Below, one piece after another: positions 1 through 64,000 of a DNA stretch of 64,000 bases (position 1 is the stretch's first letter; each line of letters opens with the position of its first letter). The notes under the pieces were generated by a model, which saw only the letters and a program-made list of their open reading frames with translations, did no database searches and had not been told where the DNA came from. The DNA comes from Chiloscyllium plagiosum. Taxonomy: Eukaryota. The stretch spans positions 21,342,418 through 21,406,417 of the forward strand of contig NC_057719.1 in NCBI RefSeq assembly GCF_004010195.1, given 5' to 3'. Both the position numbers and the translations under genes were made by a program.

Positions 1-382
1 AGACCACCAAGTTGAGGTGTGAGGGCATCTCGCTGGGCCAGGAAGCTGCCATGGCAGGGCAAGAGGATGCCACCTCAGATCTGCGCTGAGGCCGGGAATT
101 CCAATGCCGCAAGTTCAGCAGTCGCGAGGTCAGAGGCCAGGAGTTCCGAGCCGAGGCTTTTGAGTCTGGAAGATCCAAGATCATAAGATTTGAGGCCAGG
201 AGTTCAGAGGCTGCGAAGCACCAAGACCATGAGGTTGCAGGCCGGGAGGTCCAAGGCCAGGAGATCAGAGGCTGAGCAGGCTGAATGGGAGAAAAGAAGA
301 AGACAAAAGAAAGAAAAAAAGAAAAGGAATGGACGGAGTGGACGAGATCTAGTTGAAGCGTCCTACTTCACCGCCATCTTGG
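1..382 (-). mobile_element. Probable 5' end of a non-LTR element (possibly Rex1/Babar-related, non-autonomous)
   Basis: The minus strand starts CCAAGATGGCGG, followed by a pyrimidine tract and a GC-rich, internally repetitive body that runs off the window edge. Family assignment is inference. Confidence 0.4.
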
Positions 383-1645
383 TTCTGACATTTATCAGCA
401 GGGTATTAGATGCAGATGAAACTGAAGATTCAATCTACTGTGCCCCTCACAAGCACTCCTGCTGCCCATTTCTGCTTATTCAATCAAAGCACCTGATGGT
501 GAATTAGTAGGCCATCAAGTAAGAAAGGTGACAATTATAAATGCACTCGGGAGCTCCGAGCAGAACAGGGACTATATGGCTGGGTATCACGTGGCAAAGT
601 GGTACTGTGTGAATGTAAAGTCAGCCCTAACTAGAACTGTAAAAGTCCCTTACTCTTAGAATCATTCTTTATTTTGCATTAAAAGTTGAAAAACAGGCAG
701 ATATAACCCCCTTGCCCAAAAGGAGCCACTGATACATTCAACTCTGGTACCAAATATCTACCACCCTGGATCATACCCTGGTACAGCAGCAAAACAATCT
801 TGAGGAAAGACTGTCATTTCACCCCGGGGCCGTTTAACCTGTAATATACAAGCAATTTTCTGACTTTAAATTGATTTCAATTCATTACAAGGAATTTTGA
901 ATTACTTGAGCTCCCATGGGCAGTACTTAAGTCGTGGCCCTAAAGGGAAAAGTCAGATTATCAGTTCAGCAACATTATAACAATCCAGACCTCATGTCAC
1001 CTATGAATAGTACCATGAGATCCTTTCAAAGGTTAGTAAATTGTTCTGAGTTATGATAAACTGATGCCATATCATACTGTCAAAGCAGTGTGATCTGAGT
1101 ATAAATGCATCAAATAATCAAAAAGGGAACATTTCAATCAAGGAACATCTCAGACACTGATTTATTTCTAAGCAGGACCATATACTGATAATTCTTATTG
1201 ATCTTTTTTTAAACTTCGGAATCGCATTAAGCCATAAAGTACAGAAATCAGATTCAGGGCAAGTTATTTTAAAAATCTAGTGATAATTCTAATAGTGATG
1301 CTTTGAAATAGTGTTTTATTTATATATGGAAGTGATTCAAAATCCTAACCAGAGAGCTGAAAGTAGTTCTGTTTAAAGTTACTGGAAAATATTTTTGTTA
1401 TCTGCAATCACTGTGGACAGGTTAAACCCAAACTCACCAGGTTGGAAACTCATAGGATAGATGAATGGTATTTCTACTTATTGTTCAATATCACTTTATG
1501 CCGACTTTAATGAAGATTTAGAGCAGGAGGATTGGAAAATAGCACTACACATGATACTGACAGTTTGCTGACACGTTAGATTAGAATTACTCCCCACAGT
1601 CAAACTTAAGTAGGACTGAAAGGATGCAAGTTTAATTCTATTTGA

Positions 1646-1738
1646 TTCCTGAAGAAGGGCTCATGCCCGAAACATCGATTCTCCTGCTCCTTGGATGCTG
1701 CCTGACCTGCTGCACTTTTCCAGCAACACATTTTCAGC
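1646..1738 (+). mobile_element. Solo PLE pseudo-LTR unit (family A) with hammerhead motif
   Basis: Near-identical to other family A pLTRs in the window. Flanked by a 14-bp direct repeat TTAATTCTATTTGA (1632-1645, 1739-1752). Contains CTGAAGA-A-GGGC tcat GCCC-GAAAC-ATC. Confidence 0.9.
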
Positions 1739-3006
1739 TTAATTCTATTTGAAACAGGTACCTTAGCATTCTCATTAAAACAGTGAGAAAACCACATGGA
1801 TATGATAAGGATTCAATATTGTCATGTCTGGAAAGTGTAACTTGAAAGATCAAATTCTCTCGATCCCACTAATTTACTGGTCACTTGCATGAATTGTGCT
1901 GTTTGGTAACAAGAGTTGGTCCTGATTTCGAACTCAAACAAAATTATTCTTTGTTTATGACATTGAATATATATCAGTACTGATAAACGATTCTATCACA
2001 TGTACTGATGCTACAAGCGGACGCTTGCTATTACTGAATAATTCCAGAATCTTGACATTGGATCTGTCTCACAGGACTAGCCATATTCTATAGCTGGAAT
2101 TCTCTGGTATAGACACAGGCTCCACAGGAGACACAAACATAACAACAAAGAATAGGCTCAATAAATCTCGGCTCATATAACCATTACTTGTGTTACTCGT
2201 ACAACAAACCCTGGTATAGTTATGATACTCCCAAGCATAATGTTTGATGTAGTTTAACTCACCTCATCCACAATTTGTCTCTATGTTGTATGAAGCATAT
2301 GAAAAGAAAGGTTTGTATTGAATTTATTAAGCTTGTTTATCATTTTCTGCAATTATCATGATCTAACATGTTTGATGTTGTGAAGATGAAGGTTTTATTT
2401 CAGAATTAGGCAGTATTATTGATGATTGCAGTGTATAACTGAGAATGGTATCAAATGCTCTTAATAATGCCAACATTGCAAGACGTAAATCAAAGCAAGG
2501 ATTCAGTGGGCAGAAATATAAAATAAAAATTATTTATTTCATTAATATCATAGTAAGCTAATATAATGTACGAATCCAATAAATTGCTCAAATAATGCTT
2601 TATTTGTGGTTCTTGGCACCTAATCATACAAAAGGTGTAATTGTATATTCAATGATGAGCAATTAGGTAAAGAATTTGAGTTACAGGAAGAATTTTAACT
2701 CATGAACAGTGGATTTGAGTGAATGGGAGATTAAAGTGATAAGAGTCTGAATCACAATGCCAATAGCACCATTCACCATAGCTGCAAGCCTCAATGGACG
2801 AGCTGTTATCCATTCAACTCTGAATCTCGGGTTTCCCAGGAGACCTGGCAACTAATCCTGGAAGTGGCTCAAGTAGAAAGGCACTAAGCTTTTGAATCTG
2901 GAGCACCTGGCTGCAATTGTACTCTCACTCAACCTCTTTCCATCTCCCCCACTCCATTCCCCCCAACAATCTTTTCCATTCTCAATCCACCTCCACTACC
3001 TTTAAG

Positions 3007-4237
3007 GAGAAAGTGAGGTCTGCAGATGTTGGAGATCAGAGCCGGAGATGTGTTGCTGGAAAAGCGCAGCAGGTCAGGCAGCATCCAGGGAACAGGAGAA
3101 TCGACGTTTNNNNNNNNNNNNNNNNNNNNNNNNNNNNNNNNNNNNNNNNNNNNNNNNNNNNNNNNNNNNNNNNNNNNNNNNNNNNNNNNNNNNNNNNNNN
3201 NNNNNNNNNNNNNNNNNNNNNNNNNNNNNNNNNNNNNNNNNNNNNNNNNNNNNNNNNNNNNNNNNNNNNNNNNNNNNNNNNNNNNNNNNNNNNNNNNNNN
3301 NNNNNNNNNNNNNNNNNNNNNNNNNNNNNNNNNNNNNNNNNNNNNNNNNNNNNNNNNNNNNNNNNNNNNNNNNNNNNNNNNNNNNNNNNNNNNNNNNNNN
3401 NNNNNNNNNNNNNNNNNNNNNNNNNNNNNNNNNNNNNNNNNNNNNNNNNNNNNNNNNNNNNNNNNNNNNNNNNNNNNNNNNNNNNNNNNNNNNNNNNNNN
3501 NNNNNNNNNNNNNNNNNNNNNNNNNNNNNNNNNNNNNNNNNNNNNNNNNNNNNNNNNNNNNNNNNNNNNNNNNNNNNNNNNNNNNNNNNNNNNNNNNNNN
3601 NNNNNNNNNNNNNNNNNNNNNNNNNNNNNNNNNNNNNNNNNNNNNNNNNNNNNNNNNNNNNNNNNNNNNNNNNNNNNNNNNNNNNNNNNNNNNNNNNNNN
3701 NNNNNNNNNNNNNNNNNNNNNNNNNNNNNNNNNNNNNNNNNNNNNNNNNNNNNNNNNNNNNNNNNNNNNNNNNNNNNNNNNNNNNNNNNNNNNNNNNNNN
3801 NNNNNNNNNNNNNNNNNNNNNNNNNNNNNNNNNNNNNNNNNNNNNNNNNNNNNNNNNNNNNNNNNNNNNNNNNNNNNNNNNNNNNNNNNNNNNNNNNNNN
3901 NNNNNNNNNNNNNNNNNNNNNNNNNNNNNNNNNNNNNNNNNNNNNNNNNNNNNNNNNNNNNNNNNNNNNNNNNNNNNNNNNNNNNNNNNNNNNNNNNNNN
4001 NNNNNNNNNNNNNNNNNNNNNNNNNNNNNNNNNNNNNNNNNNNNNNNNNNNNNNNNNNNNNNNNNNNNNNNNNNNNNNNNNAGGAATCTGGGACTGTCCA
4101 GGTGAATTTGAGGTCGGGGTGGAAGGTGTTGGTGAAGTGGATGAACTGTTCAACTTCCTCGTGGGAGCACGAGGCGGTGCCGATACAGTCATCGATGTAG
4201 CGGAGGAAAAGGTGGGGGTGGGGCCAGTATAGTTGCG
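3007..4237 (-). mobile_element. Truncated Penelope-like element (family A): RT fragment plus pLTR, spanning an N-gap
   Basis: Minus-strand translation of 4082-4237 reads PHLFLRYIDDCIGTASCSHEEVEQFIHFTNTFHPDLKFTW, a PLE-type YIDD RT core with an HP.LKFT motif. pLTR at 3007-3109; gap at 3110-4081. Confidence 0.9.
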
Positions 4238-4426
4238 GACCCTTGCTCAGTATGCCTCCAAACCACCACAAAGAGTCCGTAGTATCATCCCAAGATCACT
4301 GATTAATAAAATCTGCAACACCGGGATTCTGAAGGTACCTACAGGCATGTAATCCTATAGTCTCCCTCAAATTCTTCAAAATATCTTTCTACCATGAATA
4401 AAAAGGTCGGTTTAAATGTTTGTTTC

Positions 4427-4605
4427 AAGATTAGAGTGGTGCTGGAAAAGCACAGCAGGTCAGGCAGCATCCAGGGAGCAGGAAAATTGACAATTTGGGC
4501 AAAAGCCCTGCCCAAAACATCAATTTTCCTGCTCCTCAGACGCTGCCTGACCTGCTGTGCTTTTCCAGCACCTCTCTAACCTTGACTCTGATCTCCAGCA
4601 TCTGC
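4427..4605. mobile_element. Inverted pLTR pair (PLE family A')
   Basis: The two arms are reverse complements meeting at the GGGCAAAAGCCC ribozyme stem-II remnant. The right arm carries an extra tail. Confidence 0.8.
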
Positions 4606-4738
4606 CTTAAAAGCTTTTTTTCCATTACGATGGTCGCAAAAACTATGAATGATATTTAAAGTGTTCAAAGTATTTTCTAAGATGCCTGTATCCAGTGTGT
4701 TTGGAAATATGATCAAAGTGAACTTTATTTTCATTTGG

Positions 4739-4838
4739 AGAGGTTGCTGGAAAAAACTCCGTAGGTCTGGCAGCACTTGTGAATTTGGATTTTCCTCACA
4801 GATACAGCCAGACCTGCTGAGCTTTTTCAGTAACCTCT
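4739..4838. mobile_element. Old inverted pLTR pair (PLE family D)
   Basis: AGAGGTTGCTGGAAAAA...GGTCTGGC pairs with GCCAGACC...TTTTTCAGTAACCTCT as an inverted repeat. Similar to 52413-52533. Confidence 0.6.
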
Positions 4839-5383
4839 AATCTTATTAGAGAGAAAAACAGTTGGGAAGACAGAGGAATGGGTAATGGTTGGCCTGGGAG
4901 AATGAATGGGAGACAAGCAGTAGGCTGGAAGAACACAGCAAGCCAGGCAGCATCACAAGATGGGGAAGTCAACATTTCAGATGTAACCCTTTTATCTCTT
5001 ACCTGGGTGAATGCATTGCTGCTGAATGCGACCATTACTGGCTGACAATGGGTTGTTTGTGGTGGCGGTCCATGTGATGACATGATCTAATGTGTGGGGG
5101 TCAGGGTAACAAGGTGAAAGAAGGTGCTCAGGCCCTGAAATTATTGAACTCGATATTGAAGCCAGAAGGTTGCTGAGTTCTCAGGCAGAAAATGAGATGT
5201 TGTTCTTTCAGCTTGCACTGAGCTCCTCTGTCGTAAACCCGAGAGAGAGATGTTGGCCAGGGAACACAGAGGTGTGTTGAAACAGCAGGCAACTAGAAAC
5301 TTGGGATCATTTTTTGTGGATAGAATGTAGATGTTCTGCAAAGTGGCAGTCCAGTCTGCACATCATTTCCCCAATGTAGAGGA

Positions 5384-6604
5384 CAAAGTTAAAAATCACA
5401 CAACACCAGGTTATAGTCCAACAAGTTTATTTGGAAGCACTAGCTTTTGGAGCGCTGCTCCTTCATCAGGTGGTTATGGAGCAGGACCATAAGACACAGA
5501 ATTTATAGCAAAACATTACAGTGGCATGCAACCGAAATGATACATTGAACAAACCTAGATTGCTGTTAAGTTTTTCATCTTTTAGAATGAGTTGCAGGTT
5601 TTGGTTCATTAATATGTAAATCCCAGAACTTCACATTCTCGAGATAACTTAAGATTTTATTTTAAAAAGTGACATCTCAGCTCAGACAATGCATTAAAGA
5701 TGTGAGGTTAGAGTCTGTCCATATCCAATCTTGAGTCAGATTGGTTCTATTTCCAAAGTGGAATTTATGAAATATTACATGGATTGACTGCCTGAATTGA
5801 CTGCCTGCAGATTGTGTGCTTTTTGAGCAAAACAGAATGTATCTGCAAATACAATTTTGCAAATACAAATTCACCCCATAGACTTGTGTGTGTGTATATG
5901 TTCTATGTGTGTGTGCATGAGAGAGAGTGTGTGATTGTATGTGAGTGTGTGAATGTAGGTGGGTGTGAGTGTGGGGGAGTGTATGTGTGTGTGTTTGAGA
6001 CACAGCGTATGTATGAGAGAGGGCCTGCGTGAGCGTGTGAATATGTAAGAGTGTGTGTGTATATGTTCTATGTGTGTGTGTAGTGCAGTGGGGTCACCAG
6101 TAGTGTGACATGAAACCAAGTTTCCAGTTGAGGCCATCCTAATGGGTACTGAATTTGGCTGTCAGCTTCTTTTGAGACACAGCGTATGTATGAGAGAGGG
6201 TCTGCGTGAGCGTGTGAATATGTAAGAGTGTGTGTGTTTATGTTCTATGTGTGTGTGTAATGCAGTGGGGTCACCAGTAGGGTGACATGAAACCAAGTTC
6301 CCAGTTGAGGCCATCCTAATGGGTACTGAACTTGGCTGTCAGCTTCTGCTCACCCACTCTGTGTTGTTGCGTATCCTGAAGTCCGCCTCGGAGGATGGTC
6401 ACCCGACGATCCAAGGCCGAATGTCCCTGACCGCTGAAGTGTTCGCCGACTGGGATGGAACACCCCTGTCTGGCAATTGTTATGCTACCTGATGAAGGAG
6501 CAGTGCTCTGAAAGCCAGTGCTTCCAAAAAACCTGTTGAACTATAACCTGGTGTTGTGTGACTTTTAACTTGGTCCACCCCGGTTCAACACCAGCTCCTC
6601 CATG
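5384..6604 (-). mobile_element. PLE family B: GIY-YIG C-terminus, GT-rich 3' region, pLTR and inverted pLTR
   Basis: Minus strand 6280-6480 reads PVGEHFSGQGHSALDRRVTILRGGLQDTQQHRVGEQKLTAKFSTH*DGLN. pLTR with CTGATGA-A-GGAGC..GCTCC at 5384-5475; inverted copy at 6487-6604. Confidence 0.85.
5994..6347. repeat. 177-bp tandem duplication inside PLE family B
   Basis: 5994-6170 and 6171-6347 both run TTTGAGACACAGCG...GTCAGCTTCT, with few differences. Confidence 0.9.
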
Positions 6605-7147
6605 TTGCAAGCAGCAAACACAGTAGACTAGAATGAGTGAAGTGCAGATGAATCATTACATCATCTGGAAGATGTGTCTGTGGCCTTGGATATTAATGAG
6701 GGAGGAAGTAAATGTTCAATGTTACACCTTTTGCGATTTCATGGGAAATTGCCATGCAGTTGTGGAATCATTTGAGGAGTGAAGGAGGACTGGACCAGGG
6801 TGTCTTTGACGGAATGGTCCTTGCAGAAGGCTGACAAGGGAGGGGAGGGAATATTTGACAAAAACAGAAATGACTGTGTAAGCTCAGCAGTTCTGGCACC
6901 GGTTGTGGAGAGAAATCAGAGTTAACATTTTGTGTAAGATTACTCTTTCTCAGAACTAGGGTGAATATATTGCATCCCATTAAAGGGTTGGAAATGATGG
7001 CTGATGACCCTTTGGATGTGGATATTGATGCGATGGCCGGTGAGGACAAGGGGGACATTATCACTGTGTGGGAGGGAAGCGGATACTCTTGTCAGATATC
7101 ACCTCATTCTCAATAGATCCTTCTCAATATCAAGGAAGCTTTGAGAA

Positions 7148-7662
7148 GTTATTGGAAGGATATTATGAAGTTGGACTGGGTTCAGAAGAGGTTTACTAGC
7201 ATGTTGCCAGGTTGTAAAGGTTTGATTTATAAAGGATAGGCTGGATAGGCTGGGACTTTTTCCATTGGAGCATTGGAGGTTGAGAGGCGACCTGATGGAA
7301 GTTTATAAAATAATGAGAAATATAGATAGAGTTAATGATAGTTGTCTTTTCCCTAGGATGGGGGATTTCTAGACTAGGGGGCACATTTGTAAGGTGAGAG
7401 GAGAGAGATTTAAAAAAGACATGAGGCAATTTTTTTACACAAATAATAGTTTGCTTGTGGAATGAACTTCCCGAGGAAGTGGTGGATGTAGGTACAATTA
7501 CAAGGTTTAAAAGACATTTGGATAGATACATGAATAGGAAAGGTTTGGAGGGATATGGGCCAGGACTTGGCACGTGGAACTAGTTTAGTTTGGGATTATG
7601 TTCGGTATGGACTGATTGGACTGAAGGATCTGTTTCCATGCTGTATAACTGTATGATTCTAT
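7148..7662 (+). mobile_element. CR1/HER1-like LINE 3' fragment
   Basis: Degenerate ORF2 C-terminus (RLRGDLMEVYKIM-type motif). The 3' tail is similar to the HE1 SINE tail. Confidence 0.85.
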
Positions 7663-7863
7663 AAGTTTAACATGTGTGTTGGAATGCATCATCAAATTTT
7701 ATCAAAATATTTATTCCCTAAGGGATGAACATAGTATCATTATTGATACAATTGAATCTGTCCATAATCTCCCAAAGAACAAAAGCTGGTAGTACAAGTA
7801 CTTCGTATTATTTTCTCTATGCTCCACAGCTACACTTTTTAGAATGTGAAAACATCGACTCTG

Positions 7864-10075
7864 GAGTCATAGAGTCAAACAGCATGGAAACAGACCCTTC
7901 AGACCAACTCATCCATGCCCACCAACTTTCCCAAACTGATTATTTCCACTTGCTCACATTTGACCCATATCCCTTTAAACTTTTCTATTCATGTACCTGT
8001 CCAAATGTCTTTTAAATGTTGTAACTGTACCTGCATCTACCATTTCCTGGGGTAGTTTATTCCACATACAAATCACCCTCTGTATGAAAAAGTTGCCCCT
8101 CAGGTCCCTTTAAATCTTTCTCCTCTCACTTTAAAAATATGCCCGTAGTTTTGAGCACCCCACCCCAGGGAAAACACCTTTGCAATTCACCTTATCTATG
8201 CCATTCATGATTTTATAAACCTCTGTGAGGTCAACCCTCAATCTCCAATGCTCCAGTAAAAACGTCCCAGACTATCCAGCCTCTCGCCATAACTCAAACT
8301 CTAACATCCCAGCAATACCTTAGTAAGCATTTTCTGAACCCTCTCCAATTCAACAATTTTCTTCCTATAGCAGGACAACTGGAAATGTACACATTACTCC
8401 AAAAGTGGCTTCGCCAACACAACCTCAACGTCTTAACCCAACTCCTATACTCAATGTTTTGAGCAATGAAGGCAAGCGTGCTAAATGCCTTTTTAACCAC
8501 CCTGTCGAACTGTGATGTAAATTTCAAAGAATTATGTACCTGAACCTCTAGATTTCTCTGTTTGTCAACACTACCCAGGGTTGTAAAATTAACTGCATAA
8601 GCCCTGTCCTTGTTGGTTTCACCAAAATGCAACACCTTGCATTTATCCAAATTAAACTCTGTCTGTCACTCCTCAGCCCACTGGCCCAATTGATCAAGAT
8701 CCCTTTGTAATCTTAGATAATCTTCTTCATCAATGAGACCACCAATTTCAGTGTCATCTGCTAACTTACTAACTTACAAATTTACCATGCTTTCTAAATT
8801 CTCATCCAAATTGTTTATATAAATGATGAACAAAGGTGGACCCAACACTGATCTCTGCAAAACACACTGGTCGCAGGCTTCCAGTCCAAAGAAAAACCCT
8901 CCACCACCACCCTCTGAATGCTGTCAAGCCAATTTTGTATCCAACTGGCAAGCTCGCCCTGAATCCCATGCGATCTAACTTTACTAATTAGTCTACCATG
9001 CTGAACCTTGTCAAAGGCTTTACTCAAACATCAATTATTGCTCTGCCCTCATCAATCTTTTTGCTTACATCTTTAAAAAGCTCAGTCAAGTTTGTGAGAC
9101 ACATTTTCCCACACACAAAACTATGCTGACTATCCCTAATCAGTCCTTGTCTCTCCAAATGCACGTCAATCCTATCTCTCAGAATCCCCTCCAACATCTT
9201 ACCCATCAATGATATCAGACTCTCTGGTCTTCAGTTCCCAGCTTCTCTATGCAGTCTTTCTTAAATAAAGGCACAAAATTAGCCACCCTCCAGTCTTCCG
9301 CAACCTCACCTGTGGCTGTAGATGATAAAAATATTGCTGCTGGGAGTCCGGCAATTTCGTCCCTAACTTCCCATAATGTCCTCGGATAATTCGATCAGGT
9401 TCCAGAGACTTATCCACTTTTATGCTGTTTGAGACTTCCAACACCACTTCTCTAATATGGATTGTTTTCAAGACATCAATATTTATTTCCCTGTGTTCTG
9501 CAGCCTCCATTTCTTTCTCTACAGTAAAAACTGACGTGAAATATTTGTTAAGTATTTCTCCCATCCCCCTTGTGTCTCACATAGTCAACCTTGTTGATCG
9601 TTAAGGGGAGAAAGTGAGGTCTGCAGATGCTGGAGATCAGAGATGGAAATGTGTTGCTGGAAAACAGGTCAGGCAGCATCTAGGGAACAGGAGAATTGAC
9701 GTTTCGGGCATTAGCCCTTCTTCAGGATCGTTAAGGGGTCCTATTCTCTCCTAGTTGCTCTTTTGTTCTTAATGTACTTGTGGAATCTGGATAATCCTTA
9801 ACCTTATCTACCAAGGCTACCTCATATCCCCTTTTTGCCCTCCTGATTTCCCTCTTCAGAATGCCCCTACACCCGTTATACTCTTCAAGAAATTCACTTG
9901 ATCCCAGTTGATCACGCCTAATTTATGATTCCTCTTCACCAGAGCCTCAATATCTTTATTCATCCATTATTCCTTATATTTACCAGCTATACTCTTCATA
10001 CTAACAGAAACATAATGCCTCCAAGCTCTCATTATTTCACTTTTGAAAGCCTCCCATTTGTTAGTCATCTCAGTA
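7864..10075 (-). mobile_element. CR1/HER1-like LINE, ~2 kb decayed ORF2
   Basis: ORF-track fragments MGEILNKYFTSVFT, SQHSFVCGKMCLTNL, SKAFDKVQHGRL and KCKVLHFG; 3' tail at 7864. Confidence 0.9.
9609..9725 (-). mobile_element. Solo PLE family A pLTR/hammerhead unit inserted in a CR1
   Basis: 13-bp TSD GATCGTTAAGGGG (9596-9608, 9726-9738). Minus strand reads CTGAAGA-A-GGGC taat GCCC-GAAAC-GTC. Confidence 0.9.
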
Positions 10076-13000
10076 CCTACGAACTACCAGTTTGATAACA
10101 TGCAAGCCAAATAGCTGATTAGGCTTTCAAAACAAATTATCTAAGCCTTACTGATTTAGATATGATTAGGTATTGAGAATATGACCTCACAAAACTCCAA
10201 ATCATCTGTTATGCAATCAGTCTCATCATTCATTCATTACTTTCCTCCAGCACTACATATATATAGACGAATAGAAATGAATGATGATTTAATTTGCTAA
10301 TACAACTACAGGCTTGGGCATAAGTGAAAGATTGTTAATTTGGACTGTGCACATCTGTGAGAATTATTTGAAACTGTTACTCCTTTTCATCACCGGAGGA
10401 TCTTTCAAATTTTAGTCTTGACAAATAACATCTACTTCCAATTAAATATGAATTAATATCTAAAGTTAAATTAAATGTTTTTTTTTAAAGAATGAATCAC
10501 ACTGCTACTCCAAAATTATAATTATGTCATCCCATTCACAAGACCATATGAGATGATCAAGAAATTTCCTTGGCTTGATCTCCCTTTATACAGTACATCT
10601 TCCATATAAAGCAGGCTGCTTTGCTTCATCATTTCCACAGCATCGTAAAGGGACAGGAATGAAACAAGAAGATGACAGTAACTCAAAAGGAACGTCCTTC
10701 AACACCACATTCTCAATGGCAGCTAGGGAAGGTTAATAAGTATTGGCTTTGTCAACGGTGCCCATATCTTGAGAATAAATGTAAATATGATTTGATATTG
10801 CAAGAGTTAGAAACAATGTACCATTCAGCAGATGATGCGACATGATATATCATTTGAATCTATGTTGTCCATGTATTTAAAGAAACATAGATTGTGAAGT
10901 GGTTGAAAGGATGGCATGAGTAAATAGAATTTCTCTATAAAACTGAATGACATGTTTACAACAGCTAACAGGCTATTTGCTTAATATTAAAGAATATTTT
11001 ATACAGTTGTATAGCTTCATAGCAAAGTTGGTTCAGGATCTCTAATGTAATGAATAGGGCAATGTTTTTTTTAGAGATTTTTAAATATTAGGGGTCTACA
11101 TGGTTGTTATCAATTTTATTGATCTAAGTGTTGCTGTGCTCATATGACAGTATGTAGTTACGTAATTTAGAAAACAAATGTTTACAAATGATTAATGTCA
11201 TTCCAGTCACTGCAAGTGAAGAAATCAGACAATGTTTTGCAGCATTTGGCTACAGCTGAAATAAATGTTGAGGTCCGGATAAGTTCGTAATATTGCTTCT
11301 GTTATGGGTGGAAGTTTGATATTGGCTGTAAACAATCACATAAGTGTGACAGGAAAGCAGAATAAATCTGAGAATCTGAAATCCTTGTGATCGCTGCAAT
11401 CCAGTGTATTGAAACACTGAGAACTGTCTTCTAGTCTGCATCAGCAAAGAACACACATTTGCACAATTATTTGCACAATTCAGAATTTCTCTTCACATCA
11501 CCTCTACTTTGTCATTAAAATAGGCCTTAAATTTGACTTCTATAACTTCACTTCAACTCCAAATCCGAAACCCATACTTCCTTTAGGGTAATTTTTAAAA
11601 TTCTGTTTTTCAAATATTCATAGACATTGCCTTTGATAATTCCTTTGATGTTTCCAGAAGAGTTTTGTTTTGTGGCTAAACACTTCCATATTTAATGCTT
11701 AGTGGTTCAGAAGTTAATGTGTGCAGATATCTTTTCCCAATCGAGGTCAGGTTTTGTTTCATGCTCGAAAGGAAAAGTCTATTCAGGATTTATTCTCAAG
11801 CTGTTTTCATTTTAGTAGTTAATCAATTTATTGCTCACAGTCATCATAGTATTCTCCAAAGTAAAGAACTTTAAAAGTATCACAGGACTGTACTGCAGAA
11901 TATTTAGATCCCAGTTAAATGTTTTAATTTGCTCTTAACTGAGACCAATTAATTACACTTCATTCTGATTTCAAAGAAACTATTTTTGACTGTGTGACAA
12001 AGGATTTTCCAGTTTCAACTGGAAAATTGCATAATAGCTCTATGAGGTTAGGTGCTAAAAATTCTTTCGGATGAAAGTGTACTGCATTACAACACAAACA
12101 CCCAAATGCATAAGACATTTATGCAAATCTTTCTTGTCTTTATAATCACATTAAAGCAGTAAAAGAGTTTCAAACAAATGTATTAAATATGCTAATGTGT
12201 TGTTACAAAATTTTACCTCATAAATAAATGTGTCAATTAAATTAAGGCAATTTGAACAGAAGTGAAAACATTGACATTATGTAATTAATTCTTCAGAAGA
12301 TCCAAGACGCATTTGCCCCTGACATGTGTCAGGTACATGAAAAATATCTATAAAATTAATTCCATTCCAACATAATGCAACCACACTTTTCAAAATTATA
12401 AGTACACGAGATATGTCACACAAAATGTAATGTCACTCCATGTTCTGAATGACAATTAATTTTTGAGACAGAGTAGCATAAACTCATGAGTCTCCATCTT
12501 TCTTTTATTGGATAAGTGCGAGTTGAATCAATTTCTTTGGAGGGTTTCTCACTCTGTGGCCTAGCTCAATTTTTTGCCATAACTTATTAAACCTGCCTCA
12601 ATAGCAATCTGCCCCGTTCCTATGGTGTCCCTCGCATCTGATGCCGTTCCTATCTTATGTGCCGTTCTCAGAACAACTTGCCACTCAGCACATATCCACT
12701 GTAAGATGGACATCTTTGCACTCATACCACTGGGACAAGTATTGGCAATGCAGCAGTACCCCCTTGACTGCAACATATTGGCACAACAGCCATAAACCCA
12801 CACAGCTCATGGCAAAGAACTAACACTCCCTCACAAGTACAATTCCATTCTCTCAACCTAGTTGTTGTTTAACCATCATCCCAAAATTTACCTGTTCTTA
12901 GCTACATCCTGTCTAGCCATCTGTTCTAGCTCACTGCTACCCTGTCACCAATGGTCTTTGGAGACCTGCATCTTGTCGTTGCTGAGGAGAGGAACACAAT

Positions 13001-13199
13001 TGATGAAGTGATGAACTCTGCTTTCTTCCCACAGATGTTGCCAGACCTGCTGAGTTTTGCCATCAATTTCTGTTTTTGTATCTCATGTACTGGAACTGGG
13101 TGTCAGTCAGGTCTCATGTAATTTGTTGTGCTTGACACATCTGAACTCTGCACAAGGAGAGCTTGCTTCTGCTGTTCCTTTCAATCATCGGCACCTACC

Positions 13200-13975
13200 A
13201 CATCCCCTCACTGCTTGCTCCAATTTCGCAGAGCACTGCAAATCAGGCTGATCCAGCACTCTCTGCCTGGCCTATGTTATACATGCCAGAATGGTTGACG
13301 CAGTGGAACCACATCCTCAGCAGCCCTATCCCCTGCTTCACCATGGCACTGGCCAACATTGTACCGGAGCTCCACATCAGCCAGGAGGTTGTGCAATTAT
13401 ATAATGGGTTGTGGTTGCAGTTGGCAGCACTTATCCCCTAGTAAACAGCCTTGTAAGCCTCTTTGCCAAAATACATGCCACATACACAAGAGTCCAGGAC
13501 TTGAGGCAACTGCCAGGCTAGTGGGCATACACTTGCAAGAATTTCCTGTTTCTGCCATCTCAATGCCACAAGCGTATAATTGATGCCACAGAACTGTACA
13601 GCACAGAAGAGACTCTCAGCCCATCGTGTCAGTACCAGCTCCAAAAGAGCTAGTCAGCCATATCTCTATTGCTCTCTAAATTAATCACGTTCAAATATAT
13701 ATCCAAATTTACTTTCAAATATAGATCCTCCCCAGGGGATGCCAGCTTGGTTTCTGAATCTTACTGCCTGGGCTGTAGCAACGACCTTGTCATGGAGTAA
13801 CAAAATGACCAGTTTGCTGTTGGTCAGGCGGCATTAATCACTATCCTAATGAATTTGCGAGATCCTACACAGGTTGCCTACCGCTCCCCAGAAGGAGGCA
13901 GTCACACAGAAGTTCAAAGTGGCTGTCACCTTCACAGTCACCAGGAGAGGGTGGCCTCCCACTCCTGCAGCTCTC
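13200..13975 (-). pseudogene. Fossil PIF/Harbinger (HARBI1-like) DDE transposase
   Basis: Hand translation of the minus strand across frameshifts: GGHPLLVTVKVTATLNFCVTASFWGAVGNLCRISQ; AQAVRFRNQAGIP; KFLQVYAH*PGSCLKSWTL; LQGCLLGDK; ELRYN; MVKQGIGLLRMWFHCVNHSG. These match HARBI1-family motif order (PGS.HD, LLGD.GY, YN, VE..IG.LK.RF.CLD). Confidence 0.8.
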
Positions 13976-14354
13976 AGGTCCCACTTCAGCTTCTGGCCTA
14001 GTCCATCACAGTGTCGTGGGACACCTGGAGCCTACACACACACTGCATCTCCATGAAAGGGAATCAGGGCCAAAAGTCTCCTGTCATCCTGCAGGCATCA
14101 CACATCCTGAGAGGTCCTGTGCCTGTGCCCTCCCCCTGAGCTCGGTGCTCGTTGTTCTCCACAGTGACCTGCTCCTTTCCCTGTGTTTTCCAACAGCCCT
14201 AGTCCTCCTGCAGTAGCCTTTGCCATTTTCAGAAAGGCAGCCACAGTGACCAACAAGCAGAAGGGTGCCTGACACTTACTGGAAATGAACTATGTTGGGA
14301 ACATAAGGAACAAAAGATTTTTTTGGTCTAAGATCAGTCAATGGTGGCATACCT

Positions 14355-14620
14355 TTGGTTAGCCCAGTTGGCTGGACAGCTGGAACACAATATAAAATAA
14401 TATCAACAACGTAGATTTAAATCCTTCAATGGCTGATACCACATGAGAATCTCCCTCGCCTAAGATATGGTGAGGTAAACACAATGACTGCAGATGCTGG
14501 AAACCAGATTCTGGATCAGTGGTGCTGGAAGAGCACAGCAATTTGCCTGTCCTCGGATGCTGCCTGAATTGCTGTGCTCTTCCAGCACCACTGATCCAGA
14601 ATAAGATATGGTGACCCTCT
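14355..14620 (+). mobile_element. Old tRNA-derived SINE fragment, interrupted by a PLE mini-element
   Basis: A-box-like TAGCCCAGTTGG near 14360 and a degenerate B-box near 14414. Confidence 0.45.
14474..14601. mobile_element. Inverted pLTR pair (PLE family A'')
   Basis: ATTCTGGATCAGTGGTGCTGGAAGAGCACAGCAATT plus its reverse complement. 13-bp TSD TAAGATATGGTGA (14461-14473, 14602-14614). Confidence 0.9.
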
Positions 14621-15990
14621 TCATCTTTATTTACACCTTGCAAGTCAGGGCAGTAACACAGTACACTCTGTACAGTGAGGCATGATGCACTCCAATAACA
14701 AGGGCTTTGTCTCTGTCATTCATTCACCTTCAATCTCAGCAAGTAACAGGTTGCCTTAATCTGGCAATCATCTATTTTTGAGTCATTACTGCTCACTGCA
14801 ATGTCAGTATTCAGTTTGCAAAGACAATAGCGTGATGCAAATTGCCTATGATCAGCATTCGAACCCTAAGCCTGTTCATTCTACTTGCATTGTAAACGGG
14901 TAATTAAGTGATTACAAATGATATGTAGCTATTGTTTGCAAGTGCCTGCTTCATGTATCTGTCCCTTCAATGTCCTAGCGCCCAGCAGATGTAGAATTCA
15001 CGTCTTTGTTCATTAAACGTCCCAACTCTGCCTATCCTTGGTTCTGACCCATAAGGTTTCCAGATGCATTTCATACCGCGATAACATGCTGGGGAATATC
15101 ACTAGTAATGAACATAATCAGGACCCAGCTCTGACTGGTCACCGGGTAGCTCCCCAAAGCCTGCAAGGCCCCGATAATCCTGCATTATCCTGACAGTATA
15201 TTTCTATCTACTCCCCCCCCATGTGGAGATCTACCACATTAAACTTTGCCTTCGGTGTCCTCCCAACTCTGACATTACACCTCAATGATGCCCACCCTGC
15301 TCCTCTATGCTCTCCTTGTTGTAGCCATGGTAGTGGTCACTGCCAACAACCTACCCTCTCATCTGTCGCCTAGAATGCCCTCTGAAGCAGTTCTACTTTC
15401 TCTACAAGTGCCTCTGCTTTCCAACCCCTTGACTCCCCCACCCCCACTACTGTTCCTAAAGGATACCACTGCACCATCTTCAATGCTCAATGTATGGATT
15501 CACAAGACTGCCAACAGCCCAGTTGTCTCTGAACAGTTTGAAATGAGCAACCAGTAGACATGACTGGCCAGGAGTCTTTACAGATCCTTGACTGACAATG
15601 CATGTTTCCCCGATTGCTGCTTTTGGCCCCACAAGTTCGATCATTGCTCACTGCCCAGATTGTCATCAAGTTCTCCGAACAGGTGACTCACTGTGGCCAA
15701 GGCCAGATTCAATGTGTGGCTGTGCCCGTGGTTGACTGTACTGGAACAGACAACGGATATTCCTGACTGAATGGACTAGTCCCGTCCACTTTCTAACTTG
15801 GCCATTTGGGAGAATAAGCGTGCAGTGTGGTTGCCAAATAGGTGGCTGCATATGCTGTAGGTGTTAGACTGACCTGTTCACAATGACATCCCTCCTCTGA
15901 CAGATCCATACTGACAAGTCTGACATGTAATATGACTATGCAAAAGAGCACATCAGTAAGACAGAATGGTAGCCTTGAAGATCTGGATAC

Positions 15991-16418
15991 TTCCATATCC
16001 ACCACAAATTCACCTGCACCTCCACACACATCATCTATTGCATCCGCTGCACCCGATGTGGCCTCCTCTATATTGGGGAGATAGGCCGCCTACTTGCGGA
16101 ACGTTTCAGAGAACACCTCTGGGACACCTGGACAAACCAACCCAACCACCCTGTGGCTCAACACTTCAACTCCCCCTCCCACTCCACCAAGGACATGCAG
16201 GTCCTTGGACTCCTCCATTGCCAGACCATAGCAACACGACGGTTGGAGGAAGAGCGCCTCATCTTCCGCCTAGGAACCCTCCAACCACAAGGGACAAGTC
16301 CCTCCTCCCTACCTTTTATCTTCCTCATTCCTGAAGAAGGGCTTATGCCCGAAACGTCGATTCTCCTGTTCCTTGGATGCTGCCTGACCTGCTGCGCTTT
16401 TCCAGCAACACATTTTCT
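15991..16418 (+). mobile_element. PLE 3' fragment: Neptune-type GIY-YIG endonuclease plus pLTR/hammerhead
   Basis: The frame from 15991 reads FHIHHKFTCTSTHIIYCIRCTRCGLLYIGEIGRLLAERFREHL...PVAQHFNSPSH...EEERLIFRLGTLQPQG, followed by a family A pLTR. Confidence 0.92.
16327..16362 (+). ncRNA. Minimal type I hammerhead ribozyme motif
   Basis: attc-CUGAAGA-A-GGGC uuau GCCC-GAAAC-GUC-gauu: intact core, with palindromic ACGU in place of helix III as in PLE minimal hammerheads. Confidence 0.8.
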
Positions 16419-16654
16419 GATCTGGTAGAAGCGCCAACATGCATACAGGCATGGCTTGACAAGGCAATGGAAAGCATGAATGCTACAAACGTGCAGGAAG
16501 GAGCGAAGTGAGTGAATACGAAGAGAATAAGTGAGCATTCTGAGATCCAGCCTGATCTGATGTGTGTCCTAGTCCCTGAGCACACTGTCCTTGCAGCAAC
16601 ATTTTGATGTGGATGGCTCAGCATTGCAAGTCTGTCCTTCCTCAGCATCATGCT

Positions 16655-17232
16655 ACTGATTTGACTTGATTAATTTGATTTATTGTTGTCACATGCACCT
16701 AAGTACAGTGAAAAGTTTTGTTTGCGAGCAGTACAGGCAGATCATAGGGTGCTTGGATAGAGTGAGGCATATAGGTGACACTGCACAGGAGGTGCACAAA
16801 GCAAGATCAGCAATAACAAGATCAACATTATTTGAAGTTAGAGGGTCCATTCATCAGTTTAATAATGGCAGGGAAGAAGTTGTTCTTGAACCGGCTGGTG
16901 CATGTGTTAAAGCTTCTGTATCTTCTGCCTGATGAAACACGCCAGTGGAGAATATTACTGGGGTGGGAGGGATCTTTGATGATGTTGGCAGCCTTTCCGC
17001 AGCAACAATCAGTGCAAATGGTGCCCATGGATGGGAGGCTGGCCTCTGTGATGAGTTGGGCTGTGCACCCAATCTTCTGTAGTTTCTTACAGTCCTCTGC
17101 ATAGCAGTTTCCGTACCAGGCTGTTAATTACCTGGACAGTATGCTTTCTATGGTGCATCTATAAAAGTTAGTGAAGGTCCTTATAGACATGCCAAATATC
17201 TTAAGCTGCCGAGGAAGAAGAGGCATTGTTGT
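16655..17232 (-). mobile_element. Rex1/Babar LINE 3' fragment
   Basis: KAANIIKDPSHP...SGRRYRSFNTCTSRFKNNFFPAIIKLMN (ORF 16828-17028). Tail ...GTGACAACAATAAA followed by short repeats. Confidence 0.85.
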
Positions 17233-17452
17233 TCATCCAGCCAGCAGTGAGCTGAAGCAGATACTTGTCTGATCCCCAGTTGAAAATACTCAACGTCTAG
17301 CTTTGTTGGCTATTTGGTACAGAAAGGAAGCTGAGCATTAATGAGGTGAGTTGTAGTGTTGATGAGATGTTTAATATGGCATAACCCATCTTAAATGGAA
17401 GTTGGCTGCTGCATCACAAGAATCTCACCTCGCCACTTGATAAACAAATAAA

Positions 17453-17753
17453 GGACGGCACGGTGGCACAGTGGTTAGCACTGCTGCCTCACAGCGCCAG
17501 AGACCTGGGTTCAATTCCCGACTCAGGTGACTGACTGTGTGGAGTTTGCACATTCTCCCCGTGTCTGCGTGGGTTTCCTCCGGGTGCTCCGGTTTCCTCC
17601 CACACTCCAAAGATGTGCAGGTCAGGTGAATTGGCCATGCTAAATTGCCTGTAGTGTTAGGTAAAGGGATAAATGTAGGGTAATGGGTGGGTTGCGGGTC
17701 GGTGTGGACTTGTTGGGCGGAAGGGCCTGTTTCCACACTGTAAGTAATCTAAT
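17453..17753 (+). mobile_element. HE1-type V-SINE, full length
   Basis: A box TGGCACAGTGG, B box GGTTCAATTCC, V-domain GTGGAGTTTGCACATTCTCCCCGTGTCTGCGTGGGTTTCCTCCGG, and a HER1-like tail. Confidence 0.92.
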
Positions 17754-19720
17754 CAACTGAAAAAAAAGATCCAACAAGATGTTCCTGCTGAGGAGAGGAG
17801 CCTCGACAGCCATCTTGTCCATTTCTGCAACAATTCCTGTCAGAGCGCACGTCACTCAGATCCCTGTATGATTGTGCCCAATCTCTCAAAGTTAAACCAT
17901 GAGAAAAAAACTTGCACTGTGCATTCCATTATCATGAAATCATTTTAAACTGTTATTAAAATCAATAAATTAAACATAATTAAAAGAAGTTAAGTGCTTT
18001 AGATTCTACATTGGACTGTGGGATATGGCATTAAAAACCAACAGTGAATGATGCATGTAATTATCAACAAAAGGTAATTTATTGAGTTGTTTCTCAAGAG
18101 GGCTAACTAGGGAAAATATCGAAAAACATGAGAAACATATATGTCAGAATCTAAATATAGAATAGTCCAGCCAGTGTCTTCAATTGATTCTGTGCACATT
18201 ATCAGACTTGTAATAGGCAGTGTTACGCCATGTTTCACAGGGAAATTCTGAAGTAATAACTTAATAACCTCTGTCAGAAAACCTTGTGATAACTTGCACT
18301 GTTGTAGCAGATTCTTTTTTTTTAAATCAAGCTGTATAATAGTATTTTTTTTCATCCTTTCAAAATAAACAATAATTGCATTTGTATAACACCCTTATCT
18401 CAATCAAAACATCTCAAAACACCACATGCACAAGAACTGCACCCTGAAGTGCAATGATTGTTATGGTGTAGGTTAAACATGTACAGATCAAACATTTTGT
18501 GCAATGATACAAAAGAAAAACACTTGTTTTTTTTTCTTCATGCAATCATTAAACATTTCCAAATCTACTGAGGAAACCAACAGTTGAAAGTAACATTTTC
18601 CATTTTGCTCTCAATGATTACTATTCTAAGCAGTTCTATGTCATGTTATGCTCTGTTATTCCTCAAGTTATCGCAGATAAGCCCCATTATTTTTCACTAC
18701 TGATAGCCTTCCAGGCTGTGTCGCATCAGTCTGACAAGATATTTTAGCTGTCAATCCTGGGGTTAAGTTCAAGATATAACCATGCATATTACATAAAATA
18801 ATGGCTAGTTTAAGGATCAATTATATGGCTTTCCATATTGGCCCCATATCTGTAATGGATTGCATGCACTTCTCTAATTCACTGGGGTCATCTATTATTC
18901 TGCTTAATGTATTTCATCAAGAATGGATTTTATTCAGCTTTTGCTTTAGTTTTCCACAGATAAAAGGACAGAAGGTGGGAGTTTTCCACTTTCCTTGATT
19001 ACTCTACATTGCACATCACTAATTTTGATCTATAGCTAACTGGATGCAAAGACAAAACTGTCACATTCTTTCAAATCCTTCATTAATGGCAGAGTGTTAT
19101 TGATTTTTAAGTATGAGCCGGAGGAGCTTAAAGCTCATTTCATAAAAAGGAATTTATCCTGGCAGCAGAATCAGTCCAATGACAGAGAAGACTTCTGTCC
19201 AGTTAAATCATTTTAATTTAAATGCATTCCCTTTTCCCCACACTTGGGTTGTATCTCAACAGATATTCAACATTTGAAAGGTACTATATTTGCTTTATTT
19301 TTGTGGTTCACATTGAAGGGTGTTTGTGTCAAAACCTAAACATTTTTCCCACAATTTTAGTGCTGCCAGAAACATGAAACTTTCAGATCAGGTACAGAAT
19401 GGGTTGTGTGAAAGGATGCACTGTTTCAACACTGTATGTTAACCCTCAGATCAGTGCCGTTATTGGACCAGCGTGACATTTCCCACACCATCCATCACTA
19501 TTGGCTTATCCTTGGCTGTCTGAATGATAATGCCAACTAGTAGCACATTAAGGATAGTTTATGGGGCAGACAGGATTGTACAGTGAACAATGCAAAACAG
19601 AGCACAGACATAAACAAATGGAATTACTGATATCCAGCAATGTCTTTAAAGGGCCTAACATATTGCTCTGGGCTTCATAAATGTTAAAAAAAAATGGTAC
19701 ACTATCTGTTGAAATCAAGG

Positions 19721-22700
19721 AGAACAATGAATAAAGAAAATTTACAGCCCAGAAACAGGCGCTTCGACCCCCAAGTCTGTGCTGCTCCAAATCCACTGTC
19801 TAAACCTATCGCCTAATTCCTAGAGATCTGTATCCCTCTGCTCCACACATACTCAAGCACCTGTCCAGATACACCTTAAATGAATCTGCCTTGCCTCCCT
19901 CTATTACCACTGCTGGCAATGTGTTCCAGGCACCTATCATCCTCTGTGTAAAGTATTTTCCGCATGTAACCCCCTTAAACTTATCACCTCTCACCTCGAA
20001 CACGTGACCTCTTGTTATTGAATCCCTCACTCTGGGAAAAAGCTTATCTCTATCCACCCTGTCTATACCCTTCATGATTTTGTAAACCTCAATCAGGACC
20101 CCCATCAATCTCCTTTTTTCTAATGAAAACAATCCTAACTCACTCAACCTCTATTCATAGCTAGCACCTTCCATACCAGGCAATATCCTCGTTAACCTTC
20201 TCTGCACCTTCTCCAAAGTGTTCACATCCTTTTGGTTCTGGATGTAGGTTTGCTTGCTGAGTTGGAAGGTTCATTTTCAGACATTTTCTCACCTTACTAG
20301 GTAACATCTTCAGTGACCCTCCAGACGAAACTTCATCCGGAGGCTTGTATGGTGACAAAACGTCTGAAAATTAACCTTCCAGCTCAGCGAGCAAACCTAC
20401 ATCAGAACCTCAACCTGAGTTACAAATCTTCTCAAACCTTACTAAAATCCTTTTGGTAATGTGGTAACTAGAACCGTACACAGTATTCTAAATGTGGCCG
20501 AACCAAAGGCTTGTACAATTTTAACATGACTTGCCAGCTCTTATATGCAATACCCCGTCCAATGAAGGCAAGCATATCAGATGCCTTCTTGACCACTCTA
20601 TCCACCTGTACAGCCACCTTCAGGGTACAATGGATCTGAACTCCCAAATCTCTCTGCTCATCAACTTTTCCCAAAGCTCTTTCTTTTGAAGTATAGTTCC
20701 CTCCAGAATTAGACCTGCAAAATGCATCACCTCACATTTGCCTGGATTGAACTCCATCAGCCACTTCTCTGCCGAACTCTCCAGTCTATCTATATTCTCC
20801 TGTATTCTTTGACAGTCCCCTATGCTTTCTGCTACTCCACCAATCTTTGTATCATCTGCAAACTTGCTGATCATACCAACAGTGCACTCTTCCAGGTCAT
20901 TTATGTATATCACAAACAACAGTGACCCCAGCACTGACCCCTGTGGAACACCACAAGTCACCTTTCTCCATTTCGAGAAACTCCCTTCAACTACTACTCT
21001 CTGTCTCCTGTTACTCAACCAGTTCTTTATCCACCTAGCTAGAACACCCTGCACACCATGTGACTTAACTTTCTCCATTAGTTTACCATGGGGAACGTTA
21101 TCAAATGCCTTACTAAAGTCCATCTATATGACATCAACAGCCCTTCCATCATCTATCAACTTGGTCACTTCCTCAAAGAATTCTATTAAGTTGATAAGGC
21201 ACAATCTCCCCCGCACAAAACCATGTTTCCTATCACTGATAAGCCCATTCTTTTCCAAATATAAATAGATTTTATTCCTCAGTACCTTCTCCAGCAACTT
21301 TCCCACCACTAACGTCAGGCTCACTGGTCAGTAGTTATCTGGAATATCCCTACTACCCTTCTTGTATGAGGGACAACATGAGCAACCCTCCAGTCCTCCG
21401 GCACCTCACCTGTATTTAAGGATGCTAAAAAGATATCTGTCAGGGCCCCAGCTATTTCCTCTCTCGCCTCCCTCAGCAACCTGGGATAGATCCCATCCAG
21501 TCCTGGGGATTTGGTCACCTTAATATCCTTTAGCTGACCCAACACATCTTCCCTCCTTATTTCAACTTGATCCAGAGTAAACAAACGTCTATCTCTAATC
21601 TCAGCATTCTTCACCTCCCGTTCCTCAGTGAACACTGATGCAAAGTAATCATTGAGAATCTCACCCATTTTCTCATGTTCGACACACAACCTTCCTTTCT
21701 TGTTCTTTAGTGGATCAGCCCTTTCTCTTGTTACCCTCTTGTTTCTTATATATGAATAAAAGGCCTTAGGATTCTCCTTAATTCTGCTCGCTAAAGTTAT
21801 TTCATGACCACTCTTAGCCTGCATGATTCCTCATTTAAGATTGGTCCTACTCTCCTGATATTCCTCCAGGGCCTGATCTGTTTTTAGCTGGCTGGCCCTT
21901 TCGTATGTTTCCCTTTTCCTCTTGGCTAGCTGCACAATTTCTCCTGTCATTCACAGTTCACGAATCTTGCCTTTCCAATCCTTTGTTTTCAAAGGAACAT
22001 GCCTATCCTGCACTATCTTCAACCTATCTTTGAAAGCCTCCCACATATCAAACGTGGACTTCCTTTCAAATAGCTGTGTCCAATCCACATTTCCAAGCTC
22101 CTGCCTAATTTTGATATAATTGGCCTTGGCCCAGTTTAATACTCATCCCTTAGGATCACTCTCATCTTTGTCTACAAGTATTCTAAAACTTACCGAATTG
22201 TGGTCACTATTCTCAAAGAAATCCCCCACTGCAACTTTGTTCACCTGGCTTGGCTCATTCTCCAATACGCGGTCCAATATGACCCCTTCTCTTTTCGGAC
22301 TATTGGCATACTGCTCTAGAAAACTTTCCTGGATGCCCCTTATAAATTCTGCCCATCCAGACCTCTGTCGCTAAGTGTATCCCAGTCAATGTTGGGAAAA
22401 TGAAAATCTCCCATCACTACCACCCTGTTGTCTCTACATCTTCCATAATCTGTTTACCTATTTTTTCTTCTACCTAATGCTCACTGTAATATAGCCCCAC
22501 CAATGTAACTGCTTATTTCTCAGCTCCACCCATAATGCCTCACTGCTCAAGCCCTCCATACTGTCCTCCTTTAGCACAGCCGTGATATCATCCCTGACCA
22601 GCAATGCAACTCCTCTCCCCAGTTTATTTCCCTCCCTGTCCTGTCTGAAGTATCTGTATTCTGGAACATTTAGTTGCCAATTGTGCCCTTCCTTCAACCT

Positions 22701-23240
22701 AGTCTCTGTGATCGCAATAATGTCATACTCCCAGGCACCAATCCAAGCCCTAGGTTCATCTGCCTTACCCACTATACTCCTTGCACTATCATATATGCAC
22801 TTCAGGCTGCCAGTTCTTTTGTGTTCATCTGCTCTCTGCCTCCTCTTCTCCTTGGTAATGCTAACTTCATGATCCTTACAGTCTCTAGTTTCCACCTCAC
22901 TATCTGCTAGTCTTCTCTTCTGATTCCCATCCCTTGACACATTAGTTTCAACCCTCCCCAACAGCAGTAGCAAAAACTCCCCCAAGGACATTAGTTCATG
23001 TTTGGTTCAAGTGTAGACCATCCAATTTGTAATAGTCCCACCTTCCCCAGAACCGGTCCCAATGTCCCACAAATCTGAACCCCTCCCTCCTACACTATCC
23101 CTAAAGCTACATGTTCATCCTGCCTATTCTTTCATTTCTACCCTGGCTGTGGTACTGGTATGTGGTACTGGTAGCAATCCTGAGGTCCTCCACTTTAACT
23201 TCTCTCCATGCTCCCTGAATTCTGCTTTCAGGACCTCATC
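19721..23240 (-). mobile_element. CR1 LINE, ~3.3 kb: ORF1 esterase C-terminus, APE endonuclease and RT (decayed)
   Basis: Minus strand near 22990-23100 reads FRFVGHWDRFWGRWDYYKLDGLHLN (SGNH-type ORF1 end). Also YDIIAITETRL (APE), and DFSKAFD, GVPQGSVLG, KFADDTK (RT). Confidence 0.93.
20237..20446. mobile_element. Inverted pLTR pair (PLE family C) inserted in a CR1
   Basis: The arms are reverse complements. 11-bp TSD ATCCTTTTGGT (20226-20236, 20447-20457). Minus strand carries a degenerate hammerhead CA-CTGAAGA-T-GTTACC..GGTGA-GAAAA-TGTC-TG. Confidence 0.85.
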
Positions 23241-24327
23241 TCGAACTCTTGGGAAGGATGATCAATGGTATTTATTGTGCACAACTAATCAGCTTCTACC
23301 CACTCCACACCTCTGCAGAGGTTCAATTAATCCTCATCCAGTGTTTGACAAGCCACTGAAGCGATGGGAAAGTGCTCTGACCCATTTTTGTTAGCCTAAT
23401 GCTCAGACTTCGTCTAACGATGCATTTCCAGATAATTTAATTAACAAAGTATATCTGCAGACAAACATTAAAAAGTGTTTGGAACAATAGCCAGGATAAA
23501 CATAGAAGGATGTTCCTGATAACCGGAGAGTCCAGACCACTGGAATGTGTGCTAAGAGAGCAAGCAAAGAATCCTGAGATACTCTCTGCTCCATCTTATG
23601 AGTAGGGTGCTTATCCCTGTGCACAGCTTGTCAATTGAAGGTGCTGGTGTGCTCAAATGTGCAGTATGAAGTGGAGAATGGTATTATAATTGAATTGGCA
23701 TTGTGCCATGAAGATGCGGCTGGTCAGTGTCAGTTACCAGCCAGGATTGAAGGGGTGGAGTTGCAGGTGGTTATTGCTCATGAAGCATGCCTTGAAATGT
23801 TGGCAACCACCATCCAAGATGGAGGCCTGGTGCAGCAAGGAGTGAGCTGGAGTCCCCTTCTAACTTTCATCCTGGCAATTGTCACCTTCTTGTTTTTCTC
23901 TGCCATGTGTGAGAATAGGAAGCTGCATTGAAATGAAACAAGATGAGTTACTTATGAAATGTTATTGCACACAAATAAGCCTTTTGCCACTCACTTAATC
24001 TCACAACCTTTAAAAAGTGTTTGAATGAGCAGTTGAAGTGTCACAGCTTTCAAATGTCTAGTGTGGGAAAGTGGGACTAATGTGGGTAGTAGTATATTTT
24101 TGATTGCTCAAACTCAATGAGTCAAAGGGCCTCACCTGAATGCCTACGCATGATTCTATGATCTATGATTGTATAACAAGATGCTCATTGTGCCATTCAA
24201 ATATTTACTGCAACAAATTACAATTGAAGGTGCTGGTATGCTCAAATGTGCAATGTGAAGGAGAGAATAGTATTCTAAGTGAATTGGCCATGAGGATGCA
24301 GCTGCTGTGTTTCAGTTACCAACCAAT

Positions 24328-24508
24328 TAGGTGAACTGGCCATTCTAAATTGCCTATAGTGTTCAAGGATGTGTGGGTTAGGTGCATTAGTCAAAGCTAA
24401 ATGCGTAATGGTAGGAGAATGGGTCTGGGTAGGTTACTCTGCGGAGGGTCGGTATGGACTTGTTGGGCCAAATGGCCTGTTTCCACGCTGTAGGAATTCT
24501 ACGATTCT
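24328..24508 (+). mobile_element. 5'-truncated HE1-type SINE
   Basis: Matches the 3' half of 17453-17753. Confidence 0.85.
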
Positions 24509-25009
24509 ATTAAATATTTTTTTTTCTCTCGACATCAGTAATCTCATTTTTCCAACCTTGCTATATTTTCCCAACTGCTGATTGTCCACGTCATTCAGGA
24601 GCTGGGGAAAACTCAGCCCAGTGACTTCATTTTTGTAACAGACTAATAGCTTGCAAAAGAGCAATTCAAGACATTTGCATGTAAATACAATTTTATTCAT
24701 GTCAAAATTCACCCCACTATTCTCAAGTGAATGGAGAAGCTGAGTAAGGTGTTTGGACAATCAAGGCTTTATTGAAAAAGAATTAAGATTTAAATCTTGT
24801 ACTGTTAAACCACAGATTATCATCACCACAGAAAGGATATTCACCTTCAGTGTTATTGATTGGTATGAGATTGAGAACACAACATCCATCTCTGCCTCAG
24901 AAACTACAACCAAAGATCACTGAAAGCTACTACAACAGAATGAAACAACAAGCAGAAGAGCAAAGAGAAAAGCAGACTAAAAAATTTTAGTAAATGGTAC
25001 AGAACATGA

Positions 25010-25023
25010 GTTGCCATAGCAAC
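25010..25023. promoter_or_regulatory. RFX X-box motif
   Basis: GTTGCCATAGCAAC matches the palindromic X-box consensus and lies in non-repeat-looking sequence. Function is not shown. Confidence 0.35.
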
Positions 25024-25539
25024 AGCAAGGCAGACAGTATGAATGGAGATCAACACAGAAAAATAATGATAGAGAAAAAAAACGGTAACTGAGATCACAC
25101 ATCGTGTGATAATAAGGTGAAATTGTAACACATTGGACAGAATCTTTCGAAGTCAGCATGAGCATTAATGAGTCAGTTGCAAAAACACGGTGAGACTAGC
25201 AGAAATGAGGTTCTTGACATTGAGGTTTCGATTCTCCAACCAAGATTGGAATAGTAAAATGAGAATCTCAGTAATGAGTAACAAGAGGCCTATATGCATT
25301 AATATACCCTACATAGTACCAATTCTTGCCTCATTGATGTGCAGATCATACCATCTCTCTAACATCCATCCCCCAAACTGGATAAAAACTAAATAGTCAC
25401 AATTCCAAACATGGAAACCAGAGCAGATTCCGGATGATTCCCGCTTTTGAACAGCAGACACCGACATCTCAATGCACAATCAATGGGCAGCGACCACCTC
25501 TATCTAAGGGGGGCTTGTCTTGGACACATATCAACCTCA

Positions 25540-27350
25540 CAATACTATCATGGCACATATCCCACTCAGTCACAAGTCAGTTCTCTATCTCAATGCCACA
25601 CTTTGCAGCAGTATTGTAGTGTTGCTGCCAGGACATTTTTTTCAGACAGGGATTCACAACCACTTCATGGTTTTGACCAGGCTGCATCTCAGGATCTCGC
25701 TTTCACTTTCTTAGTTCTCATTCACTTTACACTTACTTGGATGCTCACAGCATCTATGCCTTGCTGCACTTTGAACCCCCACCATAGCTTTCAGCGCTGC
25801 TGTCTTGTTTTACAGCTTAACACCACCTTCTCAAGGTAACTTGTGATGGGCAACAAATCCTGGCCCAGCCAGTGATGCCATCATCTCATGAATGAATATT
25901 TTCTAAAATTTAGCACAGACGCAAATCCATGCAGCTTATCACATTTGTCAGCAATCATCAGTCACGGAGGTGGACATATTGTTTTATGGTGCTGTGTTAT
26001 ATCAATCTCATACCTGCACAATGTAACAGCATTTTATGCGGAAAGCACAACATATGCTTCAATCAACGGCCATTTCTCAAAGTCTGTGGGGAGCAGTTCT
26101 CATTCAGGCTCAGGAAGATAGCCTTCATTCAGTGGTTGTCAACACAGGGAAGTCAAGGTCTTCATCCAATAGCAGCCCTAGTGTTTAGATACTGGCAGTT
26201 GGCCACTTGCGGGTAGTCAGAGTCATGGAGTTCAAATCAACACAGACTGAGGAGTGAGCCACAGTCAGTCCTGCAGGTCCACTGCAGCAAGTCCAGGAAG
26301 TCACATTAAATCAGTCAGGAAACTACACAGAGATCAGTCAGGGGTCTGTCAGTCATCAGTCAGGATTGTCCATCCAAGTCTGTCCTGGGGATCAGTTTAA
26401 TAAAAATTAAAGTGGTTTAACAGTGCCCCGTTGCTGTGGTAAAGAAGTTGGGGAAGTCATCATGATGTTTGGAGACTGCTCCCTGCAATGTAGGGGATAA
26501 TAATAGTGATGGGGAAAAACTCATCGCATATCAGGGGAAAATGATAATGCTTTGATGAACATTGGTCACTGTGGTATGGTGGGTGGGGATTAGTCAGGTA
26601 GACAATGATGGTCAAAATCACTCTGTGGACAGTGCAGCCCAATGGTTGGCATGATTAATTTGTGTAAGCTTACAAGCTCTATTCTACCCTGGGTAATGTG
26701 CACCCACAGCTCACAGACTGGACAGGCTACATCTCTGGCTTGTTGGCTTGCTTTCCTAGCCACTCACTCATTTTAAGCCTCCCTGGATGCTCGCAGCATC
26801 CCTGTCTTGCCTTGACTTTCTGCACCTTGCTCCTCAGCCAGAGTTATCAGTCTTGCAAAACTGCTACCTTGCTTTGCCACTTCACACTGACACAAAACCA
26901 GAAAGCATATCATGGTTGTCAGCAGCTCCTTGTCAATTCAAGCAGAATAGATTTTGCTCAGGGGTTTCTGGCACAGTAGGTCAAGAGCAGCCTCCCATAT
27001 CAATTGAGGGGCTTGATCATAGTCAGTCAGCCGCATGGGGTTGTCAGAATTGGGGTCTTCTCCTCATAAGGAGTGTGGAGCAGAATGTTGAGCAGCCCAC
27101 TATTTATCTTGACTTTTTGTGGCCTCTTGTGGGATATTTTCCTCCTGGAATGATAGAGACTGGGAGGTATTAAGGGTCACCTGCATGAGTGGATGAGAGC
27201 GAGTGAAGAAAGATGTTGCAGGCAATAATGAAAGTGGTAGACCACTATGCTTGGTGAAATGTGGGCACAGTAGCAGAGAGTGTGAGCGAGAGGAATTGGA
27301 AAAAAGATCATCGCAGTTACACTGATGAAGTGAAGAAGTCATTGACATGC
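25540..27350. mobile_element. Possible second Harbinger fossil (transposase remnants on -, Myb/SANT-like remnant on +)
   Basis: Minus strand near 25590-25670 gives KWL*IPV and QQHYNTAA..IE; near 26070-26115 FLSLNENC. Plus strand near 27262-27350 gives W..VAESVSER...KK. All heavily decayed. Confidence 0.4.
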
Positions 27351-27453
27351 TTCCTATGGTACTGCACTTTCCTCTAAATAGCTGAGATTTCAGGGAAGCA
27401 GATAGTAACCTAAGAGCAGGCTGGCATGGTCCAATGTGGCACCCCTCCGCATT

Positions 27454-27772
27454 GCGGCATGGTGGCTCAGTGGTTAGCACTGCTGCCTCTCAGCACCAGG
27501 GCCTTAGGTTCGATTCCAGCCTCAGGCGACTGTCTGTGTGGAGTTTGCACATTCTCCCAATGACTGCGTGGGTTTCCTCTGGGTGCTCCAGTTTCCTCCC
27601 ACAGTCCAAAGATATGCCGGCCAGGTGAATTGGCTTTGCTAAATTGCCCATAGTGTTAGGTGCATCAATCAGAGGGAAACTGTCTGGGTGGGTTACTCTT
27701 CGGAGGGTCAGTGTGGACTGGTTGGGCTGAAGGGCCTGTTTCCACACTATAGGGAATCTAATCTGATCTAAT
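27454..27772 (+). mobile_element. HE1-type V-SINE, full length
   Basis: A box TGGCTCAGTGG, B box GGTTCGATTCC, V-domain and tail. Confidence 0.92.
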
Positions 27773-28287
27773 CAAGTTCTGGGGGAAAGAGGACATGCTA
27801 GCTCTGACCACCCATCCACCAGTACCTCCAAGTCTCTGCCCACAAAGCAAGATACTAACTTTCCATTTCTGCCATGCCTGGAGCAAATGTATGGAATAAA
27901 TCAACACAGTTCTAGAGTGACCAGGTGCACAAGAGCCTTTTAGAGATGCCACTGGTACCATGCATGCTGGACCATTCCGGAATCTCTGATATGCTGGCAG
28001 TGGTGGGTTGTTTTGGGTACAGCGAGTGATAAGATGGGCTGGAATCAGGCAAGAGAGGCTCTTTGAGGCACATTTCTTAACATTTCACCAAAGAACCCTC
28101 GAGGCTTCATGGAGTGAAACCTTCCTTGAAACTTGAAGAAACTGATATTTTGTCAAAAAAATGTAAAGTTCAGCCCATTGGTATTTTTCTAATATTACCA
28201 AATTGGGTCATTAGTAGATTTTCATAAATCTTTCTCTTTTGCTGATTTCTACCACTGATCTTGGAGACAAAAAAAAAATGCAAAAAG

Positions 28288-28680
28288 TTCATTTACATTT
28301 AAATTGTGCTTTTAAGCATACTCAGGGCATCCCATAGCCCATGAATTACTTTTGAAGGATTTCCAATTTAGTTTTCAAGATGACACATAATTTGCAGACT
28401 GCAGTGTCTCAAAAGCAGCAAAGAGATGAATGGTCAGTAAATCGTTCTGGCTGATACACATTGAAGGGTACAAGGAGAACATGCCTCCTTTTCTTCAAAT
28501 AGTATCACATGATCCTTAATGTCAATCATTAAGTTTACAAACCCTTCAAAGAAGATATCTTGAAACGAAAACACTCCCTGGTTCCGTACTGAAGAAGCAG
28601 CCTAAGATTACACTCTCAATGTCTTAAGTAAGATTGAATCCACATATTTCTCACTGAGACAAGGGGCAGAAGTGTTGCCC
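28288..28680 (-). mobile_element. Old DeuSINE-like (SacSINE1-like) element
   Basis: The order of remnant blocks resembles the shark DeuSINE as I recall it, including CTTCAAATAGTATCACATGATC, CACTCCCTGGTTCCGTACTGAAG, CAGCCTAAGATTA and a B-box-like TTGAATCC. Not database-verified. Confidence 0.55.
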
Positions 28681-30372
28681 TGTTATGGGGGCAAGAACAG
28701 AGGCAGATGGGCATGTAATTTCATATTCTGTCCTTGTGTCGGTTAGTGTCCTGCATCCAGGCCATTTTCCGAGAAGTAGAGTTGGGGACAGCAGCGTTAC
28801 CTGCCTTCAAGTGAAAATTATCCAAATAGAATTTGTTTAAGACCAACGTTCAGAGGTGAACTGGAATTTTTCAACCAATCTGCAGTCTCTTGACTGTCGG
28901 AGAAGCAAGACATGTGCCATAGTGGCCAATCGAGAGGAAAGCTCTTTGTGTGGCCTGTTTGGCAAGAGTGGTGGCCTGGCAGTGTAGCCATTTTTCTTCA
29001 TTCAAACATCTTTAAAATTGTTGGGTGGTTGCTTCGAGATGTAAGTGCCCTCTTTACCTGCAATAACAGCTGCACTCTATTCATGATGAAGATCTCCCTA
29101 TCGAATCCTCAAGAGGCTGGCCATTGTGGACATTGCATGCACTTTGGGAAATCACTGTTCGATGACTGGTCTCAAACATAATGTGGCAGGAATCAGAACC
29201 CTATGGGGGCATCACAACTCACAGCTATGTGTCTGGGCTGCGAATGGCATCAGAAAAGTTCTTGTTGAAATGTTTAAGTCCTGATTAAAACCTCTGTTAA
29301 TGGAATGCACAGATATTGCAGATGAATACGTTAATTACTTGTACATCAATAATAATGTCTAGGCTTTGTACTGAGAGGCTGACAATTTGAATTCATTTTT
29401 ATCCCCCAGAATTACTTTGTAACCATCTTAAACTTTTAATTGATTGTCCAGTAACCAATTATTCAATTTAAACTATACTGTGGATCCACACTGTCCAACT
29501 AGCCCAGGGAAATCGTATCAATCAAGCCTCTGATTTTAAGGTTATTAAAATAAATAAATAGAAATATAAGTAAATAAATAAGAGTCTGCCTGCGATTTTC
29601 CAATATGCGTCATCAGTGAACAAGGTTTCCCAAAAACAGCTCGATTATTGATAAGTGCACTAAATGTACCCAACATGCCAGAGAAAGACAAAAATGCAAG
29701 ATGCTGTAGTTTATACCGAACTGTCTCTCCATTAGATTAAAGGTTGATCTAATTCACAAGCAGTAATGAAACAAATAGATATAACCTAAATGTTTATACT
29801 TGACCAGTATCAACTGAAATCCTGATTTACTATTTATGGTTCCTTCATTTTGTAGCTGTGTTGTCTTTAATTCCTGTGGGTCAATAAAGCCTAGGACTGT
29901 TTGATGAAATTTTTAATTAGAAGCTTGAAGCAATTCAAGTGAGGTCCCATCACATACCTGATTTCATTACACATGTAGTAGTGATAGTGACAATGCAATT
30001 AAAAAGTCAAGAGCTTTTCTCCACATGCTACATCAAAGTACTACAAATGCATTCCCCAGCTTATGAAGTCTTGCATAATTTCTAAAGCTATGTAATTTTA
30101 TTAATGTCTATCTCAGTCCTGTTCCAACTCATCGAGTAGATTTCACTTATTTTACTGTCATAATCTGACACAAAGATATATACTTTGGAGCTTCTTTCAG
30201 ACTCAATGCCTGTTACTTACTTTATGTAGATCAGTGATTTCAGTAGGCAAAGGATATGTCCAGATGCATGAACAGTAATGTGGCTGTGAGGAATGTCATT
30301 ATGATCCCAACGAGATGAACTACAGTGGTTCAAGGCAGCTCACCATCTCCTTCTCAAGGACAACTAGGAATG

Positions 30373-30619
30373 CTATAATGTTATAAAGTAGTATCAAATC
30401 AACATTTCCTATCTTACTGTAATGTTAACCCTTTAATGTTGTTCTATTTTTAACTTATTTTTCAATTCTGTGTAATGCAAATACTTTTATTCCCCTGCTG
30501 TACCCAAGACTTATACCTAGGTACCTAAGACGACGCCATAAGAAGGCAGATATTGTAAAAGCTTTTCACTATACCCCTACAATGGAGTACACATGACAAT
30601 AAAGATATTGTATTCTATT
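30373..30619 (+). mobile_element. Short element with a Rex1-type 3' tail, inserted into a LINE tail
   Basis: Ends CTTTTCACT...GTACACATGACAATAAA plus TATTG/TATTC repeats. 5-bp repeat GAATG at 30368-30372 and 30620-30624. The flanks rejoin into the tail seen at 43090-43185. Confidence 0.65.
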
Positions 30620-33600
30620 GAATGGGCAATAGATGTTGGCCAGCCAGTGATGCCTACAGCCCAGGAATAAATAAAAGAGACCAATACATTAAAAGAAAAA
30701 ATCTCAAAAGACACCAATGGGTTATTTTGGGATTTGTTTCAGACAAGTACATCCCTCTCATTAAGATGCCATTAATAAACACATATTTCAAGCAATTATA
30801 TCTTTCCTTTCTTTATTGTTTACATAATTCTATTCATATAATTCTTGACTGTATTTCCCCAACTGCGATAAATCAAATCAGAAACTGAGCATTTTACTTT
30901 ACTGATTTGGGTGACCCAAGGCAGCACTTTCATTTATTTGTGCCTGTTAAGTACATTCTTCAATTTTTGAAGATATCCACAAGGGATTTATTTAGGTTCC
31001 TCTGGATCTGCTATGAGTTCAGTAGCTGATTCATGGAAACCCTGGACAAACAATGGATTCCCAGTCAACGATCTTCCCCTGATTTTACAGTAATTTATTC
31101 AGAAGCACCCCAAGGGACATTCACACCATTATTTATATGCAACAACTAACACTGTCAAGCCCATGTGAATAATGTATTTTTATGACTATTGTCCAAGGAT
31201 GAGTTAGAGTCTAAATTACCAACACTGTGACAGTCATCACGAATCCAGCACTTATCTTCACTTTCCAGCACCTTCCTGCTACTCTTAAAACTAAACTGTG
31301 TCAGCTTTAATAATACTTTCCAGCCCTTCCAGGAGTGTGAACAGATGACATAAACCTGATTTAAAAGAACTCTCATTTGAAAGTGTCCGTTATAATATTG
31401 CTACCAAATGGTATGTAATTTTGTGCTGTGAATTTACAAGAACCTGTCTAATTTGCGCATACTGATCATTGTCCAATAAAATATAGTTTCTGTTTACTCT
31501 ACGAGTACATTTCATAACTGTAATTCAACACTGAATGTCCAATAGCTGACTCAGTCGGGATGATTCCATAATCTGGTTCTTGGCAAGTGGAAAAGGGAAA
31601 TTACAAAACAGTAGACGTGGCATTCTATTCCTTAAGATGAATGTATAGAAAGTCAAACATTGCATACTGTTGTTTCAGATGCATGTATTGTGAGAAATGC
31701 TGCTGCTACGCACAGTCATGGTTCAAACTTGAAATCCTGAAAAGGTCACTGTTACATATGGAGATTACTATTTTCAAAACCGGGCAACATTTTTCTTTTA
31801 TGCATCTTCATTATATTTCACTTTAAGAAAGGCTTACTTTAATATAGAAAATAATACACACTGTATATAAATTTAGATCTATATTTATATGCAATCGCAA
31901 ACATCATTATACAATGATCTCTACATATGTATATACTGATATAGAATATTTATATGAAGCATTTAATTTCATTTTTTTTGAAAACCAGGAGGAAGGACAG
32001 AAAACCTTCTCTCAGAACCCTGATTACAAAAAAACTCCAGCCTGAAAAATACCTACCACTTTAATTTAGAAGCAGACCTCCCTTCCACCATAGAAATGGG
32101 ATTAAAACAGATTTCAAGCATATCAAAATGTCATTGACTCCAGAAAATAGGACATGGTCACGACTGCATCATGCCACAGACTGAACAACATTTCTGGCAA
32201 TAGATATTAGTCATATCAAGAGACTCTACAAATGTTTACAGTTTTAACTAAAACAAGCAAATCATAAACATGTGGAAGATGAATACAGCTTGTATTTACC
32301 AATTCAATATCTATAAGTACATTTTGCATCATGTCCTGGAAACAAATGTCACTTATTACCAAAAATTATGGAAAACAAACTCCATGGAACAGTGGTAACA
32401 GTATCTAATATATTTCTAGTACTTATTCATTCAGGCACCTATTTTTATTCACAATTATACTTTGAATTAGACAGCTGACTGTGATGGGAATCTTGTCTGA
32501 AGAATTCAAGCTGCAAGTGGCTTTCGGAGATCAAGTTGATGTTTTCCCTTTTTCTTTGCACATTCCTGCTGAGGATTAAAGCAAGCTTGTTATTAAATGT
32601 AATCAATTTGAAAGCCTGCTGTTTGGAATATGTAGGAGCAGAGAAAATGGGCCCTGATAGAAGGAGCTAAACTCCTGGATGGGACTTACATTTAATGCTG
32701 GTTTTTCCTATTTTATTTGAGCAAAAACCTTCAATTCATTAGATAAAGTTGTTTCAGGCAGAAAGATGTATATACAAATAAATCTTGATTCCATAACAAA
32801 ATTCATCCAAGTCCTCATCAAATGCAGATTTACTGTCGTTTTCTTGATAAGTGCCTGCTTGTCATTTTAATGTAGACCTAATGTAGACCCAATCCCATAG
32901 GACTTATCACCATTTGCAATGCTTCAGATAGGAAAGCTAAATATTAATTTAAGCTAAACTTGGATAATGTCTAAGCTGCAGCCATCAAGTAAAAAGTAAA
33001 CTTGTCTCCAAAAAGATCTCCAAAACGTTTCCTATCATCATATCAAAAGAGTTACATATTTGACCAGGCGGTGGATTTCAACGTATCTACAATAGCAAGA
33101 CAGAGACTGGGAAATCGATGATGATTCTCCCATCTCCTTATTGTCCGTGGTTCCTCATGTCAGGAATGCAACGGAATTCTTAATGTGATTGAGGCTGAAA
33201 GGACAGATTAAAAAGCCTGGCATCATGTGGAGCAAAGCAGTTCTCATCCCGAGGAATCAATATTCTTCTTCTCTACAAATGATGTGTTTTTCTTGCACTA
33301 TACGTGATCTAAAAGATGCACTTCAGTAAATTGACTTCTTCCCTGGCTACTCGACTGCTAAAGAACAACAATGTCAAGGGACTGTCATTACCACAAGGTT
33401 CCCTCAAGTTACATAGTGACATGGCATTTTATTGCTTCTTGATTATTGCAAGGTTAAAGCCATGCAAATTCTTATCTAATGTAGGATCTTCATCATCACA
33501 AAACCTCAAGGAGGAAGACAACCATCATTTTTAGGGTAACTAGGGATGAATGATGGACATAGGCTAGAGGCAATGACTAAATCTTGAGAACACATGACAA

Positions 33601-34289
33601 ACAAATGCAGATCTTTTGCCAAAGATTTCCACTGAAGTTGGAAATTCATACATGGAACTTGATGGAAGAATCAACTAAACACTAAATTTAGTGTTTAGTT
33701 CTCGCAAACTTTGAACTAAATTTCAGTTCCTCCCATCTAAGTAAGATGATTTACACGCAACAAATCTAATTGCAATGAGATAGCTTCTGTCTCTGATTTG
33801 GTTGAGTCAGCATTTCAATGTATTATCAGTATTCTGCCAACATCAACGAATGTAGCTATTGCCAGCTAAACCAGACATGACTGTGCTGTTACAGTGATCA
33901 TCATGATGAAAACCTTATGAATAATAATTGTCTAAAGGTGAGTTCTGAAGGTTTCAAGTAATGGAGCTGTCACTGTTTTCTTTACAAGTTGTGGAATCAC
34001 CTTGGAAAGAAAGATTGTTGGTGCACTATCTTATACACAAATGGTGTTTGTCATTTGTGTCAATGCCTACCTCATGTTTTAGCATTGCTGGAGAGCCCGA
34101 GTGCTTCTTTTGTCAATTCTGACCAGTTGTGTCCACATTTTGTAGAACATGGTCAGTCTACCTTTCTCCGTTCATTGTAATTGTGATTCCCATTCCAAAT
34201 GTTTTGATCAAGCTGGTGACCCTGGCCTATTTTCTATATTGATTGTGAAGAATCATGCTAGACACTCAAGATGTCTTCAATCTTATTCA

Positions 34290-34856
34290 TATAGAGTTAT
34301 AATCGTAGAGTCATACAGCATGACAACAGACCCTTCAGTCCAAACATTCCACACTGGCCATAAACTCAAACTGAAGTAGTCCCACCTGCCTGCTCTTGGC
34401 CCATATCCCACTAAACATTTCTAATGTGTGTACTTATCCAAATGCCTTTTAAACTTTGTAACTGTACCTGCACCCATTACTTCCTCTGGAAATTCATTCC
34501 ATACACAAACCACTCTCTGTGTAAATAAGATGTTCCCTCATGTCTTTTTAAATCTTTCTCCTCTCAACTTAAAACTATGCCCTAGTCTTGATATCCCCTA
34601 CCCTAGGTAAAAGACATCTGCCATTTAACTTATCTATAGCTGTCATGACTTTATAAACCTCTGTAAGGTCACCCCTCAACCTCCCAAGCTCCAGTAAAAA
34701 AGCCCAACCTATCCAGCCTGTCCTTGTAACTCAAGCCCTCCATTCCCGTAAATATCCTGGTAAATCTTTTCTGAACCCTCTCCAGCTTAATAATATCCTT
34801 CCTATAACAGAGCAACCAGAACTGGGCACAGTACCCCAGACAAAGCCTCAATAACA
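34290..34856 (-). mobile_element. CR1/HER1-like LINE 3' fragment
   Basis: YCAQFW...DIIKLERVQKRFTR (ORF 34669-34857) and tail. Confidence 0.88.
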
Positions 34857-34891
34857 TTTCCTAACATATTTCCCTATATATATACATACAT

Positions 34892-35116
34892 GCTGAAAAT
34901 GTGTTGCTGGAAAAGCGCAGCAGGTCAGCAGCATCTAAGGAACAGGAGAATCGACGTTTCGGGCATAAGCCCTTCTTCAGGATTCCTGAAGAAGGGTTTA
35001 TGCCCGAAACATCGATACTCCTGTTCCTTGGATGCTGCCTGACCTGCTGCGCTTTTCCAGCAACACATTTTCAGCTCTGATCTCCAGCATCTGCAGTCCT
35101 CATTTTCTCCTCGAAG
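34892..35116. mobile_element. Palindromic head-to-head pLTR pair (PLE family A) with two hammerhead motifs
   Basis: Arms of ~90 bp (34892-34982, 34984-35075) with a 1-nt spacer; the right arm is extended by ~40 nt. ATACATGC is repeated at 34886-34893 and 35121-35128. Confidence 0.92.
34947..34986 (-). ncRNA. Minimal hammerhead ribozyme motif with fully paired stem I
   Basis: ggaauc-CUGAAGA-A-GGGC uuau GCCC-GAAAC-GUC-gauucu: stem I has 5 Watson-Crick pairs plus a G-U pair. Confidence 0.82.
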
Positions 35117-36529
35117 ATATATACATGCATCTCAATATTTTTAACATATAATGCATAACAAATACACTAAGAATAGATTATCATAATTTGATAAACTGTA
35201 CCTCTGATATTTTTGTTACAAGACCAAAGTTTCCACCTCATAAACCTGTTGTCTATATTTGCTTTGTATGTTATCTACCGAATGTGGAACCTGAAAAATT
35301 AAAGATTGTTTTTAAGATGAATCCTCAGATAAGGTTTTGAATCCATCAAATGGAGGATTTGATTCTAGAATCTTAAATGATCTGTTCATGGATCCAGTCT
35401 CTTGTCGATGTGCATGCCTGGGCATTTCTTTGGAATTTTCAAAAGATCATCTTGCAATGAATTAATGTGACCTTGACTTTTACTGGATGCCTTGACCACA
35501 GAGTCAACTGTAAATGGCAGCAGTGTGTTTTTTTTTTAATTGTTGAGAAGGTGATTTATGTTTGCCAAAATGAGTCAAGGCCTTTAAAGCACTTCTTTGA
35601 GGTTCTTCAGAGATGATTGCTCTTGAAGAGCATGACTACCCATTATATACTATTCTTTGTCTTCAGCAACTGCAGAGAGAAACAGAGTGAACGTTTTGAG
35701 TTCAATATGGCTCTTCTATGGTTCCGTGTTTGTCACCCTTATTGTCACCAGCATCTGCAATAATTTGTTTGTACTCATTGTCTTTTACTGTCTAGGAAAT
35801 GTAAAGTCCATTTTAATAATTTCCCCCTAACTTCTTGGGATTAAAGTTTGAGCAAAAACTTTTCATGAAGAGATTTGTCCAAGATCTATTACAAATCCAG
35901 AATTTTCATGTGAATGGTTTCCTATCTTTTGAGATTTGAAGCTCTTCAAAAGTCTGTATTGATGTGGTATTTGGCAAGTCTTTCTGTTCAAACATGATGC
36001 TGACCATCTACATTAGGAGTTTCAAAGTGCTGGCATGAGAATGAACACATTGTTCAAACAATTTAGAAATGATGCTGATGATAGATACCAGACTGTAGTT
36101 TAATGATTGCCTTTTATCCTTTTTTTTGAATTTGTGGTAAATGTTAAATTGTTTCCACTGGTATGCAGCTGATTGACTCCTGAAATAGATTGGTTAAATT
36201 GGAGCAAATTAATTAGCTGCTAATGTTAAGATGTAGGGAGTTAGTACACAACTTTAATCAACATTATTCTTGCAAGGATTTGTAAACCTTTAGCTGCTCA
36301 TGATCTTTTAGGAATGATGTCAGCACCACAGATCCGAGGGTACTCTGACAATGGCGAGTACTTGCAGTTATAATTAGTGGGAGAACTGAACTTGTATCAG
36401 CTGAGAGGGGTGGTGTGGAGTCTGGTATGTAGTTAATGAAACAGGTTTGCTCTGCTTCACGGAGGCAAACCCTCCATGAAACTCAATGAAACAACATTGA
36501 GCCAATTACCAGTAAGATTTTGATCTTAA

Positions 36530-37040
36530 AGTATCCAACATGAAATGTGATTCCACAATTGGACAACACTTGCTAAAGAATCTAGATAGTGCTCAGAATC
36601 ACCCTACCAATTAAGATTCTCAGTCGAGCTTGCAATGATTCTTACGCATTCAAGGTAGAAGCCAGCTAGACTCCCATGCAGAACCCTCTGCAAATAGAAA
36701 TAACTTGTTTGTGCATTGAACATTTTTCATTTAAAACAAGTTTGGGGTTTGGAGGCAACAATTTCCTGGTGTACTCCCCATAGAAATATCTTGACCAGTC
36801 AGAGGCAACGTGCCTGCTTTGCATTTAAATAAATTGTTCGCAGTTAAACTGTTCGTTTGTGTATTTTTAATTGAAACACCACTGTCAATAACAATCCATT
36901 CGACAACTTTTAATCATTATCTTTTCCTGCAATACAAATTGTTGTTTCCTCTGAAATTTTAGATTCTTGTGTTTGTCTTGATGTTTATAGGACACAAAGC
37001 TTTCATAGCATCTCCCTTTTTCAGCAATTCTCAAATTTTA
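36530..37040 (+). mobile_element. Very old PLE 3' fragment (family E)
   Basis: DSTIGQHLLKN...KILSRACN...KVEA resembles a GIY-YIG C-terminus. The downstream 36925-37035 segment resembles 47395-47515. Confidence 0.5.
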
Positions 37041-38003
37041 TACTCCTAACAGCTGGAAGCTAAAAGTAGAGAATAGAATTTTATCAGTGAGAGTATTTTG
37101 TTCTATAGTGAAGTCTGCAATAGATATTTAAGAATATTATTTTATCTTATCTCAGCATGGGTCCTGAGGTTTGGTCATGGTGTACTAGATGATTTGGCAT
37201 GGATGGTATAAGGGTAAATGGGTGTGAGTGGGGGCATGATTCTCATAGGTTTGCACTTAGTTGATGTAGGAATTCTGAAGAGTTGTGGGTTAGCATGAAA
37301 GATATGGAGAAATGGGGGTAGGGATTAGCGAAGGATTTACGCATGCATTAGACGGGGAATAGGGAGTATGAGTGTTTAAGGGGTGATGGTGGAAAGTCAG
37401 AGAACTGTTTAAGTAATGATGCACCAAAGTAAGCCTTCTATCAAGCCAACCTCCACACCCAGCTACCTCTGTACTGTTTCCATGATCATCCATTGTACCT
37501 CCCTGAAAATTGGGCCTCTATGGAACAAAGCTCCCAACTTCTGGGGCACTTTCTCCAGATATGGGGTTGTGAAGCTGGGAATTCTCCCATCACTGAGCAT
37601 CAGTCTGGAAGCGAAAATCTGGGGCATAATCTTTCCCTGCTTTACTGAGTAATGGACTTTATGTGTAATGTATTTTTGTTCTCGGTTTAAGAGACCAATC
37701 TGGACAAGGCAGGTTTTGCCTCAATTTTGTCTACGAAAAGCTGTGTATATGCCTATGCTGCATATAATTGCTATCAGTGTCTGCAGCCAGTAATCATAGT
37801 AACTCAAGCAAACCCACAGGCAATGTTCCTCTCATGTTTGCTATTGTCTCCTTTAGTGTCGATGATGAGGACTTTGATCTCACATTTGCAACATTGTGAG
37901 GCATCCAAATGCTCTCAGATGCCAGCTACTTTCTTATCCGGAATATTCTTGGCAATGAATACCTGCCTACCTCCCACAACCCTTCAATTACTGATTAACC
38001 ATC

Positions 38004-38228
38004 ATAATTTGGAGATGCCAGTGTTGGACTGGGGTATACAAAGTTAAAAATCACACAACACCAGGTTATAGTCTAACTTGTTTAATTGGAGGCACTAGCT
38101 TTCGGAGCGCTGCTCCTTCATCAGGTGGTGGCACACAACCACCAGATGAAGGAGCAGCGCTCCGAAAGCTAGTGCTTCCAATTAAACCTGTTGGACTATA
38201 ACCTGGTGTTGTGTGATTTTTAACTTTG
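38004..38228. mobile_element. Inverted pLTR pair (PLE family B) in a decayed LINE fragment
   Basis: Arms of ~90 bp around a short spacer; the left arm has a ~35-nt extension. Imperfect TSD TGATTAA(C/A)CATC (37992-38003, 38227-38238). Confidence 0.9.
38093..38127 (-). ncRNA. Minimal hammerhead ribozyme motif (family B)
   Basis: cac-CUGAUGA-A-GGAGC agc GCUCC-GAAA-GC-UA-gug: palindromic AGCU, CUA triplet, stem I cac/gug. Confidence 0.8.
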
Positions 38229-38898
38229 ATTAAACATCTGTCTCTTTCCTCTTTAAATGTATTATTTTTCCCATCTTAGACCACACTCTGGTGCAGTCAA
38301 CTCACAGCTTCATGACCCTTTGAAAGAAGTAACTCATCCTCATCTCTGTAACTAAATCTGCCACCCCATAGCCAAACACTATCACCTCTTCTTTCAGATT
38401 GCCCACAAGGGGAACCATCCACTGTACATCTACTTTATGAATTCCCATAATCATCTTATTTATCTCAATTTGATCTCCTCTCATCCCTTTAACTCTCGCG
38501 CACATAGGCCTAAACTGCTCAATTTCACCTCATCAAACAAGCCTTTCATTTCTAAGCTCAGCCTACACTGCTCATTTTTTTCCTTATAAGACAAGCCTTT
38601 CCTCTCTGTTAACCATTTGTTGAATATATTATTGAGTTAATGTACACAACACACATAGATGGAAGGTAAAGAAAAATTATCACTCTTATAGAATCAGAGA
38701 ATGGTTGGATCACATAAGCAAGCACCTGTACCTTTCCTAAAGTGCCATGCCCAAATCCGGACACAACATTCCACTTGAGGATGAATCAGCATGTTATAAG
38801 GCTCAATATAACTGGGGCTTTTGCCCAAAACATTGATTTTCCTGCTCTTCGGATGTTGTCTGACCTGCTGTGTTTTTCCAGTACTACTCTAATCTTGA

Positions 38899-40031
38899 GG
38901 AGAAAGTGAGGTCTGCAGATGCTGGAGATCAGAGCTGGAAATGTGTTGCTGGAAAAGCGCAGCAGGTCCGGCAACATCCAGGGAACAGGAGAATCGACGT
39001 TTCGGGCATAAGTCCAGGGAACAGGAGAATCGACGTTTCGGGCATAAGCCCTTTTTCAGGAATGAGGAAAGTTTGGCTAAGATAAAAGGTAGGGAGGAGG
39101 GACTTGGGGGAGGGGCATCGGAAATGTGATAGGTGGAAAGAGGGCAAGGTGAGGGTGATAGGTCAGACTGGGGTGGGGGCGGAGGTGTGGGCGCAAGTCT
39201 TGCACCTCCTGCGGTTGCAGGGGAAGGTGNNNNNNNNNNNNNNNNNNNNNNNNNNNNNNNNNNNNNNNNNNNNNNNNNNNNNNNNNNNNNNNNNNNNNNN
39301 NNNNNNNNNNNNNNNNNNNNNNNNNNNNNNNNNNNNNNNNNNNNNNNNNNNNNNNNNNNNNNNNNNNNNNNNNNNNNNNNNNNNNNNNNNNNNNNNNNNN
39401 NNNNNNNNNNNNNNNNNNNNNNNNNNNNNNNNNNNNNNNNNNNNNNNNNNNNNNNNNNNNNNNNNNNNNNNNNNNNNNNNNNNNNNNNNNNNNNNNNNNN
39501 NNNNNNNNNNNNNNNNNNNNNNNNNNNNNNNNNNNNNNNNNNNNNNNNNNNNNNNNNNNNNNNNNNNNNNNNNNNNNNNNNNNNNNNNNNNNNNNNNNNN
39601 NNNNNNNNNNNNNNNNNNNNNNNNNNNNNNNNNNNNNNNNNNNNNNNNNNNNNNNNNNNNNNNNNNNNNNNNNNNNNNNNNNNNNNNNNNNNNNNNNNNN
39701 NNNNNNNNNNNNNNNNNNNNNNNNNNNNNNNNNNNNNNNNNNNNNNNNNNNNNNNNNNNNNNNNNNNNNNNNNNNNNNNNNNNNNNNNNNNNNNNNNNNN
39801 NNNNNNNNNNNNNNNNNNNNNNNNNNNNNNNNNNNNTCCCGACCTCTCCGCCCCCACCCCCGTCTGACCTATCACCCTCACCTTGACCTCTTTCCACCTA
39901 TCACATTTCCGACACCCCTCCCCCAAGTCCCTCCTCCCTACCTTTTATCTTAGCCTGCTGGACAAACTTTCCTCATTCCTGAAGAAGGGCTTATGCCCGA
40001 AACGTCGATTCTCCTGTTCCCTGGATGCGGC
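38899..40031 (-). mobile_element. Young PLE family A with inverted pLTRs, nested in an older family A' pLTR (38814-38898 + 40047-40081)
   Basis: 15-bp TSD CTACTCTAATCTTGA (38884-38898, 40032-40046). Minus strand gives TFPCNRRRCKTCAHT (Cys-rich linker). Intact hammerhead at 39975-40010 (+). N-gap at 39230-39836. Confidence 0.9.
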
Positions 40032-40278
40032 CTACTCTAATCTTGACTCTAATCTCCATCATCTGCAGTAGCCACTTTTGCATAACTTACTTGCTGTCAG
40101 CTCCTGTACTCACTTGTGCCAGTTATTTCACATTGGTTTTCTTTTTCTCACCTCCAATATCATATCATTTCACACTTCTCTGTATTAAATTTAATTTGCC
40201 AAATGTCTTCCTGTTCCACCAGCCCTGTTGGTCCCCGTCAAATATGCGATATGAAACAATGGTTCACAAAGCCATTGA

Positions 40279-43195
40279 TGGGGAGGCAATGGTCTAGTGT
40301 TATTGTCCTAGACAATTAATCTTGAAACTCAGTTAATGTTTCTGTTTAAAAACGCACCATAGCAGATGGTGGAATTTGAATTCGATGAAAAAAATTTGGA
40401 ATTAAAAATGTACTGACGACTACGAAACTATTATTGACTGTTGGAAAACCCTTCTGGTTCATTGATGTCCTTCAGGGAAGAAAATTGGCCATCCTCACCT
40501 AGTCTGGCCTACATGTGACTCCAGGCCCACAACAATGTGGTTGACTCTCAACTGCCCTGTTAAATGGTCTAGGATGCCATTCAGTTTTACCAATCGGTAA
40601 AGTCTCAATCCAATGATTGAATCAAAGGATCACCTGGCATCAATCAGAAGAGAAAACACCAGAAACAGAAATCCTCCATGTTAACATATGGTGGTTAGTG
40701 CCAGAATTGGGAGAGCTGTCTCACAGACTAGTGAAGGAACAGCTTGACATAGTCAAACTCATGGAATCATACCTTACCGACAATGCTCCAGACACCAACT
40801 ACATGGGCTCCTGCTAGAAATGTCGATTTTCCTTCTCCTCTGATGCTGCCTGACCTGCCGTGCTTTTTCAGTGCCACTCTAAACAAAGTCACACGCAGGC
40901 ATATCCCCAATCAACCATTACCATCAAGTCAGGGGATCAATCCTGGTTCAGTGGTGAATGCAGGGGGACACAGGAAAAGCAGCACCAGGCATACCTGAAG
41001 ATGAGGTGTCAACCTGGTGAAGCCACTAAGCAGGACTACTTGCATGCCAACGAGCATAAGCAGCAAGTGATAGAGAGAGCTAAGTGATTCCACAACCAGT
41101 GCATCAAATGTAATGCGCCCTGCCACATTCAGTCCTGAATGGTGGTGAAGAATTAAACACGTCACTGGAGGATGAGACTCCACAAATCTCCCCATCCTCA
41201 ATGATAGACGAGCCCAGCTCATCAGTGCAAAAGATAAGGCTGAAGCTAATCTTTTGCACTGATGATCCATCTCAGCCTCCTGCAATGTTCCCCAGCATTA
41301 CAGATACCAGTCTTTAGCCAATTCGATTCACTCCAAATGATACCAAGAAATGGTTGGAGACACTGGATACTGCAAAGATTATGGACCCTGACAAAATCCC
41401 AGCCATCGTACTGAAGTCTTGTGCTCCAGAAAGATGCCACTCCCCTAGCCAAGCTCTTCCAGTACAGTTAAAATCTACCTGGCAATGTGGAAGATTGTAC
41501 ATAAAAAAGAGCACAAATGCAATCCTGCCAATCACCACCCCCTCAGCCTTCTCTCAAACATCAGTAAAGGAATGCAAGGTTCATCAACAGTGTGATCAAG
41601 CAATACCTGCTCAGCAATAACCTGCTCAGTGACGCTCAGTTGGAGTTCGACCAGGGCCACTCAGTTTCTGACCTCATTACAGCCTTGGTTCAAACATGGA
41701 CAAAAGAGCTGAACTCCAGTCATGAATTGGGAGTGACAGCCCCTTGACATCAAGGCTGCATTCGACTGAGTGTGGCTTCAAGGAGCCCTTGCAAATCTGG
41801 AATCAATGTATAACAGGGCAAATTCTTCCAGTGGTTCGAGTCATACCTGACACATAGGAAGATGATCATGGTTGCTTGAGGTCAGTCATCTCAGCTCCAG
41901 GTCATCTCTGTCGGAGTTCCTCAGGGTAGTGTTCTTGGCCCAACTATCTTCAACTGCTTCATCAATTACCTTCCCCCCATCATAAAGTCAGAACAAGCAC
42001 ATTTGCCAATGATTGCACAATGTTCAGCATCATTTACAACCTCACAGATACTGAAGCAGCCCATATTCAAATGCAACAAGATCTGGACAAAAACCATAGG
42101 ATCACTACAGTATGGAAGCAGGCCATTTGGCCCATTGAGTCCATACCGACCCTCACAGCCACCCAATCCCTACATTTCCCATGGCTAGTCCATCGAACGT
42201 ACACATCCCCGGGCACAATGGGTAATTTAGCATGGCAAATCCACCTAACCTGCACACCTTTGAACTGTGGGAGTTAATCGGGGACCTGAAGAAAATCCAC
42301 ACAGACACATGGAGAATGTGCAAATTCCACACAAACAGTCACCCAAGGCTGGAATTAAACCTGGGTCCTGATACTGTGAGGCAGCAGTGTTAACCACTGA
42401 GCCACCATGCCACACTTGTCAGGTGAGGGCTGACAAGTGGCAAGTAACATTTGTGCCACACAAATATCAGGCTATGACTATCACCAATTAGAGACATTCT
42501 AATACTGAGTCTTGACATTCAATGACATTACATCACTGAATTTCACGTATCAACATCTTGGGGTTGTCATTGACCAGAAAATCAACTGGACCCACCACAT
42601 AAGCACAGTGGCTACAAGAATAGGTCAGAGGCTAGGAATACAAGATGAGTAAATCATTGCTTTGCTGACCAAAGCCTGTCCACTATCTACAAGGCACAGA
42701 TCAGGAGTGTGATGGAATATTCCCTGGATGGGTGCAGCTCCAACAACACTCAAGAAGCTTGACACCATCTAGGACAAAGCATCCCGCTTGATTAGCACTA
42801 CATCCACAAGCATCCACACCCTTCACCACTGACACGCAGTAGCAGCGGTGTCCTCTATCAACAAGATGTACTGCATAAATTCACTAAAGATCCGCAGATT
42901 GTACCTTCCAAACCCAGTTCCATCTGGAAGGATAACGCCAGCAGATATATGGAATCACCACCACCCTCCAAGCCACTCACCATCCTGACTTGGAAATGTA
43001 TCATCATTCCTTCACTGTTTTTGGGTCAAAATCCTGGAATTCCCTCCCTAATGGCATTGTGGATCAACCCACAGCAGGTGGACTGCAAAGGTTCAAGAAG
43101 GCAGCTCACCACCACCTTCTCAAGGACAACTAGGTACAGGCAATAAATGCTGGCCAGCTGGCGACACCCACATCCCACAAATGAAGAAAAGAAAA
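40279..43195 (+). mobile_element. CR1/L2-group LINE with a tRNA-like 5' head and no ORF1 (copy 1)
   Basis: A-box-like TGGTCTAGTGT at 40290. APE start LHVNIWWLVPELGELSHRLVKEQLDIVKLMESYL near 40675. RT motifs LDIKAAFD (~41744), GVPQGSVLGPTIF (~41913) and FANDCT (~42002). Tail ends CCCACATCCCACAAATGAAG. Interrupted by a PLE pLTR (~40803-40880) and an HE1 SINE. Confidence 0.85.
42094..42412 (-). mobile_element. HE1-type V-SINE nested in a LINE
   Basis: Reverse complement of the HE1 head, V-domain and tail. Confidence 0.88.
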
Positions 43196-46100
43196 ACATG
43201 CATTGTCATGTTGTTGTCAGTTAAGTAATGGTAACAAAAGAGGTATCTTTGGTCAAGTTGTTCACTTTCATTTTGACTGGATTTGCCAAATACAGCTCCT
43301 TGGCTATATTCACTGAACTGTGGCAATGTACTTTTTTTTGGGAGGGGTAGGCGAGGGAGGCAGTGCTAAGGAGGCAGGCAGGTCTACCTCAGCCAGAATT
43401 GTTAGACATCTAAGCCAACTGAGTTATCTGCAACAACGCCATTGAACCAATGCCTTCCCCTCTCACCCCTCAATCTCACACTAAATCACTATAATATTAC
43501 AAAAGAGAAAATGAAACAAATCCAGTGCAAAATCTGTGAAAGGAAAGGGGCATTTATTCAATCCAAGTGAGAAGTGAGGAAAACCTAAAAAGCCCACTTC
43601 TTACGTATTCTGCACTTCCAAGTATTTTACTGGAGTCCCTTTTTAAAATACAAGTTTAAATTTTCGTCATGTTAATGCTGTGAAATGTTACAGATATAAT
43701 TAGGCAGTGTTTATTAGTGCAGTTAATTGCTTTCTTAGGAAAGCAGACATCATAATGAGATAGTGATTATGAAGAAGTTGGAATTAAACCAGAATTTGAG
43801 ATCAGCGGGGTTACAGACCTAAAAGATATAATTTCAAGGTATAATCAGGTATACTTCTTGATGCTTAAAAAAAAATGTGTACATCCGATGACTCACTACT
43901 TGAGTTCCTCTGTTCACTGAAAAGAAATGGCACAAGCAGCCTGGTGGGCTATTTGTGTTAGTTCTGTAGCCCGGGAGATGGCACATCTCCAACATTGTCT
44001 TGTGGATATTGATTTGTGTCGTTAAGATGTCAAGACTTTGACAACCCTAGCAGTCTCTCTGATGGCTTTTGTCATCTTTCAATTGGCTCGCCGAGCATGA
44101 ACCATTTCCTTTGAGCTATGGACATATGGGCTCTATCAAGAGATCCAGAGAGCAATGTCAGCATCGGATCCCATTTAAACATTACTTTGGCTGAAGGTCA
44201 CTGTCTTGTATTTCCCAAGACTATGACTAGCATTAAAATTTATAGTAAACACATTCAGTCCCTCTGCCTTTCTTATCCTTTACTCCTCTACCTTTCATTT
44301 TACCTATATTATTAATAATAAGTAATATTTTCTAAGTGCGTACTCATAGCTTGCAAGCTGAAACCTGCTGATGATTTAGGACTTTTAATTAAAACTCATT
44401 TGTTTCAAGCACTCTTAACTAATGGCATACTCCATAAGTGTGAAGTTTATTAATTGTAATTTTTTAAAAAATGAAAGCATAGAAATCTGTGATAATTAAA
44501 GATACACTGGAAATATACTGATGCACAAATATCTGTGGTGAAAGGGTTAAGCTATTTTAAATGTGATATTGAATGATGCAGTGTAATAATGATCTGTTGT
44601 CGTAATGCATCATTGTTCCCCTTACACTGCGCTCCAGGCATAAATCCCATATAAAAATCTAATTTTCTCTTTTAAATGTTGTCTCCTCTATTGAAAATTA
44701 ATCTGGATAATGACATTCTGAAAAAGTGACAGCACATCTCTGGACACTGAAGTGTATCCAATGTGCCATTAAAAAGCCATTAATGGTTTATTTACAGGAA
44801 TTAAAAAATGAATTGCAAAAAACATTGCTGGTTTGCTGCTGGTACAATTAGGAAAGTGACCTTGAACTATAGTGCAAAAATGATGTAAGACTCTAACAAC
44901 AATTAGGAATCATAAATAAAAATAGAAAGCGTTGTAAATATGCAGCAAGTCTGTCAGCAGCTGAAAAGAGAAAATGAGAAGATAATATTTTGGGTGTCTT
45001 CATAAGAACTGACTAGAATTAGTAATCACAAAGGCACTTTTTAGGTTAAGTGCTAATTATTGTATCATTTACGATTCGTGCAACACATTAACAAAATGGC
45101 AATGGTGTACATTATTGAAGTTCATTGCTTTTTTTGAATATTATTTTATTTAAAGGGAAATAAGTCAATTATGATGCTTCGATTAGAGTGACCCTTTAAG
45201 ATACCTGAAACAGAAAGTGAGCCACTTAACAATTTAACTGATTAAATATTTGATAATCTGTGGAAAGAGAATATATTTTTTGAAATGGTTGAGCAGCAAG
45301 CTTAAACCTATATTAGCTAATATGTTCATGACAATTGCCTTCTGGTGAAATAGTGCGCCCTACTTGATGGGAAAAGATTCTTGAACATCATCTGGAGCTA
45401 AGAGGAACAGCAAAATTCAACGCACAACAGAAAGTTCCTGTGATGAGGCACCAATTATTATTTTCTACAGCGCAGATTGTTACTCTGAACAATCTGCTGA
45501 TACTATCCTTATCCTGACTTCTAACAGTCATGTCCCACTTCAATCCAAGGGAGTGGTTTCACTTTCCTGGCTCTTTCCTGGGAGCAAGCAGGTCCAGCAG
45601 AGAGTGAGAAACTAGCAGCTCGCAGGTCCTCCAGCAGGCTGACAGGAGGTTTGAATTCCAGCTGGAGGGAGGACTGAAATTCTGATGCCTTTTGTGTGGG
45701 AATCAAAAGGGTTTTGGGAGAGGAAAAGCAAGTTGTCCAGGAAAGTACAACAGACTCAGCAGCTAAATGAAATGGCGCTGATCTCGTGATCTACCAATTT
45801 GTTGGGTCGATAGAGCTGATGGGGTTCTCTAGTCCTCAGAATTCCAATTGGAGAGTGTTAAATTTCAAATGCAGAATAAAAAATGAGATGCACAGCCTCA
45901 CTGTAACATGTAAAGCATTAACATAAAACCCACTACCAGGAGTGTGTTGGTTACTCACCAATGGTTCTGTGAATAAATGCAGAAAATACTGGAGAAACCC
46001 AGCAGGTCTGACAGTATTTGTGGATACAGAAACAAAGCTAACATTTTGAATCCAGTGCAGCTATCCTTTGGAACTGAAATGGATTGGAATTCTTTTACAT

Positions 46101-46691
46101 ACTTTTGACAAAGCCAAACAAAATATATTTTCCAACCCCTTTAAGTTCTGAAGAACTGCACTGATACTGGAATCTGTTCTTGACTTTCTGTGCAGAGATC
46201 CTTTAACTGAAAGTTATCTCCCTTGACTTGGCTGAGGACTGCTGACAATCATGACAAGATTCCTGGCTTTGTGTCTGTGCTAAATGGCAAGGCAGTAGAG
46301 CAGTGCCACAAGCATAGTATCTCTAGCTGAGGGGCAAAGAGCAAAAATGCAAGACAGGAATGCTGAATGCATCCTGGTAAGCTCAAAGTGAGTGAGCATT
46401 AAGAGAACAAAGAAACCCGAAGAGCAATCTATTTCTGTCCACAAGCTGGGTGTATAATGCCTTTGCTGTAGCATTACAGTGACAGTTGCTATTGCAAACT
46501 GAGATGCAGCATTTAAGTGTAGAAATGTCCTGTAAGTGAGCCCAGACAGAATCTCACCTCAAGGCCTGGAACTTAGTTAAAAGATATAACGAGTTGTTTC
46601 AGGTATTGAGATAGGGTGCACTGGGAATTCTTGTGTGATTCTGTCACATTTCTTACCATAGCACACATCATTCAGGCCTCTGTAAGATTCT

Positions 46692-46831
46692 AATTAAAAT
46701 ACAAAAGAACTGCAGATGCTGGAAATCAGAAACAAAAACAGAAATTGCTCAGCAGGTCTGGCAGCTTCTGTGAAGAGAAATCAGAGTTAAAGTTTCGGAT
46801 CCGATGACCTTTCCTAGGTCGACCTTTCCTT
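46692..46831 (-). mobile_element. Solo PLE family D pLTR
   Basis: AAAAGAACTGCAGATGCTGGAAATCAGAAACAAAAACAGAAATTGC...; degenerate hammerhead near 46785-46815; 9-bp repeat TAAGATTCT (46683-46691, 46832-46840). Confidence 0.75.
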
Positions 46832-47696
46832 TAAGATTCTGTCCATTGCCTCAATAGATGACTGCACCATGAAGAAAACTCACTTGAACTGTGTCCACAT
46901 TGCAAACTCTTTTAAGCAGAACTGTTTCAATAGCAATGACACAAATGAGTTTTGTGATGCCTGAATTTCAGTGCCAGTGTGATGCCAGGTATGTAGACCA
47001 TATTTCCTGATGACTAGTGGAGATCTACAGCTATTTACAACAGGGAGATTGGTGACCACATTCAATCCACACCCAAGCTTGAAAACCTCTGAGCATAGTG
47101 TGCAACATTAGATGTGATTCTGCCAATGAACAATATTGATGATGTAATCCTGATTGGGCGGGAATTATACTAACAACTGATTTCAGATCATCAGTTAGGT
47201 TTGCAGGATGGCTCATTTAAGCTTGCTAAAAAAAACTGCATCTATTCATATGAAGGGCTCTGATCTTTGCAAACAGAAAGAACATGTCTAGGCATTGTGC
47301 CTTTGTCAACTCAGCAAATGATCAGGGACAATTTCCTCATGCTTTCATGCCTTAAACAATCAAACTCATCTATTCAAACAATTACCACCCTCTTCTCATG
47401 CAATATAAATTGTTGGTCGCTTAAAATGTTTCTTACAGTTCTTTCTATAGCTGAATTTGTGAGTGCAAGATGAAAAGCCTCAACAGCACATTTTTTTTTC
47501 AGCAACAATCAAGGTTAATGGAAAATTCCTGCTTTTCTCTCAGTGTTCCTTAATTTTTGTGTTTGGACAAGCGCAACACTTGAATTATGCATTCAGCATA
47601 AGCAGTTAGTCTGTCAGAATTTACTAAAAGAAGGGATGCACTTTCTTTTATCCAATGCTTTATGTTGAGTAAAATCAGGCCACTTCAAATTCTATC

Positions 47697-47975
47697 TATT
47701 AGATTAGATTACTTACAGTGTGGAAACAGGCCCTTCAGCCCAACGAGTCCACACGGACCCTCCGTAAAGCAACCCACCCAGACCCAATCCTCTACACTTA
47801 ACGCTACGGGCAATTCAGCATCGCCAATTCACCTAACCTGCACATTTTTGGACATGGGAGGAAACCCATGCAGACACAAGGAGAATGTGCAAACTCCACA
47901 CAGACAGTTACCTGATGGGAATTGAACCCAGGTCTCTGCTGCTGTGAGGCAGCAGTGCTAACCACTGTGCCACCC
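47697..47975 (-). mobile_element. HE1-type V-SINE
   Basis: Reverse complement of HE1, with a (TCTAA)n tail. Confidence 0.9.
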
Positions 47976-48389
47976 ATCTATTAGCATCTGGGGTCTACAG
48001 TAAAAGGGAGAGAACTTAATATGTGGTGTGCACTAGAACAGTAAATAATGAAGAACAGTAGATCTCAGACTCAATCTGGAAGTGCTCAGTTCTTGAGGTC
48101 AGGTTTGAGCAATTATGATTCAAAATTGTGAACTGCAAGGTCAGGATCCACTATTGTATAGTCTTAGCAAAGCACTATTTCTGAGGTTTGTAATTAAGAA
48201 TGCGGTTACTGCAATTCTAATTATCTTTCTCCTATGTTTACACTGAGCCCTGATTGTTACGACACAGTCTATAGGATGATATTCTTATCTCATAGTTCAA
48301 TAGGATGCCCAATTGGCGAAAATATTTTGAATGAAAAGTACTCTTATAAGGAAGCCATTTAGGGATTTGGACTATAGTTCCCAAAGAGA

Positions 48390-50930
48390 ATTCTGAGGTA
48401 ATAGTAATGTTACATAACTAATAATTCAGAGTCTAGGCTAGTACTCCAGAAATATAAGATCAAATCCCACCAGGGGAGTTGGGGGGAATTTCAATTCAAT
48501 TTGTTAATAAATCTGAAATTCAAAGCTTAGTTTTAGTAATGGTAAATAAGATGCAATCAAATATTGGCTCACTGATTTCTGACAAGTGACTCCAGATTCA
48601 CTATGTCACTGACTCTGAACTGCTCCCTGAACTGATCGAGAAAGCTGCTCTGTTTTGCCAAACTGCTACAAAAGTTAAAGGAACAAAATCAGACACTGGG
48701 CACAGCTCATTGTGCTCCATTAATCCTGCGAAAACCTTCTCACTAATATCAGGAGAATCCTCCCACAGATTTGTCAAGCAACAACCTGATGTGGTCATAC
48801 ACACTGAATCTCACTGTATAGTCAATGTTCCAGGCACTACCATGGCTATCGCTGAGTATGTCTTATCCTGCAGCAAAGGCAGATAGAATGACTTCATAGA
48901 ATTCAGTTGGAATGGAGTTCTTCTGAGCATCTTTAACATTGACACTGGACTGTATGAAATTTCATGGCCAACAAAAACTGCTGATTTATTCCCTGATGAA
49001 TCAGTACTCCACTATATTGAACACCATTGGAAAGAAACACTGAGCAACAGAATCCATACAATATATTCTGGGAGGAGTACTTCACTATCAAACCAGGAGT
49101 GCCTCAGCCACTCTCTCACTGACCAAGCTGACTACGTTTTAAAGATAATAGCTACTCACCTGAGTCTACATCAGGAATTTGAGGGGACAGAGTAGGAAAT
49201 TATTATGTGTCTTCATCCTTATCAAGCTACCTCCTGCAGTTTTGGTAGGAGTGACTACCATACAGACCTTGGGGGATAAAATCTCATTTTCATCTTCTCA
49301 TCATAGAGATTTAAGTCTTTCATGTACTGGGACACCATTATCAGGTCACTTGGGATAGATTCAGAACAGATCTATCAGTTCAAACTAGGCAACCATGAGA
49401 CACTGTGGAAAATCATCAGCAGCAGAACTGCATTCAACACTAATATGGAATTGCTGGCCAAGCATATCTACCAGTGGACCACTATGAAGCAAGCAATCAA
49501 GGCAAATTCAATGACAAGCACAAAGATGCATGCCAAGGGTACAACCTGGCATACCTGGTGAAGTTATGCCAGAGGCTGAATAGTAAAAGCACAATGCAAT
49601 GGACGAAGACAACCATCTCACATCCAATAGATCTGATCTAAGCTGTTCAATCCTGACACACCAGTTATGATTGGTAGTGAGCAATTAAATAACTCACAGG
49701 AGGAGAAGGCTCCACAATTATCCCATGCCTTGAGGCTAAGGGATCACAACACATTAGTGCAAAAAACAAGGCTGAAGCATATGAAAGCATCTTCAACTAT
49801 TAGAAGCAGGTGGGTGATCTATCGCTGAATTGCCCAACATCACCAATGTTAGTCTTCAGACAATTTGATTCATTCCACATCCAAGAAATATCTGAAGGCA
49901 TTGGTTACTGTGAAGGCTATGGGCCCTAACAAAATTCCAGCAATAGTAATGGACAATTGTGCTCCAGAAATGATCATACATCAAGCCAAGCTATTGAAGT
50001 ACAGATCCAATGTTAGTACTTTGTGGCAAAGTGGAAAATTACACAGCTCCATCCTGTACACACAAGTATAACAAATTCTTACCAGACGACTATTGCATCA
50101 TCAGTCTCCTGACAATCACTAGCTAAGTAATGGAGATATCATCAACAGTGCTAGCAAGGAGCAGATGTACAGCAATAACTTCTCATTGTCACTGGGTTTG
50201 CAAAATCCACTCCAGCTCCCAACTTCATTACATACTTGATCCAAATATGGACAAAAGAGCTGAACAGAAGAGTGGAAGTGAGAGTGACTGCTCTTGACAT
50301 CAAGGCTGCATTTAACTCAACCTGGCATCAAGAAACCTGAGCAGAATTAGAGTCAATAGGAATCGGGGGGGAACTCCTTGCTGGTTAGAGTCATACATAG
50401 TTGACAGGAAGATAGTTGCAGTTGTTGGAGAATACTCATGCCAGTCCAAAGGCAACACTGTTGGAGTTCCTCAGGGTCGCATCATCGGTCCAAACATTTT
50501 CAACTGCTTCATAAATGAACTTTGCTCTATCATAACATCAGAAGTGGGCAAGTTCACCAATAATAGCACAATGTTCAGCACCATTCATGACTCTTCAGGA
50601 CGGAATCAGTCCCTGTCCAAGTACAGTTGCATGCAGAATTTGGACCTGAATAACACCCAGTTTTAGAGTAATAAGTGTCAAATAACATTCATACTGCATA
50701 AGTACCAGTTAATAACCATCACTAATACGAGAGAATCTATCATCCCTAGATATTTAATGGCATTACCATTGCTGAATCCCAAACTACCAACATTTTAGGG
50801 TTGCCATTGACCAGAAACTGAATTTGTCTATTCATATATAAATATTGCAGTTCCAAGAACAGATGAGAGGATGGAGAATCTGTGGCAAGCAACCCACCTC
50901 CTAATTCCTCAGAGTCTTTCTGCCATCTAA
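48390..50930 (+). mobile_element. Older copy of the tRNA-headed, ORF1-less LINE (copy 2)
   Basis: B-box-like GATCAAATCC at 48458. The body matches 40360-40570. APE remnant HRFVKQQPDVVIHTES near 48764; LDIKAAFN near 50293; GVPQG near 50463. Confidence 0.8.
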
Positions 50931-51500
50931 ATATATTGGAGAAGATACCAATAGCAATGCTTTTGTTAGATCCTCCAAATCAAGACGCATACAGAGTAAA
51001 CTTCTCCCAAACCAAATCCAAGACACTAATCACGAAAAACTATATCTGTTAGACCGAATATGTTATTTTCTCATGCCAAATGCTAGACTCCAGAAACAAT
51101 TGCTCTACCTGAAGCTGAATCATAGCAGGGTACTGCTAGGGGTTAGCAAAAGTGCTTTGGAAGTTTGGAAATGTTCAAAGCATCTAAAGAGATGTCAGGC
51201 ATCCCCACCTTTAGATGGAAGTATTTGGCCTGTGAGCAAACAAAATGGAAAAGCTTCATTTGGAAAGGCATCAAACAGATCAAAAGACTTTGTTGCAAAG
51301 ATGAAGAGGCAACGTCAAGACATAAAAAGGGTGTGCACAAACCGTCAAAAAATTCATCTACCTTATGTTTCGATGCCTTCTTCCCCATCTGCGACAGGGT
51401 CTGCAGATCATGCATTGAACCTTGCAGCCATTGCAGAACCCATCAAACTCATTTGAAAGCAAGTCATCCTGGAACCCAAGAGGCTATCTAAGGAGAGGGA
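50930..51500 (+). mobile_element. RTE (BovB-like) LINE 3' fragment
   Basis: MPNARLQKQLLYLKL, WKYLACEQTKWKSFIWKG and PICDRVCRSCIEPCSHCRTH resemble the RTE C-terminus and terminal C2H2 motif. Confidence 0.75.
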
Positions 51501-52412
51501 AGTTGATTCATATATTGGACCTCAGCTTCTAATGTAGAAATTTAACCTGCTCTCACAAACATAACTAGTGGATATGTCTGTACAGCAAGGCCCACAGCTA
51601 TTAAACCTCAATGAGCATTTTACAAACTGCACTGAGACGATGCACCTCACTGCTTATTATTATTTCACTAACTGGAAACAATCATCAAACTAAAATGAAA
51701 TGGAGAAGAGAGAAGGATACTATGGCTGGCAGCAAACTTCGGGGTTACATATTTCTGTTGAAGTTTCTGTGTGATTGTGACAGAAGAAGGAGTATTCAGG
51801 AAGGAGTCCTGCAACAGGCTTTAAGCAATGAGCTTAAGACCTCCCTTGTGCCAGGGACCCCTGAATAATTGGGTTGACTCTGTATGGGTGTCTTCAAACT
51901 CAATTGGAACATGGGACACAGTTCATTTTCACCCCTGCTTGTCAACTGGAAAATCTGTACAAGTCCAATTTCTACTCCTGTGCCTCAGGACAGATAACAT
52001 TATAGTTGACTTTCTGTACATCTCGACCCTATGAAGGGCATGTCAAGTGACAATGGAAAGAAACTTATATAGTAAAACTCAACGTTGCTAGTCAAATAGA
52101 TTCTTGGTTGGGACAGGATATGAGTTATTTAGTGTGGTTTTGCACATAATAGGTAGATTGTTTAGACATGTTAGTACCAATTGAAGTATAATAATACAAG
52201 ACGGAAAATATTGATTAAAAGTCAGATTTAGCAGTTAGAAGACACATTGTCAGCCCCTTGAGATTAGCACAGGACTATTCAGCTAGGGCTATAATATTCT
52301 AATGTAATATCAGTGCACTGCTTTCCTGTCAGATAAGGGTACAACATAGAGGTCAATGGAGCATTGTAAAGAAAACACTTCAGCAATTTCAAGTGAGAAA
52401 TGACATTTTTCC

Positions 52413-52533
52413 TAAAATAAAACAAAGAACTGCAGATGCTGGAAATCAGAAACAAGATCAGAAATTGCTGGAAAATCTCAGCAGAGCTGGCAGCATCTGT
52501 GCATTTCTCTGAGTTTTTCCAGCAATTACTGAT
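52413..52533. mobile_element. Inverted pLTR pair (PLE family D)
   Basis: ATCAGAAATTGCTGGAAAATCTCAG pairs with CTGAGTTTTTCCAGCAATTACTGAT. The left arm has a long tail. Confidence 0.75.
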
Positions 52534-52935
52534 ATTTTTTTCCATGTTACCTCTACTAATGATAGTTTCTCAATTTGATATATTATATATTATTAATTAT
52601 TACGAGACTGTTCTTATAAGATCACGGAAGGACCGAAACATTTATAGGTTTGGAATAGGTAGGATTTATTCATATAAATGCTGGTTATTGTTGTCTTCCT
52701 GTGCATACAGACACTGTAAGGAGCAATCAACAACATCACGGAGTCAGTACTTAAGAAGCACCATAAAAATGGGAATAAGATAAATTGAAGAAAAACTACA
52801 GTGGCAATGCAACAGAGCATTACTTCAACAATTCTTTGATCCCCTCATTCAGCCCTGCTGGGATTATGCTGGCTTGAGGAATTAGTTGCAATAATGGATT
52901 CTCAACATGCCACTATCACTATTCCACTATTCCAT

Positions 52936-53031
52936 ATTCCTGATGAAGAGCTCATGCTCGAAACGTCGACTCTCCTGCTCCTCGGATGCTTCCACAAAGG
53001 GTTGTGCTTTTCCAGTACCACACTTTTCGAC
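52936..53031 (+). mobile_element. Solo PLE pLTR with an intact hammerhead
   Basis: attc-CTGATGA-A-GAGC tcat GCTC-GAAAC-GTC-gact at 52936-52971, followed by the pLTR body. Confidence 0.85.
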
Positions 53032-53305
53032 ACAACTATCAAATTGATTCCATTTGGAGGATTACTTTGGTCCACTTGATAATTGCAATAACCAGAAATA
53101 GCTTAATTGGCAAATGGATAGATTCTATCATGCCCATAAAAGATTTGGTTTAACCATCAGTGTCAAGAAGGCAAAAGACAGGCTCAAGGATGTTGCCAGA
53201 TTTCCAGAAATGAGTTTTCATCATCTGACACCACAGCTTGTTGATAGCTTCACATTGACTTCACACTGACTTTGCAATCATTAGTGATCTGTTGTTTGAT
53301 GCTGA

Positions 53306-53842
53306 AGTCATAGAGTCATAGAAACAGACCCTTTGGTCCAACCAGTGCATATCAACCATAATCCCAAACTAGTCCCACCTGCCTGAACGTGAACCATATC
53401 CTCCAAACATTTCTTACTCATGTACTTATCCAAATGTCTTTTAAACATTGTAACTGTACCCACATCCATTACTTCCTTTAGAAGCTCACTCAACCTCTGT
53501 GTAAAAAAACTGCCCCTCATGTCTCTTTTAACGTTTTCTCCTCTCACCTTAAACATATGCCCCCTAATCTTGAAATCCCCCACCCTGGGGAAAAACACCT
53601 GCCATTCACCTTATCTATACCTCTCATGTTTTTAAAAATCTCTGAACAGTCATCCCTCAACCTCCTACGCTCCAGTGTAAAAAAAGTCCCAGCCTATTCA
53701 GCCTCTCCATATGATTCAAACGCTCCATTCCTGGCAATATCCTGGTAAATCTCTTCTGAACCTTCTCCAGCGTAATAATATCCATCCTAAAACAGGGAAA
53801 CCAGAACTGAACACAATACTCCACAAGACTCCACATTAACCA
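53306..53842 (-). mobile_element. CR1/HER1-like LINE 3' fragment
   Basis: EYCVQFW...LEKVQKRFTRILPG; tail. Confidence 0.88.
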
Positions 53843-54429
53843 AGTCAACTTGCACAATTAAAAAGCTGCAGCTGTTATGTCCAAGTTGAGATTGTCGAGC
53901 AACCCAATGGTGACAATTGAGCTGTAAGTCTGCCAAGCCTTGATCCTCTGTTGTGCTGAGACTGAACATGATGTACTAGGCAGGAGAAAAGACTGAACAG
54001 TCTTCACCTTTGACTGTCAGACATACCCTAGACATCTTTTGGCGGGACAATGTCAATTCAGAGGGATTTGCATGTTCTAATCTCAGTGGCATACATTTAT
54101 TGCTAAGTCAATGACGTGTGCACCAACTGAGCTGTTTTCTGTGCATGGATGACAGCCCTGTACCCAAAGGCCTTCTGTCCAGTGAACTGACGACTGTGTA
54201 ACTACCTATAGGCCGACTGACTTCCTTCACAGCAAACATGAAGGCGCTGCTATGCCCGAGTTGTGTTCCTGAGTAATACCAGTGGATGTTTAACACAGAG
54301 TGAACCAACAGGGTGAAAGCCATCATCTTCTGACGTGGAAGGCTGCCAATGTCACCCTAATTTGTGACCTGAATATTAACTATTTAAAAAAGGACCCAAA
54401 ATATGGTTGTTTATAATGATTATAAAACA

Positions 54430-55572
54430 ATAAGACCATAAGACATAGGAGAGAAAGTAAGGCCATTCAGCCCATCGGGTCCATCCGCTATTCAGTCAAG
54501 GCTAATGGCCATTTCAACACCATTTACCCACACTCTCCCTGCAGCCCTTAATTCCTTGCGAGATCAAGAATTTATCAATCTGCCTTGAAGACATTAAATG
54601 TCCTGACCTCCACTGCACTCCGTGGCAATGAATTCCACAGGCCCACCACTCTCTGGCCAAAGAAATGTTTCCTCATTTCCATTCTAAATTGACCCCCTCT
54701 AATTTTAAGCCTGTGCCCATGGGTCCTAGTATTCCCACCTAACGGAAACAAATTCCCAGTGTCCTACCTTTCGAAGCCATGCATTATCTTGTAAGTTTCT
54801 ATTAGATCTCCCCTCAACATTCTAACCTCTATTGAATACAATCCCAGGATCCTCAGCCGTTCATCGTATGTTAGGTCTACCATAGATCATCTTCCAGAGA
54901 TCATCTGTGTGAATCTCCGCTGGACACGCTCCAATGCCAGTACGTCCTTTCTGAGGTATGGGCCCAGTATTGGATACAGTATTCTAAATGGGGCCTAACC
55001 AGAGCTTTATAAAGTCTCAGTAGCACATCGCTGCTATTATATTCCAACACTTTTGAGATAAATGGCAACATTACATTTGTTTTCCTAATCACAGACTCAA
55101 CCTGCAAGTTAACCTTTACAGAATCCTGGACTAGCACTCCCAAATCCCTTTGTACTTTGGCTTTATGAATTTTTTCACCGTTTAGAAAATAGTCCATGCC
55201 TGTATTCTTATTTCCAAAGTGCAAGACCTCACATTTGCTCACATTGAATTTCATCAGCCATTTTTTGGATCACTGGCCAAAACTGTCTAAATCTTTCTGC
55301 TGCCTCCCCACCTCCTCAGAACTATCTGCCTGTCCAGCTAACTTTGTATCATCTGCAAACTTCGCCAGAATGCCCCCAGTCCCCTCATCCAGATCATTAA
55401 TATATAAAGTGAAAAGCTGCGGCCCCAACATTGAATCCTGCGGGACACCACTTGTCACTAGCTGCCATTCCGAAAAAGAACCTTTTATCCAACTGTCTGC
55501 CTTATGTCAGACAGCCAATCCTCAATCCATGCCAGTAGCTCAGCTTGAACACCATGGGCCCTCATCTTACTT
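54430..55572 (-). mobile_element. CR1 LINE 3' fragment (second family)
   Basis: SGVPQDSMLGPQLFTLYINDL, KFADDTK, MKFNVSKCEVLHFG and RPHLEYCIQYW. Confidence 0.9.
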
Positions 55573-55795
55573 AGCATTATTAGCATGTTATTTTAAAAGC
55601 TGAATAGCTGTTCGTTTGGGATAACTTCTTTGCAACATGGAGAGATCAGATTTGCAATCTAACTACCGTTATTTCTTTGATGAACATTTTTATGCTTTCT
55701 TAATCTTCTCAGGGAATACGGATTTAACAGTGGTTCCAATAAGACTTTAAAATTTGCATTGCAGAATGCCTGCAAATGTGTGTATTTAATTCAAG

Positions 55796-55925
55796 TTGAT
55801 TGATTGACTGATTGATTTATTGTTGTCACACGTACCGAGATACAGTGAAAAGTGTTGTTTTGTGTGCAACACAGGCAGATTGTACCATACAAAGTGCATC
55901 AGGTTGCACAACAGAGTGCAGAGCA
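55796..55925 (-). mobile_element. Rex1/Babar 3' tail fragment
   Basis: Matches 16655-16745 (GATTTATTGTTGTCACA...TACAGTGAAAAG). Confidence 0.7.
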
Positions 55926-57585
55926 CTGTGTTGCAGCTGTGTTACTGTGTCAAATTTAACATTCAAGTGTTCCATTTGCAATGGGATACATCAGGTTGGC
56001 ACTATAGGGCTGTACTTCAGTGCCTCTGGTGCAGATAAACAATCATCAGAAGATGAGATAAGAAACTGTGGTACACAGTGCCCGAGTTCTTTCTGTCTTT
56101 CTATAGGGATTAGTGGAAAATCAGGCATTACATGCCCATTGTTTTTCAGCAAATGCCTCACAGGAATACCATTCTGTGCCAAGAATTCCCAAAACCTCAT
56201 CCCATGTGATTCGTATTACAATACCACAGTAGAATCAAAAAATAATATGCATACTCATAGCATCCTCCTTATGCAAAGGCAGTAAAAAGTACTGAACCAG
56301 CAAATGAAAAAGGTCAAGAAACAGACAAAGCTATTCTCCCAGAAAAGCAAAGTATATCTAATGCAGAGATCCAAAGGAAAAGCAGTCAGTGCTAGAGACA
56401 CTCAGTAAATTTGAGCAGAATCTGTGGCAGGAGATTAGAGGTTTGAATTTTGACAAAGTGTCATTTTTGTCAAGTATCATGGAGGATTTCTCTCCTTAAG
56501 CCATAACCTCTTTTCTTGTACTGTTGGCCCAAAATCACGTCATTAATTGTGTATCACGCCACACATGTCTTACGTTCATTCCAATTATAGGTGCCAAGGT
56601 ACAGCATTAAAGTGGAGAGGTACTGTAAGTGGATTCGAGACATGCCATGATGGTGTGAAGAGGCTGGAGTGTGTCAAATGCCCACATCCACTGATATGAG
56701 GTGTACCTGCCCGCTGCCCCTGGAGTGCCTCCTTAGACAATATTGCAGATCATCCAAGTTAGAGACCTGGTGGAGCAGACAGCGAGCTGGAGTGGCTTAC
56801 TGCTGACTTCCATGTGGGAAATTCTCAACATCTAGTTTCCATCTGGCATGTGGCGGAATAAGAGACTGCGTAGTAATGAGGTAGTGATAATGAGGGTGAT
56901 AGTGAGCGATAATCCCTGTTAATGAGCCTTTTGGTACTCTTTGGTGAGAATCTCTTCTCAGTATGCAGAAATTAGCTGCAAAAACCAATTGTGTTTTACT
57001 GCCTGATACCAAAAAAAAAGCCTCACCCAAATTCTCATGTGATTCTCAACAACTCTTGCAATAGTCCGTTTCATTCAGGAACTGGGAAGATTCTGTCCAG
57101 AGTTTAATAACTGATGCCCACCATTGCTTTAATGACTCTACTGACCTGACCTGTCTCTCCACAACTAACACTTACTTTTCATCGATACATTTTCTTTATG
57201 ACTATTAGCATTCCGTTTACTTTTTACTCTCGGGCACTGTTCCTATCTGTTTCACTTTCTCCTCCATTGATATTTTACAACAGTTTAAAAACCATCATCT
57301 TTCCAGCCCATTCAGTCTCACTCCATCTCCATTTCTGAATCCAGCTCCTATCAGGACTCATGCTTGACCACTGTCACTATTGCATGAACACTACAAACCC
57401 TGCATGGCACCTGCACTGCTTACTCACTTGCCTGGGATGCCCATCATCTATTGACCACCAGCACAAGCACTAAGAGCTGTGCCACCCACTTGAGCTACCT
57501 CAATCCGAACCTTTTTCATATCCCAGGAGAAGACAACCCACAGATGGGGGTCAAATGGGCCCAGATGGGTGGAAAGATGGTAACA

Positions 57586-58145
57586 GATAAGAGTTGGAAA
57601 GTCATGTTGAGGTTGAACAGCACATTGGTGAGGTCTCTTCTAGAGTACTGTATTCAGTTCTGGTCACCCAGTTATAGGAAGGTAGTTACTAAATTGCAGA
57701 AGAGATTTACCTGGATGCTGTTTACCAGATATGAAGGTTTGAATTATAAAGAAAGGCTGGGACATTTTCTACTGGGGCTTAGGAGTTGAGAGGTGACCTT
57801 ATAGAAGTTTATAAAATCATGTGGGGTATAGATAGAGTTAATGGTATGTGTCTATTCCCGAGATGGAGAATTTCAATAGTAGGGGGCATTTTTTTTTTAA
57901 AGTGAGAGGAGAGAGATTTAAAAAATGCATGAGAGGCAAATGTTTTGCACAAAAGGTGGTTTGTGTGTGCAATGAACTTCCTGAGTACAACAATCTAAAA
58001 GACATTTGGATAAGTACATGAATGAGAAAGGTTTGGAGGGATATGGGCCAGGAGCAGGCAGGCGGGATGAGTTTCATTTGGGATTATGTTCGGCATGGAC
58101 TGGTTAAACCGAAGGGTCTTGGTCCATGTTTTATGATTCTATGAC
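57586..58145 (+). mobile_element. CR1/HER1-like LINE 3' fragment
   Basis: VMLRLNSTLVRSLLEYCIQFWSPSYRK; tail. Confidence 0.88.
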
Positions 58146-58371
58146 TTGAATAACTATTGAGAAGACTACCTTGGCCCTCGCAGGAGAAAACTGGGACTAT
58201 TCCTATGGAGATGGCAAGAGATTCATGTCTCACTGAGTAAGTACCACTCTTCATTCCATTACAACTCTTACATCAACCCCACTGTCAGTGTCATTTGTGA
58301 CACATTGTTCTTCTTTTGCCTTCATGTTCCACCAGCATATCCATCACCACAGCCGGTGAAATAGCCAACTT

Positions 58372-58680
58372 CCCTAGAAAGAGGGGGGCACAGTCTAAGG
58401 ATACCAGATAGACCAATTAACAGTGAGATGAGGAGAATTTTTTTTATACAGAGAATGATAAGCCTTTGGAATTCTCCATCACAGAAGGGGATGGAAGCCA
58501 AATCATTGAATGTTTTCAAGAAGGAATTAGACACATTTCTGAGGTATAAAGGGATTAAAAGGCATGGGGAGAAAGCAAGAGCAAAACACTGAATTGGATA
58601 ATGAACCATGATCAGACTGGATGGAGGAACAGGGTCGAAGAGCTGAATAGCTCACTCCTGCTCCTATTTTCTTTGTTTCT
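58372..58680 (+). mobile_element. Decayed CR1 3' fragment
   Basis: Similar to 60135-60445. Confidence 0.7.
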
Positions 58681-58775
58681 CAACCATTGTCTTGATCTCC
58701 GAAGACAGGGGTCTGGAAGCCCTGCAGTATACATCAGCAATGCTTCCTCAAGTAGCTCAACCACTGATACCTTGG

Positions 58776-59405
58776 CAAAAATGACTGCAGATGCTGGAAA
58801 CCAGATTCTGGATTAGTGGTGCTGGAAGAGCACAGCAGCTCAGGCAGCGTCCGAAGAGCAGTAAAATCAACGTTTCGGGCAAAAGCCCTTAATCAGGAAG
58901 AAAGGCAGTAAGCCTGAAGCATGGAGAGATAAGCTAGAGGAGGTGGGGGAAGGGGAAATGAGGAAACTGTTGGAATCCACATTGATGCCCTGGGGTTGAA
59001 GTGTTCCAAGGCGGAAGATGAGGCATTCTTCCTCCAGGCGTCTGGTGGTGAGGGAGCGGCGGTGAAGGAGGCCCAGGACCTCCATGTCCTCGGCATAGTG
59101 GGAAGGAGAGTTGAAATGTTGGGCCACAGGGCGGTGTGGTTGATTGGTTGTCCCGGAGATGTTCCCTAAAGCGCTCTGCTAGGAGGTGTCCAGTCTCCCC
59201 AATGTAGAGGAGACCGCATCAGGAGCAACGGATACAATAAATGATATTGGTGGATGTACAGGTAAAACTTTGATGGATGTGGAAGGCTCCTTTAAGGCCT
59301 TGAATGGAGGTGAGGGAGGAGGTGTGGGCGCAGGTTTTGCAATTCCTGCGGTGGCAGGGGAAGGTGCCAGGATGGGAGGGTGGATTGAAGGGGGGCGTGG
59401 ACCTG
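58776..59405 (-). mobile_element. 5'-truncated Neptune-type PLE (family A''): Cys linker, GIY-YIG and pLTR
   Basis: GTFPCHRRNCKTCAHT...FTCTSTNIIYCIRCS*CGLLYIGETGHLLAERFREHL...AQHFNSPSH. 13-bp TSD ACTGATACCTTGG (58763-58775, 59406-59418). Confidence 0.93.
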
Positions 59406-59927
59406 ACTGATACCTTGGTCTGGCTTAGAAGGTTAGGGAGAACACATTGGTGAGCAGCTCACTGCAACAGGTCTACAGCTGACCATGGAAGAAATCGCCC
59501 AGGCCACTGACACTTGGAGGACTGCTAGTGACTGGGGCATCTTCTCAACTTCGGGCAAGAGAAGACCCAGTCTGCCAGTCTTGTCAGTCAGGAACGTTGT
59601 CCACATGCACTGGGAGGAACAGGAGCATCAGACAGTGAAGTGGGCTCACTAGGCTCTGGAAAGAACATCCTCAGCATGTCTGGGCTGTCCAGGTACAAAT
59701 GTCCCCCGGGTCACCCAAACAAATCTCCAGTGTTAACAGGTTCCAACCTCGAGCATCACTGATATAGAAGCAGGGTCTATACTAACATGAAATGGGAGGG
59801 AAATTAAACTTTATTGAAGGCAGTTTGGTGGCATGGGTAGCAACATATTAGAGATTATTTGTTATGTTTCTGGAATTTTCACTGATTTTACCTTACATCT
59901 ACTGGGTTGAGTCTCTTTGTAGAAGCA

Positions 59928-60445
59928 TATAGAAGGCACCAAAGAGTGTGCAGAGGAGGTTCACCAGGTTGATTCTGGAGTTGAGAGGATTAGCTTATGA
60001 GGAGAGATTGAGTAAACTGGGACTATATTCATTGGAATTTAAAAGAATGAGGGGGAATCTTACAGAAACATATAAAATTATGAAGAGAATAGATAAGATA
60101 GAAACAGGGATGTTGTTTCCACTGGTGGGTGAAACTAGAACTAGGGGGCACAGCCTCAAAATAAGGGGACAGCAGATTTAGAACTGAGTTGAGGAGAAGC
60201 TTCTTCAACCAAAGAGTTGTGAATCTGTGGAATTCCCTGCCCTGTGATGCAGTTGAGGCTGCCACCTTTAAAGTTTCTCAGGCAAAGCTAGATAGATCTT
60301 TGAACAGTAAAGGAATTAAGGGTTATGGTGAGTGGGTGGGTAAGCGGAGCTGAGTCCACAAAAAGATCAGCTATGATCTTATTGAATGGTGAAGCAGGCT
60401 TGAGGGGCCAGATGGCTTACCCCGGTCCTATTTCTTATGTTCTTA
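59928..60445 (+). mobile_element. CR1 LINE 3' fragment
   Basis: VQRRFTRLILELRGLAYEERL...; 10-bp TSD TGTAGAAGCA (59918-59927, 60446-60455). Confidence 0.9.
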
Positions 60446-60554
60446 TGTAGAAGCAAGATGAACAAGGTGTGTAGACAGCAACAGTTCCTACTGAGGACAT
60501 TACCCCTCATCCCAAAACATCTCTGATTTATCCTTGGCCTCTGAGAGTGAGTTG

Positions 60555-62063
60555 AAAATGTGTTGCTGGAGAAGCGCAGCAGGTCAGGCAGCATCCAAGG
60601 AACAGGAGAATCGATGTTTCGGGCATAAGCCCTTCTTCAGGAATGAGGAAAGTGTGTCCAGCAGGCTAAGATAAAAGGTAGGGAGGAGGGACTTGGGGGA
60701 GGGGCGTTGGAAATGCAATAGGTGAGGGAGGTCAAGGTGAGGGTGATAGGCCAGAGTGGGGTGGGGGCGGAGAGGTCAGGAAGAAGATTGCAGGTTAGGA
60801 AGGCAGTGCTNNNNNNNNNNNNNNNNNNNNNNNNNNNNNNNNNNNNNNNNNNNNNNNNNNNNNNNNNNNNNNNNNNNNNNNNNNNNNNNNNNNNNNNNNN
60901 NNNNNNNNNNNNNNNNNNNNNNNNNNNNNNNNNNNNNNNNNNNNNNNNNNNNNNNNNNNNNNNNNNNNNNNNNNNNNNNNNNNNNNNNNNNNNNNNNNNN
61001 NNNNNNNNNNNNNNNNNNNNNNNNNNNNNNNNNNNNNNNNNNNNNNNNNNNNNNNNNNNNNNNNNNNNNNNNNNNNNNNNNNNNNNNNNNNNNNNNNNNN
61101 NNNNNNNNNNNNNNNNNNNNNNNNNNNNNNNNNNNNNNNNNNNNNNNNNNNNNNNNNNNNNNNNNNNNNNNNNNNNNNNNNNNNNNNNNNNNNNNNNNNN
61201 NNNNNNNNNNNNNNNNNNNNNNNNNNNNNNNNNNNNNNNNNNNNNNNNNNNNNNNNNNNNNNNNNNNNNNNNNNNNNNNNNNNNNNNNNNNNNNNNNNNN
61301 NNNNNNNNNNNNNNNNNNNNNNNNNNNNNNNNNNNNNNNNNNNNNNNNNNNNNNNNNNNNNNNNNNNNNNNNNNNNNNNNNNNNNNNNNNNNNNNNNNNN
61401 NNNNNNNNNNNNNNNNNNNNNNNNNNNNNNNNNNNNNNNNNNNNNNNNNNNNNNNNNNNNNNNNNNNNNNNNNNNNNNNNNNNNNNNNNNNNNNNNNNNN
61501 NNNNNNNNNNNNNNNNNNNNNNNNNNNNNNNNNNNNNNNNNNNNNNNNNNNNNNNNNNNNNNNNNNNNNNNNNNNNNNNNNNNNNNNNNNNNNNNNNNNN
61601 NNNNNNNNNNNNNNNNNNNNNNNNNNNNNNNNNNNNNNNNNNNNNNNNNNNNNNNNNNNNNNNNNNNNNNNNNNNNNNNNNNNNNNNNNNNNNNNNNNNN
61701 NNNNNNNNNNNNNNNNNNNNNNNNNNNNNNNNNNNNNNNNNNNNNNNNNNNNNNNNNNNNNNNNNNNNNNNNNNNNNNNNNNNNNNNCTGCAGATGCTGG
61801 AGATCAGAGCTGAAAATGTGTTGCTGGAAAAGCGCAGCAGGTCAGGCAGCATCCAAGGAACAGGAGAATCGACGTTTCGGGCATAAGCCCTTCTTCAGGA
61901 TACCTTTTATCTTAGCCTGCTGGACACACTTTCCTCATTCCTGAAGAAGGGCTTATGCCTGAAACGTTGATTCTCCTGTTCCTTGGATGCTGCCTGACCT
62001 GCTGCGCTTTTCCAGCAACACATTTTCAGCTCTGATCTCCAGCATCTGCAGTCCTCACTTTCT
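60555..62063 (-). mobile_element. Young composite PLE family A: pLTR - gap - direct pLTR - inverted pLTR
   Basis: pLTRs at 60555-60810 (-), 61788-61900 (-) and 61901-62063 (+). Three hammerhead motifs. 17-bp flanking repeat CCTCTGAGAGTGAGTTG (60538-60554, 62064-62080). Confidence 0.92.
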
Positions 62064-63794
62064 CCTCTGAGAGTGAGTTGGTCACCAATGTGGCTTGGAG
62101 GTACACAGCAAGCAGGGAGCTAGTGCGTTAAGCTGGCCAGGTACAAACTTCTGCTCTTAATTTCTACCTATCCACCGATACAGTCCCTTTGTTTGAGGAT
62201 TGCTGACCAACGTTGCAAACTGCCTGGTTAAATGACCCTGCTAACGGCACAAGTTGGCAAGGCATGCAGGTAAGAGCAAAGTGAGCAAGTTAAAACCAGC
62301 AAATGTGCAAACAGAGATGCAATCTGATTCAGTTTGCAAGCTACGCATTTGTCTGTGCATGCAGTGTCCCAGCAACAGCCTTTCATGCTAATTGCTGGTG
62401 TGCTTTGAAATGCTAGTTTGTGCTATCTAAGTGTAGCAGAGTGATAGTCATGAATGGTTGGCAAATCTTTGATGCCAATATTGGTTAGTGAGTTACTGAC
62501 ACATGTGAACTATGTCCTGAAATTCAGTTGATTTTGAGCAACACGGAGGTTGGTCTCAGCCAGTGGTCTACTGAAGTGGTCAAGTACCCGCTCTGATTTC
62601 CATGTCAAGATTTCTTGACATCTAGCTTTGTTGGCATGTTTGGTAAAATAAGAAGTTGAATGTTCAAGAGGTGAGTTGTGGTGTTAATAAGGTGTTTAAC
62701 AAGCTATAATCCCCCTTCATTGGCAGTTCACCACCATCTAACAGGAAACACGCTGCTCCACTCGCCAAAAACATGGACGATGCAACGAGATGCTCTCAAT
62801 GTTGAGATGAACCTCACTAGACTTCTCGTCAGTTTCTGCCCGACCTTCAACATGGCCCACATTACTCAGACTCCAATAAGCTTCTGCTTGCTAACTCTGT
62901 TTCTCGCTAGATGCTGCCAGACCTCCTACCTCATTCATTCAAAATTACTTGTAAATATGCTTTATTTTGAACCTCTCATTGCATCAGCAGAACATGCAAT
63001 TTCTCATCAGTAATCCTTAGTTTTCTTTTGCAACAGGTCTACCCATTCAGTGCTGAATCGCGGTCAGTATTTTTTTTTTCCCAATTGATTCACAGCTAGC
63101 CAAAATTGAATTGCATCTGTCCAATCTTATCTTACTTAGACATTTTGCGATTCAAAAAGAGACTTCCATCTTATAATCTAGTATGATTTTGAAATACAGG
63201 TCCCAGAGGTGAAAAGAGATTCTTTAAACTGGCAGTAATACTGTAACATTACAGCATTTTTCAATTTTAGTTTTAAAAAAACAATCAGCAAATATCCAGG
63301 ATAAGGTAGAAGCTTCATGATTTCCAGACTAAGATTTTGTGGAATAGCCTTAAGCAGTTTTCACATTTTAATCCTAAAATATATTAGTTTTATAATTCTA
63401 TATTATGTCATGATCAAATTCATCAAAAGGAAATTCAAATCCCCAACCAAATTAAAGAAACCAATGGTTACTCAGATTTTATTTGAACATTTCTTCACAC
63501 ACATCTTGTTTCTCATTTAGGAGATGGTGTTGATGTGGTGGAAGGATTCCCAGTCTGATTATTAGTCAATTGAACTGTACTGCATACCTTCCTTGCATAG
63601 CCAGCAAACCCTAACATGACACATGAGTCTCTGGTCCTGAACAGGGGAATTACCACTGAATCACAAAATGCCCCAAGATAAATTAGTGAATTAGTCAAAT
63701 TATCTATCAACATTGTCTCACTGACGTTGAGCGTAAATTGCTTCCCTGAGATCTTATATTTAATATTCCTACAATAATGAAAGCACTCCATTTT

Positions 63795-64000
63795 CATAGA
63801 ATCTCTACAGTGTGGAAGCAGCCCATTCAACCCATCAAGTTCACATCAACCCTCTGAAGAGCATCCCACCCAGACCCCGCCTCCGTCCCTGCAACCCTGC
63901 ATTCCCCATGGGTAACCCACCTAGACTACACATCCCTGAACACTACGGGCAATTTAGCATGGGCAATGCACCTAACCTGCACATTTTTGGATTGTGGGAG
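63795..64000 (-). mobile_element. HE1-type SINE, 3' part (runs off the window)
   Basis: Reverse complement of the HE1 tail and body. Confidence 0.88.

Follow-up and report, generated by a model that had tools for sequence, protein, structure and literature searches.

The textbook division assigns coding capacity and Pol II transcription to LINEs, while SINEs are non-coding and transcribed by Pol III. The 64,000-nt stretch of the Chiloscyllium plagiosum genome analysed here (the window) contains two LINE copies beginning with a tRNA-like head, which raises the question of whether a coding LINE may be read from a tRNA promoter. If true, this would break the above division and provide a natural 3.3-kb Pol III mRNA. 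A translated Pol III transcript of such a size lies far beyond the normal use of this polymerase; a Pol III mRNA was reportedly described by Gunnery and Mathews in 1995. The best explanation, which on sequence grounds we hold with slightly more confidence than doubt, is a coding Zenon element of sharks and rays that carries a tRNA-SINE head, is read by Pol III and serves as a source of SINEs.

Two LINE copies in the window

Both copies lie on the plus strand, and the positions given for them in the initial annotation were confirmed. Copy 1 starts with the tRNA-Thr-derived head (40280..40367), in which the A box is intact (40290-40300) and a deletion near 40346 has damaged the B box. The body, or 5' leader, common to the short forms described below, occupies 40368..40612, with an A tract near 40388 and the junction points of the short forms mapped at 40561 and 40586. 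The site of the out-of-frame AUG and the 35-codon upstream frame of the family lies at 40613..40698, the decayed single APE-RT frame at 40671..43133 (stop at 43131-43133), and a short 3' UTR with an A-rich tail, also common to the short forms, at 43134..43196. By deletion, copy 1 lacks family positions ca. 556-1239, in place of which a foreign piece of ca. 100 nt is found (40798..40897, no strand assigned), and its RT part contains an inserted unrelated SINE in the minus orientation (42097..42426), which we take to be HE1/V-SINE-like. The foreign fragment represents a repeat of ca. 80 nt with many further matches in the window.

Copy 2 has an older, more decayed head (48390..48480) with the B box kept (48457-48467), so that the A box reported for copy 1 and the B box reported for copy 2 are indeed present. 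Its body (48481..48730), of an older type, falls into the group of short form B and resembles by eye the body of the Squalus-type Zenon in the accessible part of PMC13343379, while the decayed APE-RT frame (48731..50929; 66% identity to the family majority) ends at family position ca. 2760, the 3' end and the tail being missing. A search for close kin of its 5' end found none, only short matches of 67-88%.

The claim that both copies have one head in common is borne out by alignment of their 5' 600 nt (score 127, against a mean of 27.8 and a maximum of 40 in 200 shuffles) and of the heads alone (score 38, reached in 0 of 1000 shuffles). Between the two copies, identity is 66% in the RT parts; to the family majority, copy 1 is 84% and copy 2 is 66-67% identical. 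Judged by sequence, the copies differ in age or subfamily. The endonuclease motif follows the head start by 391 nt in copy 1 (40280 to 40671) and by ca. 345 nt in copy 2; for the family majority the distance is 428 nt.

The family and its 5' end

The family majority is 3277 nt (ca. 3.3 kb) long, devoid of ORF1 and ended by a poly-A tail. Among 48 loci anchored at the ORF start, 30 reach family position 40 or less, i.e., the head (28 of 46 without two duplicate pairs), and the remaining 18 are truncated, with no common upstream sequence and no other 5' end. The 5' boundary is sharp across 31 aligned rows. The head, the body, one APE-RT frame and the poly-A tail move together as one unit, and A-rich tails are found in six head-to-tail copies; a search for target site duplications in these old copies gave only 5-6-nt matches, at chance level. 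All the examined copies are decayed, with a mean identity of 84% to the majority. The head is part of the family architecture, as had been proposed, and not a SINE lying by chance beside a LINE. In the 48 loci examined, only the 35-codon upstream frame precedes APE-RT, which upholds the absence of a canonical ORF1. A hidden ORF1-bearing 5' end was considered and rejected, since no alternative 5' end occurs among these loci; chance adjacency of a SINE and a LINE was rejected as well.

The head might also be target DNA, a LINE having inserted site-specifically into a SINE or landed beside one by chance. An A tract follows the head in the alignment, and short forms are commoner than the long one (774 vs. 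54 exact junctions, a rough comparison, as the patterns differ), both of which fit such an origin. Against it, the poly-A of the six head-to-tail copies is not followed by another SINE tail, the LINE keeps positions 296-345, missing from short form A, and the head-LINE junction is identical across species in the visible published sequences. This origin is largely refuted and very improbable.

The family is abundant in sharks and rays. Matches to its 5' end in the genome amount to 5813 first-look candidates, short forms counted in, and because of this abundance its correct labelling affects both repeat and tRNA annotation in sharks.

Relation to catalogued Zenon elements

By sequence, the family is an elasmobranch Zenon (CR1 group) already catalogued in the supplement of PMC13343379, the assignment being based on the first 400 nt, which match by eye, the length, the single APE+RT frame without ORF1 and the poly-A tail. 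The accessible part of that source lists RhiTyp_Zenon-1, CarCar_Zenon-1, ScyCan_Zenon-1, SquAca_Zenon-1 to -3 and HypSab_Zenon-1, which, like the family studied here, are ca. 3.3 kb long, ORF1-less and poly-A-tailed; the RhiTyp element has 3293 nt vs. 3277 nt here, with the first 400 nt nearly identical by eye. All seven shark and ray consensuses start with the head, as read by eye in the table, vs. none of the three from hagfish and coelacanth, which have T-runs within the visible 400 nt. The body motif occurs in exactly the seven shark and ray rows of the table's visible text. The family sequence, head included, thus stands in Supplementary Table 2, and the architecture is catalogued as a sequence, but its tRNA nature goes unmentioned in the main text as accessible, where tRNA, promoter, Pol III, polymerase and start codon have no mentions. 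The head, the avoidance of T-runs, the AUG problem and the short derivatives are likewise undescribed in that main text. The literature searched yielded no description of a tRNA-headed or Pol III Zenon, and the Squalomix preprint has no mention of Zenon, SINE or CR1. The loss of ORF1 had initially been regarded as unusual; this premise falls, as Zenon elements are described as universally ORF1-less in the accessible part of PMC13343379.

A protein search with the endonuclease fragment gave no match at 1e-10, one with the RT fragment gave two proteins, and a follow-up search 697 relatives, the best of ca. 32% identity to the family protein. At the protein level, identity to the CR1 of this genome is 27%; with no ORF1 and such a distance, the family has neither the esterase ORF1 nor the close CR1 kinship of canonical vertebrate CR1.

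Origin of the head

The family-majority head, in which the A and B boxes are clean, aligns with the tRNA-Thr(AGT) gene of this genome (0 of 2000 shuffles as good), with an insertion of ca. 19 nt in the variable region that disrupts the cloverleaf. Short form A also aligns with tRNA-Thr (0 of 2000 shuffles as good). On this sequence evidence the head is derived from tRNA-Thr. The earlier claim of a tRNA-derived head with both boxes stands for the family majority but not for copies 1 and 2 taken singly, with 125 and 167 of 2000 shuffles as good, respectively. ARAGORN finds no tRNA genes in the window, and an Rfam search with the heads of copy 1 and one further locus (L044) gave only chance matches. 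When 15-29 nt were removed from the majority head and the threshold lowered, ARAGORN called a tRNA in 68 of 240 trials, which is not counted as evidence; the calls printed were named Asn(att), because the loop is changed in the young subfamily. Folding z-scores (0.1 for the head, -1.2 to -1.8 for the body, -2.1 for the tail) lend no support to a special IRES-like fold in these parts.

Coding frame and translation start

In the family majority no in-frame AUG is found 5' of the catalytic endonuclease motif. An out-of-frame AUG, conserved by eye in the published consensuses as far as visible, opens the frame of 35 codons, which runs into the first part of the endonuclease frame, with an overlap at 349-455. 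Once CpGs are restored, the majority shows an open frame of 643 codons; a break in its frame lies near 2215-2225, where the depth is 16.

The absence of an in-frame AUG would fit a SINE-LINE chimera whose own frame is not translated and which is moved in trans by another Zenon, headless and provided with a Pol II leader. Intact ORF2s are, moreover, rare in all species of the readable rows, ranging from 0/59 to 3/612, the latter in stingray, with 1/1419 in whale shark (accessible part of PMC13343379). Nevertheless, the 48 ORF-start loci contain no alternative 5' end, the frame opens as described upon CpG restoration, and the differences from the visible Squalus consensus just 3' of the motif are, by eye, synonymous in the enzyme frame, which makes the trans-carried chimera improbable.

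Scarcity of T-runs and the polymerase

On the sense strand of the 3277-nt majority there are 8 T3+ runs vs. 23.8 expected (0 of 500 shuffles as low) and one T4+ run vs. 5.1 expected (P=0.03), situated on mixed columns. With the protein and codon usage fixed, T3+ runs are still scarce (6 vs. 12.1 expected, P=0.0035), while for T4 the difference is not significant (1 vs. 2.1, P=0.33; 0 vs. 1.4, P=0.21 after CpG restoration). For runs of A, C and G no significant deficit is seen. The controls were CR1 lineages, not headless Zenon: a CR1 of 3078 nt has 42 T3+ and 11 T4+ runs, and in raw copies T4 occurs at 0.9/kb vs. 3.3/kb in CR1, A4 being at 5.3/kb in both. The sense-strand T4 count, proposed in the initial annotation as a check, favours Pol III (0-1 in 3277 nt vs. 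11 in 3078 nt of CR1). Metagenome scans found no headless relatives. Phe makes up 1.7% of the family protein, compared with a mean of 4.7% and a minimum of 3.1% in 114 homologues; low Tyr and Lys accompany it, so base composition accounts for part of this deficit. Poly-A single-cell reads and contigs compared with one locus (L033) include family-like reads with no site where many molecules begin; their sense bias is due to oligo-dT priming.

HDV-like ribozymes serve as processing or translation signals in other ORF1-less LINEs, and the head, though integral, might act similarly through its tRNA-like fold. The coding RNA would then be made by Pol II, through host-gene read-through or by firing from the head or body, and T-poverty would reflect composition or RNA stability. 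The insignificance of the T4 scarcity under synonymous shuffling speaks for this, the missing in-frame AUG fits any cap-independent model, and moth Zenon works without a tRNA head or Pol III promoter according to the accessible part of PMC6740152. However, sharks and rays alike retain the A and B boxes although the cloverleaf is disrupted, and codon usage does not fully account for the shortage of T3+ runs, with no significant shortage of A, C or G runs. We regard transcription by Pol II as unlikely, if a serious competitor. As far as the head and the scarcity of T-runs indicate, the family is probably transcribed by Pol III.

Short derivatives

Two short forms of ca. 365-400 nt have the head, body and tail in common with the LINE: form A consists of LINE positions 1-295 joined to 3219-end, and form B of 1-320 joined to 3215-end, their distinct junctions having 774 and 33 exact matches, respectively. 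Over LINE 1-295, form A matches the LINE with 92% identity. In the form-B majority two T4+ runs occur, at columns of poor agreement. A branch with support of 99/97 separates copy 2 and seven of eight form-B rows from 43 LINE, 14 form-A and one form-B rows, in a tree whose bootstrap is unsettled and whose old copies lie on long branches. Since the junctions differ and each form groups with a different LINE generation, the short forms likely arose by internal deletion, at least twice; the junctions look like deletion products, in agreement with the derivation of SINEs from the LINE suggested earlier. The tRNA head with A and B boxes, characteristic of SINE2, is found in both long and short forms, but only the latter are short and non-coding, the long form being a 3.3-kb element with APE-RT. 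Like SIDEs of the Persaeus type, the short forms are built from the two ends, 5' and 3', of their partner LINE, but they do not share the SIDE absence of a small-RNA head or Pol III promoter. In a comparison bearing on the conserved-domain SINE superfamilies (Deu, V, CORE and Meta), the body motif had no match in two of the three MetaSINE supplement files.

A model of the element and its relation to other systems

Under the Pol III reading, an ancestral Zenon, ORF1-less already, would have acquired a tRNA-SINE head in place of its own 5' end before sharks and rays diverged, a change for which template switching is the likely mechanism. TFIIIC and Pol III would transcribe from the head, and because there is no T4 signal, Pol III would run through the element and terminate in flanking DNA. 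The RNA, likely uncapped, would be translated in an uncommon way: initiation would most likely occur at the conserved out-of-frame AUG and be followed by a shift or reinitiation into the enzyme frame. The enzyme would copy the RNA from the predicted stem-loop of the family 3' UTR and the poly-A by target-primed reverse transcription, which is established for the class, and internal deletions would have yielded ready-made SINEs at least twice. Taken in full, as an autonomous coding retrotransposon relying on Pol III from end to end, having neither cap nor in-frame AUG and acting as a recurrent SINE factory since before the shark/ray split, the model is tentative, its chances being a little below even.

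A close parallel is lepidopteran Zenon with its SIDE Persaeus (PMC6740152, accessible part), likewise ORF1-less and with a successful short derivative formed by internal deletion. However, according to that source Persaeus has neither homology to tRNA nor a Pol III promoter, whereas here both long and short forms have a promoter-like tRNA head. Bov-tA, CoeSINE4 and SINE2-1_ACar (PMC5786205, accessible part) consist, as the short forms do, of a head, a LINE-shared middle and a LINE 3' tail. In the model of that paper the head was joined to an already deleted LINE, while here the coding LINE itself is headed; if true, this reverses the order and would let a SINE arise in a single step. According to the same text, only RTE and Vingi contribute LINE 5' parts to bipartite SINEs. 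RTE-1_DAn and elements related to it, LINEs containing a tRNA-like sequence as here but belonging to the RTE clade, are named in this paper only among the literature searched. Helenus, Ajax and Cassandra TRIMp3 (PMC10886601, accessible part) are similar in being non-SINE retroelements with a small-RNA-derived Pol III promoter, but, unlike the LINE described here, they are non-coding LTR elements, and their autonomous partners, the author argues, must use Pol II.

The two copies and the family 5' end

The genome that holds the window is 3.56 Gb in size. Two decayed Zenon LINEs of the window, copy 1 at 40280-43196 and copy 2 at about 48390-50929, have in common a head, a leader (the body) and coding DNA. 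The head and body attributed to both copies in the initial annotation were recovered by alignment of their 5' parts (score 127, at most 40 in 200 shuffles), and the A box is preserved in copy 1 and the B box in copy 2, as had been noted. The RT DNA of the two is 66% identical. An RT domain is found by Pfam in both (two of five fragments, E 3e-4 and 1e-3, under the curated cut-off), while other family copies show endonuclease and RT over that cut-off in two of seven fragments. In copy 1 a stretch of about 685 nt is missing from the endonuclease region and two foreign inserts are present; copy 2 is tailless. A 183-codon stop-free frame running from the broken end of copy 2 (50905-51456, +) may be due to chance.

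With the first 482 nt of copy 1 as query, 5813 candidates were obtained, and of the 40 matches that were scored, the query itself included, 30 extend to query position 445 or beyond, inside the coding frame. Thirty loci aligned together with copy 2 begin at a sharp 5' edge, and their majority sequence has canonical A and B boxes. As these loci were selected by the head, a second sample was picked at the ORF start, comprising 48 loci (24 of 30 from one search and 24 of 25 from another). Thirty of them extend to family position 40 or lower, two reach the B-box part, ten the body and six the ORF only; their upstream flanks have no sequence in common, except for two duplicated pairs, and no ORF1-bearing 5' end occurs among the 48. 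The head is a real, family-wide feature; its fusion to ORF2 had been proposed as a family architecture rather than a chance arrangement, and this and the lack of ORF1 stood. A LINE inserted into or beside a SINE is rejected, there being no SINE remainder past the tail in six head-to-tail copies, and the long form as a passive chimera gives no account of the absence of any other 5' end. Direct repeats around these six copies were of 5-6 nt, a length expected by chance. The duplicated pairs, L074/L076 and L070/L079, have flanks 97-100% identical and are segmental duplicates or assembly redundancy.

The family majority, built from 22 copies and refined by pile-up, is 3277 nt long and consists of the head (1-97), the leader, a single APE-RT frame with one break where the depth is 16, a short 3' UTR and an A-rich tail; copies are on average 84% identical to it. 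In one copy (L029:1489-2772) an internal segment lies inverted after the head, resembling a twin-priming inversion. Lone 3' tails of the same family lie in the window at 10699-10747, 25813-25900 and 30313-30372 with 30625-30680, the last interrupted by an insertion of ca. 250 nt.

Origin of the head

The loop-plus-B-box pattern was found at five places, four of them called tRNA-Thr(AGT). The majority head aligns end to end with a tRNA-Thr(AGT) gene, with an insertion of ca. 19 nt in the variable region, and none of 2000 shuffles scores as high; the same holds for short form A, a SINE-like element described below. For copies 1 and 2 taken singly, 125 and 167 of 2000 shuffles reach the score and neither is recognized as tRNA-like, so the tRNA-like nature claimed for the head holds for the family majority and not for the single copies. 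The ultimate source of the head would be a SINE or a tRNA. A tRNA-Thr-like sequence at L171:1469-1542, with a decayed 5' half and no ARAGORN call, is a probable pseudogene.

T runs and transcription

Vertebrate Pol III terminates at about four or more T. The count of such runs on the sense strand, proposed earlier as a check, revealed a single T4+ run in the family majority (5.1 expected) and eight T3+ runs (23.8 expected), with no significant scarcity of A, C or G runs. The sole T4 sits on mixed columns and disappears in the CpG-restored version. With protein and codon usage fixed, the T3+ scarcity persists (P=0.0035) and that of T4+ runs is not significant (P=0.33). The protein itself has 1.7% Phe, against a minimum of 3.1% and a mean of 4.7% in 114 homologues, and is likewise low in Tyr and Lys. 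The controls were CR1 lineages, not Zenon without the head, no such relatives having been found in two metagenome scans. The CR1 majority of the same genome, similar in T content, has 42 T3+ and 11 T4+ runs in 3078 nt; raw copies contain 0.9 T4 per kb in Zenon versus 3.3 in CR1, with A4 at 5.3 in both. In more distant CR1-like DNA, 73 T4 were counted over 27 fragments, about 13.6 kb altogether, with some loci entering the count twice. Judged from sequence, these counts incline us towards a Pol III mechanism for the tRNA-headed Zenon, while Pol II transcription, with the head acting as a processing or translation signal, is a real rival that we consider rather unlikely. Family-like sequences occur among poly-A single-cell reads and show no common starting point, and their sense bias is explained by oligo-dT priming.

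The control family is an abundant, younger CR1 of canonical type, seen in the window at 20700-22200 (-), 87-90% identical to other copies. Fragments of a further CR1-like lineage, ca. 69% identical to it, are present at 54892-55488 (-) and 8465-9027 (-) and at L045, L037, L127 and L171.

Translation start

No in-frame AUG precedes the endonuclease motif in the family. An out-of-frame AUG at family position 349, kept in six of seven published consensuses (by eye), starts a 35-codon frame overlapping the endonuclease frame, both being open across the overlap; the length of the A-rich tract before this AUG in the published consensuses is not frame-preserving. The enzyme frame might be entered from the upstream one by frameshift or reinitiation. 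If anything of an ORF1 survives, this frame of 35 codons would be the sole candidate.

Short forms

Two SINE-like forms join head, body and tail, form A at 295|3219 (774 exact matches) and form B at 320|3215 (33); the LINE-type continuation gives 54, these counts coming from different patterns and not measuring copy number. Form A shares 92% identity with the first 295 nt of the LINE, and its LINE 5' part stops just short of the coding frame. A third junction, in a single old short form (L058:1341-1584, -), retains more of the LINE 3' coding end. A tree of the 5' region was made from 66 rows after exclusion of those with fewer than 200 aligned nt, which removed 6 of the 20 form-A and 12 of the 20 form-B rows. 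One of its branches (99/97) separates copy 2 and seven form-B rows from the younger LINEs, with which every one of the 14 form-A rows is placed; the bootstrap was unsettled and there are long branches. Since positions 296-320 are present in the young LINE and absent from form A, its 5' end is not derived from form A. The simplest reading of these sequences is that SINEs were repeatedly derived from the LINE, and the two junctions agree with the internal deletion suggested at the outset.

Relation to described elements

That this family exists and has no ORF1 was already known, PMC13343379 having reported shark and ray Zenon elements all devoid of ORF1 and all with a poly-A tail. In its Supplementary Table 2, where the initial 400 nt of every consensus were compared by eye, the seven elasmobranch rows all open with the same head and body, RhiTyp_Zenon-1 (3293 nt) being nearly identical to the family majority, and the three hagfish and coelacanth rows lack both. 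Its main text does not mention tRNA, promoter or polymerase, and no description of the tRNA nature of the Zenon 5' end was found in the literature, the search not extending to Repbase and Dfam. Thus, of the novelty left for checking, the family and its missing ORF1 were catalogued, and the tRNA-Thr head with its Pol III-like avoidance of T runs has apparently gone unremarked. Among related elements, moth Zenon and Persaeus (PMC6740152) have no tRNA head, unlike those of sharks and rays; non-coding LTR elements carry Pol III promoters (PMC10886601); Zenon is named as a tail donor of bivalve SINEs (PMC11481361, PMC10294476); and other SINEs are described in PMC5499810 and PMC4824008. No match was made between the Zenon body and named SINE domains.

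Other features of the window

A very common repeat end of ca. 80 nt occurs at 38800-40030, with a 36-nt tandem at 38977-39048, and at about 20 other places; we take it to resemble the tail of a Penelope-like element. It borders each of the N runs at 3110-4081, 39230-39836 and 60811-61787.
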